Positions 1-64,000 are shown, numbered from the stretch's first letter. The stretch is DNA of 64,000 nucleotides from Daphnia carinata (GCF_022539665.2 NC_081331.1:10416001-10480000); one strand, 5' to 3'. Notes: generated from the letters alone by a model not told the origin. Numbers and translations: made by a program.

Positions 1-1061
1 AAAAAAACACGAAAAAAAAAAAACGGAGAAAAACCACGAAACCAAATTAAAGGGAAAAACCAGAAGGCGAATCACCTCGTTTTGAAGCATTGGATCCAAT
101 TATACGCCCGCAAAACATTTTCAGTTTCCCAATTAAAAAGATTTCGCTTTGAATGCGAAAATTCACTTGCGAATCTGATTCCACGTATAGACAGAAATGA
201 TAAGAAATAAACGTCTATTTAGCAAAAAAATAGTCGCGACTATCAGCTGCAAAACCGACAAACAGGTGTAACGCTGTTTCTTCGTTAAAACCCCCGTGTG
301 TGTTACAATGACAATCAACACTGGCTAACGGTTTGGCTTACACACAAGCAAATATCTAATCCTTCACTGGCGAATTGATGAAGAGCTTTCAGTAAAAGAC
401 ACCCTTGTTCTCCGTATGTTATTAATCCTGTAAATGTCTGAACTTATCGACATTGTTACAGATTTACTAAAAATGGCAGAGCTACTTCAACTAAAATTGT
501 ACGTACGGGTTATTTTCTCTGCCATGTCAATGCACTTGTGTTTGCGATATAAGGGCAGAATATTATCGCACAATGTGTGGCTCCATATCGAGCGATGGTA
601 TCGAGAGGAGCAATTTTTTTTTTTTGGCCGTGTCATTGAGCACAACATCGGACAAAAGGCGAATTCAAGAAGTAAAACCATTCAGAGTAATGGGACATTT
701 GGCTCACGAGGAAAATGCCTCATTACGGTAGTAAAACGGTTCCAAGATCACTCGCGTTGCAGTTATTTTTGCAATAGTTTGAGGTCATCGACATTTGATT
801 TGATTGAAATTTCTGCTCGTTTGCTACACTGAAATAGAAAAGAGCAGCTATCATTCATCCATTTCAGACAGCGAATGCAATCAGGCGACCAAAAGGAGCT
901 CGTTAACGAGCTCCTTAACGAACCAGACAGTTTCTAATATACACTTGCTATTAAACTATTTTTTTTCCCCTCTATTACGGTCCTTAAAATCGAATAGCGA
1001 ACTCATCACTGAGTTGAATCACTTTGATGACGTCCAAAAAGAAAGTTCCACATTGTAAGTA

Positions 1062-1097
<36 letters not shown>

Positions 1098-3556
1098 GGA
1101 ACAAAAAGAGACACTTTACATGTACTCTTTCAAGACGGAAAGATGTCTATAATGATCTGCTAAATTGGTTCAATTTTTCGATCGGGAAAAAAAAAATACA
1201 AAGAAACTGGTTTTTCTTTTTGATGTACAAGAGACTGAGAGTCTCTTTCCATTTCACGTCTCGCCCACATACTCGCCAAAAATTGAAACAGAAAAAAACT
1301 GTTGAAAATGAGATTCGATTAAAAAAAAAAAAAAAAAGTGTTGAAATATAGCGAGTAACCGGTTGATTCGCCTCATTTATCACGAGGAAAAAACAAACGC
1401 ATCAAACGGCTGAAAAACCAATCAGCTTACGTGAACATGTGGCACTGCCAGTTCTTCATCTCAAATGCATTAATTGACTAAAACACACAAAACACGTAAG
1501 ACATTAAAACACAGACGAACGAAAACAAAAAAGAAAAAGAAAGGAACAAAATGAAATACAAATGTAGCGAGCGCAGTAGTGAGATGCTGCCTTACCGGAC
1601 TGTATACTTTCTGACCCCCTATGCTGATGCTGTCTCTCTTATTATTCGATCCGGTATCCGGACACGGAAAGCCACTTTGCTTGGCCGCCCCCGCCGCCGC
1701 CCTTCCAGGATCGCCCGCGTCCTCATCTTTTCCATGAGCCGGTGACGACGGACGACGACGACCTCCCTATTGCGTTCGCATTTCTTTTTTTTTTTTTTTT
1801 TTTTTTTTCTTCTTTAACACACAAAAAAATTCTGCTGATTTTGTCCTCTCTCTCTCTCTACGCGTCTCTATCGCTCTCCCGCCACGTCACCGGGCGAATT
1901 TATTGATCATTATAGAGGAAATACAATCAGCCAATGCGGCCAATGTATACACAATAGGAAAAGAAAGGAAAGTGGCGGCGGCGGCGGCGCGTCTCGTTCC
2001 AGACCGAAACGTACCGAAAAAAAAAAAAAAAAAAAAAAAAACACAACAGCCAAACGGTATAAAGTCGCTACAACAGATACGAGGGTATAGTGGACGAATA
2101 AAAAGTAGCCAACTGGATTTATGGCTGCCACTGCCACCGTATATAATCCGTATAATGGACATCACCAACTATCTGCTTTTTGTTTTGCCTATCTGTGTGT
2201 ATCTAAGACAGTGAATCATTTTACTATTATTCTACCTCGTGGACGCCATTTTCGCTTCCCACCCATAATCATTAAGATATAAGAAACGAAAAAAAAAAAA
2301 AAAACATATTTATTGCCTTTATTCTATCCCAATCGAGATATTCGCCCACAATCGCCAATTGAATCGCGTTCAATACCAAAGACCTCCTCTTACGTTTGAT
2401 TGAGTCAAATTGATCTCTTAGTTATCGGCAAAAAAATTAAATGAAAAAAACGGGCAAAATAAAATGTTTAAATTTCAGAAAAGAGCTCTGAAGAACAAAA
2501 AAAAAAAAAAAAAAAAAAAAAAAGGAAACAATCAGAACTGCTGTTGATTGATTGATGTAGAGAGGGTTTGGAAGGTATTTGTCCTTGTTTTGATGGTTGG
2601 CAGCGATACGCGCTTAACCTATTATAATAGATTGAGTCGACGACGAGTTGGCTGATGGGCAGAGCGCGGAAAGATGTCGCCTATACTTTTTTTTTTAGGG
2701 TCTGTTTTTCGTGCGGCCCAGACTAGGCCCTATGCTCGTCTTTTTTTTTCTTTCTCGTCTTTTTCTTGCCTTTATATGTATATTTGGGGAGAAGAAATAG
2801 TTGTTGGGATTCTTTTGCGGCTGTGTCGAACAAAATGAGTTTCCTTCGTTTTCTATGGGGTCGTCTTCATCGACAGACACAGACATGCACACCTCCATTA
2901 GGACAGAAAGAAAAAAGAGAAAAAAAAAAATTTAAAGAAAAAAAAAAAATAAAAGAAAATGAGACAACAAAAAAAAATTGATGGTCGGCTTTTGCGCGCC
3001 ATTTTGGTGCGTCCATAATTCCCCACGCAATTTTTGCTTGTACACCAACTTCTTTACGATAATTCTTTTTCTTTCACCCAACCCCTTCACTTGCAATTAT
3101 TGTCGATGGGGTTGGCAAAGGGAAGAAAAAAAAAACGAGCATGAAAAAGGGGAAAAAAAACGCATTTTCATGGTCAAAAGGGATTCGGAGGACGAATTTT
3201 CAAGTTTTCCCAGTAACATGTAATTGATACACACTACAAGACTAGTTTGGCTCATTAGAATAATTATAAAATTCGTTCAGCGCAATAGTCACTCAGCCAA
3301 CATTTCGAGAAAGAGAGAGGGAAAAAAAAGGAAGCATGGCTTCTTGATTGACCGGCAGACACGAGAAAAAATGGCGCCCTGCTAAATCTAAGTACCATAG
3401 GCTATTTTTTCATGTTCACAAAAGCTAACATGTTGGTCATGTTAGGATAGAAAGAATTTCACAGTGCCTTTTAAGGAATTTCAATCCAAATTGGAGGAAA
3501 ACAAAGTGGGATAAAAAAACTGGCAGAACAAAAAAAAAAATAATCTGAAAACTTAC

Positions 3557-3854
3557 GTAGAACTCGCACAGACATTTCTAGGAAAGAAACCAGGCCGGCA
3601 CAGGGGGGTCAACTCCATTTCGTCCAGTTAAACACATTATCTCTCAAAACTTTGAGGATTTGTAAGAAAAAAGTAGGTCCACACAACACTCACATCTGCA
3701 CACGTTTGCGAGGCTCAAAACGAAAAATGGCCTCCTCTTTCAGATTTTCGAAATCGGCGTTGCGAGATTGTTATCTGATTCTTTTTTTTTTTTTCGATTG
3801 AGAATTTTTTAAATTTCTGTTGATTTTCGCACAGGCCTATCGATAGTTTTGACT
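3557..3854 (-). other. Putative first exon of a further minus-strand gene continuing left out of the window (by cluster order a pannier-like GATA candidate)
   Basis: Arthropod Inr TCAGTC at 3856-3851, DRE TATCGATA at 3838-3845, a short open frame from ATG 3618 (MELTPLCRPGFFPRNVCASS) and a GTAAGT donor at 3556. No zinc finger is in the window, so identity is inference only. Confidence 0.3.
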
Positions 3855-4945
3855 GAAGGTGAAAATTAATGAAAATTGATTGTCATCGTTTAGTTAATTG
3901 ACAACTTGAGTTGATAATGGCGATGTTGCATGGAAATCATATGAACGAGAACAGCAATGTTGCTTGATCATTCTTCAACGCTGCAAGTCGTTTAGACCAT
4001 CCAATCTCAAGTGGGTTGGAGGTTGACTGCTTGATTTCGTGTCGCCATAAGGAGCACTCGGGAGATTGTTCATATTGAAATTGAAACTCCAAAAAGAATT
4101 GCAAGGTAAAATAAAGCTCACGTGCAAACTCAAAATCAAAACTCTGACTGAATGCGAAAACAGTGTCCTTTCTAATCAAAAGCTAATTATAGCCATTCAT
4201 GGCTCACAAGTGATTGTTTTTGCATCTTGACTCGTGACGAACCTTTTAGACGTTAGCTTTTCCCGAGTTTTAATCATGATCGATCGATTGGTCGTTGATG
4301 GTCGCAATGTTTTTCCGTTCTTGAAAGAGTCTGTCTTTTAACATTTTCGGTTTGGGGTGTCATCAAATGTGTTTTGTTTCTTTTCATGTAGTTCTCGGGA
4401 GGAGCCCCTAGACGAACCCCGCCTGTTATAAGATTTCCCGTTTTTTTGTTTGTTTAATTTTCTCTTGGCTGAGAAAGAAGTCACGCAACCAAATAGCCAC
4501 CTAATAAACTAGCACGCAATCCAGCCGCCATGCTCCATAAAAATCAACAAAACAACATCGCTTTTTGAATGAAGGCTCGTGCCATGGGATGAAAAACTCT
4601 GGGCCAACATCATCCCTAAAGCAGAGCAACAAGTCCATTATTAGGTGGCCCATAACGCAGACGACCGAGACGACTGTGTGATGACAATCTCTTCATCGTT
4701 TTCATCTACGGTCGTGTTTTCAAAGATATATATTTTTTTAAATTTTCTTTTTCTATTGCAGCCCTTTTGGTGACGACCTGAGCATCGCATATACCTAAAA
4801 TGGTCGCGTGTTATCGTCAAAACAATCGACAGAAAAAGTGACTAATGATTGGGTGATGAGGATTCTCTGCTTCAAGAATCTTTTTAAGTCGAACTCTGCC
4901 TGCCGAGACACTTCGAACACACAGCATCACAACGATGGGACACAC

Positions 4946-7900
4946 CTAGTTGTATCGGTAAAGTGTTTCCAGGAAAACGTGACGTATTTCAAGCCGTAAT
5001 TCTCTTCTCCTTCTTAACCAATACGTGTAGGCCGGCATAGGCCTGTGGCTCTTTTCTCTAGCTTTCTACGTCGTTTCATTGAAAAATATGAACTCGATTG
5101 GGGAAAAAATAATGAACATACCGAATGCAGTTTGTAGTAAAGTCCACACGCGTTGCAGACAGGTTCGCCTGCCGTGTTGCGACGCCACAATGTCGTCACC
5201 GTCGTGTTGCAGTTGGAGCAAATCAGGCCGCTTCGACGGTTGCCGTTGCCATTTGACTGCCACATTTTTCGTTCACGATAAGTATTCAATCAAAATTTAA
5301 TTTCAACACTAATAAAAACTTGGATAATACCGTAGAACTGTGGCCTCCACTGGCGCTAGACGATCGTTTGGGCGTATGCGGCTGATGTCCGCCGATTCCG
5401 TTGCCACCATTGCTGTTCCCGCCGGAAGACGTCTGACGAGCGGGCGGGCGATGGACGCCGTTGTTCACCTTGTACAAACCGCAAGCATTGCACAGATATT
5501 GGTTGGTGTTGTCGCGGCGCCAAAGAGGCGTAGCAATCACTCCGCAATTATTGCATTCTCTTCCTTCTAGCGACGCCTGATCGTCTGTTTAAAAACACCA
5601 ACAAATCTCTTCAATAACAAGTCGCGCTTATTTTTTTTTTTCGTTTTCGTCTTAAGTTCCAGCATTTTTGTTAAAAAAATATTTTTTTGGGGGTTTTCTA
5701 AAAAAAAAAGGGCTTTCCGCATGTTTGAATCGAGAATTTAAAACCTAAGATAGAAAAAAAAAAAAACGAAGAAGAGTTATAGATGTATTCTATATAGCGT
5801 CCATTACGGCCTGCATCTAAATCACTCTGGACAACATCATCCCTTTTTCTCTCTCTGTGAGGCGGCGGCGGCGGCGGCAACAACAACAAAACACTCTCCC
5901 ACATGCAAATCGTCAACGACCAACGAGAAGAAGTCGAAAGGATGATCCCAAAAGAAGGGAAATAATAATAATAAAGAAAACACGACCGAAGAGCACCGCC
6001 GAATCTTCTTTCGCCGTTTCGTCTCTTACTTTTTTTGTTTCTTCCTTTTTTTTTTTTTTTTTTTTCTTTGTACCCAAGTGGTTTTCTGCGTGTGTTTTCC
6101 CGTATAGTAGGGGCTATAAATCACTGGCGTGTACTACGACTCGTAACATTTTTCTCTGAAAAGAACACAAAAAAAAAAAAAAAAAAAAAATAGGAAGAAA
6201 AAAAGAAAGAGACGAAAACGGCGAAAACAACAGCGCTGTCCTCTTGTGTGTGTTTCTTAGTTTCTGTGGTTTTTTTCCCATTGTAAGTAACTGACGAAAT
6301 CATCGATAAGTCTTCAAAGCTCAGAAGATTAGCCAATTTCGTGGCCATAAAAATAAAATGCTAAAAATAGCAAATCGTTTCGCAAATTGAATGAAACGCA
6401 GAGGCCTAATAACGGAGTTGGAGATATCGATAGTGTCACACGCAGAAAAGTTCACTTTAAAACAAAAATGGAAGGATTAAACAGACCTGGATCGATTTTG
6501 CGCAGGATCTCACCCGTTTGCAAGATGTGGAAGCTGCCTTCTTGAGGGCTGTACCAAGTAGCGCCACCTGGTGCCGGACTGACGGACGTAAATTGGCCAC
6601 TCGTTGTCGAATAGTTAGCCGAGTAGCCACCGACAGATATGGATTTCAATTCCGTCGGCGATATGTCAAGCAGCGATCCACTGGCTCCCATACTGTACGA
6701 TCCGTAGCCGTAATCCATCGGCGAACTGGACGTGGTCCACGGCATTTGGATACTGATGCCATCCATTTTGCTGTCAATGCAATCAAAATATGTCATCGAT
6801 GATTCGAAAGGGAATTCAATCATTTTACTGGTTGGTAGATCCGATGACGATGCCGGCGGAAGAATCCGGCGAATTATAGTTGATGATCGTCCCTTGCGCC
6901 GGATTGGTGGCGCTGTACAGGGTGGCCGTGTGATCGTAAACGCCGACATTGTTAGGCGACGACGATGGAATGTTGTGGCTGTACACCTGAGCGGTGGCGC
7001 CGTGCAAGTTTGTCTTGTACGATGGAATCACTTCGATTTTGCTGTAGAGACTGGGGTCGAGCTGACGACCAGAAGATGATCCGGACGGTGTTCCACCGCT
7101 GCTGTGATGCAGCGTGCCGTAGTGATGATGTGTGGCCTCTTGTTGTTGTTGCTGCAACTTTGTGTTGCCTATTTGCTGGTACTGGTAGGTATCGGAAGCG
7201 TTGTAAGCAGCGGCTGCGGCTGCTGCAGCAGCCACTGACGATGGCGAATGCCTACCAGACGATGAGAGCGACGAAAACGAAAACGACTGTAGCGTCTGCA
7301 GCGGCTGAAGAGAGCTAGAGTGTACATGGATGATATTGTTGCCGAAATTGTCCAGTGTGCCGTCGGTAACCATCACTTCCTGAGTTGCGCCTATAGTCCA
7401 CAAAAACACATTAGTTCGAAAATGGAACTCAGGTAAAAAGAAGAAAACATAGCAATTAAAAGTTTAGTCGGTGTTGTTCGTCATCTAGCGGTAGAAAAGT
7501 GAACTTTACGAAGGAAAGAAATTTGACTGGTTTACGCAACAACAGTGGAAAAGGACAAAAACTAAAGTCCAACAGTTAGACATAGTCCTATGGAAAAAAA
7601 AAATTCTAAAAGGTACCCGACTCGTAAGATGAGTCATCCAATTCCCCTTTATGATTGTACAGGTCCGCTCGCATGATGTAGCGCGGGGTCAATAAAGTGC
7701 TATACACTTGCTGATCGTGACCACCGCCTGAATGTTGCTGTTGTTGTTGCTGGAGATCGGGCGTCGCGGATGATGGATGTCCTTGGTCATCGCGAGAATG
7801 ATGAGCTGAGGGCCCTCCCCCATTGCCTGTTTCTTCCAGATCTACCTGCCGAGCCAATGTCATCTAATAAAACCCGAAAACAAACAAAAAAATAGAGTAA

Positions 7901-9065
7901 GACATAACAAACAAAAGTTCAAGCACTTGTCAATCAAAACAAAAATGCTAAGACGCATTTTAAAACGTTTCAAAAGTCAAAGCCGTGGTGTCAAGATAGT
8001 ACGAAAAACAAAACAATTGTGTACACGTAATGTCCCTTATTTTCATATGTTTTTCGATTTTCTTATCGAAATCCTAATCCCAACAACGACATTTTTATCT
8101 TCCAAATTTCGTATACCGTCACAAAGTTCAAATTTTTTTTAGATTGAAAAGTCCCTCTCACCTTTTTCTTACGTGAACATGTAACCCACTAAAAGAGATT
8201 CGCGATAACTGAAAAACATTTCCGTCCTACTGATTCACTTTACCTGCCTAATCTAACGTTAGAGTTGTACATATAAAACTGAAAACGTTTTATTTACCTG
8301 AAAGGTAGCCAACCGGCTTCCTAAATAGGCCGACGTACGGTCGTCTTCTTCGCCTTCCATCATGAGATAATCGGTCGGGACACCTGCGGCGGTCGCAGCG
8401 GCGTCCAGCAGCTCGGTGTGCTGCACTGGCTCACCGCTTTGCTTGTCGTGAGGACCGTCTGCCATTTCTCTGTAACGAACTGATTGGCCAGCTCCGTTCT
8501 CTTCCGTATAGTGATGCTGCTGATAGTAAGATCCTTCCGACGCCTCCTGATGATTCCCTTCGACGACACTCTCTTCGACGTAGAGCGAAGCGTTACCCGG
8601 GTTCCCGGATTCGGACACGCCCATCTGATGCTCTTCATTCACCGTCGTTTCCAGGGCGTTGTCTTGTTGATGTTGGCGATAGTCCGATGTCAACGTGATG
8701 GTGCGAACGTGTTGAGTCAATGGAGGGGGCGAAGATCTTTGACGTTGCTCCGGATCTGATGGCTGGATCGCCTCAGATGATCCACTAGCCTCCGGTTCGT
8801 GATCGGCAGTTGGTTGCTGCTGTTCTTCGATCACTTGAGGAGTGTCACCGGATTCGATTTTCAAATTGACGGGATTCTCCGTTGCGGTAGAATCAGGTTC
8901 GACCGAGTCCGCGGGAGCAACCGGTATTAATGGCGGAATAGCCGGATCGTCGTGTTTCTCTGAAATTGGGGGTTTCTCGTCAGTTGGTGATGATTCTTTG
9001 TTGCTCTCCAGTTCAGGGACATCTTCCGCTGACTGCGCCTTTTCATCGTTCTCTTTGTTTTCCAT
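4946..9065 (-). CDS. GATA4/5/6-class two-zinc-finger transcription factor, GATAe-like
   Basis: GT-AG exons 9065-8298, 7863-7617, 7390-6829, 6770-6514, 5584-5331 and 5256-5122 join in frame. N-finger [32 protein letters not shown], long Gly/Ser linker, C-finger [39 protein letters not shown]. The last exon and stop are uncertain, so the 3' coordinate is approximate. Confidence 0.85.
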
Positions 9066-12060
9066 TCTGTTTAAATTTTTCAAGGTGTTATGAATATGAA
9101 ATTAATCAGGCACTTGCAACAACAACACGCTCCATTCGACGAACAATTAAAAAGAAACGAGATAAACGATACAGTGTGTTCTACTGGAATCCTAATCACT
9201 GATTAGACAAGCAAAATGATATTAGGCCCATAATAAGTGAATTTGCCTGGCGGTATCGTCCTATATGAGCAGGGTGGGATAGGGAGGAGTGGCACACGCA
9301 ATAAATAAGCTGATGGCAGTCCCGATGTTGACTCCCGGTCGTGATGATACTCTATCTTAACTTACTGTACTTTTCAATGGCGACACCAATGATGGCGTTG
9401 GTGATAGTCTTAACAGCAGTTTGAACTGATATATGAAATATACCGGATAATGGTGGGGGAGACAAGAGTCGACAGAGGTGTGAGGGGATAACTGGATAAC
9501 ATCATCTACGATATAGTTTGCCGTTGAGATTGTTGCTCGCTCTACATATACCACTGCTGGTCACACAAAACGGAAGGACTTGAGCTAGGGCCACGACAAT
9601 CAACTTGTCTAGTCCTACCTTTTCTGAGTTCTCTCGTTGTGTATGAAGTTGTCGTTGATGACGTGCGAGCTTCGTGTTCACCGAAAGACGAATTACACAT
9701 ATGCACCGGGATCGAGTTGTGCTGCTACAGGTGAGCAAAGTCGGCTACCAACTGCAGCCGCTTGAACGAAAGGCAATTTGGCCAGCCTTTTTTATGTGGT
9801 TGTCTTTTCTTTCTCCGCTTCGAAAAAAAACCCTCACGCAGTTAGGTCTTTCACTCTCACACGCTCCTTGTGTAATGCACTGGGGCCGGTGTCTTATACC
9901 ACGTAGGGCAAGGCACTTGGACCGACCTGTTCGTTCGGCGCGTCCACCGCGAAATGGAGCAGCCGCCCTGTCGGACTATGTTCCCTGACTCTCCCCCCTT
10001 CTCTCGACTCTCTTCCTCCTGTGGCATTGTCCGTCTGCCCCAGGACGTCGTAGCACTAAGAGGCAGGGCCGTGCTCATGCCGGTTTCAGTCAATGACGTC
10101 ATCAGTCGATGGCACTTTTAATTGTTTAAGAAGTTAATGAGGGACAAATCGGAATTAAAGAGGGAAATATTCCGCATTGAAAATATTCGAAACAATTTTC
10201 TTTATTTATTTATTTTTTTTTTCGTTCTTTGTTGCAAGTCTTTCTGTTTTCACTCTTCACTTTTTTTCTTATCAATTGTCTTGTCCGTGACGACGCTATC
10301 ACCAACAGGGCCGGCAGGTAAATATGTAGACAGACTGTATTTGTAACTGGTTGCAAGATAAGACAAAAAAAAACGGACGCAACGCAGTCAGAGCGCGCAA
10401 GCGTTCTTATCAGCAGCGCATGTATCGCGCGATGTGTGTAGACGGATCGTCAAAGATGATGAGGGGAGGGGGACCTATGCGCAGACAGGGCATATACATT
10501 AAACAGTTTAATAGGTTATTTAAATCATCAAAAAAAAATCCCATCAGGGGAGGTTTGCAAGGCAGATTGCGAAAGCATTTGATCGAATTTCTGACACATT
10601 CAAGAATGAAATCTAGTAAAATTAAACAATTAGTTTAGGCAAAAGATATGGTATAATTCCCGTTACATATGAGCGACCCTGAACGCGCAGATATCCGCTC
10701 GACATCCGGACTATTTTTTTTCTAACGGCTATCCGATATAAGTTTAACTCCCGACGTCATTTTGTTTTCATGCCAAGGTATACGTTGTAAAGATAAGACC
10801 AATCCCCAACCTTCCATTTGCGTAATAATCCAGTTAGAAAAATGAAAACGGGACAACTTGAGAAACTGGCAACCCAGCATTCCCTGCTAAAAACTAATGC
10901 TCGTCCTTATAAAAATGGACTAGATCTGTCAAGTGTAGAGAGACGCTCTGTACGTTTTAAAACAAATGAAGTCATACAGGAGAGAAGAAAGAAAAAGGAA
11001 TTCAGGTCAAGTCAATATCCGATTTAAGCTTGACATGTAGGAAAAACAGTTTCCTCCTCGGCTCCATATATTTAGGCTTAACTAACAAAGGTTTCTAGCG
11101 TCTTCCGGAACTACCTCCGGCTGTTCCCATTTTTTTTATTTTTAACACGTAAAAGCGTATCCTCATTCACGCAGTTCCTATACGCCATAAACAATGTTAA
11201 ATAGCAAAAACGTTTTTTTCAGATACAAACTGTGGTATATTCAAATAATCGTTCGTTAAGACGGGAGAGTTATACAGGCCACGCTTTCACGTATGACATA
11301 GACCGCGAATTGTGTTTTTACTTCCAGGTGATTGCAATCAGGAATGGGAAGAACAACACGAGTCTCAACAACAAGAATTAAGTAAACTTACACTCACGTC
11401 AGGAAAACTGTCACACACACCAGACGCCGCAAAAAAAGACACAAACGGAGACATTGAAGAGATTACAAGTGCACTTGTAGAATATGAGATTACTATCATC
11501 AAAAATTTTAAGGAGAATTTCAACTGAGAAAAGAATTAAAAAGGAACAAAATAATCAATATAAAAAAAGGAGGAGCATCGTATTGAGAGGTGGGGTGGCC
11601 GGAAATTAAAAAAAGGGGGAAGGGGGAATCATAATGACATGCAATAATGTCAACGTCTCTCTTTCTTTGGTCTCGGCTGTATACAAAACGTCTCTATTTG
11701 TCGAAAATATTTTTCAATTTTGAAAAATAAAAGAACGACCTGAGATGCCCAGTGATTCACGAAAAAACAAAAACTATAACTAAGTAATGCTAAATAATAA
11801 TAAGCAATGAATGGTCAACTAAAAATCGCACTGCGCTGGAGCAAAAAGAAAACAAAAATGAACGAACTAGAAAGCACTCACCAAAAAAATCGTAGTCACT
11901 CAACTACATTTTGTTTGTACGGTTGATTAAAAAAAAAGGGATTATTAAAAAAAAAAATGAATCTAAAAACACCCCAGGAGCATAAAATCAAAAATGTCGA
12001 TACTTATACGAGTCATTTGGAATCCTAATAAAAGTCGATAGATTTTAAAAAGATATTCAT

Positions 12061-15000
12061 TTAGCTGGACATAAGCGACTGTGGTTGATCTCCGGAGCAA
12101 TCTTCTGGCGAATGTTGTTGTTGCTGTTGGATCACATTGCCATAATAATGTTGTTGTTGGCTATTGGCCGTTGAATAATAGGAGGAAAAAGCTCCGAAAT
12201 CATTATTATTCAAACCGCCATTTGCACCGGCGACGCCACCATTTTGAGATGAGATGATGTTGTTGTTGGGACTGACCGAGCCCGGATACGATGATGAAAC
12301 GGGCGAATTATTACTGCTGTAATGTCCAGCTCCACCGCTGCTACTGCAACCGGGCTGCTGATGTTGCTGGACAGTCATATTCATGGCCGCCATCGGTGGT
12401 AGATCGTAACACTGTTGATGTAATTGCTGTTGATGATGGTGGTGTGATTCTACCGGACTGGCATTGCCGCTAACGTACGGCGACGTGTTCTCCGGCGACA
12501 AGCAATCGCCATCTATCATAAACCACAAAAAAAAGATTTGATTTAATAAACATCGAATTAAAAAAAAAAAACTGTGAAAATGAAATGTGAATATTTGGAA
12601 CCCGGTAGTTTTGAAAATAAACGTTAGCTATTTCCCAACCAATTGAAAATTCTTTAGAGGAGGGACTTGTAATGAAAACATTTGGACCCAAAAAAAAAAT
12701 AGAGATGCAATTTGAGACCACTCGGGCTTATCAATTTCTACGAAATGGATCCGCCAATCACCATCAAGCAAATCCCGCTAGGATTGAATCCGAACTCCGA
12801 ACAAACAAACCCGGCGAAATTGGAGGATTGCCAAAGGACCATTGCAGAGGTCATCGTTACAACACACGCGTCTACCACCAACATATGAAATTAAAAAAAA
12901 AATGATTCACTTCCTATTTACCATTTAGAACTGAATGTTCGGTTTTGATCAAGTCGCTGTGGTGAATGGGACTCATGCTGTTGACAGGGTCCTGGTGATG
13001 ATGATGATGCTGGTAAACTAACTTGCTGTTGCCATTGCCCATCATCATGGAAATCGGAGCTCCGAACGAGTTCGGAGAGCCCGGATTCAAATGATTCGAA
13101 AGACTAGGTAACGATTGCTGTTGCTGCGATTGATTGTGATTCATATGGTGATGCTGATTCAAATGATTGTGATGTCCGGAATGGCCAGCCGAACTGCCTG
13201 AAGATGTCGGAACGGCACCCAATGCAACTTTGCTGACAGGTGTGGTGTCTCCCTTTCGCTTGCGTTTGCGGGTCTGTAAGTTTTAAAAAAATATATTATT
13301 TTAATTCATTGACCTCTAATGAATTTTGCAATTATTTCTACCTGGATGTTGTCCTTCTTCATGGCCAAAGGCCGGTTGACTCCGTGCAATTTGAAATAGA
13401 GACCGCAAGCATTGCAAACGGTTTCTCCCTGATTGTTACGGCGCCACAGAGACGTTGTCGTCGTCGCACAATTGGCGCACCGCAAACCCAGACGTCGCGT
13501 AGTCGACTGCAATGGGAATAACACACAAAAAAAAAGGTGAAGAAATTTATCGTTATGCGTCGAATTAGCTGTAAAGATAAGCTTTTGTTTTGCTGCTAAT
13601 GCAACAATCAGATAAAACAAGGTTGAAGTTCTTATTGAGTGCAATTACGATTATTACGAGTTATTAAATAATTACCAAGCGGCGCGTTTGCTTGATGAGA
13701 GGACGCTGAGTTCCGTTGTTCATCTTGTGGTACAGTCCGCAAGCGTTGCACAAGTAATGACCGGTGCCGTCGCGACGCCACAACGGCGTCGAAATTGATC
13801 CGCAGTTGACGCATTCTCGGCCGTCCACCTGCTCGTAGTCTTCGTCTGCTGGTAAAAGAAGATGAAAAGAAATTAAATATTAGTATTACATTTGGGGGGG
13901 GGGATTAAAGTTAAAGAGGAAAAAGGGGGGTTCGTTATTTCTCATGTTAACTAACATTCTAACGCTGAAAATCGAGATTTAACCTCCCCAAAAGAAAGTG
14001 GTAAATGGACCAAGAGGAACTCTTCTTTACACACGAGTGTGCGGTAATATGAGCAAAGAAGTTAACACTTGAACCTGCTGCTAGTATCCAAGTCTCCTCC
14101 CCCTTTTTTTTTGTGGACGGCTCACACATTTGTAACTCGCGCCCGGCTGCTGCGTGTGTGCATCGGTAAGAACAAGACAATTTACGACTTTTCCTCCCAA
14201 ATTACAAATTGTTACATACAGCTAAGAAGAAATAAGAATCTCTACACTTGGCAAGTCGATGTTACACCTCGTTATTCTTACATAAATTTAATTTTTGTTT
14301 TAAATCTTTATATCTTAAAACATGCACGGAATTCCCTTTAGGCGCAGCGGAAGCGTGCTGGGCCCATAACCCAAAGGTCCGTAGACCGAAACTACGCTCT
14401 TCTTTAAAATGAATATTTGTTTTTTGGCCAAGTTAAATCAAAAATGAACATTTTACATGTCATCTTTTAACTAGTTAAAAAAAAAACTGTAGGATATGAC
14501 GAGGGGTTCTTGTTTCTTTGAGTTGACAAAATGGAGCGGGATCTCGAATTTACATTTTTTCTTGCCATTCGATTTTTTTTAAACTTTAGAAAAATGGAAG
14601 ACATCATTTAAGTAGGAGAAGCGTTAGATCATTAAATCACACAGCGCTTTTTTTTTCTGTGATGCTGATAACCTAAGCGATGCGCTTTGCGTGACCTTTT
14701 TCTCCAACTGTGTGGTAATTCGAAGCCCCCTGCACCGACAGCTATGGATGTAAAGCCCCGGGATTGCGCGCTTCTTATTTTCTAACATGAATCTTTTTTT
14801 TTTCAGAGTGTTTCGTTATTATTTCCCTTTTTTCCCAATACAAACAAGCCAAAGCAGAACTAAATTAGCTTGGGGGAAATGTCATTTGAAAAAGAATATA
14901 TGATGTCGAACAGTTCACATGGTAACTCCTATAGAATGGGCGCTCCGCGGCATCGCTTAATTTTGTAAACCTTATCTTTTTTTAAATTTTTCTAATTTTG

Positions 15001-16881
15001 TTTTTTTCTGGACGCGCAAAAAAAAAAAAAATGAACGCTGACCTCTATCACGCCCCAAGTCGACGTCAATTTCTCGACTGGGTGTCAGCAAATACGGTAG
15101 CAACACACGCGGAGAGCCCTGCCCTTTTAAAATAAAATACAAAATGGATGCTGGACATGAATTTCGCTTGCGAGATGAAATATTAAAAAAAGAAGCTGAG
15201 TCTATTGGATTTGGGTGTTTCGCGGAAAAAATAACGAGTCAGCGACGAGAAGGACGACAAGAGGGGGGACCCCTCTGCTGGCCTGGACGGGGAAAGTTTG
15301 TTTCTGCGAAATTGATCAGCAAACATGGATCTACAGCGTGTTTGAGGTCGTGGTTTGTGTTCCAGCTGAACAGAAGAGGGGGGAGAACAGCCTAGTGATA
15401 CTGTTGACTCGATCTCAAAAGAGGCCGAACACATCGATGTCCAAAAACTCCGTTGACTGGCCGTCTATTTTTCTTGTCCTTTTTCTGACCTCGAATGACC
15501 TGCTAGAGATAGGCTCTGGGCATGTAATGCTACAGACTGGGATACTATAAGATTGGCACAGGTGCGCTGAGTCAACTGTTGGGACCCCCCCCCCCCCTTC
15601 TAAACTTCTTTCTCTTTTAATATATATTTTTTACGCTTTGCCTTGCTCGCGTCTTGGCCGCCCCCCCCCCCTTGCTCTCCACTACACACAAAACTTGTTT
15701 GGCCTTTTTTTTTCTAACGCGGCGTGTTGACAATACCTCGGGGATACCGCGCCGATATACAAACTGTACACAATAAGGTTTTTTCCTTTTTTTGTTCCAT
15801 CAAACAAGACCATTTCTTTTTTTTTTAATACATGCCATCCCTTTTTGTCCATCCCGCCCACGAAAAAGAATAGAAACATGTGGGTCGATGAATTTGCAAT
15901 CATTAAACAGTGATAAGTTGTTAATAAAAAGGTGTGACTTACTATTCATGGTGCAATAAGAGCTGAGCATCATCGACGCTGGACTGCCTCCGTATTGATG
16001 CGAAAGATGGTGACGGTTGTTGTTACCCGGTCCGCCCCGATTTCCATTGCCGGTCCATGCGCTGGTCGAACTTCCACCGAGATCTTTAAAATAAAAAAAA
16101 AAATATTTAAATATTTATTTAGAAATTTTATTGTTTAGTTGAACTTACTGCTTGAATCGAATGGAGGAGAAGAGGGAACGTTAGGCCATCCGGCAGCGGC
16201 GGCTGCAGCAGCAGCTGCGGCCGCTGCGGCCGCCGCCGCAGCTCCGTAGTCACCGTACGTTGCGGCGTAAGGCGGAAGGCGAGTAGTAGCAGTTGCTGAA
16301 CCACTTCCTGCTGTCGTGCTGTTTCGAGGCGACGTCGGCGTCGATGGCACAGAGCTGACCACGCTATTGTAACGACTCATAACTCCGCCATAGTTTGACT
16401 GCTGTTGATTCTGGTGATGATCCATCGAACCTGTTTAATCATTTTTTAAAATATCGAACAATCAACGATGAAATCGAAAACACCGGACGTACCCTGAGCC
16501 ATCCAGTGATGATTGTTTGATGGTCCGTCGTAGTAGAGCACAGGTGAGCCGACAGGCCCTGAATTATTGAGACTACCACCTGTTGATCCTGAACTGTTGC
16601 TGTAGTAACTGCTGCTGCTGTTGATTGCACATCACAATCAGATTGGATTTATTAAAATTGATATTGTCAAAGTGGCAGACTCACCTGAGCGTAATGTGCG
16701 CAGATTGCGATGTTGTCAGATGACCGTTGTGATCGTCCTGACTACCAGGACTTCCGTCACAATCTGGATGATCGTGATGATGATGATGGTAGTCAACACT
16801 GGCCGAAGAACTGACCGGACCGGCCGTCAAGACAGTATCTGGAGCTTCGGTTTCAGTCGGAGTTGGTAAACCTCCAAACAT
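12061..16881 (-). CDS. GATA4/5/6-class two-zinc-finger transcription factor, serpent-like
   Basis: Exons 16881-16685, 16617-16493, 16430-16149, 16083-15943, ~13848-13676, ~13506-13342, ~13274-12922 and 12512-12061 join in frame. Fingers [34 protein letters not shown] and [51 protein letters not shown]. KQxRRL, TSLWRRN and MKKDxIQ resemble serpent more than pannier. Poly-Ala/His/Gln tracts. Confidence 0.9.
14341..14403 (+). pseudogene. tRNA-iMet(CAT) pseudogene inside the large intron of the serpent-like gene, antisense to it
   Basis: GGCGCAGCGGAAGCGTGCTGGGCCCATAACCCAAAGGTCCGTAGACCGAAACTACGCTCT closely matches the tRNA at 23055. It lacks the 5' acceptor strand AGCAGAG and has a broken anticodon-stem-adjacent base and an altered T-loop (GACCGAA vs GATCGAA). 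Confidence 0.9.
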
Positions 16882-19800
16882 TTTTTTTTAAAACTTGGTC
16901 AGACGATTACAAGAAGATGAAGGACAAAATGAAATTGGATGATGAAGCGATTGTTAACTTGTGAATTTCACCACCGTTTTTATTTTTTTAGAAAAAAAAA
17001 ATGTTATCTAACAGGAATCAAGATGTGCACATGCGTCGACTTGAGAGACAGGCGACAGAGTGAAGAACTGGATTGTCGGCATGCGCCATGATACATCGAA
17101 CATGGATCCCATCGCCCATTTTGCTGCTGTGGCCCTCCCTCCTCGGCCGATTCGGAGGGCACAGGAGGGGCTGAAGGCGTGGCTTCGGCTCATCCACGGC
17201 TGAGCACCACTGACATCCAGCAATGCTCGTTCCACACAGTCCCCTCCTTTTTTCGTGTTATTTTCTTCTCCCTTAATTTCATGTTTATTTCTAAAAAGAT
17301 TTCCTTCGACTTTTTTTTTTTTTTGGAGGAAAGTGAATTCGGTTGGATCAGTTTCCCGCCGCTATCACCGCAAAAATCCCATCCGTGAAGTTAGGGTTCA
17401 CCACATACGCAGCCGCTGAACGCACAGGGAACATTTTTTTTTTTTTGTTAAATAGGCATTCAGTATTCGTACAGATTTTTATTTCATTTCCTTTTGTGTT
17501 TCGTTTTACCCTTACGACCACTTTACCGCAATTCGACGCTGTTATTACACAAGGTATTCTCGGCGTGTAAACGTCGTCCGCAATGAAGTTTAATCCGTTT
17601 CCTCCTCCTAAAAATAACATTTTTTGGTATTATTAAAATTTTATTACATTTAAAATTATCACTTCTCACAAGTTAAGGGAAATTAAACTCAGATTTATGC
17701 ACTTCTTCGCTTGTGTGTAAATTAGTTTGTCGAACTCTAAACGTCTTATCTCTGGGCGGTTTCTTCAACTGCACCAAGAGGATGGAGATGTTCCCCCACA
17801 AAAAAATATATATACACATACGTTTATGATACACACAAAAAAATAAAAGAAATGGCCATGTGTCAAAACAATGTCGTCCTGTAATGGGGCGTTTTTGTTT
17901 CTCCCTTTTTTTCTTTTTAATGTCTTAAGTTTGTGCCAGTCAACGAGCGGCCATTGTCCCAGTCTGGAAGACAAATGAAAAAGGCAGTTGCATTTTTAGG
18001 ATACGGTGGTCAACTACACGAACTGATATTACGATTGCGTAAGACATCAATCCGCCCGTAATGAAACAACGATGACCCCATACCTAAAAAAACTAAAGGA
18101 CATTAAAAACATAACTGAAGATGCTGTAAGACTGGCTGAGAAGAAATCCAATGACGATGGCTTTTCTTCCCGCCGAGAATTCCAATATCTTGATGATCTA
18201 AAAATGCTAGAAGGTTGAGAATAGAAGGGAAAATCCAGTAGCACATTTTGTATCGTCCCAAGAAGCGAGAAACATAAAAAAAAAATTCCCTAATGACGGG
18301 AGGAAGAAAAAAAGGAAAAAAAAAAAAATGAAAATTGGTCGAGATAACGATTATCTTTTTTACACACTTACGAGAATAGGGTCCTCATCATCGCAGCGTA
18401 CATGCAAATATTTGAACAGTGGCGGAATTCATTGAAGCACTCACAGAGACATAAAAGAAACCAACGACGGATGCTGGCGAGGGTTCGGGGGGTATAATAA
18501 GTGGCAGTCCTCGTCGCCGATTGGTCAGATTGTTATCTTACGCTGATAACAAAAATTAAAAAGAAAAGAAAAAAAGATTTAAATGATCAACTCTTCTCTG
18601 CTTTATGATTTAAAAGAGAATCTTTCGATTCTCATGGTCTTTTTGCATTAAAAATGCGCAGTTTGATCGGGTTAATCAGTCAAGTTCAACACGCGCACAA
18701 CTGAACAACTGTGCATATATTTACTATAGGCACTTGAGCTTTTCAGCAAGTTATACACTTTCTTCTCTTTTATTTAATTTTCTTTTTTTTTTTTGTTCTC
18801 GTCCTTTCCTATTACGAGAGAGAGTGAGTCAACACCGGCCATCCAAGTCTTCTATTTGAACAATTATTTTTTTTTTGAAACAGAATATATACGGCACGCG
18901 CTGTTCATCGTCACGGTTTTAGTACATATAGAAAAGGAGCTGTGTTAGCTAAATGAGCGAAGAAAGAGGGGGTGGTGCAGGGCGGATATCCGAGAAAAGT
19001 CAAGAAGACCCGTCCGGATGTTCCCGAACGGGAAGAGAGTGAAAGCAGCATCCTACACACACCGTGGTGGTGGGCGTACCTGTTTGTTCTTCTTCAACTT
19101 GACCTAGTACCTTTTTTTCCTTTGCGCCTTCCGCATCACGAATGTAGGCCGTAACGTCCAGCTTGACATCGTATGCTTTAATCTTTTATTAGCAAGATAC
19201 AATTATGTCATTGTTCTACAACCTTCTTGATTCGACGGTGCGAAGGCCGAGGTGTTTAAGCTTAAAAATAATGCGGGTCATTTGAACTGACCGATCGAAA
19301 GGATTTCCCCCTCCATTTTTATATAACAATGTTGCGCATTGTAATAATCCCGATGGGGCTGTCAGTGATTAAAGGAATAGCGATTGCTCTAATACTTTTC
19401 TATAGTTAAAGAGATTACGTGTGTCACTATTTTGTACCACATTGTTTATAGTTACTCAATAACAAGCATTAAAACGATGTGTGTTTTGTCTTTTGAAACA
19501 TTTCCTATGGATGCTGCTAGTCTAAAAAATAAAATAAAAACTGTGTTTTCAAGCGAACCCGCCCCCCTTTTCAGACGGGCCGGACGCTGTGCGTGTTTGC
19601 TTGATTTTGCGCTGGCTGCTTGTGTATATATGGGCGACACACAGGGGAAAGAGACTCGGTCCAGCTCTCATTTTCTTTTTACTAGATGTTTTTCTTATTT
19701 TGAAAAATTTTCTCTTTTTGCTTTTCTTTCGTCTGTGTGTGTGCTAGCCTCCCAGTTTTTATCTCGTTGAACCATTTGCTTTGCTAAGGGACTCCCCCTT

Positions 19801-22800
19801 CCTTCCCTCCTCCCACAACCAGTGAATATCCTGTAGTAGTTGAGGCTTCAAAAAAATAAAAAATCGAATACAATAAGCTTCAATGTTCATCATCTTTATT
19901 TTTTCATTTTCAAAACCCGAAGCGGCCCATAATGAAGTATAAATAACACTAACGAAGTACGCGTTAATTCTTTATGCATGTGTTCACTGCGCTAGAACAC
20001 GCAACTCCCTTTCACATCTGTAGACAAAAAAGAAGCTGTACGATGTCAAAGGGTCATGCTGAAAATCAATCCCGCACAATATTCACTGTTTCTGCAAAAG
20101 ACCGTGTTTCTTATAGTGACGCGCAGTGCATCGAATTTACACATGTCCCACATCATCCAGCACGAATTGATGAAATTTAAAATGAAGTGGTTCAGCACAA
20201 ATGTAAATTTGTGGTAGCACGGATGAATATTCGATTTTTTTTTTGTTCAAACATCAAGGATTGCTTGTTGATGCAGAATATTCAAATTTATTCCGAATAG
20301 TATAGACGAGAATTCGTGAGACATCGTCTTGTTTAAAGGTCACGAGTTGAAAGTAACCCAATACTTTAGTCGAAAAAAATATAAAAATTAATGCGCTGAA
20401 TTTATTTTTATTTATTTAACTTTTCCAAATATTTTTCGGAGAAATTTCGTCGATGTTGAGCACTTCCATGTTATGCATAAATTTTTTTTTCTTTCGCCAA
20501 ACACTGTAAAAGAGAGATCGGATTGCACCACCAAAAGTCATTGGCTACGTGCAACTCTGGAACGTAGACTTCCTGCATCCATGCCGTTTTACACATCCAA
20601 CTGGTATCATTCACGGAATAGAGGATAACATTCAAACTAATTACTGACGCAATTGAACGATCGTTTTGCGTTTCCTAATCAAAGTAGACATGATCTAATT
20701 TTTTGTTTAATTCGTCGTTAGGTAATAGAAGATGCCTCAAAGCCGGAACTGATGACACACTCAATGACGCACGAAGAGAATCGTAAAGCAGCAAACGGAA
20801 AACTCTTTTTGTCAGTGACATTTAAAAATAAAGGCTTTCTACTCATTTGCTAAAAAACAAACGAGAGCGAAAACAAGTGTTTGCGGGCATGACATCAGAC
20901 CCTGCGTCAACGCCCGTTCTTCCTTTTCCCTACCAAATGCGTCGTCAACATTTATGTGTGTGTCCTTTTGCACAGCTGGAATGTCCACGAAACAATGGCC
21001 CATACAACAAGTTTATACATTGATTTTTCTTTTGCACATGCTGGACAACCAACAAGGGAATACCCAACGAGACCAGTGAAAAAATGGAAGAATGGCCAAT
21101 GATTTGTCTCGCAGGTGGATGATGATGATGTGTCCATGTGCGTGCACCGGGTGCTGTCAGTCCGAACGCGTGCGATGATCATCAACGACCTCCCATGTTG
21201 TGGGTGTGTTGCTGCCGCGGACAATTGAGTTGAGGGCGGCTTTTTAGGGAAACCAATACCCAGCACATAAAAGAATAGAAGACTAAAGAAAGGGTCAGTA
21301 TAATAGGGCAAACATTTAACGCGCGTAGAACAGGTGTGTCATCACACCTGAAGTATCCAATAACAACAAAAGATGCCGAGCGCACGAGCTCTATTTAATT
21401 TCTTTTTGCAAGTCTATATACTATACATAAATCAAATTCTGTAGACCTATACACATAAAAGAAGAAGAAAAAAAAGTCGAATATATATATATACCCCTGG
21501 TTGATGGTGTCAATGCGCGAAAAAGTCAATGATGACCTCTTCTATTTCGTTTCTTTTTCATGACCCTCCACAGAAAGAAAAAGGAGTGAGACATGACCCT
21601 TTTTTTTTCTTCTTTTACCCTCATCTCTTGTATGTGATGTTGGAAGCTTGGGTACCAGAGGCTCGATGATTTACAACCCCCTCGTTTTTCTCTTTATTTT
21701 TTATATATACTGGTGCAGCAGCGTATCTTTAGTATACATTTATTTTTTTTTTTACTTATTCGAATTTTCTTGCTATTTAATTTTTCTTTTTGAGGGGAAG
21801 AGAAGACGCAGCACCATGTGCGAGTTTGCTTAGCGATTAGGTCCGGCTCTCTCTACACAGCCTTCCTGCGGCCTCCGCCTCTTCCAACCGCCCCGAAGAA
21901 GTATGAAGAACATAAAAATTGGTCCGTCTGTGTATTGCTGATAGCAAAGAAGAAGAAGAAAAAAAAAATGTTCCTTCCTCTCTTTTTTTCAACTCGCGTC
22001 AGGGTTGTTGGCTGTGTGCCTTTCCTTTGTTTTCCCTTTTTCTCTTAAATATGTGTCAAAACATTGAAAACGGACCGCCTCCCCTCTCGCTGATGACTCA
22101 AAACAGCAGACAGAGAAGCTTAGTTTTTGAATTAAAAACATTCATCATAGCCTTGGTTCAACCTTGAGTCATAATACTATGTATTTCTGTAACAATATCT
22201 TTTTACTGTGAAAATGCTATTATGAAATATACCAATAACAACGAAGACGTCCCATTGTCAAGTTCATTGCGACCAAGTGAACTGAACTTTACCTGACTAG
22301 CGAAGAAAAGAAAATATAGTTGAGATAAAAAGTCTGGCGACGACCGTCCATCGTTATCTTTTTTGTTCTTCCTCGAAAAAAGTTCACATACAAGATAACG
22401 ATGGTGCTATTCCTCTCTTTTTTTTCTGTCTAGGATGTATAAGTGTGCTTATAGAGCCGATTCCGCCTCCTCCGTCTTCCGGCCAGCATTATTCGTCTGT
22501 ACATACACGAATACACCCAAAAAGTAAAAGTAAAACAATCAGAAAGCACAAGCCGTGTCACAGGAGACTCACAACTGGATCAACACTAATATGTGGTAAA
22601 ACGTCCTCCTACATATGTAGCTAGATCATTCAAGGTTGAAGGAGAGTTTTTGCGTCCAGCTTAGAATACACTGGTTTGAGCGTCTACAATTACCGAACTT
22701 ATTTCCTAAAAATTTTTGTGGTGTTCATCGTCATGCGTCTTTTAAAAATCATAAGTCAGAAAACAGAGTTTAGACTCGACGTCGCCCGATATTCAGTCAC

Positions 22801-23054
22801 AGTCGGAGCCGTGACCTATGAACTGACCATTGCTAGCTAGTGACTTGACCTCTTGGTTGAGGCAACGTACACACGTCGGCGAGAAAATTATTTTGTTTAA
22901 GAGGCTTAGAGGCAAATAAAACTATTCTCATCAAACCAAGGCGGCAAAATATCACTTACTATGTGTTGGCGACAAGAGCGGTGGAAGAGAATTTCGAACG
23001 TATATTGGCAAAAAACCCGTATAACTACCGTAGTAGTTTAACGAATAACAGCAA

Positions 23055-23126
23055 AGCAGAGTGGCGCAGCGGAAGCGTGCTGGGCCCATAACCCAGAGGT
23101 CCGTGGATCGAAACCACGCTCTGCTA
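23055..23126 (+). tRNA. tRNA-iMet-CAT: Initiator tRNA-Met (anticodon CAT)
   Basis: AGCAGAGTGGCGCAGCGGAAGCGTGCTGGGCCCATAACCCAGAGGTCCGTGGATCGAAACCACGCTCTGCTA: A1:U72 pair, GGG/CCC anticodon stem, GATCGAAA T-loop typical of eukaryotic initiator tRNA, downstream T-runs as Pol III terminator. Confidence 0.98.
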
Positions 23127-23554
23127 AGATTATTTTATTTTTTTGCCATTGATTATTTGGCAATGTATCAGTTAACCTACATCCTGGCGAACATTTGCTT
23201 GATATGACTGACAATTTTTGCAAAGTCAACCATAGATTGACCTAAAATAAATGCTTTTAAAGAAATTTTTTGCATTTTACGATTGTTTCAGAAGAAAGCG
23301 ACATAACTTGCACCTATTGGCAGCTTCATGAACCCTTAGTACACACATTAAAAGGTTTTGTTTGTTTTCGTTCTGTTTTTATAGTAATCTTCCGTAGACC
23401 TGTACCGTTAAACTGTAAAAGATTCGCCATCTCAGTTTATCGAAAAGGAGAGCTTTTCACTTGGATTAATATGTGTTTCTGGAATAAATGGGACGTAACT
23501 AGGCGCTTATTACGTCTGTGTTAATGACTGCAGAAAACCTAATTTTAAACTAAG

Positions 23555-26417
23555 ATGAACTCGAAAAATTCTCCGACATGTCACCTGCCTGATCATGTTT
23601 TAATGCAGATTTTTCGATACCTCAAAGCAGAGGCATTAAATTTGTCTTATCTTCCATATTAATTACAATCAGTTTGACCAATACTTCTTTTCTAAATTTC
23701 AAGGACATTCTGAATCTCTCAAGTGTGTCTCAAACCTGGTACAGAGTATCAAGGGATGAACTATTATGGAAATCTCTCTTGAAAAGAGACTGGAATGTAA
23801 ATCCAACAATTGGAATAGCTCCTGGTATCTACTAATAAATATTCTCTTCAAACTTCTTCATTCCTTAGCAATGTGCTGTATTTGATTTAGGCCAAACATC
23901 ATGGTTTAACGAATACTCAAGACTATGGCAACATACACCAATATTAGAAACAGAAGTTTTGAAGGGCCATACCCATCAAGTGCTTCATGTCAGTTTTTCG
24001 CACAATGGGAAGTATTTTGCCACCTGCTCTAAAGATGGTTATGTGATGGTAAAAACTTAAATCATCATTTGTATGCATTTCGTGGGATTCTAAAACTATG
24101 CAAAACTTTTTTTTTTTAGCTTTGGGATGCTGGTTATCCAGCAAGAATCAAGCACTATTACGATATGAAAGTGTACAGCTGGAAAAATACTCAGTTTAGT
24201 CAATTTAATGAATCAGATACATTACTCTTGGTTTCGGGAGTTCACTTCGGAAATCACTCCAATACAGGAGAGATCGCAGTTTTTAATCTCGAAGTAAATT
24301 TATTACGAATAATAAACATAGGTAATATGCTTTAACATTTTCTGCTGTTATCCCCACAGGAAGACTTTGTGATTCAATGCCGGATGTCAAACAAGCCATA
24401 TGATTTTTTTGGTACATGGTACAATGATAATTACCTATTGTCCGGTGATTTGCGCTGGCTTGCCCATCTCGTAAGCACGTCAGTTGTGTGGTTGAATCGA
24501 GCGTCGCAAGAATCAGACTCTGAATTCACTTCCATTATGAACCGAATGTTCAAGTTTTATAATAGAAGTGCTTCGTCTATCCGCTCAATTACGGTGGCAA
24601 ACTGTCGTTCTTTACCTCAACGACAGCCGACATCTTCTTCCCCGACACCATCGAATACGTCTGACGATTGCTCCTCAGATAAAGTATTCCTTCTTGAATG
24701 GCTTGTTATACGATTTGGCATAACTAAATTTTTTGCTTAACAGAGTTGTCATGAGACGGGAAATCCCATTTCGCATCCCGATCTTCCAACAGCTGAAACC
24801 AAGACTACAGACAACAGTTCACGTAAAGAGGAAGATGTCTTTTTCCATAATCCAAGTACGACGACGTTTTACGTTTCCAGTTATCATAAATCAACTCTCT
24901 GTTGCGTGTGGTATAGCTGAAGGAACCTTATGGCCAACCAACTCAGGCGATTTTCAGTCTTGGCGACGAGATACTCCGAATGTTGCTGCCACCAGGTAGA
25001 AACATAACCAAACAAATTTACATGAAATGAAGCAAATCAATTCGTCGTTTCAACTTTACTGTGTAATACTTCCAAAATGCGAAACAGGGATCATGAAACA
25101 AAGGAGGAATCTAAAAGCGATGACGAGGAGGAATCAACCAGATCAAATTCCCCATTAGCCTGCTCCGGTGCCGAAGCTCGTTCCCAACGCGCAGAGTCAG
25201 AAGCTACCGACGATGATTCAGACGACGTACTGGATCCTCGTGAAAAATTCTTGATTTTCACCATGGGTTCGCGGACTTATACCCCACATCAAATAGGTCT
25301 TATTGTAATCTCCCGGCTTCTGTCCTTCAGTAATCCATTTGTTTGTTTCCCTTTCAGGTTTAAAACGAATATCTCCGTTTACATTTTGCAATCGGATCGA
25401 TGTCGGCCCGAGTTTGGCCGAACGAGTGGCTATTCAGAGGCAAGAACGGCAAGCATTGGAAGAGTCCTTAGCTCTAGGAATCCCTCCGTAATTCGGTTTC
25501 AGTCGTATTTGAAAAATTTGAATAGTTCAAATACGTTTTTCACCCTAAACTAGACGCGAACCCGTTTGGCAAGATTATGATGCTGTCACCGATCGGTTTG
25601 ATCCAATTGACCACGTCATTGATTTAAATGGCCATATCATTGGAATGTCTTTATCTCCTGACCACAGGTATGATTACGGGATTCGCAAATTTCGTCCCGA
25701 TCATAGCAAAATTTCTGTATTTGTTGATATCCTTCTCAGATATTTATACGTCAACGTCCGGCCATGGCCTCAAGGATGCACTATAGAGAATCCTCTCCAA
25801 CCCCCGCCCATCGCACAAGAGATCGACATACATGTAATTGATCTAGTCACATTAAAACAGGTAATAAAACCAATGGCACTTAGACAAGCAAATGATGGGG
25901 CAACGGGAACTAGTACGGTTTCACATTTCTTCCTCATAGGTCGGATCATTATTACGGGCCCATCGGTCTTTCACACCTAATGATGAATGTTTCTTCATTT
26001 TTTTGGACGTCAGCAATAATTATGTAGCAAGGTTGACAAAAGAAAAGTTTCTTATTTCCTGATTACTTCTAATCTAATTATTTTTTGTTTACATGGTAAG
26101 CGGTGCGGAGGACAAATATGCGTATATATGGGATCGGCATTACGGCGTCGTTTTGGCCAAATTTCCGCATCAGGATGTCGTAAATGCCGTTTCATTTAAC
26201 CCTAGGTTTGTATCGATTTAGAAATGAATTTCAGATTTAATGCCAAGATTATTTTGCTTATGATTCGAGTAGAGATCCCGAAATTTTGATCACTGCTTCT
26301 GATGACTACACCCTAAAGATTTGGCGTTCCCGTCATCGAGCCCGCCAACTTAACCTGCCTTTGGTGAACTTGCCCGTTGGTATGGAATTTCGCCAAAGGT
26401 CTTCACGCTTGAGTTAG
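23555..26417 (+). CDS. FBXW5: F-box/WD40-repeat protein 5
   Basis: N-terminal F-box (LPDHVLMQIFRYLKAE|DILNLSSVSQTWYRVSRDELLWK); WD40 segments EGHTHQVLHVSFSHNGKYFATCSKDG, NKPYDFFGTWY, FTMGSRTYTPHQIG, GMSLSPDHRYLYVNVRPWP, PPPIAQEIDIHVIDL, FNPRDPEILITASDDYTLKIWRS. Many short introns; TAG at 26415-26417. Confidence 0.93.
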
Positions 26418-27238
26418 AATGCATTTTAAAAATTCAAATATACTCAACGACACGGCAATGAAAATTCGATGGAAAGAACTATTCGTTCTCGATTGCTCAG
26501 ATATGATTTCTGCGTTGCCTGTAATTGAGGCATTTATTGGCAAAATGACACTTTTTTGTTGCTGTTTATGTGTGATCCCTTTGGCATAGTGTGTGTTCGT
26601 TTTGAGTCAGCTCAAGAGAAAGTAAAACAAAGGATGGAGCAACATAATAATAATATTTATTTTTTACTGTCTTATTCGCTGGTCTCGACAAAAATGGTCT
26701 TATTATAAGCACTACCACACCCAATAGGTATATGCTGATAGCAGAATGATTTCACCCAAGTAGAACCGCACCCTATTTTGGATGACTAGAGGAATAGGTG
26801 ACTAGCGAAACAAAGAAATGACAAGCTGACTCATAAATGAAACGGGTACAGACATTAGGATTCGCATCTGCCATAGTTGTCTACGCAGTTTCTGTCCTAT
26901 TTTCGAACAAATGTTCTTTGTTCATGCGAAAAACTTAGTAATCAGCATAATTTAGCTTTACAAATTCTAAAAAAAAAAAAAAAGCACATTCAGCTTCCAT
27001 TTTCTGCGGAATGTGGAATGAATAAGTAATAACTTTTTGCTTTGCAGCTAACAATATTGAAATTTAGGATAAGCGGCAAACACGCACAAGGAAGCCGGTG
27101 CAAGTACAAAAGTTTTTTGCGCCCTCTGTGGGGAAAGACGACACGTCACATATGCTGTTTTCGTCATAAAGTGCTTCTGCTTTTCCGGTTTTACCTTGAA
27201 ATCGCTACACGAAAGTCGAAGAAATTTACCTCCGCAAC

Positions 27239-30193
27239 ATGAACACTTCTGGTAAAATAGCTCTTAGTAGTTTTTACTTCTACACATTATCTGTATATTA
27301 ATCTATCATTTTCCAAATTGCTACAGCGTCGAATTCAAATAAATTTCAAGATGAACCCAAAACACCTGACGTGTCTGATGGTATGGGAGAATTTCCCATG
27401 TCGCAATCGTTCATGAATTTATCCATCGAAGAACAAGAAATGAAAAAGGAAGAATGGAGAAAAGAATTGGCTGAGGTACTATTTTTCTGTTACTTTACCG
27501 AATTGCCTATGGTTATAAAGAAACTACGTTTCAGGTGGAGTATGAAATTCAAACCATGCGCCAGGTCTTGACTTCAAAACTCAGGAAATCTTCAGAACTC
27601 AAACGGAAACTTGGTATCACTGCCTGGGGAGAATTTTCCAATGACATTTCGCAGGGATTGAGAAATGTCAAGGAGACTTCCACGTAAGTACAAAGAACCC
27701 AACACCCATCAGGGTTTTAAGAATTTATTTTTCTTCTTTTATGTATAAATATTACTGTGTAGTTATTGCACTGGCCGTTCAAGTTTGTTATTTGTTTTAA
27801 TTGTAGAACAACAGCATAAGGTTAAACGTAAGCAATAACAAAATTAAGAATTGAAGACAACTTATTTATCAACCAGTTCTCATGTCTTAAAGGTTATATT
27901 GTCAAGTTTTAAAAGTATTAACAATGAACCAGTAAAGAACTTTAAGCTGTTGTTTAAATGTAGCTTATATTTTCGTACTTGGTTTTGCATTCCTTAAGTA
28001 TCAGTAGTTGTTTTGACTGCTTGTTTTTTGGTTTTTGTCAGCTTCCAAACAATTGAGGAAAAGGTGGAGGAGGTTTCCAAGGCGATTTCTAGTGCTCCCT
28101 TGTAAGTATGTCGCTTCTTGCTTAGTGGGTCTTTATTTTCACTTGCATACGAATTTAGTCGAATTAAGTCTCTTTTTTTTTTCAAGAAAATGTTGAGAAC
28201 CAAACAGCTGGCTCGATACGGTACCCTAGTTCTGTGTGTAGTTATGTGTAGAAGTAAACCACAAGGAAGGCGGGCTTTTAATTGCCAGCTGGGGAGAGAG
28301 AGCGTGAGTGGTTGCGCGAGCGGTGCGGTAAAATAGCCTTGCGCGTGTCCATCGATCGGCGTCGTCGCTGGGCGTCTTTTCATCGGAATCCATTCGTTAA
28401 GGAAAGAAAAAGGCCAAAAAGAGGGAAAACGGGAAGGAGCAAAAAGGAGCTCGTCTCCCTGCCATCGGTGCGAGTTTGCCTCTCTCTCTCCGTGTCGAAG
28501 TGTCGCTGGTTTCAAGTCGTCTTGTTCGACTTGGATTGGTAGGAGAGGAAAAAGTTGAAAGCACTTCCATTCCGACCCTTTTATCCGCATACATATCTTA
28601 TCAAGTGTCATCGAATTTATTTGTTACTTGTTGTATTGATCGCAATCATGGACGCCGCTCGTGAAATGTAAGTTGGTGTCTTTTCTCTCTCCAACCGCCC
28701 CCTCTCTTCGTCAAGTACTTTTAGTAGACCGATTAGTGTAGGGGCAACTTGTTCTCTTATTTGGGGTATAATTGGATTGAAAGGTGCCTTATTACTCAAA
28801 AGCGATATTCTTTCCTGGTGGCGCTCTAAAGCCGGATTTTTAAAATCACACAGACGTTTGCTGACAACATTTGTATTGAATCTTTGTAGCGCGTTTAGCA
28901 AAACAGAAAATCATCAAGAAAGCAGTTGTTCCAACAAAGAGGTTATCAAAAACATAAATGTCTGAATCTGTCTAGGCCATTTAAAATGCCCATTCTTTGA
29001 TATCCAGACTGTCGAAAGGCTTATAGGGGTAAAGGGCAATCTGGGCACAAGAGAAACGGAAAGAAGAGGAGGCAGAAGAGTGGTGGTAGGAGAGGGGGGA
29101 TTTGTGCCCCCCTCCCTCTTCCGCCTCCACGTCATCCTACCCCTATACGCTCGAGTCTTTCCCAGAGTTGCAAAGCTCGTCGTTCGTGCACCCCGCCCTC
29201 CTCTTTCTCCTACTTCCTCCTCCTTGAAAAGTATCGACTCGACGTGCTTGACTATTCGTATTGATTTCCGTCCGTCCTCGCAAACCCCTCCCCCTATCTG
29301 CGCCCGTTCACTCTCGCTCAGAAAGAAACGTTAATACAGTTTCTCAGCTCTCTCCGTCTCTCATATCCTTTGCCATTTATTCTTTACGTTTTCTCTTTTT
29401 TCATTATTATTTTTTTTATTTCCATTTTTTTTTTGTTCGTCTACCAGATCCTGTACGTTGTGTATTGACCGATCTTGGATAGAACAACAAAAAAAAAAAA
29501 TAGCTGCACTTTTTATTAACTTAGATCTTTTCCTCCTTTCTTATTGTGGTTGTTGTTGCTGTTATTCATATACTCTTTTTTTTTCTCCTTTTCTGGCTCA
29601 TACACCGGGCTGATTGCGATCGATCTACTCAACCGAGTCCAGCTTGAGTCTTGGGGTTTTATGCGTCTATGCACAAACAACTGGGCAACTAAAGCCCCGT
29701 CGATTTGATTTTCTCTTTTGCTATTATTATTATGTTGTGTGTGTATGTGTGAAACGACGAAAGGTTTTGTCATGAACTAAAAATTAAAATTCTTTAGGTA
29801 CCAAAAAACGGAAACTGCGCTGAAGACGACAGCCGAAAAAACGACAACTTTCCTTGGTGGTATCACTGGAGGACTATCCGCCAAAATAGGAGCAGTTAAG
29901 AACTCCGACACTTTCCGTTCCATGGAAGAAAGAGTCGGCTCAGTCTACACTAATGTCAAGGTAATTTGATAAAAAATTAACAAAAGAAACAAAATTCGTT
30001 ACTGTTCTCCGTCTATTAGTCTAAGGTGGTCACGTCACGTTCCAGCTCGTCTCACGAGCTCGATGAAGCTCTCAAGGAAGCCGAGGCGCAGAGAGAAGCT
30101 GCCAATCTCTCTAGCGGTTTGGCTGTCTCGGGCTCATCGTCGACTGCTACTCCGACCACTACACCAACCCAATCGGAAAAGCCAGTGGCCTAA
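27239..30193 (+). CDS. TPD52: Tumor protein D52/D54 family coiled-coil protein
   Basis: Spliced frame EEWRKELAE|VEYEIQTMRQVLTSKLRKSSELKRKLGITAWGEF ... YQKTETALKTTAEKTT ... KIGAVKNSDTFRSMEERVG, matching the D52 coiled coil and D2 motif. TAA at 30191-30193. Confidence 0.9.
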
Positions 30194-31087
30194 ACTAAAA
30201 AAACAAAAAAAAAAGAAAGAAGAACACAAATGGGATATTCATCCTCGATCGAGAAACTGATTATGTTTGATCTCTTTTAGTTGAAAAAAGAGCAAAAACA
30301 AAAACAGTTTGTCAATTCCCAACTTCATTAAAGTCTTTACCGTAATCAATTTCTTTCTCACTTTTCCTTATTTCATTATTATTATTCTTTGCGTGCGTTT
30401 ATTATTTTTTCGAGGTAAAAAAAAAGGAGCTATTCTTTTTAATGTATCCGCAACCGTTGGGATAACTTTAGAGGGATCTAATAAGACAGTTTCTTTCTAC
30501 ATCAGAAAAACCAAGTGAAGTAACTGCCAACTTCATTAGTAGCAGCATAAGGGAAGCTAAAGAAAAACGAAAAGTAATAAGCTAGTTACGCCTAAGTGGT
30601 GAATGTGAATTTAGGGATGTCCAGGTGTGTTACCTCCCCTTGATTTCCTCTCGATTTTTTTTTTTAACGAGTGTGTTAGTGTTCAATCCTATATCTGTCA
30701 CCTCTCTTGCACACGTCGTTCACCGTGAAAACTGGTGATTGAAAGAACGAGAGAGAAGAAACTGTGATGGCCGAACACGACTTTGTTGATTTGCACTCGT
30801 TTATTTCTTTTCTCCCTACCCACTTAACCTCTTTCCATCATTCACATTGTTTAATCACGCAACCACCCGCCATCTTTGCCTCCCCTGACGAATCCCTTCG
30901 ATGGCACCCCTCGATTATTCATTGGTTTTTCCATGTTAAATTTTTTTTTCTCTCCCTCTCTGTTAAAGTCTTCGCAGAAAATATGGGCATCAATATTTCT
31001 TGATTGAAATGAAACTCTTCGTATCCATCTCAATGAAATTTCCCAGCTCTCCAGTGGTTCGATTTGTTATTAAAACTTATTTCTTAA

Positions 31088-31088
<1 letters not shown>

Positions 31089-31127
<39 letters not shown>
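31089..31127. repeat. Poly-T tract of ~39 nt, one of many long homopolymers (also ~1064-1096, 1785-1808, 2497-2523, 53713-53749)
   Basis: Directly visible. Confidence 0.9.
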
Positions 31128-31129
<2 letters not shown>

Positions 31130-31481
31130 AATTTTCTATTATTGTTTAGCTTTGGGAAGCGCGGAGTCCTAAAAAAGAAATTGTCATCTGATCTAATAAG
31201 TGTTTTTCCATCGTTTCGTTATGTCGAAATTCTTTCTGTCGGCAGGTTTATCTATTCGATCTTTTTCTTCCTCTACAACAACAAAAAAAAATCATTGCTC
31301 GTTTTTCTCTCACTGGAAATACAACGTTTAGCTTAATGATTCCACGGAAATCTCAATGTCGTCGGAAGCAACGTTTTATTTTTGGTTTTTTCCTCTCCTT
31401 TTTCCTTTTTTTTTTTTTATTTTGAAATGCATGTCTCACAGTGAACATCGATCTACCAACGTCGATGATTGTCGAAGGGTA

Positions 31482-31522
31482 TATATAAGGCCTCTCGAAC
31501 GTTACACGCTTTATTCTCAGTC
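31482..31522 (+). promoter_or_regulatory. TATA + Inr core promoter of the LEA-like gene
   Basis: TATATAAG at 31482-31489 and TCAGTC at 31517-31522, about 90 nt upstream of ATG 31610. Confidence 0.65.
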
Positions 31523-31609
31523 TTTCAGCGATCTATCGACAAGTGAACAGACAAGAACGTCAAAGGAAACTCATCTAAGCGAGAAAGAAGAACGCGCAAT
31601 ATCAGGACC

Positions 31610-34600
31610 ATGGCTGACGTAGTGGATCTCATCGATATCTTGGTGTAAGTTTTTTTCGTTTGGCCCTTTTCAATCTTTTTTTTTTTTTCCCTATCTTTTG
31701 TGCATAGATGTTATTTTCTTTTTTTCATACGCTAAAGTAGACTGATCGATATGATATCAATGCCTTGTTTTATCCGGTGCTTTGTTCAGTGCGCGTGAAA
31801 TTGGCACGTTCCCATTTTACTCAATGTGTGTTAAAAAAATCGATGTTAAAATGTAAATCAAAGCGGTTCGTAATCATGGCTGCCGTCCAGGAATTAAACG
31901 CATGTAAAATAGTTAGCCCAATGGCGATTCAATTTTCATTTTTTTTAATTCTTTTAGTCGAATTAAAAGGCGACGTCGTATCGATGTTGCGCTAGTCCTT
32001 TGTTTGTGTCTCCTGGCGGCTGCCGCGATTGAACCGCCTCTAACCGCCGACGAGAAGTAAGTGGGAACGATTAACGACGTTTAGGCAAATCAGTTTAATC
32101 ATTTACATTTTTTTTTCAATTAAAAGGTCACAAGAACAAGAAGCAAAGGAAAGATCATTCGCCACCGACATTCACAGTCCATCACCTCCATCTGGCTCGT
32201 TCCTGGAAAAAGCGAAAGAATCGGCAGCCGAAATGGTTGAACGGGTAGAAAGAGCCTTAAAAGAAACAGCGGCCACAGTCAAGAGTAGCATCAGTGACCG
32301 TATGCCAGAGGAGAAACACGAAATTAAACCTCCACAAGAATCGCTTTACGGCCAAGTTAAAGAATCAGCATCCGATACAGCGGAACGGATCAAGAGAGCC
32401 GTTGGCGCTGGCGAACAACCCGAAGAAATAGCTGAAAAGCCAGAATCTTTATTACATCGAGCTAAAGATTGGATAACTGGAACGACGCATGAAACGGCCG
32501 AACAAGTCCAACAGCAAATGCCACAACAACCTGATAAGTCGACTTTACAGCAAGCTAAAGATGCCACGGTTGATTCTGCCCAACGCGCTAAAGATGCAAC
32601 GATGGATGCCGCCCAACGCGCCAGAGAGGCTACCATGGATGCCGCCCAACGCGCTAGAGAGGCTACCATGGATACCGCACAACGCGCAAGAGATGCAACG
32701 ATCGAATCTGCCCAACAAGCTCGAGATGCTGCGTCCGGAGCGGCTCATCGTGTTCAAGAAGGAATTCAGAACGTGGGTAGCCAAGCCAGCGATACCTTGG
32801 GGTCAGCTTATGAACGGGCAAAGAATTTAGTTTCGCAAAATGCTGACCAGGCGCAGGAACAAGCACAGCAAGTCAAACAACAAGCGGAAGAAGCTGCACA
32901 ACAAGGACAACAAGAAGGCGGATCATTCTTCCAGCGGGCTAAAGAATGGGTGGCAGGCAGCGCTCACGAAGGAGCTGAAAAGGTGGAACAAATGAAAGAG
33001 CCTTCCACTTTCGAACAAGGAAGAGATGCTACTATGGATGCTGCCCAGCGCGCAAAGGAAGCCACGCTAGACACTGCTCATCAGGCTCAAGAGGCTGCCT
33101 CTCGAGCGGCCAGACAAGTTAAAGAAGGATTTCAAGATGCTGGAAATAGGGCCGGCGAGGCTGTTGAATCAGCCTACGATCGTGCAAAGAATTTAGTTTA
33201 TCAAACGGGCGATCAAGCTCAAGAACAGGCCCAGCGAGCTAAACAACAAGCAGAAGAAGCTGCTGGCCAAGGAAAAGAGCAAGCTGGATCTATCTTGCAA
33301 CGAGCCAAGGAATGGGTAACGGGTACAAGCCAGCAGGCTCAAGATATGGCACAACAAGCTAAAGATACGGCGTCAGAGAGTGCCCAGCAAGCTAGAGAGA
33401 AAGCAGAAGAGGCGGCCAAACAAGCCGAGGAGCAATCAGGATCCTTTGTGGAGAGGGCAAAAGATTGGCTATCTGGAACGAGCGATGAGGTTAAAAGCCA
33501 AGCTCAAGATACTGGAGAATCCATGTCTGATACGGCCCAGCAAGCTAAAGAATCAATTTCGGATGCTGCACATCGAGGAAAAGAAGGAGCTCAAAATGTT
33601 GGAGAACAAGGAGCTGAGCAAGCTGGATCCGTGTTCCAACGGGCCAAGGAATGGGTAACAGGAACGGGACATCAGGCTCAAGATATGGCCCAGCAAGCAA
33701 AAGATACCGCCAGTGGAACTGCCCGGGACACTAAAGAACAGGCCGAAGAGCTCGCAAGAGGAGCACAGGAGCAAACAGGATCTTTGGTTGATAAAGCCAA
33801 AGAATGGTTATCAGGAAGTGGTGAACAGGCGAAAGAGAAAGCACATGAGGCCGGCGAATCCATTTCTGATACGGCCCAACAAGCAAGAGATTCAGCGTCG
33901 GGGGCAGTTCGTCAAACGAGAGAAACAGCCGAAGACATTGGCAACAGAGGAACAGAACAGGCGGGATCGATTTTGCAAAGAGCTAAAGAATGGATCTCTG
34001 GAACTGGGGAGCAAATCAAAGACACTGCTCATCAAGCTGGAGAAAAAGCATCGGATACAGCCGAACAAGTTCAAGACGCTGGTGAGCGAGCAAGCCGAAA
34101 AATGCAAGAAGGAGTGCAGAAGGTGGTAGCTCCAGGTAAAGAACATATTGAAACTCTATACCAACGAACGAAAGAAGGGGCTTCTGATGCTGGTACAGAA
34201 GCCATGAGAAAGGCTCAACAAGCTAATCAGATGGCTATGGACACGGTCTGGAACTTGAAGGGAGCAACAGAGGAGACAGGAAGCAGAGGTGCAGAGGAAG
34301 TTGGTTCTTTCTTGAAACGGGCCAAGGATTGGGTTGTTGGAAGCGGAGAACAGGCAAAAGAAAAAGCACAAGAGGCAGCTGGAACTGTTGGCGATACAGC
34401 CCACCAGGTGAAGGAACAAAGTCAAGATGCTGCACAACGTGGAAAGGAAAATGCGGAATCGCTTTTGGAACGAGCTAAACATTGGGTTTCTGGAAGTGGA
34501 GAACAAGCAAAAGAAACGGCCCAACAGGCTCGTGATTCAGCTGCAGATGCTGCACGACGAGCACAAGAATCGGTGTCCAGCACTGGTCAGCAAGCGAAGG

Positions 34601-35380
34601 ATAAGATATCGGGAGCAGCTGAACAAGGCAAAGCTTACGTTGATCCTGTCTATGAGAAAGCAAAAGAATGGTTAACTGGCACAAAAGAGTCAGCAGAGGA
34701 AACTGCTCAACAGGCTCGAGACAAAGCTTCAGAAAAGTACGACCAAACTGGCGAAGCTATCAAAGACAGATCGGCTCAAATGGGAGAAAAGACTCAAGAA
34801 AAGATGGGCCAAGCTAAAGAGACGAGTGCTGGAGTTGTTCACAAGTTAGGTGATGCCATACACGATTTGAGGCACACCATCATGGAGAAACTTCACATCG
34901 AGAAACCTCATCACGAAGAAGGTTCTGTAACGGTAAATCTTAATTTAGATTCAACATGTAGGTGATCGCCATTAATTGGTTTGGTTTGGATTCAGGAAAA
35001 CGAACCTAGAAAACAAAGTGGAGGACTCAATATTCTACCTGTCGCTGATGCAACGTAAGACGTTTATCATCGAATTTTGTTTTATGTTTATAAACATTTT
35101 CTTACCATGTTTTTGTGTACAGATTGGAACAACAACCTAAAGCCAGCCGGTCAAAGGAAGACATTCCGTCTAGTGATGAAACACAGTCGTCTACCTTCTC
35201 CAAGTTAACAAAGCGTCTGAGCGCATACTTGGGATCTCATGTAACATATATTGGGTATTCAGTTAATTGACGCGTTTAAAATTTTTTTTTTATGTACAAT
35301 AGGAGAACATAGATAATTTCCAGCCGGACGAAGATGCTTTATCAGATCCCACACAAATAGAGGATCGAGTGGCCATATAA
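31610..35380 (+). CDS. Large LEA group-3-like repeat protein with predicted signal peptide (~1060 aa)
   Basis: Exons 31610-31644, 31970-32056, 32127-34932, 34996-35054, 35123-35240 and 35303-35380 join in frame (3183 nt). N-terminus MADVVDLIDILVRRRIDVALVLCLCLLAAAA. A/Q/E/K-rich body with 11-mer repeats (AKDATMDAAQR) and ten (R/K)AK(E/D/H)WxxG motifs. Confidence 0.8.
32554..32751 (+). repeat. Six tandem 33-bp coding repeats (11-aa LEA-type motif)
   Basis: AKDATVDSAQR/AKDATMDAAQR/AREATMDAAQR/AREATMDTAQR/ARDATIESAQQ/ARDAASGAAHR. Confidence 0.9.
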
Positions 35381-36772
35381 ATTCTCTCTTCGATAAATCG
35401 ATGATCAGTTTCCCGAACAAAACTCCATTTAGTGTGTAGTTCATATTTTAAAAACAGATATGTCATCTTAAGTGAAAAGGAAAAAAATTAATAAAAAAAA
35501 TACACGATTGTCTTGTTTGAAATAGAATTTTTGTCTTGGTTTGAATTTTATTGCCAAACTGCTTCGATCAACGTTAGATGGCGTGGAGCCATTTCGAACG
35601 TGCTTTTTTACCGGAAATTCCTCCGATTGTTGAGGGTAGGGTAAGATTCGAACAAAGGCATCACCACCCTGTCCTTTGAGTGGCCATTTTACCCTTGACA
35701 GCCGTGTGACCTCGGCGCAACGCGCGTCGCGCCATGTAAAGAGAATAGAATGCTGATTGCTTATTTACAAAATCAAAATGAATGGCTGATTTTGTATCCT
35801 ACTGTCTTTCTTTTGTCACATGTTTCAACCACTTCACTAAGTTTTGCAATTAATTTATCCGGCCTGAATGAAAGAAGGCGTCACGTTTTCGTTTTCACCC
35901 TACTGTAAGTATATATATTTTAAAACTTATATGATTACTGAATCTTATCGCAACAGTTACAATCATCATTATCATTTTCGGGGGTTTGGTTTTTCAATTG
36001 GCCTTTTTGCACTTACCCTCCATGTCGAAACGTTTGAGTGACGTCGCCTGACGAAGCAAGTCAAGTTAGGCTGGGTTTGAAGTTTACAATTTTTTCTGTT
36101 GGAACGTAATGTTGAAATCTAGACCGCATGACTAGATTTAAATTTCGAAGTACCTAAATTGATTGGAGGCCATTGGCCTGCAGCAATGGGGAAAATAATT
36201 TAGAAGGTCATGAGAGGTCATTGCCATCTTTTCTTTAAAACGGTAGACGTACTTAAAAGTCAAGTGGGAGTGAAAATTCGCATCGTCAAATTCCAAAAAT
36301 AAAAATCACCGTCCTCCCTTGAGGCTTTGGGTAGGTTTTATAAGCGCAGAACTTTGATCGTCTTTTGTTTTCCTCCATTTTGTTTTCTGCTAGGGAGACA
36401 AAACCAAGATGTCGTCTCTGTTCCCCAACATTTTCGACTGCGCAGTCTCTGCCCGACTAAATTGCTTGTTTCAATTGGTTGATCAAGGTTGATTGGAGAT
36501 TGAGGAATGGAAGTTGCAGTCGAAAAGGTAGACACCATTAAGGTGTGGGATGAGAAATTTTAACCTCGCTCGACCTCGAGACAAAATCCTAGTCCCCCAC
36601 CGGCGGCGTTGAGGGAGAGAACAAGGGTAAGGGAGGCTGAGAGAAGGTGTGGAGAAGCTCCCCATAAAGAAGCTCGTCGCTGCACTCATCAAGTCAATTC
36701 AATTCTTGCATTCGAACTGTCAATTGTGAGCTCATTTTTCTCCCGTTTCTTAGTTTACAGCTATGGTGGATT

Positions 36773-36856
36773 TCGTCGATGAGTGAGGATCGTTAGTCGC
36801 GTTGGAAACGTTCCTCAAGTTAAGAGTTCGTGACTAGATCTGACACTCGTCCACGA
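36773..36856 (+). ncRNA. mir-279: pre-miRNA, miR-279/286 family (copy a)
   Basis: 3p arm TGACTAGATCTGACACTCGTCC (36831-36852, seed GACUAGA) pairs with 5p GATGAGTGAGGATCGTTAGTCGCG; lower stem TCGT/ACGA. Confidence 0.9.
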
Positions 36857-36919
36857 CGTCGACTCTCCTTACTCCGGTGATTTTCTTTCGAAATTTGAAA
36901 CGGTATGTTTTATTCATAT

Positions 36920-36993
36920 TTGCTTGTTTCTTTGGTGGTCTAGCTGTATGAGGTTTTTAAGTTCATAAAGCTAGATCAGCAAGGCAACTAGTG
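36920..36993 (+). ncRNA. mir-9: pre-miRNA, miR-9/79/4 family
   Basis: 5p TCTTTGGTGGTCTAGCTGTATGA (36929-36951) differs at two positions from canonical miR-9. 3p ATAAAGCTAGATCAGCAAGGCA (36965-36986) is miR-79/miR-4-like. The arms are complementary. Confidence 0.95.
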
Positions 36994-37040
36994 GAGTTGT
37001 GTTCAGCGACATTTATATTACACATCTCATCTTCAACATA

Positions 37041-37150
37041 GAGTAACGGGATTTAGGAACTACCGCTTGTGGTTGATTGAATTGTCGGTCTCATTAATCG
37101 ATTCAATTGTCTATTTCTATCACAGTCGTAGTTACTAGATACCGATGCTC
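37041..37150 (+). ncRNA. mir-2944: pre-miRNA, K-box (miR-2/6/11) family, miR-2944/miR-11-like
   Basis: 3p TATCACAGTCGTAGTTACTAGA (37118-37139, seed AUCACAG); 5p TAGGAACTACCGCTTGTGGT is miR-5/2944-5p-like; extended lower stem GAGTA..CGG/CCG..TGCTC. Confidence 0.88.
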
Positions 37151-37193
37151 GTTCGTCTCTTTAATTTATTTCTATTGTCCTACACACAGCCCC

Positions 37194-37275
37194 CCAGTGC
37201 TGAGTCTAGTGGTTGATGTGCTAGACTTACAGCTTGAATTTTCGGTTGCATAGCACCACGGGATTCAGCCGCTGG
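37194..37275 (+). ncRNA. pre-miRNA, miR-29 family, miR-998/995-like
   Basis: 3p TAGCACCACGGGATTCAGCCGC (37251-37272, seed AGCACCA) pairs with 5p GCTGAGTCTAGTGGTTGATGTGC; lower stem CCAGT/GCTGG. Confidence 0.88.
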
Positions 37276-37342
37276 TGCGTCGTGGATTTTTAATTATTTA
37301 GAAATATGGAAAATGTTTATAAAATGTGTGGATTCGAGACAG

Positions 37343-37413
37343 GCAACAGGGGAGAACCTGACTCAGTTTGATTCATATAATTGTTAGTCACTGGGTACGT
37401 TCGCCCTTGGTGA
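37343..37413 (+). ncRNA. mir-309: pre-miRNA, miR-309/3/318 family
   Basis: 3p TCACTGGGTACGTTCGCCCTTG (37388-37409, seed CACUGGG) pairs with 5p CAGGGGAGAACCTGACTCAGTTTGA. Confidence 0.85.
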
Positions 37414-37844
37414 ATGGATCTTACATTCCTTCAGTTTAGTTTGAATTTGAATTTCTTCCAGATGTCGCTGAAAAAATATCCAACCGTCGAGTATGGTTTG
37501 ACCTTATTTCTTTTGGTATGCATTAAACTTTCTTTTTATGACCTCCCTCCGTTTCTTCCGAGTCCCGTTAACTGTCGTTGACCTGGAATGGGGTCGTACA
37601 CGTGTGGACGTTTGGGCCAATCCTGTGCGAGCTCTCTAACTTGCCTGAGCTCGTGAACTTGTTCCGGCCGTTTTACCCTCTTTTGACCCCTTTTGGAGGG
37701 GGGTGTGTGTAGTCTGTGTAGGGTAGTCGAGTGGTTCCCGAACTTTATTCTACGGGCTTCCTTCGACAAAGCAACATCAGAGAAGCATCGCTCCAAAATT
37801 GGCCCATTTGGATGCACATGGAAGTGGACAGCTTGAGCGTGCGT

Positions 37845-37915
37845 CAGTCGGCGAGTTCGGTTTTAGTTATATTTTTAATTTATTCGTATGACTAGAACCC
37901 ACACTCGTCCGGTTG
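37845..37915 (+). ncRNA. mir-279: pre-miRNA, miR-279/286 family (copy b)
   Basis: 3p TGACTAGAACCCACACTCGTCC (37889-37910) pairs with 5p GGCGAGTTCGGTTTTAGTTATA; lower stem CAGTC/GGTTG. Confidence 0.88.
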
Positions 37916-37990
37916 CTGTATTCAATTTCATCTTCATCGAGTACTCTTCTACGTTTTTTTTTTATTGCAAGTGTAGTTTCTTAACAGTTC

Positions 37991-38073
37991 CTTGGTATTT
38001 ATCGGTGAATTCAACCGTGGTTTTGTTGATTTAAAGATACATCACCGGGTAGAATTCATCCAGAACTATCAAG
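37991..38073 (+). ncRNA. mir-36: pre-miRNA, miR-36 family (nematode miR-35-42 seed)
   Basis: 3p TCACCGGGTAGAATTCATCCAG (38042-38063, seed CACCGGG) pairs with 5p GGTGAATTCAACCGTGGT; lower stem CTTGGTA/TATCAAG. Confidence 0.88.
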
Positions 38074-38500
38074 CTTCATGCTTCTTTGTCATTGATGCCT
38101 TTGTAAATATTGTAATGTACTATCAATATTGGAAAATACAACTGATTACATGTCTGAAACTTGATTTGCAATATTTTATAAGTTGCAAAGTAAAAGAAAG
38201 TAAAGTTGGTAACTTGGTAAACTGTTTAATGAACTACATTTTCTGAATGTATAATGAATAACTGGTAAGTGATTTGTAAATACATCTGGTAAAGAACATT
38301 CAATAATGAAAGTTTATATTTTGAAAAACTTACCAGCAAATGTATGATAAGCCTTCTGTACTGTTTCTTGAAATTGGCAGCTAATGGACAATAAGTACAC
38401 ATTTTTTAATACTGCTTCTTCCAATTGTATATTGGACAACTAAATTTTCACATACAAAAACTCGTTTACAAAAAATAGCTCTTTGGTTTCAGCAACTCGT

Positions 38501-39486
38501 TTACAACGAAGTAGCTTTAGGTTTGAGCAACAAAATTATCTCATAGCATTCGTCTAGGTTAAAGCGAATTTTGTACGAAGTAGCCGATGTAGGGTCAGCG
38601 TTTGTGTCAACGGTTAATAGCGTTTCCACGTCACACCTGTCCTCTACAAAAGAAACAATGATTTTCATATTAGACTGCTGAAATATACTGCTTAACTTAC
38701 CAAACAGTTTAGTTACTTCTTCTACAGACACACTGAGAGGAGGCCCTGGATATTGTGATTGATCATATTGCATGGTGTCAAGCAAATAGGCGAAATTTTC
38801 GTTCAACAGGCTCTTCAATAACTTTGCATAACTTTGTGTTAAACAAAATAGAACATTGCTGTGAAAATCAAAATTCCAAGAAAAACTGCACAAAGTTACA
38901 AACCGAACTCTGTCTTCAGGTAAAAGTGCAACCAGAGATCCACGATCCCAGATTCCATCAAACTTGCCACAGACAGATGTGTCCAAAGCAAATAAATCTG
39001 AATGATAGATTTTTAGACGTCCATCATCACTCTACATACAAGATTTAGAACACATCAAGCTCCAGCCTTGTAATGGTAAGTGATTACTTACAGCTTACTT
39101 ACAATGTAGAATTGCAGGGCTCCCTCACTCCCTTTTGTGTAGGTTATTCCCTGTTCTTGAAAGAACTCCAAAATTGGTTTCTCTACTCCATCTAATCCGA
39201 CCACTTCATGTCCTTGATCATAGATCCTAGAACAGAAAATAGGTTTGCAAAACGTAAAAATGAATTAAGCAAATATTACAGGCTGAAGATAGAGGAAGCA
39301 AAAGTTTACTTGCCATTTTAAATCATGGCTTTTGCCACACAAAGGGACAAATATCCGCAATTTTCCCTCTTTAATTTGTTGAACGCGATAAAAAAAACTC
39401 ACAAGAAATCTATTTACGTCAGATTTATGCCAAGGTGAATCCTCTGCTTGCCATCTCTTGGACCAATACTCGACACGCTCCTCCAT
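38501..39486 (-). CDS. TPMT: Thiopurine S-methyltransferase-like SAM-dependent methyltransferase
   Basis: YWSKRWQAEDSPWH, RIFVPLCGKSHDLKW|IYDQGHEVVGLDG, GKFDGIWDRGSLVALLPEDR, YPGPPLSV. Five exons, the first intron GC-AG. Confidence 0.92.
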
Positions 39487-40637
39487 CTTTCGAATAGTAA
39501 TCGTAAATGGCTTGTAAATTCGTTTTCAACGAACCACGTCTGATTCTAAAATAGCAGAAGCCGACGACTATCTCACGAGTCATGCTCCCGTTTGTCACAT
39601 TCTTGAAATTTACTCACGCTGCCATTCAACGTTAATTCATAAAGTACGAGTATAGGAGCACGATCGTGCTCGTGTTAAAATATGATCATCGACGATCATA
39701 TTTTCTTTGCAATTATAGAAACAGCTTTTGCGCCAGGGAGGGATTCTTACTTAAAAATCCCTAGCTACAGATGACATTTTTTAGCATAGACTACCTCTTT
39801 TTGCCTGTTTTCAAGCAATGTTTTGTTAAGGCTACCATCTTGTGTTTAGCTTTAAGCTCTTTTATTCTCAAACGCCAAACCTGTTCTTCACTTTGAGCAG
39901 CTCTGCATGTGCATTTTAAGTCATATTTTGTACCCTATGATTGAACTAGACCGATTGGAATATTTTTTTTAATGTGAAGAGGAGGAAAGGGTTGTTTGAG
40001 TTTTGGAACGGTTTGTTTTTCTCCGAAAATGCTGTCACTTACAGTTTTCTGTTTGACTATGTCATTTTCTTAACATTATCTCTTTGCACAGTTCGAATGT
40101 TTTTAATTCTATATTTTTTTTAATTTTTATTTTGCCAACTATTGATTTACCAAGCTTTACAAAAAATGCACGGCGAGAGTGGAGTCGAAATTGTTGGGTT
40201 TAAGGCGACGTCATGTAGGGCAACTAATCTATAACAGTCAACATTTCAAAACATTCATACCTTTGGTACTCCGACTGTTCCCTTTTTGGTCCCCTACAGC
40301 GATAAGCAAGTGTTGTGCGGTGATATCGAAGTTGGTTTCCGATAATGTAAATTCTCATGTTTTAGTTTCAAAAAATAAATCCAGGTCTTCATCGACCGAC
40401 GATTTGCTCGAACCAAATATTGAACAATATACCGCAAAAAGCCTTTATATTAAGACATACGCACGGCACTTTTCATTATAACTGTTCGAGAACAGCGTTA
40501 CATTCTCCTATTACAATACATGCAAATGTATTACATAAAGTAACAACGTGGATTCCCTTAACAAATCTTTTCATTAGAGGATTGCTTTCAGATAGTATTG
40601 TTGCCATTATTGATAATAATAATTATATATTTCGTAT

Positions 40638-42253
40638 TTAGAGCGACTTGCTGTGCGTATCACGTAGGATTGCGTCGGCTATTCCGACAGCTGTGCGATC
40701 CAACCTGAAAAGCAATAATTAATGAGCAAACTTTAACGAGAAAACGGGAACGGGTTTATGAACTAACCAGGTAACAGGACTGGGTTTGAGCAATCCACCT
40801 TCATAAAAACCCAAATGGCCTCCATGCGTCGTCAAAATGAAGGCGGACCTATCGCGGCTTTCTAAATAGAAAAATAAGAGCAAAGATTAAAATTTACCTT
40901 ACAATTTTGCGGTGCGAATTTTTCGATTTTTTTACTAACCGGCATATTGCTTAGGCCACGTAAGCAAAGGTTCGGGTATAATAGGGTCATCTTGTGCGTT
41001 GATAAATACGAGAGGAATTGTTATATTTTCCAGGTACAGACAACAGCTAGTTTGTTCGTAGAGCTCGTTAATTGATTCGTATCCAGCTACACGGCTGTTA
41101 AACAAATAACAGATCTTATGTTAAATTACATTTCTATCACTGATTGACTTTTGAATTTTCAACATTGTACCGAGTATAAGCATCGTCGAACTCCGGTAGT
41201 GTTGCAGCTGACAAAATGCTTCGTTCGCAAAGCTGATAACGAGCTTTTACGTCTTCGGTCAAAACAATTTGCTGATGGGCCATTAGAACACGCTTCATAT
41301 TTTCGGTCATGATGTACAAGTAAAATCTTCGGAAGTTGGACCATAGCAACATATGCTGCATGGCACTGTGGGACAAAAGTCAAAGTCAAGAATGATAGGA
41401 TGAAAAAAAAAAGTTGCGTTATCTCCATACCCGAGCGCGTCGTAACCCTGACAAACTGAGATTCCCCCCATGATATTTTTTGGCATATCTGGTCGTTTCT
41501 CGCCCATATACTTTGTAACAATGTTGGCACCCATACTAAAACCTACTAGAACCATCCTTGTGTGTGCGTAGTTCTCCTGCAAGTTGATAACCATTTCATG
41601 GAAATCCTTTGGTACAACCATAACTGAAAATACGATGGGAAGTCAATTTGATGGTTTTCATTGCTCCGATGTGATTGATAGCTACACATCTGTAGCCTTT
41701 CCTCTGTGCATGGTGTACAAATGTGCGTATATAAATTGACTCACTTGAGTTGCAAATGCCAGGACATAATACTAAAGTAACATCCTCTGTTTGAAAAATG
41801 AAATTATATTAAAGTGGTGAATAATAACATAATTTGTACTAAGACTCCAACTACCTCCAGATGAATGGACAGATAGGGGCTGGTAAACATCATAGGTTAA
41901 TGTAGCTCCATCATCCAAGAGAAGGGACACCCTCTCCCCAATTGGCCAAGGACATTTCATTCTTCCAATCAAACTGTGCATGACAGTTTGAATGTGGCCA
42001 CTAAAACCCCATATACGTGTTGGTATATATCTAAATGAAGACATTTTTGTCAGTTTCGGGGAAATTAAATGCACAACGCTTCAACTAGGGAAACTTACGC
42101 TTGCTCTAGTTCTGGTGCAGCTTCCTTCAGCAAAGCAGCAAATTTCTCATCTTTGCACAGAATCTCAGGTTTTCTTGGCTGGCTCGCAATATTTAGGATT
42201 CGGAAAATGAATAACAAAATAAACGCGATAAAAGCCACGATGAACGGACTCAT
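40638..42253 (-). CDS. ABHD2: Abhydrolase domain-containing protein 2 (Hydr2-like); +1 frameshift at ~41608-41610 in this sequence
   Basis: N-terminal signal-anchor MSPFIVAFIAFILLFIFRILN, YIPTRIWGFSGHIQT, LCPGICNSSESIYIRTFV, nucleophile GFSMG, INAQDDP, HGGHLGFYEGG. TAA at 40640-40638. Confidence 0.9.
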
Positions 42254-44317
42254 GACGATGATAAAATTTTCCTGAAAAGATAAACTTCGTAAAAAATTCT
42301 TGCAGTCCATGCTGATATCGTTTTCATACCTTACTGTAGCTAAACGTTGTTGAAAACGTATTCCTCTCGTTACTCCCCTCATTCACCGCCTTCCCAAGAA
42401 GACCAAGAGCAACTCCCAACACGACTATGTGTTCACGATTTTTAACGTCTCCTAACAACAAACCCACCCGAGCCGCCGACTATAACCTTGATAACAGAAG
42501 CAGCGCTATCGTCATCTAGCGGGAAAAACTTTTGGCCAAACCTACGCTGCTGTGCTAAAAAATGGTACCGTTGGATTAAAAAAATGTTGAAGTAATAATT
42601 TCCTGCGGTGAACTAGCACCGGTAAATAAATACAAAAATAAACCGAACGTTACGGAAGGAAAATTACGACAAGGCGAAGTCTTCGATTCTGTAGGGAGGT
42701 TTCAGGCTGGCAGTTGCTTAGGGTTCTATTAATGTTTACTTTGACAGTCTTAATGATTCAATATGGGTTGACAGATCTTTGCCTGGCATTTGTGACATCA
42801 TCACACCCAGAAAGGTCAATTCTTGTATATGTATCTTACGTGCGATTAACCTCCAAGAATCATACAAATGACATATCAACTTATTAGGACCAATTCCGAT
42901 TTTTTTAAATTTAAACAAGTTTCTTGAACTGAATCTCCGAGATGACAACGTAACGTCCTTCAAAGCTCTCTAATAAGGTGTGGAGATGCGGAAGTGCCTT
43001 AGAAAGAAAAAGGCCATGCAAACCAGCATGCACCTAGCCGCAAGCATGCTTGCTTGGTTGTTCGCTTGACGAGTTCAAGGTTTCGTTCTTCAGACTCTTG
43101 AAACTCACAATACTGGGTGCGTCTGACACACGAGCAACAGTTCATCTAATATTTAACCATTTAAAACTACTAATAAGATATGTTCCCAATAAATCTAAAT
43201 ATCTTCTCAAGCAAAACGTTTTCGAACATGTGCTATCAGTTTGTACCATATGGCGATCATTTCAGAAGATGAATTTGTGCAGAACTATCCAAGCAAGTCG
43301 TAGACTGATGAAAAAGGAGTGTATGTGAACAAGTACCCTTAGATTCCATAACGGAGATCCAAAGGGCTTCGTCTCATTTGGACTCTTCGGTAAAGGTCAT
43401 CGACACTGCGAGCTGACGAAGGCCTTCTTCACACACACAGACACACACACACCCGGCAACGGGGATATTGCTGAATATGTATGTAGTTGTGGCTCGTTTC
43501 CCTTATACCAGTGTTCGATATATCGGCTGCTTCCTCCTTTTTTTTTATTGTGCTTCCAGTATTGGTTTGCTATTCATTTTGACCAGAATTAGCAGGAGTT
43601 AATGATTCATTTGTATGAACTCTTGTTTCCATGGAACACAAGCAAAACATAATGCATTCCAAACAACTCAGGTGATTGGAGTACTGTTACCGTATAAACA
43701 TGGCTCCGTAGTCTATACACACTCCTTCCCACTAGTCGAATCTCGTTTTCGTTGTTTATTTTCCCAGTGACCAGCCAGCACTTGACTAGCTTAGGTTTAT
43801 AACCATTTCTTTTTTTTTCATTTAAGAGCAGCCACCATCTGGGTACAGCGGTTTGTTTGTTGCCATTGTAATGTGTCTAAAAGGAAGTTGATTGCAGAAT
43901 CATAGATAGAAGTCCATGCTGCCACAAGTTCAATAGCACTGCTCGATATCGTGAACCTAGTTAGCGAATATCGACTTAGGAGACGAAAGTCTTCTATGTT
44001 ATCGTTTAAAAGTCGTAACACCATCCACGAGTACTTTTATCAAACCAAGTTTATCTGACAAACTTAAGAAAACTAGGTAGAAATGTTTCCATTAATATTT
44101 CGTTCATCCCAACTTTTATTTTCAATAGATATTGATAGTATTTACTTCGTTTCTCATCTCTGATAGCCGTAGTCACTGAGGCACCTCAACCGGCCTCAAT
44201 GGAACGCATTATCAGCACCTATTTTACCAAGAGGATCTGACGCCGCAATCATTTATCAGGAACCGGGAACAAAGTTGGCTGTATTGATTTGTCAGTAGTA
44301 CGACGTCCTTTGCCAAC

Positions 44318-44782
44318 TTAGAGAGCAGATAATAAGATAGTTGAGAATGTGACGACGGCAGCAGCAGTTGTTGCGATAAATGCCCAGCCAGATCCAGCTG
44401 GAATCGATGCTGAATGAACAATGTTGTCGGCTACGAGACCGTCACCGAGGTTACACAAGTCACCCACGCACGCCGTAAAGCAAGTCCGTTCATCCTTTTC
44501 GATCTGGCAGTTGTTCCGCTCAAAGACTTTAGTCCTCCCGTCGCATCCTCGATAGAAGCTCCTTCGTTTTTTTTATTGAAAGTACAGATAAAATTCTTGT
44601 TACTTCAACAATGATATCGATTACGTACTTGACACGTTGAGACGGCCATTCTTCCACTCTTACAATCGTGCACGCATCCCGCGCGCAAGTATCTAATATT
44701 CCATGAGGTAGAGTCGCTGGATCCGTTTCACATGGACTGCTCTCTGAGGTGGACGTGCAAGCGTAACATCGCATTGGACCGT
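44318..44782 (-). CDS. Ly6/uPAR three-finger (quiver/sleepless-like) GPI-anchored protein, last two exons; signal-peptide exon not resolved
   Basis: Exons 44782-44629 and 44561-44318: MRCYACTS...PC...TC...ACTIVR...V|KSFYRGC...NC...TCFTACVGDLCN (10 Cys, terminal CN), then hydrophobic tail WAFIATTAAAVVTFSTILLSAL*. Confidence 0.82.
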
Positions 44783-47287
44783 CTGTAAATAATAGATGAG
44801 AAATAAAAATTGGCGCGATTATTTTTCATTTAGCTCGACCAGATATTGACCCAGCTCTTGCCGTGTGTACTAGACGACTTCTCTCATTCTGCTTTTTTGC
44901 CTCCCATTTTGGTCAGCTGTATGTATACAACAGATGATCCCTAAATCTTGGCTGTCATCTTCTCGTATTTGGTGTATAAATGATAAGCTCCAGAACGTCG
45001 GTTCTTACCTATGCCAAGAAGTCTTCATCTGAATAGACGAACTTCTAAAAAAACAGGAGGAAGCTGCCTTTACGTCATGCGTACTAAAGAGCTAAGATAA
45101 GGTTCATTTTTTGTTGATTCTTGGCTGAAAGCCCCGCTTTCATTGATTCAATTTCGTGCTGTTATCGCCAACTGTAACTTTCGGGTAAGTAAATCCCTCG
45201 AGAGAACTGCGTTTGAATGTATCTTGTTACCTCTTTAACTATGATACTTGCCACGCATCGATCTATCTCATTAGCTTTCTTGGTAATCAGCGATGAACTC
45301 CTAATTTGTCTTTTCAGTCAATATTTTTGGGCACCACGATAGAGGTATCTGGTTGCAGAAGAGCAATTTCCTAGAAATGTAGATCGGTTCGCTACGATTG
45401 TTCGATGTCTTCGATAATTGAAAAAGCAAAATCGATAGAATAGGAAAAACGCAAAGCGGTCTCGCCATCTATTGGTGATTTGGAAAACAATAAATAACCA
45501 GGCACTAGGTGGCGAAAGTAATCAGCCACATTGCAACAACGGGCTCATCTTGCAAACCACAAACCATGTGTTGCTTTTTGGTTGTACAGCCAAAGAAAAA
45601 TGACAACACGACTAACGTCAAAGTACCAACCAGGCAACCAGCGTTCACTAGAAATGCAATAACGTCATCCAACCTCCAAGGGTTTCATTACGACCACACT
45701 ACGACAACCTCAATGTCAAATGACATTAAATGGGATGCCAAGAATCTGATAAGGTACTTTTTAACTCAAGGGAATGGCTTAAAAATAAATGGAAAAAAAA
45801 AATACTTCTCTAATGGGGAGGAGGATTGTTTCTCCATTGGCTGCAGGCGTGTAACTAAATTGGGGGTGGAAGAACAGGGTTAAAGTTGGAGTACTCCACC
45901 CCCCCAATGTAAAAAAGAAAGAGGGCGAAATATTAATAATAATAAAAAAAAATCCGAAGGGTCAAAAAGTCCCCCTCCTCCATTTTTGTCCGACAGACAA
46001 GTGGTAAAAGAAGAAGAATTGTCTCTAGGCTGACTCGACAGTGCGTGGTCGTAGCTCAGGCGTTCCTCTCATTAGTAGAAAAAAAAAACAAATAGAAAAG
46101 AAGAGAAAGAAATCTTTCTTTCTAGTGTGTGTGTGTGTGTTTGTTTTGTGCCATAAGAGATTGTGGGACTGATATCTCGAACCAAGCAGTGGGTGTCTAT
46201 CGCGCAGTTTTTTTTCCCGGTCGTCGTGCGTGCGATTTTTTGGTATACGGCAGGGCGCAACTGCGCATTAGTCGGCGGGGGATATCTCGCACACAACACA
46301 TTTTACAAGGGTAGTCGAGTGGTGCGTCTTAGAGTTAAGCAAAATGGGGGTCGCTTGTACTCTCAACAACACTCACATTCTTATGGATAAATATGTCAAT
46401 GGCAGTAAGTTTTGGCTTTTACTTATATGTCTTTTATTCTACCCTTTCGCCAAAACTTTTCTTAGTCTGCCAAGTCTTTTGGTTTGTTTACCTGCCAAGC
46501 TTTGAAGTGTGGTGGTTGCCAGTGAAGTAGTGAATAGCAACTGGGTGAGCAAAACTGTCCAAGAGATGACATGGACTAAAACAAGATTCTCCATTGCTCC
46601 GTACATGCCGTATGTTGTGAAACTTGTGATGTCTTGTTCAATCGGGAGAATTCAATGGTTTTAGTGTACTCGGGCACTGACAACAGTAGCACGACGCGCT
46701 CTAGGCTGTTAGCAATCGACTGAATTTTCTAGGAACTTGTATAGAAAAATTTGCTTCATAAAGAAACTCGATTGGTTTGTTGTTGAGAAAGGTGTCCTGG
46801 ATTTTTGGCATTTTCCCACTCTCCTTCTGTCATTGAAGCTTCTACCACGAAGCTAAAACTATGCGTCGAATCTGCTGAGTAAATTTTAAGTTTTGAAACA
46901 TTTTTAGTTGATTAATTTTGATCAGTTGTCACCTGCAAACAAGTAATTTTAAAGAGATAAAAATTCTTATTCTTTAAAAACGACGTTGCTTTGCTTGTTG
47001 CCGCTTTGTTTTTCTACTGCTGAGGGATTTTTCCCTGCGTCTGGTCGCGCCGCCATCTTGGTTAAAAAAAAGGAAGGAAGGGAAACGGACGGGCCTTTGT
47101 GGGGTTTTGAGCCACAACTTCCGTGCGTCGTTGTGTGCCTCGTTTCTTTGGTGTTTTGCTTCAATAACTTATTATTCTATCCATCTATACAAGAAGTTGT
47201 TGTTCCTTGGTGATTTTCGCTCTTGTCAAACGTTAATTTTTTTTAAACGGCGCCAAACTTGTCGATGTGGAATCGTGTGGACGTATT

Positions 47288-50200
47288 ATGTACCCTGTTG
47301 GCCAGCGTAAGTTGCCCTCGATTCCGAATATGATTTAGACGACCGCCCTACAGGCACAGTGATTAAAATTTTCATACAATTATTATCTGAAGAATCGTTT
47401 GTTGTTGTTCGCTAAGGTTTCATTAAAATGTTTTTTAACCTTGATTTTGCATTCCTTCCGTATACGACAGTGCTGGATGACTAACACAGGGAATGGCAAG
47501 GGCGTGTGAGCGTCGATAATATGCTTCAGTCCACTTCCATACGTTTAGTTTACTTGAGATTAAAAACGTTTACTGGGGGGTTGGAAACGATCGTTGAACG
47601 TAATCTACTAGTAAGTCGGATCATAATCTTGGCAATTGTGACAGAAAGCTTCATATCTCTCAGTTTTTGTGAGTTGCATCATTGAGTGAAATATAACCAT
47701 GGAGTTAGTAGTAGAGGACAATGAGCTTAAAAGTTGATACCGTTTTATGTTATTATATATTTGAGTGTTTGTTGCCATATACATATTCTAAAAATTTCTT
47801 TTCCCTTTGCAGCAGGAGCACTTGGCCCTTCAGGTGTTGGAGCCCAGTCACTTGTATCCAGTGGAGGTATTGGAAGTGGAAGCAACAGCAGTAGCAGCAG
47901 CACCAGCAGTAATTGTGGGACAAGTTTGAGTGGAGTGAGTGGCGGTAGTGGAAGTGGAGGAGGTACTGCTTTAATGACTCCCATGGCCCCTATGGCCCCG
48001 GTCCCACCTATGATGCCTCCAACACAGCAACCACCACCAATGGCTTCGGCCACGCCGCAAGCTGCGGCACCAGAACTTCCTATGTTTGTTTGTCCCCGTC
48101 GTCCCAATCTTGGTCGTGAGGGTAGACCCATCATGCTTCGAGCCAACCATTTTCAAATATCGATGCCAAGAGGCTACATTCACCACTATGATATCAGCAT
48201 TCAACCAGACAAGTGCCCGAGAAAAGTCAATCGGTGAGAATTAGCCAGGGGGTGTTAGTGTTGTTCACTGTAAAGTAACATTGTTAGTAATGAATTCGTG
48301 ATTTACAGGGAGATTATTGAGACTATGGTGCACGCCTACAGCAAAATTTTTGGAGCACTGAAACCCGTCTTTGATGGTCGCAGCAACTTGTATACTCGAG
48401 ATCCTCTGCCAATTGGCAATGAACGAGTCGAGTTGGACGTTACGCTGCCTGGCGAAGGAAAAGATCGTGTGTTCCATGTTGCTATTAAATGGCTGGCCAA
48501 AGTGTCCCTCTATGCCCTCGAGGAAGCCTTGGAAGGCATGTCAACTACGTGCTCGTTCTTTGCGTATGAATAATTACAATGTTATGTGATTTCCCTGTAG
48601 GTCGCATTCGTACGATTCCAATGGATGCCATTTTGGCTCTCGACGTGGTTATGCGCCATTTACCTTCTATGACTTACACTCCGGTTGGCCGGAGTTTCTT
48701 CTCATCACCTGATGGCTACTACCATCCTCTGGGTGGCGGTCGCGAAGTCTGGTTCGGTTTCCACCAGTCTGTCCGCCCTTCACAATGGAAGATGATGCTA
48801 AATATTGACGTTTCGGCTACGGCTTTTTACAAGTCACAACCAGTGATTGAATTTATGTGCGAGGTCTTAGACATTCGCGATGTTAACGAGCAGAGGAAAC
48901 CATTGACGGATTCTCAGCGAGTAAAATTCACCAAAGAGATCAAAGGTGGGTTCGCTGGTGGGTTGTCGCCTAAAACTAGTTTGGTAGGTACCTTTTTATT
49001 AAACCACTGTTTTTAAATCATCACAGGCTTGAAAATCGAAATCACTCATTGTGGAACAATGAGACGAAAATACCGTGTATGCAACGTCACACGTCGTCCG
49101 GCTCAAATGCAGTCCTTCCCACTGCAGTTGGAAAATGGCCAGACTGTCGAATGCACAGTGGCTAAATATTTCTTGGACAAGTACAAAATGAAACTGCGCT
49201 ACCCGCATCTGCCCTGCCTGCAGGTTTGTCTAACTTTTAGTGTAACTTGTTGCGGTTAAATGCATCAGCTCGATTTTCCTGATATTTTTATTAGGTTGGA
49301 CAAGAGCACAAACATACTTACTTGCCATTGGAAGTTTGCAACATTGTTGCTGGGCAGCGGTGCATAAAGAAACTAACGGACATGCAAACATCGACTATGA
49401 TCAAAGCTACTGCCCGATCGGCCCCCGACCGCGAGCGTGAAATCAATAACCTAATACGAAAGGCTGACTTTAATAACGATCCCTACGTCCAAGAATTTGG
49501 CCTGACCATATCCAATAGGTAAATGATTTTTACCATGTTCATTCGTGTCGGGGTTCTCATCGCGTCATTATCTCTTCGTTAGCATGATGGAAGTGCGTGG
49601 TCGCGTGCTTCCCCCACCCAAACTACAATATGGGGGAAGAACCAAGCAACAGGCACTGCCCAATCAAGGTGTCTGGGATATGCGTGGCAAGCAATTCTTC
49701 ACCGGTGTCGAGATTCGTGTCTGGGCCATCGCCTGTTTCGCCCCTCAAAGAACAGTGCGTGAAGACGCGCTGAGAAATTTCACCCAGCAATTGCAAAAGA
49801 TAAGCAATGACGCCGGCATGCCCATTATTGGTAAGAACAACAAAAATGTTTCCTTTGTCTAGTGTCCATTGGTGATCAAATTTGAATTTTTAGGTCAACC
49901 GTGCTTCTGCAAGTATGCCACCGGTCCCGATCAAGTGGAGCCCATGTTCCGCTACCTCAAGTCAACCTTCCAAGGTCTCCAACTGGTGTGTGTTGTTCTA
50001 CCCGGCAAAACTCCCGTCTATGGTACGATCAGTTCCATCAATCTGTTTCAGTTCTTTGGCTTGAAATAATAAAACGCATTCTTTAATTTTCATTGATCAA
50101 CAGCCGAAGTCAAACGTGTGGGAGACACAGTCCTGGGAATGGCCACACAGTGTGTCCAAGCAAAAAATGTCAACAAAACGTCGCCTCAAACTCTGTCCAA

Positions 50201-51598
50201 TTTATGTCTGAAGATCAATGTTAAACTTGGCGGTGTCAACAGTATCCTCGTTCCTACTATTCGTCCGAAGGTAATAAATCACAATACGTGCTTGATGTCG
50301 GATGTTCTTGGTTTCTAATGTGTGATTTTTTCTCCTGTTTATTCATAGGTGTTCAATGAACCAGTTATTTTCCTCGGAGCCGATATAACTCATCCGCCGG
50401 CTGGTGACAACAAGAAACCCTCGATCGCAGCTGTTGTCGGCTCGATGGACGCTCATCCTTCGCGCTACGCCGCAACCGTTCGCGTCCAGCAGCACCGCCA
50501 AGAAGTCATTCAAGAACTCAGTGCTATGGTTCGGTAAGAAAAGCTTTTCCTTCATCATACGTTCCATGAAGTAATGTGAATGGCTAACAAATTTTTGTTT
50601 CTAATTATTGCAGAGAACTTCTGATTCTGTTCTACAAAACAACACGTTTCAAGCCAAACCGAATTATTATGTACCGCGATGGCGCCAGTGAAGGCCAGTT
50701 TAGCACCGTAAGTTGTTCTGCTAATTAGAAGTATTTGACCAGTCGAGTTTGCAAGTCGCAAAATTTAAAAAATTAACAATTTAATTCCCAGGTTTTGCAA
50801 CACGAGTTAACCGCCATCCGCGAGGCATGCATCAAATTGGAACCGGACTACAAACCGGGTATCACCTTTATCGTTGTTCAAAAGCGCCATCACACAAGAC
50901 TTTTCTGCGCCGACAAGAAAGAGCAGTCGGGCAAGTCTGGAAACATTCCCGCCGGTACCACCGTCGATGCGGGCATCACACATCCCACCGAGTTCGACTT
51001 TTACTTGTGCTCGCATCAAGGCATTCAGGTAAATCGAGGATTCCAATCTCATTCACAACTATATTGTTTGATTATAACATAGATCAATGCTTTATTTTAA
51101 TTTCTTATAGGGCACTAGCCGTCCGAGCCACTACCACGTTCTGTGGGACGACAATCACTTCGACGCTGACGAACTGCAGTGTTTGACTTACCAACTGTGC
51201 CACACTTACGTCCGCTGTACTCGTTCCGTCTCCATTCCGGCGCCGGCTTATTACGCCCACCTTGTGGCTTTCCGCGCTAGATACCACTTAGTGGAGAAGG
51301 AACACGACAGGTAATTTTGTCAAGTGTGGTCGGCAAACAGTGAACGTATTAATCTCGATTAACTTTTATTCCCGTTTACAGTGGGGAAGGATCACTACAG
51401 GATTGCATTAAGAGTTACACCAGGTAAATAATTCTTCTAATCGTTGGTTTCCAAAACGTGTTGATTCTAATTCGATTTCCATCCAATAGTGGAGAAGGTT
51501 CGCATCAAAGCGGAAGCAGCGAGGACCGCACGCCTGGCGCCATGGCTCGCGCTATCACTGTTCACGCCGATACCAAGAAAGTCATGTACTTTGCTTAA
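47288..51598 (+). CDS. AGO1: Argonaute-1 (miRNA-class AGO)
   Basis: First coding exon MYPVGQ (47288-47306); very close to insect AGO1 through the N, PAZ, MID and PIWI domains ([85 protein letters not shown]). DEDH tetrad intact. Confidence 0.98.
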
Positions 51599-53708
51599 AA
51601 GCACTATCATCAAATTCACCCTCCTTCCCAGTAAGTTGCCGTTTGGTCATCGCGTGTAAATTGGATCGGATGAGAATGGAGCAGAAATGGTTTGTAATAT
51701 TTCCACGTGACTTGACGCTGTTTTCTCTAGCTATTTTGGAAGGTCAGCTTGTGAGCACAATATCTGACACCTATTTTCATGTCATCGCCACCGCCACCAC
51801 ATCCCTGAATCTTGCGTGCAAGGAGGAGCATTTCACATCCCATTAACAGAGCCATCCCCGTCACAAAACAAAATGTCCACGGCCGTCAAGTCTTTCATGT
51901 ATTTTTCACCCTTATAGCAAAAGTCGAAGCATTTCGGTGGGGTTTTTAATCTAAACTTTGCTCTTCAAAACTATCTATTTGCCGTCTGGATTTTCGGAAC
52001 ACCTAAAATCCTTCAAAGAAAATCCATCGATGCGAGCACATTCGTGTTGATGGTCGCAAAAACGAAGAAAACGAAAAACAAAAAAAAGAAAAGACGTGTG
52101 AGAAAGGATTAGGGCATCAAGCGAAAACGGACTTCGTTTAGTAGCTTTCGAATGGACAATTGCATTTCCCTCCCAGCGTGTGGATGTAGTACGGACCAAG
52201 CAAACATAGAATCGTAATCAATTAGCATTTCCTTAATCCTGACCTATCGTAGCTACTTAAGAGACAAGACAAAATTTAATTGACATTTTCTTCGTTACCG
52301 ATCTGTTTGTTTATCAATCACTTTCTTTTTAAGAACGCTCCAAGCTGTCCTTCCACCTCTTGGTGTTAAAGCATCTGTTTCGTTTCTCGGGAACTGAAAT
52401 GACATCTGTATTTGAACTGGTGCACGTAAATTCAAACCTAATCCTTAAAAAATTATCTTGGATAGAGAACCCTCCGCATACGTTTGTTCTTTGATGCACT
52501 TCTAATCAAATTTGGTGGGAAAAAAATCGCCGATCCCCTCTTCCGCGCTACAAACGTCTTTCATCCTCCATTCAAAATGTAAAAGATAAAGCGAGCAAAA
52601 CGGAAAGTAGGGAGAGAAAGAATAGTACGCGCATTTACAATCTGCAAAGAAAGCCATTTTGCCATGACAAAAATATCGTTATTCCCCAATAATAGTTCTT
52701 CTCACACCGACATCGACTACTTTCCTAAAAAAAAAAAAATAATAATAAAAAAAAAAATGCGTGATTGCAAGTGTGAATGGCGTATGTGTTGTGGAGTGCG
52801 AGCGGTCCCACCACATTAGGGCAGCTCTTAGAACGTGAGTTGACGCAAATTTTTCAAAACAATATTTCGAGGACAAAAAAAAAATATTCACCCACCTATT
52901 CGGCGTTTCGCGTCAGCCCGAAGAAGTTAGTTGGCAGTGTAATACTACTCCTCGACCCCAATCAAAGTTTGACCTTCTCTTCCTTTTTTTTTTTTAAAGA
53001 ATATCTTTTCATAACATGTCTTGGTTTTTGTTTGACTGGATCGTGGAAAAGCGTTTTGTAGCATTTAGTTGTGTGCGTTGTTCTTACATTTTTTTTTTCT
53101 ATTTTGGAGGGTAGGGAGGAATTCCTGCGAGCGTTTAATAGCCATATCGTTTCTCTGCAAACGTGAGAAATATCAATTCTTTCTTTTCTTCCCTTTCTCT
53201 GCGTCTATCTTGTTCCTTCTGTCTCTCACACACACTATAGTTTGGCTTTGGTTTCTCTCCTTTGTCGCCTGCCGCTCTTTGTCACTGAGTTATGTTCCTC
53301 GTGTACCTGTAGCTGCTTTATAAACAAAAGAAAAACGTGCCGAATTGTTCTCTCGGCTACTATTTGCTAATTAGTGAAACCTGAAGGAATTCAATTTTAG
53401 ACGAGTCAGAATACCATTGACATATCTGATCCATTTCTTTCGACGACAATAGTTTTTTTTCTCTAATTATCTCTACCCGTCCTTGTCCCCCTCTCCTAAA
53501 AAAAGAAAATCTTTCCTCCGCTCACGTTCCCGATCCCTCCGACAATTCGGCTTTTGAAAAAAAAAATATGATTTTGGGTTTAATTTTACCTCTACTGCAT
53601 CATATTCCCTCCTCGCCATTTACCTCCAACATGTATGTATGTGCGTGAGTGTATTTTTCATGTTTTTTCTGTTTTATGTTGCGCATGGTGACCCTTTTTC
53701 CTTCTACA

Positions 53709-53751
<43 letters not shown>

Positions 53752-54715
53752 CCATCTCTGTTTTTCTATGTTGTTCCTCCTTATTATCAGTTTCCGGTAG
53801 GTCTTTTGATTTCATTTCAGTACGGGATATTTTTTTTTCCCTTTGTTTAAAAACAAAAAATGTGGGATTCAAAGAGGGGAAAGAAACTAAGTGTTCAAAA
53901 CCCTTAAAACAAAGACAAGCTCTTCTGCCCAAATTTTCTCAACTGAATCCGTTCAAAAGTTTCTAAATAATGTGAGCTATTAATACTGGGTAGAATCCGG
54001 ATTGCTTTCCTGGTGTTTCTGTTTTCGTGCACCGACATTCCAAGTCAGATAGGAATCCAAAAAGAAAAGAAAAAAACAACAAGAAACAAAAACAAAGTTT
54101 AGTGATCCCATTCACGTCCCGTTCTGAAAGTTCCAGTCAGCTTTTACTTCCATCATCTTATCCTTTGCCTCCTCTTAGCTTGCAGTTAAGAAAAAATATA
54201 GAAAAAAATATAGACGTAATAGTTTGATTTCGATGAATAACATTTAACGAACACATCTCTTTTTGGGCATATCTTTTTTTCGGGTAAGGAACGATCGTCT
54301 CTCGTTCTTGTTTTCCCAGCTCTTCGGATCAATCTCAGTTGAAAACACAGAATATTTGTTGCGCCTGGAATTGGATCTAAACAAATAGAAAGATAATGGA
54401 AGACTTCTCCGCTTTTATAGACATAACCACAGAAAATGGAATCATTTGCGCTGTCAATGTTGGGGTCAATCATCAGTGAGAATAATGTTATCATGTAGTC
54501 CTCAGAAAATAGCTCTACTTTTTCTCCCTATCCATCTATCTGTCGTAAAAATCATGCGTCCACGTCCCAACCTTGCATAATTTACCCATTTGTTTCATCG
54601 CAAGGGGGAAAACTGTATCGTCTATAATACACTTGGGCGTATTAGCCTGTTTACTCCCAAACGTAATTGTCAGCTCCTTTCCGTCAAACTAAAGCGTGAA
54701 AAGGGTTTTTAAATA

Positions 54716-54800
54716 GCGCGCCAATAAGTACCAGTTTAGGCACGTCATTTAATGCTGCCACTAGCAGATGGCGTTAGTCCAGTATACTATTTTGGCGGGA
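54716..54800 (+). promoter_or_regulatory. E2F-type sites in the MCM3 promoter
   Basis: GCGCGCCAA (54716-54724, reverse complement TTGGCGCGC) and TTTTGGCGGGA (54790-54800), 150-240 bp upstream of the ATG. MCM genes are classic E2F targets. Confidence 0.6.
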
Positions 54801-54951
54801 TTTGATGTTTCAGTTTCATTGTGTAGCTGTTGTCTGCTTGCTCGCAGTTGCCCACATTGGCGAACATTTTCACGTTCAGATTTTAAGAAATTTTCTTTTG
54901 ATTTAGTTATTTTATCCCTTCTTAAGTGCCTCTTGCTACTAATTTTCTACG

Positions 54952-58769
<3,818 letters not shown>

Positions 58770-61183
58770 TTCGTATTATTTTTTTAAGAACTTTGTATCG
58801 GCGTAATTCTTAACGTCTTCCCGTATGCACTACTTTTCTCTCGGTCCAACTTCAATAATAAAATTGAAAATGCAAAGAAAAGTAGTTTACTAGATCTAGT
58901 ATTAGATGGGTTTTAAACGACAGCACAAATTTAAACGTTGATTTTGGTAAAATGATTTGGGCAACTTTTACAAACTTCAAAGAAATTATTTAAATTCATG
59001 AAAGAGAACACTATTCACTTATTTGATTTGGAACTTGTAAAGATAGCAAGCTTTTTCAGCCAACACGTTTTTAAGCACAGCAATGGTGCACCAATCCAGT
59101 AATTCGATTTTCTAGGAATTTTCATTTCACCATGGTCACTGGAGCTGTCCAAATAATTTGGTCCCTCGTGCTCCGAGCAATGGTAATAGAACCAAAACTA
59201 GGCCGTGGCGTCTCTGGTGGCCTTCTCTATTTCCCTTGTTCTCTGATCTCGCAAAGATCTCCATCAAAACACTGGCTATAAAACGTATGAGCCAATACTA
59301 AATTCCGGATGCTATTCGATTTTACCAGGTTAATACTTTGTTTTCCCCAAGGTAATCCACGTTTACAGTTCAGCAGCTTATTGGCGTGTCCACATATATC
59401 TATGACGCAGACTACACCAGAGTCATCAGCTGCAGGTTGTTACGATATGGCATCAAGCATCAGTGTAATGACGACCAATATAACTTATTGAACTTCATGG
59501 AAAGGTGAAAATATTTTATGATTGTGATAATTCTGAGATAATTCTGAACCGCTGAAATGGAAACATAACTCGAGCTCGATTAACTTAACTATCGGTTAAC
59601 TTAAGTTGTAACTTTTTCTATCTATATCTAATGCATAGTACAAATACTGCCTTTAAATTGATAAATATTTTTTACGTACAGCTTATGATGTTAAAAACAA
59701 AACTAAAAGAAATAAAGAATTGAAACAAAGGAAAAGCATGGAAGAAAACTTGTGTTGTCGTCTGCTTGGTTCCCATTTAACCTGAGCTGACCTGTTGAAG
59801 TGCCGGTGCGACAAGCGAGTCCCCATCAATTTCCACAGTTTAATACGACGTATTGCTCAGTTAGGTCTTAACACAAAACTAGTTATTGTCGAGCTAAAAT
59901 GTAGTGTGCTGTATCGTCAAACGACTGAGAAGCTAACGCACATCACCTGGAAAGCTGTGGCCAGAAAAACTGGTATAAAGGCACTCCAATTTGTTTCACC
60001 TTGGTATTACTTAGGTCGCCATTAGGTTGACGACGTAAATGCTATCCAACTGTGCCTTTAAAGGGCTCTGAAATGTGATTTTAATGGAAATTCGTCTGAT
60101 GGTATGGACAAAAACTGGTGGAAACAAACCAGGGAAGAGAGATGTAGATAGTGATTTCCAACATTGTGACTTGGTTTACGGTGTTTCTGTCAATGTCAAC
60201 GGAGATTAATTTCAAGCTGCACGACGTAAAACAAAAGTGTCGGTGTTAGATGACGAGATAATATGTCAGATAAGGCTCTAGTTTGATGGATTTTTCCTTT
60301 CCAGCTAACGGCCTGAGTGACAGTGACGCAGTAAGGTTGTAGGATTCGACCGACAGTGAAGAAAATGCTTTAACTTAAATGAATTTACGAATAGAAAACT
60401 ATGATGTTCAAGTTTGCTTTGAGGTGATCAGTATTCGGACAGTCACGCTACTATATTAGCAGCCAGAAGTACCACATTTGCTTTCTTGATGCAGTATGCG
60501 AAGGCGGGAAAGATTAGTATCCCAGACATTTCGCCTTAAGATACTCGAAGAGATCCTCCATGTACTCAGGTCAACCGTCTACACCACTTAGCCAAGTCAC
60601 AGCCCAGCTGCTGTTTGTGGCAGCAAACAAATTTGATATCCATTAACTGGAAAAGCAATGGCTCCATTTCCTTGAATTCTTGCAACCGGATGGACAACGT
60701 CGATCACTTGGTTTCTTGGGAACAACAATGGCCAGCCGACGAACTTTTCAAGGCAGCCGTCAAAGGTAATTTTAAAAAGCATTTCCTTAAGATAAAAATA
60801 TTAGCTAGTTGTCGTATTATTATGGAAATTATTCTCGTCGTGTGCAATATGTAAGATAATTTTATTAGAAGGTATTTTGAACTTGTACTTTACTAATTAT
60901 CTACATTTACGTCCTGCAGGTTGTCCCTTCTTTAACTTAAATCTCCAGTTATTTTGGCTCATCAGTAAATTTTACCAGTGAAATAAAGATGGCGATAACT
61001 TTTTTAAAGTTACGAAGGTACACAATTCTTACTTCCCCATAAGTATAGACCAGCAGTCTTTCACTAAAGGTAACCTTCTTGTATGCATTTATAGAAAATA
61101 TCTTTATGGGTTGTCTTACTATTCAAAAGTAAAGTCACGCCCTTGCGTTTTTTTCGGGATTAGGATTTTGCGGCAGCTGTTTC

Positions 61184-63530
61184 CTATCGTCTCTCGCTAA
61201 GTCCCTGAGTGCAGTCACCCATGTAGCCGCTGTATCGATCTGTTATACGAGACCAAGGGAAACAAGTCAGATGTTTCGTGCAAAAGTCACGCGTTTGCGT
61301 GTCCTGTTCCAGTTTCTCGTGCAATAACATGGCCTTGGCCATCGAATAGTCCAAGACGAAATGATTCGCGGTGGATAGCATCGCATAATTAAAGAGAGAA
61401 TCAAGAAATCAACTGTATTTTAAGTACAAGAACGGTGCATAAATCGTTCTTACGACGCCGTTTATCAGCAGCGAATGAACGCACTGGCTCCCGTCGCTCG
61501 GCAAAATTGAATTAAACCCGTGAAAGCCGAAGAAGTGAATTGACGTCACGTTGACTGGAAACAGCAGTTCCCCCCCACGCGGCAAAACAACGTTGGGGAA
61601 AAATTCATATTTAGAAACGTATATCCTACGCAAACAGTTTTGAGTATACAAAAATTAAAATAACTCAATTATACACGTCAGCCGTTGCACTTACAACGTT
61701 TTAATTAAATTTTTTAACAGTTAAAAAAAGATGAGATTCCATCGGCTATCGAGGTGTGTGCGATATTTTGACGAGAACACCTACTACGAGGACGATAACG
61801 AACACAAGAACCTGTCACGAAGTATGTTCTGTTAGCATCAATTCCTTTATTCTTTTTAAAATATATTATTTCTAACCAGGAAGGTGATGATTTTGGCGAA
61901 GAAATTGAGGCTACTCTCCTCTCTCGGGAGCTCGTTTCGTTGTTGATACCGATGATTTTGCTTATCGGCTTCCAGATCATTCTCTACCAGCTGAGGAAAA
62001 GCGAGCCGTTGGGTAAGCGATAACTGAACGGCGGATGCTGCGTCGCAATAAGGATCACCGAACATGTCCAGTACGGCAGGGTGGTTCATTTCGTCTCCAG
62101 CAAGGCTCAACAGCAGCGCGTCGTTGATTCCGCCTTCGTTCAGGCACAGCCTCAGGTATGGACTGGTTGTTCCGAAATAATGATCAATTATTTTACATTC
62201 TGCACATATGAAGGTATACTATTCACATAAATGGAAGCTCTGGAATTCGCAGAAAGGCTCGTAGACATAAAGGGAATGTTCGCTATTTCTTTTCTTTGGT
62301 CTTCTGCGTAAATGTTCATTTATAAGTCAAGGATTCCAAATTAAGGGATATCTGCCTTGTATACTGAGCAAATCGCTAGAGGGCGCATGGAAATTGGATC
62401 GTAATTGGATAACGTGAAACTACTCCACATTGCTACTTGTACAACAGAATACGCATTTACAAAAGCGTCGTGGTAAGATCAAAGCCAAAGAAACCCATCC
62501 TTCCATTTCCAGCCTATACAATCCATGTACACCAATTATTCCTGTATGTAGGTCAAGACGATGCTTTACAATGGGATCGGATGACTAGAGTATGCAATCT
62601 TGTTTTAGTCCTGGAGGATTTCTCTTTTACGCCGAAACAGTGTCATCTGACGTTTAGGCGTGGCATTCACGCCTGTCATAGACGTTTTTCATAATTGACG
62701 TGACGGCGCTTTCTGCAGCTATTTGATAAAAACAAGAGCCGGATTTCCGTCTTGCACCCAGGAAAATACTTCCCTGCAGACGTGAATGATCAATGACGTG
62801 TTATGTATCGGGGTTTTGAAATCCCCTCAAGCAGTAACAAAAAAAAAACAATACTAATTATGTGATTGCATACTTTGATAGGCTGAAGTGTGATGCCATC
62901 AGCGACGACGTGGATCCCAAATGTGAATTAGCTGACAGTTGGCGTTCCATGACCTTGTTATTATCGGGTTGGTGCAGATGATCGGAAGTTGAAGACAGCC
63001 AGAGGCTATTAGGAACTTTAGATGGAACGGAAAGAAAAGTCGATCGAGATGAGCTTCTGGACAACATTCCCGAATGAAGATGTGAAGAAGGTTTGTTGGC
63101 TGAGCCGTCCGATCGTGAATCGACGTTCTCTATGCAGGACTCACTACGAACCGAGCCGAAACTGGGATTGCGTGAATGTGAATATCCAAGTTCGTGATCG
63201 GCTAGAAAATGTGATGATTCTTGCGAATCGTAACTGCAGCTGTGTTCGCTGATCATGGACGAGTGTTCGTCGAAACCCCGATCAATGTTGGGCTGCTGAT
63301 AGACATCCTTTTGAACGCAGATCTTGGGTGAAGATGTTTTTTGTTTACGACCGACCGTTGTAATCAGAGTTCCAGTTGAATCGGACCAGCTGGCCGCCGA
63401 ATTGTTAGTCTCTTCCACCTCCATCTGTTGTTCACACTCACTAGGCAACGATCGAATCTTTTGGAAATGTTCTGATCGTGGCCAACCATCCAAGCTGTAA
63501 TCCACAGGCAAAAAATTTCGGTGGTGCCTG
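61184..63530 (-). pseudogene. Unidentified multi-exon gene, probably degraded
   Basis: A Ser-rich 239-aa ORF (62858-63577) ending at a donor, and protein-like ORFs at 61856-62110, 61409-61651 and 61184-61381. The intervening exon-like block 62.2-62.77 kb has stops in all three minus-strand frames. No family recognised. Confidence 0.4.
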
Positions 63531-64000
63531 TAGTAAATAATCACATAAAGATTCTTTTTGTTATCGTGAAACCACACAGCAAATTGGGGTCAAATGGAAA
63601 ATTGATGGTCCCCTCGTGGTTGCCTTGACTTTTTACATTTCCTTTGGAACGTAAAAAGTAGTGCGGATGAGCGCCTTTTTTATTTTTAGAAAATATACGT
63701 CTAGCACAGAGAAGAAAACAAGCAGTTCACGAAACAAAGCCGCTCAGCCATCCTTGGAATTCACTGGGAATCCATCTTGCAGTTTAACAATGATGCAGCC
63801 GAAAGGATGAAAGCTACCCAACAATTAGCTGCTATAATTTGAAAGCGGGGTAAGGAACGCATTTCCATACAAATCAAACATTAAGCCACTTCGCATTGTC
63901 ATTATTATTATTGTGCATGGCACTATTGCTCTCTCTAATCTACGTCTAACACGTATCAGCCATCAGCGTTACCGTCGGCGTTTCTAGTCGCCCTCATCAC

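Follow-up and report, generated by a model that had tools for sequence, protein, structure and literature searches.

A seven-microRNA cluster between an LEA-like gene and a TPMT gene in Daphnia, and its probable kinship with insect mir-309-type clusters

The locus and its seven hairpins

The window, i.e. the whole stretch of 64,000 nucleotides that was analysed, includes Pfam domains of GATA, TPD52, TPMT, alpha/beta hydrolase, Argonaute and MCM3 exons. A cluster of seven microRNA hairpins is located between a + strand gene for a repeat protein (LEA-like), whose RNA-like contigs have their poly(A) end near 35486, and a minus-strand TPMT gene with an end near 38500. The homolog search with the 973-aa upstream repeat protein gave two weak matches only. 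The four best matches of the TPMT protein are from D. sinensis, D. galeata, D. pulex and D. pulicaria, which bears out the crustacean origin proposed by the initial annotation, made from the sequence alone. The same annotation saw no credible ORF across the cluster, and this stands: the longest + strand ATG frame within 36600-38200 is 55 aa, and a 108-aa minus-strand frame over the cluster has no Pfam match.

A metagenome scan with the miR-3791 arm pattern (19 nt) as the query yielded 10 loci, including three Daphnia-like orthologs (L003, L004 and L009) and seven loci where the cluster is absent; no insect or non-Daphnia cluster was found among the 10. L004 contains the entire cluster in identical order with the same flanking genes (74.5% identity overall), and L003 and L009 contain the 3' end of the cluster only, so that the full ortholog comparison is with L004 alone. 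The ATG at 37462 was rejected as the start of a micropeptide, its reading frame being broken in L004. The features of the locus are as follows.

35631..36610, no strand assigned: upstream conserved blocks (35631-35730, 36201-36300, 36441-36610) with AGGTCA/TGACCT half-sites; alignment to L004
36640..36735, + strand: putative core promoter; alignment and identity to L004
36778..36853, + strand: pre-mir-279e; 3p guide 36831-36853, seed GACUAGA; 5p star 36778-36801; fold, Rfam mir-279 (E 6e-4), D. magna reads, 3p 23/23 identical in L004
36929..36987, + strand: pre-mir-9b; 5p guide 36929-36951; 3p (miR-79/Brd-box type) 36966-36987; Rfam mir-9 (60.2 bits, above gathering score), D. magna reads, fold
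37054..37139, + strand: pre-mir-2944; K-box seed AUCACAG; 3p guide 37118-37139; 41-nt loop region; Rfam mir-2944 (E 0.098), fold, D. magna reads
37199..37272, + strand: pre-mir-998 (miR-29/285 family); 3p 37250-37272; D. magna reads, weakest fold (z -2.2, 7/200 shuffles), Rfam mir-998 (E 1.3)
37349..37409, + strand: miR-309/3-seed hairpin; 3p 37388-37409, seed CACUGGG; fold, 103 D. magna adult reads, 3p 22/22 identical in L004, no Rfam match
37455..37700, no strand assigned: conserved non-miRNA block in the long spacer; 197/246 (80%) identical to L004
37850..37912, + strand: pre-mir-279b (counterpart of Triops 279c); 3p guide 37889-37912; Rfam mir-279 (E 7e-5), D. magna reads, conserved in L003, L004 and L009
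38003..38063, + strand: pre-mir-3791 (miR-36 seed CACCGGG); 3p guide 38042-38063; Rfam mir-36_2 (E 0.017), antisense mir-3478 (E 0.0028), D. magna reads

When folded, the seven same-strand hairpins of the initial annotation proved real, all seven being pre-miRNA-like. Each region forms a single stem of -26 to -41 kcal/mol with z of -2.2 to -5.7, and the number of shuffles folding equally well, of 200 each, was 0, 0, 0, 7, 1, 0 and 0 for hairpins 1-7 in order. In every hairpin 16-20 guide bases are paired to the star arm, where at least 16 are expected of a pre-miRNA. With the D. magna arm ends, transferred by eye onto the window folds, the Drosha-side overhang is 2 nt in 7/7 hairpins; on the Dicer side it measures 2 nt in four and 1-3 nt in the remaining ones.

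All eight arm starts bear the seeds ascribed to them, on the + strand and at the positions given. Within 36761-38073 there are 8 occurrences of the seven 8-mer seeds, whereas 2000 shuffles averaged 0.18 and reached 3 at most; this control is post hoc, as the seeds were themselves drawn from this interval. A further miR-279-like 8-mer at 36129 was dismissed as not conserved in L004. At the gathering threshold nothing in the window besides mir-9 and a tRNA is matched by Rfam. Relaxing the limit to E <= 10 brings up 15 matches between 35000 and 39500, and six of the seven hairpins then have a family match on the + strand; those below the gathering score belong to mir-279 (twice), mir-36_2, mir-2944 and mir-998, with the E-values listed above, and the 309-type hairpin has no match up to E 10. 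The K-box member, annotated initially as miR-2944(11), belongs to mir-2944 and not to mir-11.

The passing of the gathering score by one hairpin of seven could suggest chance seed matches within AT-rich intergenic DNA, as could the seven of 10 metagenome matches to the 19-nt arm pattern that have neither a cluster nor a well-paired hairpin. However, the folding and the invariance of the arms contradict this explanation, the published D. magna small-RNA reads already refute it, and its probability is negligible.

Counterparts in Daphnia magna and Triops

The cluster had been described initially as hidden, but it is already published. Coucheron et al. 2019 (PMC6828783) list mir-279e, 9b, 2944, 998, nov-12, 279b and 3791 on the minus strand of D. 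magna scaffold 2190, and Ikeda et al. 2015 (PMC4338350, Table S9) list miR-3791/279c/n521/n511/998/2944/9b/279e on the minus strand of Triops cancriformis; the cluster is therefore already known. The seven members, their order and their strand relation are all shared with D. magna, the 3p arms are the same as judged by eye, and the gaps between 5p starts are 151/125/145/150/501/153 here versus 149/125/149/159/507/144 in D. magna. The Daphnia species or lineage is a different one, and the loops, certain star bases and the spacers diverge. The window cluster is an ortholog of the published cluster, and the locus is already catalogued. The D. magna paper reports 13 miRNA clusters common in order to D. 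magna and D. pulex (PMC6828783); in its accessible main text no discussion of this cluster and no tie to mir-309~6 were found.

Discrete small-RNA read stacks, expected by the initial annotation, are present on both arms, mature and star, of all seven hairpins in D. magna, which is not the window's own species; the nov-12 star is covered by only 1, 1 and 4 reads (PMC6828783). Six of the eight predicted 5' ends agree with these reads, and two are off by 1, miR-9b 3p starting at 36966, not 36965, and miR-998 3p at 37250, not 37251. As miR-998 3p starts one base earlier in D. magna, its seed is shifted; the U-start variant makes up 6/798 listed D. magna adult reads. The Triops starts of these two arms are those of the initial annotation. 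In D. magna adults mir-9b is 5p-dominant (7325 versus 386 3p reads), and both arms of Triops miR-9b are used according to the available data.

D. magna adults were picked with visible eggs and subadults without (PMC6828783). According to Table 2 of that paper, the six conserved members occupy ranks 1-6 of 66 for the adult/subadult ratio, with 7.5-11.5-fold values where the remaining 60 have a median of 0.93, and ranks 1, 3, 4, 5, 6 and 8 when adults are compared with the mean of both younger stages; these counts represent one whole-animal library per stage, in which ovary, oocyte and embryo are not separable. The nov-12-3p counts increase by stage (2, 17, 60; PMC6828783). The joint rise of the six members in egg-bearing over egg-free animals speaks for the egg-linked co-regulation presumed initially.

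The Triops cluster, read 5' to 3', has seven counterparts in the same order, an identical miR-3791 and an egg bias. It differs by the extra member n511, whose seed was not found in the window cluster, by its length of 1929 nt and weak co-expression, and by a miR-998 with a U start and a miR-9b-3p with an A start. Triops miR-3791 has 1,825,700 egg reads versus 35,480-70,510 at other stages (PMC4338350). As calculated from the normalised expression reported there, the egg fraction is 0.92 for 3791, 0.89 for n521 and 0.76 for 279c, and 279e, 2944 and 998 exhibit a mild bias only (0.33-0.52). The normalised table places the egg peak in six of the eight members and the n511 peak in larvae; the count of egg-biased members excludes miR-9b, as its normalised rows conflict with the raw counts. 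Co-expression is given, in the part of the paper available, as r > -0.19 only (PMC4338350). The miR-309/3-seed hairpin, with the counterparts nov-12 in D. magna and n521 in Triops, has the lowest expression among the members, and the miR-3791 3p guide is identical in D. magna and Triops. The members and order of the branchiopod mir-279e~3791 cluster, on one strand, are found in the window and likewise in L004.

Comparison with L004 revealed 158/158 identical positions in the 3p arms, 154/161 in the 5p arms and 120/161 in the loops, so guides are conserved above stars and stars above loops; in the short spacers 27/49, 18/40, 22/33, 24/50 and 30/64 positions are identical (45-67%). This gradient, read from aligned sequences, is the pattern that functional miRNA genes would be expected to leave.

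The primary transcript and conserved DNA outside the hairpins

Pieces on the cluster were found in seven of the eight compared sequencing runs (16 listed) and none in run X13. The contigs of these runs are sequences of relatives, presumed to be RNA, and their strand, ends and single-molecule status are not readable from them. In run X1 one unbroken RNA-like contig of 1312 nt covers 36904-38085, from mir-9b to mir-3791 (six of the seven hairpins), and the introns of the upstream gene are skipped. Run X2 provides two pieces, 36773-37283 and 37347-38085, which together include all seven hairpins; the depth of its 3' contig (258-fold) was excluded because the 1947-nt record extends about 1.2 kb beyond 38085, probably reaching into the TPMT transcript. 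A contig spanning all seven hairpins was not present in the eight compared runs. A spliced host transcript is unsupported, as no splice joints inside the cluster were found in any compared run. The contigs are compatible with an unspliced primary transcript.

The 37455-37700 block has three exact TGACCT sites, kept in L004, and an invariant 9-bp stem (37626-37634 / 37647-37655) with a variable loop and no covariation; it might be an enhancer, an internal promoter or a pri-miRNA element. The long spacer is not taken to hold an eighth miRNA: the whole-spacer z is -0.53, the stem is only 9 bp, there is no Rfam miRNA match, and the D. magna pre-miRNA list, as available, lacks it (PMC6828783). The putative core promoter contains a TATA-like CATAAAG (36663-36669) and an Inr-like TCAATT (36694-36699), and its block 36700-36729 is 30/30 identical to L004. 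Low-depth RNA-like contigs start upstream of it, at 36610 and 36638.

The upstream blocks and the 37455-37700 block are 74-80% conserved in L004. AGGTCA/TGACCT, the putative half-site of nuclear receptors, occurs 6 times in 35500-38100 versus 1.3 expected from the window density. Outside the hairpins AGGTCA leads the conserved 6-mers, with 5 copies in 58 conserved runs, and any 6-mer reached 5 copies in 35/2000 shuffles. An IR1-like element at 36215-36227 retains both halves in L004, where the spacer base is changed. The upstream blocks may represent a nuclear-receptor enhancer, a lead that comes from an assumed consensus and one ortholog. Seven TAGteam/Zelda heptamers have no match in 35486-36780 and 40 in the whole window.

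It was also considered that the locus might consist of two units, with the 37455-37700 block as an internal promoter or enhancer for mir-279b and mir-3791, independent of the five hairpins before it. In favour are the block's 80% conservation, its non-miRNA nature and its repeated TGACCT sites; the 3' members are much more egg-specific than the 5' members in the available Triops data, and several contigs start near the spacer (X8 at 37480, X9 at 37440). However, a contig start is not a transcript start, the X1 contig crosses the block from mir-9b through mir-3791, the D. magna adult/subadult ratios are uniform over both halves, and the strongly egg-specific Triops n521 has its Daphnia counterpart upstream of the block. 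Two units are unlikely. The locus is likely an intergenic cluster of seven miRNAs, its order kept between Daphnia and Triops, that is probably transcribed as a single primary RNA, chiefly in ovary, egg or brood-pouch embryo.

Kinship with insect clusters and possible function

The fly mir-309~6 cluster removes maternal mRNAs at the time of maternal-to-zygotic transition. Its four seed families (309/3, 279/286, 9/4 and the K-box family 5/6/2944) are all present in the window cluster, as stated initially. The order and the copy numbers are different, the guide of fly miR-4 is 3p whereas D. magna miR-9b is 5p-dominant, and the fly cluster is Zelda-driven whereas the window cluster has no TAGteam site upstream.

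Relatives of mir-309~6 were defined by the four seed families and traced to Hymenoptera by Mohammed et al. 2014 (PMC4238352). In its accessible parts that paper reports finding no arthropod of more basal position in which three of the four families are clustered, and it calls miR-998 insect-specific and absent from D. pulex. The window cluster contains all four families, with miR-3791 in addition. Ninova et al. 2014 and 2016 (PMC3923130, PMC4691753) add mir-3791 to the set and tie three insect versions to aconitase; the earlier paper dates the cluster assembly to insects and describes the content and order of fly mir-309~6 as a Drosophilid-specific rearrangement. The miR-36/3791 family, taken initially for an extra one, is no addition relative to insects, since it is present in mir-9d~3791 of the beetle and in mir-3478~318 of the bee. 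As far as these sources show, the Tribolium mir-9d~3791 and mir-279e~2944c and Apis mir-3478~318 clusters are rearranged and duplicated relative to the window cluster (PMC3923130, PMC4691753), and miR-998 is not in their family lists. The aconitase-adjacent clusters reported are mir-9d~309b, mir-9c~318 and mir-994~318, not fly mir-309~6, whereas the window cluster lies between the LEA-like gene and TPMT; no aconitase domain was found in the 59 window ORFs scanned, a subset of those present. With no aconitase among these ORFs, a 5p-dominant miR-9b and no TAGteam site in 35486-36780, the cluster should not be filed as an ortholog of fly mir-309~6. Of the homology claimed initially, orthology to the fly cluster itself is unsupported, and shared ancestry with the insect clusters is likely.

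The egg bias of insect mir-309-type clusters is matched by proxy, in egg-bearing D. magna adults and in Triops eggs (six of the eight members), and the mir-2944 and mir-3478/3791 Rfam models align beyond the seed on the window hairpins. It is probable that the cluster had a common ancestor with the insect mir-309~6, mir-9d~3791 and mir-3478~318 clusters. Equally, the four families, miR-3791 and a miR-998-like member were likely assembled already in the branchiopod-hexapod ancestor, with the order kept between Triops and Daphnia. If the kinship is true, the origin of the early-embryo cluster moves to before insects. A pancrustacean origin of MIR-309 is already in print (PMC5121899). The pre-insect origin of the mir-309-type cluster may be unclaimed: a link between the branchiopod cluster and mir-309~6 was not found in the parts of the literature searched, which also took in PMC3763532, PMC5637074, PMC8126727, PMC4987109, PMC8741983 and PMC9175491, and could be held in Hearn 2018, MirGeneDB, miRBase or supplements; the Parhyale supplement text contained no cluster terms.

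It is rather improbable that the likeness is convergent or that the true counterpart of the insect cluster is a second 309-type branchiopod cluster, listed as nov-2/nov-3/309/nov-4 on D. magna sc548 and apparently as n527/n518/n502/n520/n535 in Triops. In this second cluster lie the hairpin that bears the name mir-309 in D. magna, another CACUGGG member and, resembling fly miR-4, a Brd-box member with 3p dominance; the cluster is adult-biased too and, in the Triops data available, tightly co-expressed. Convergence would agree with the shortness of seeds, an order unlike that of flies, an aconitase synteny not found among the ORFs scanned, and the repeated gain of copies by clusters argued by Mohammed et al. 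2014 (PMC4238352). Nevertheless, mir-2944, mir-279 and mir-3791 are found only in the window-type cluster, the mir-2944 and mir-3791 hairpins are similar to the insect models well past the seed, and five families shared in one 1.3-kb unit together with an egg bias are hard to reach twice. Moreover, both branchiopod clusters may share one ancestor, as is thought for the three beetle clusters.

By the standard pathway, Drosha and Dicer-1 would cut the seven stems, and AGO1 loaded with the guides would repress mRNAs of the egg and early embryo. The guide set would comprise the 279 seed twice, miR-9 5p, and the K-box, shifted miR-29, miR-309 and miR-36 seeds. That the cluster serves to clear maternal mRNAs when the zygotic genome is activated is conceivable but somewhat doubtful, being extrapolated from flies and beetles, where alone this function is demonstrated (by genetics and by target enrichment, respectively). 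A Parhyale time course, in the part of the preprint available, describes maternal mRNAs as under-targeted by miRNAs (10.1101/2021.06.25.449901).

It is quite possible, if short of probable, that the cluster is a maternal, hormone-linked oogenesis unit, driven by nuclear receptors in the ovary and passing its miRNAs on to the eggs, instead of a unit of first zygotic clearance. The rank of AGGTCA among conserved 6-mers, its five copies, the IR1-like site with its variable spacer base and the absence of Zelda sites in 35486-36780 agree with this, although a motif is not binding, and the motif is judged by an assumed consensus in a single full ortholog. The D. magna adults carried visible eggs, and their counts fit zygotic expression equally. 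According to the sources, as accessible, homologous beetle clusters are most abundant in oocytes (PMC4691753), and Bactrocera miR-309a has an ovarian role and responds to juvenile hormone, but 20E left it unchanged (PMC9518882). A broader scenario adds to the pre-insect origin that in Daphnia nuclear receptors, not Zelda, switch the cluster on through conserved AGGTCA elements, of which one set lies inside the transcript, and that insects derived their zygotic clearance cluster from such a hormone-linked unit of oogenesis; it is speculative and unlikely to hold in full. The compact 1.3-kb locus would offer a deletion target in Daphnia for the question of whether miRNA-driven clearance of maternal mRNAs is ancestral.

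miR-998 and a second 309-type cluster

37250-37272, +: miR-998-3p, with the 5' end as in D. magna

The 5' end of miR-998-3p in D. magna precedes that in Triops by one base, and because of this earlier start the miR-29-family seed of the D. magna miRNA is shifted. The insect-specific origin of miR-998 stated by Mohammed et al. 2014 (PMC4238352) conflicts with a miR-998-like gene in branchiopods.

In the data of Coucheron et al. 2019 (PMC6828783), an adult-biased second cluster, nov-2/nov-3/mir-309/nov-4, is located outside the window on D. magna sc548 (coordinates of that paper) and contains miR-309 and Brd-box seeds. It is apparently mirrored by Triops n527/n518/n502/n520/n535 in the data of Ikeda et al. 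2015 (PMC4338350). The 'novel' members look like unrecognised copies of the miR-3 and miR-9 families.

Flanks of the miRNA cluster

32044-35486, +: 973-aa stop-to-stop frame with Ala/Gln/Glu-rich repeats (ORF reading)
35631-36735 and 37455-37700: conserved non-coding blocks (conservation)
47731-51846, +: Argonaute gene (N, L1, L2, Mid and Piwi domains)

The repeat frame is the immediate upstream neighbour of the cluster, and this synteny is kept in L004, a Daphnia-like metagenome contig. The homolog search with its product returned two weak matches and no others; the protein is LEA-like or apolipoprotein-like, the former label being our reading rather than a Pfam assignment. These conserved blocks are enriched in AGGTCA/TGACCT half-sites; GAGCTC palindromes also occur among them, and 37455-37700 carries an invariant stem of 9 bp.

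The Argonaute gene, presumably AGO1-like, is situated about 10 kb downstream of the cluster, and this closeness is probably a coincidence.

Other genes of the window

5289-5588 and 13309-13644 (region 5286-13644), -: GATA zinc-finger exons (Pfam)
23055-23126, +: tRNA gene, CAT anticodon (Rfam match)
27302-29969, +: TPD52 (Pfam)
39265-39525, -: TPMT (Pfam)
41137-42382, -: alpha/beta hydrolase (Pfam)
55224-58769, +: MCM3 (Pfam)

The TPD52, TPMT, alpha/beta hydrolase and MCM3 genes are unremarkable. The presence of two GATA zinc-finger exons suggests tandem GATA genes; about 8 kb lies between the two exons.
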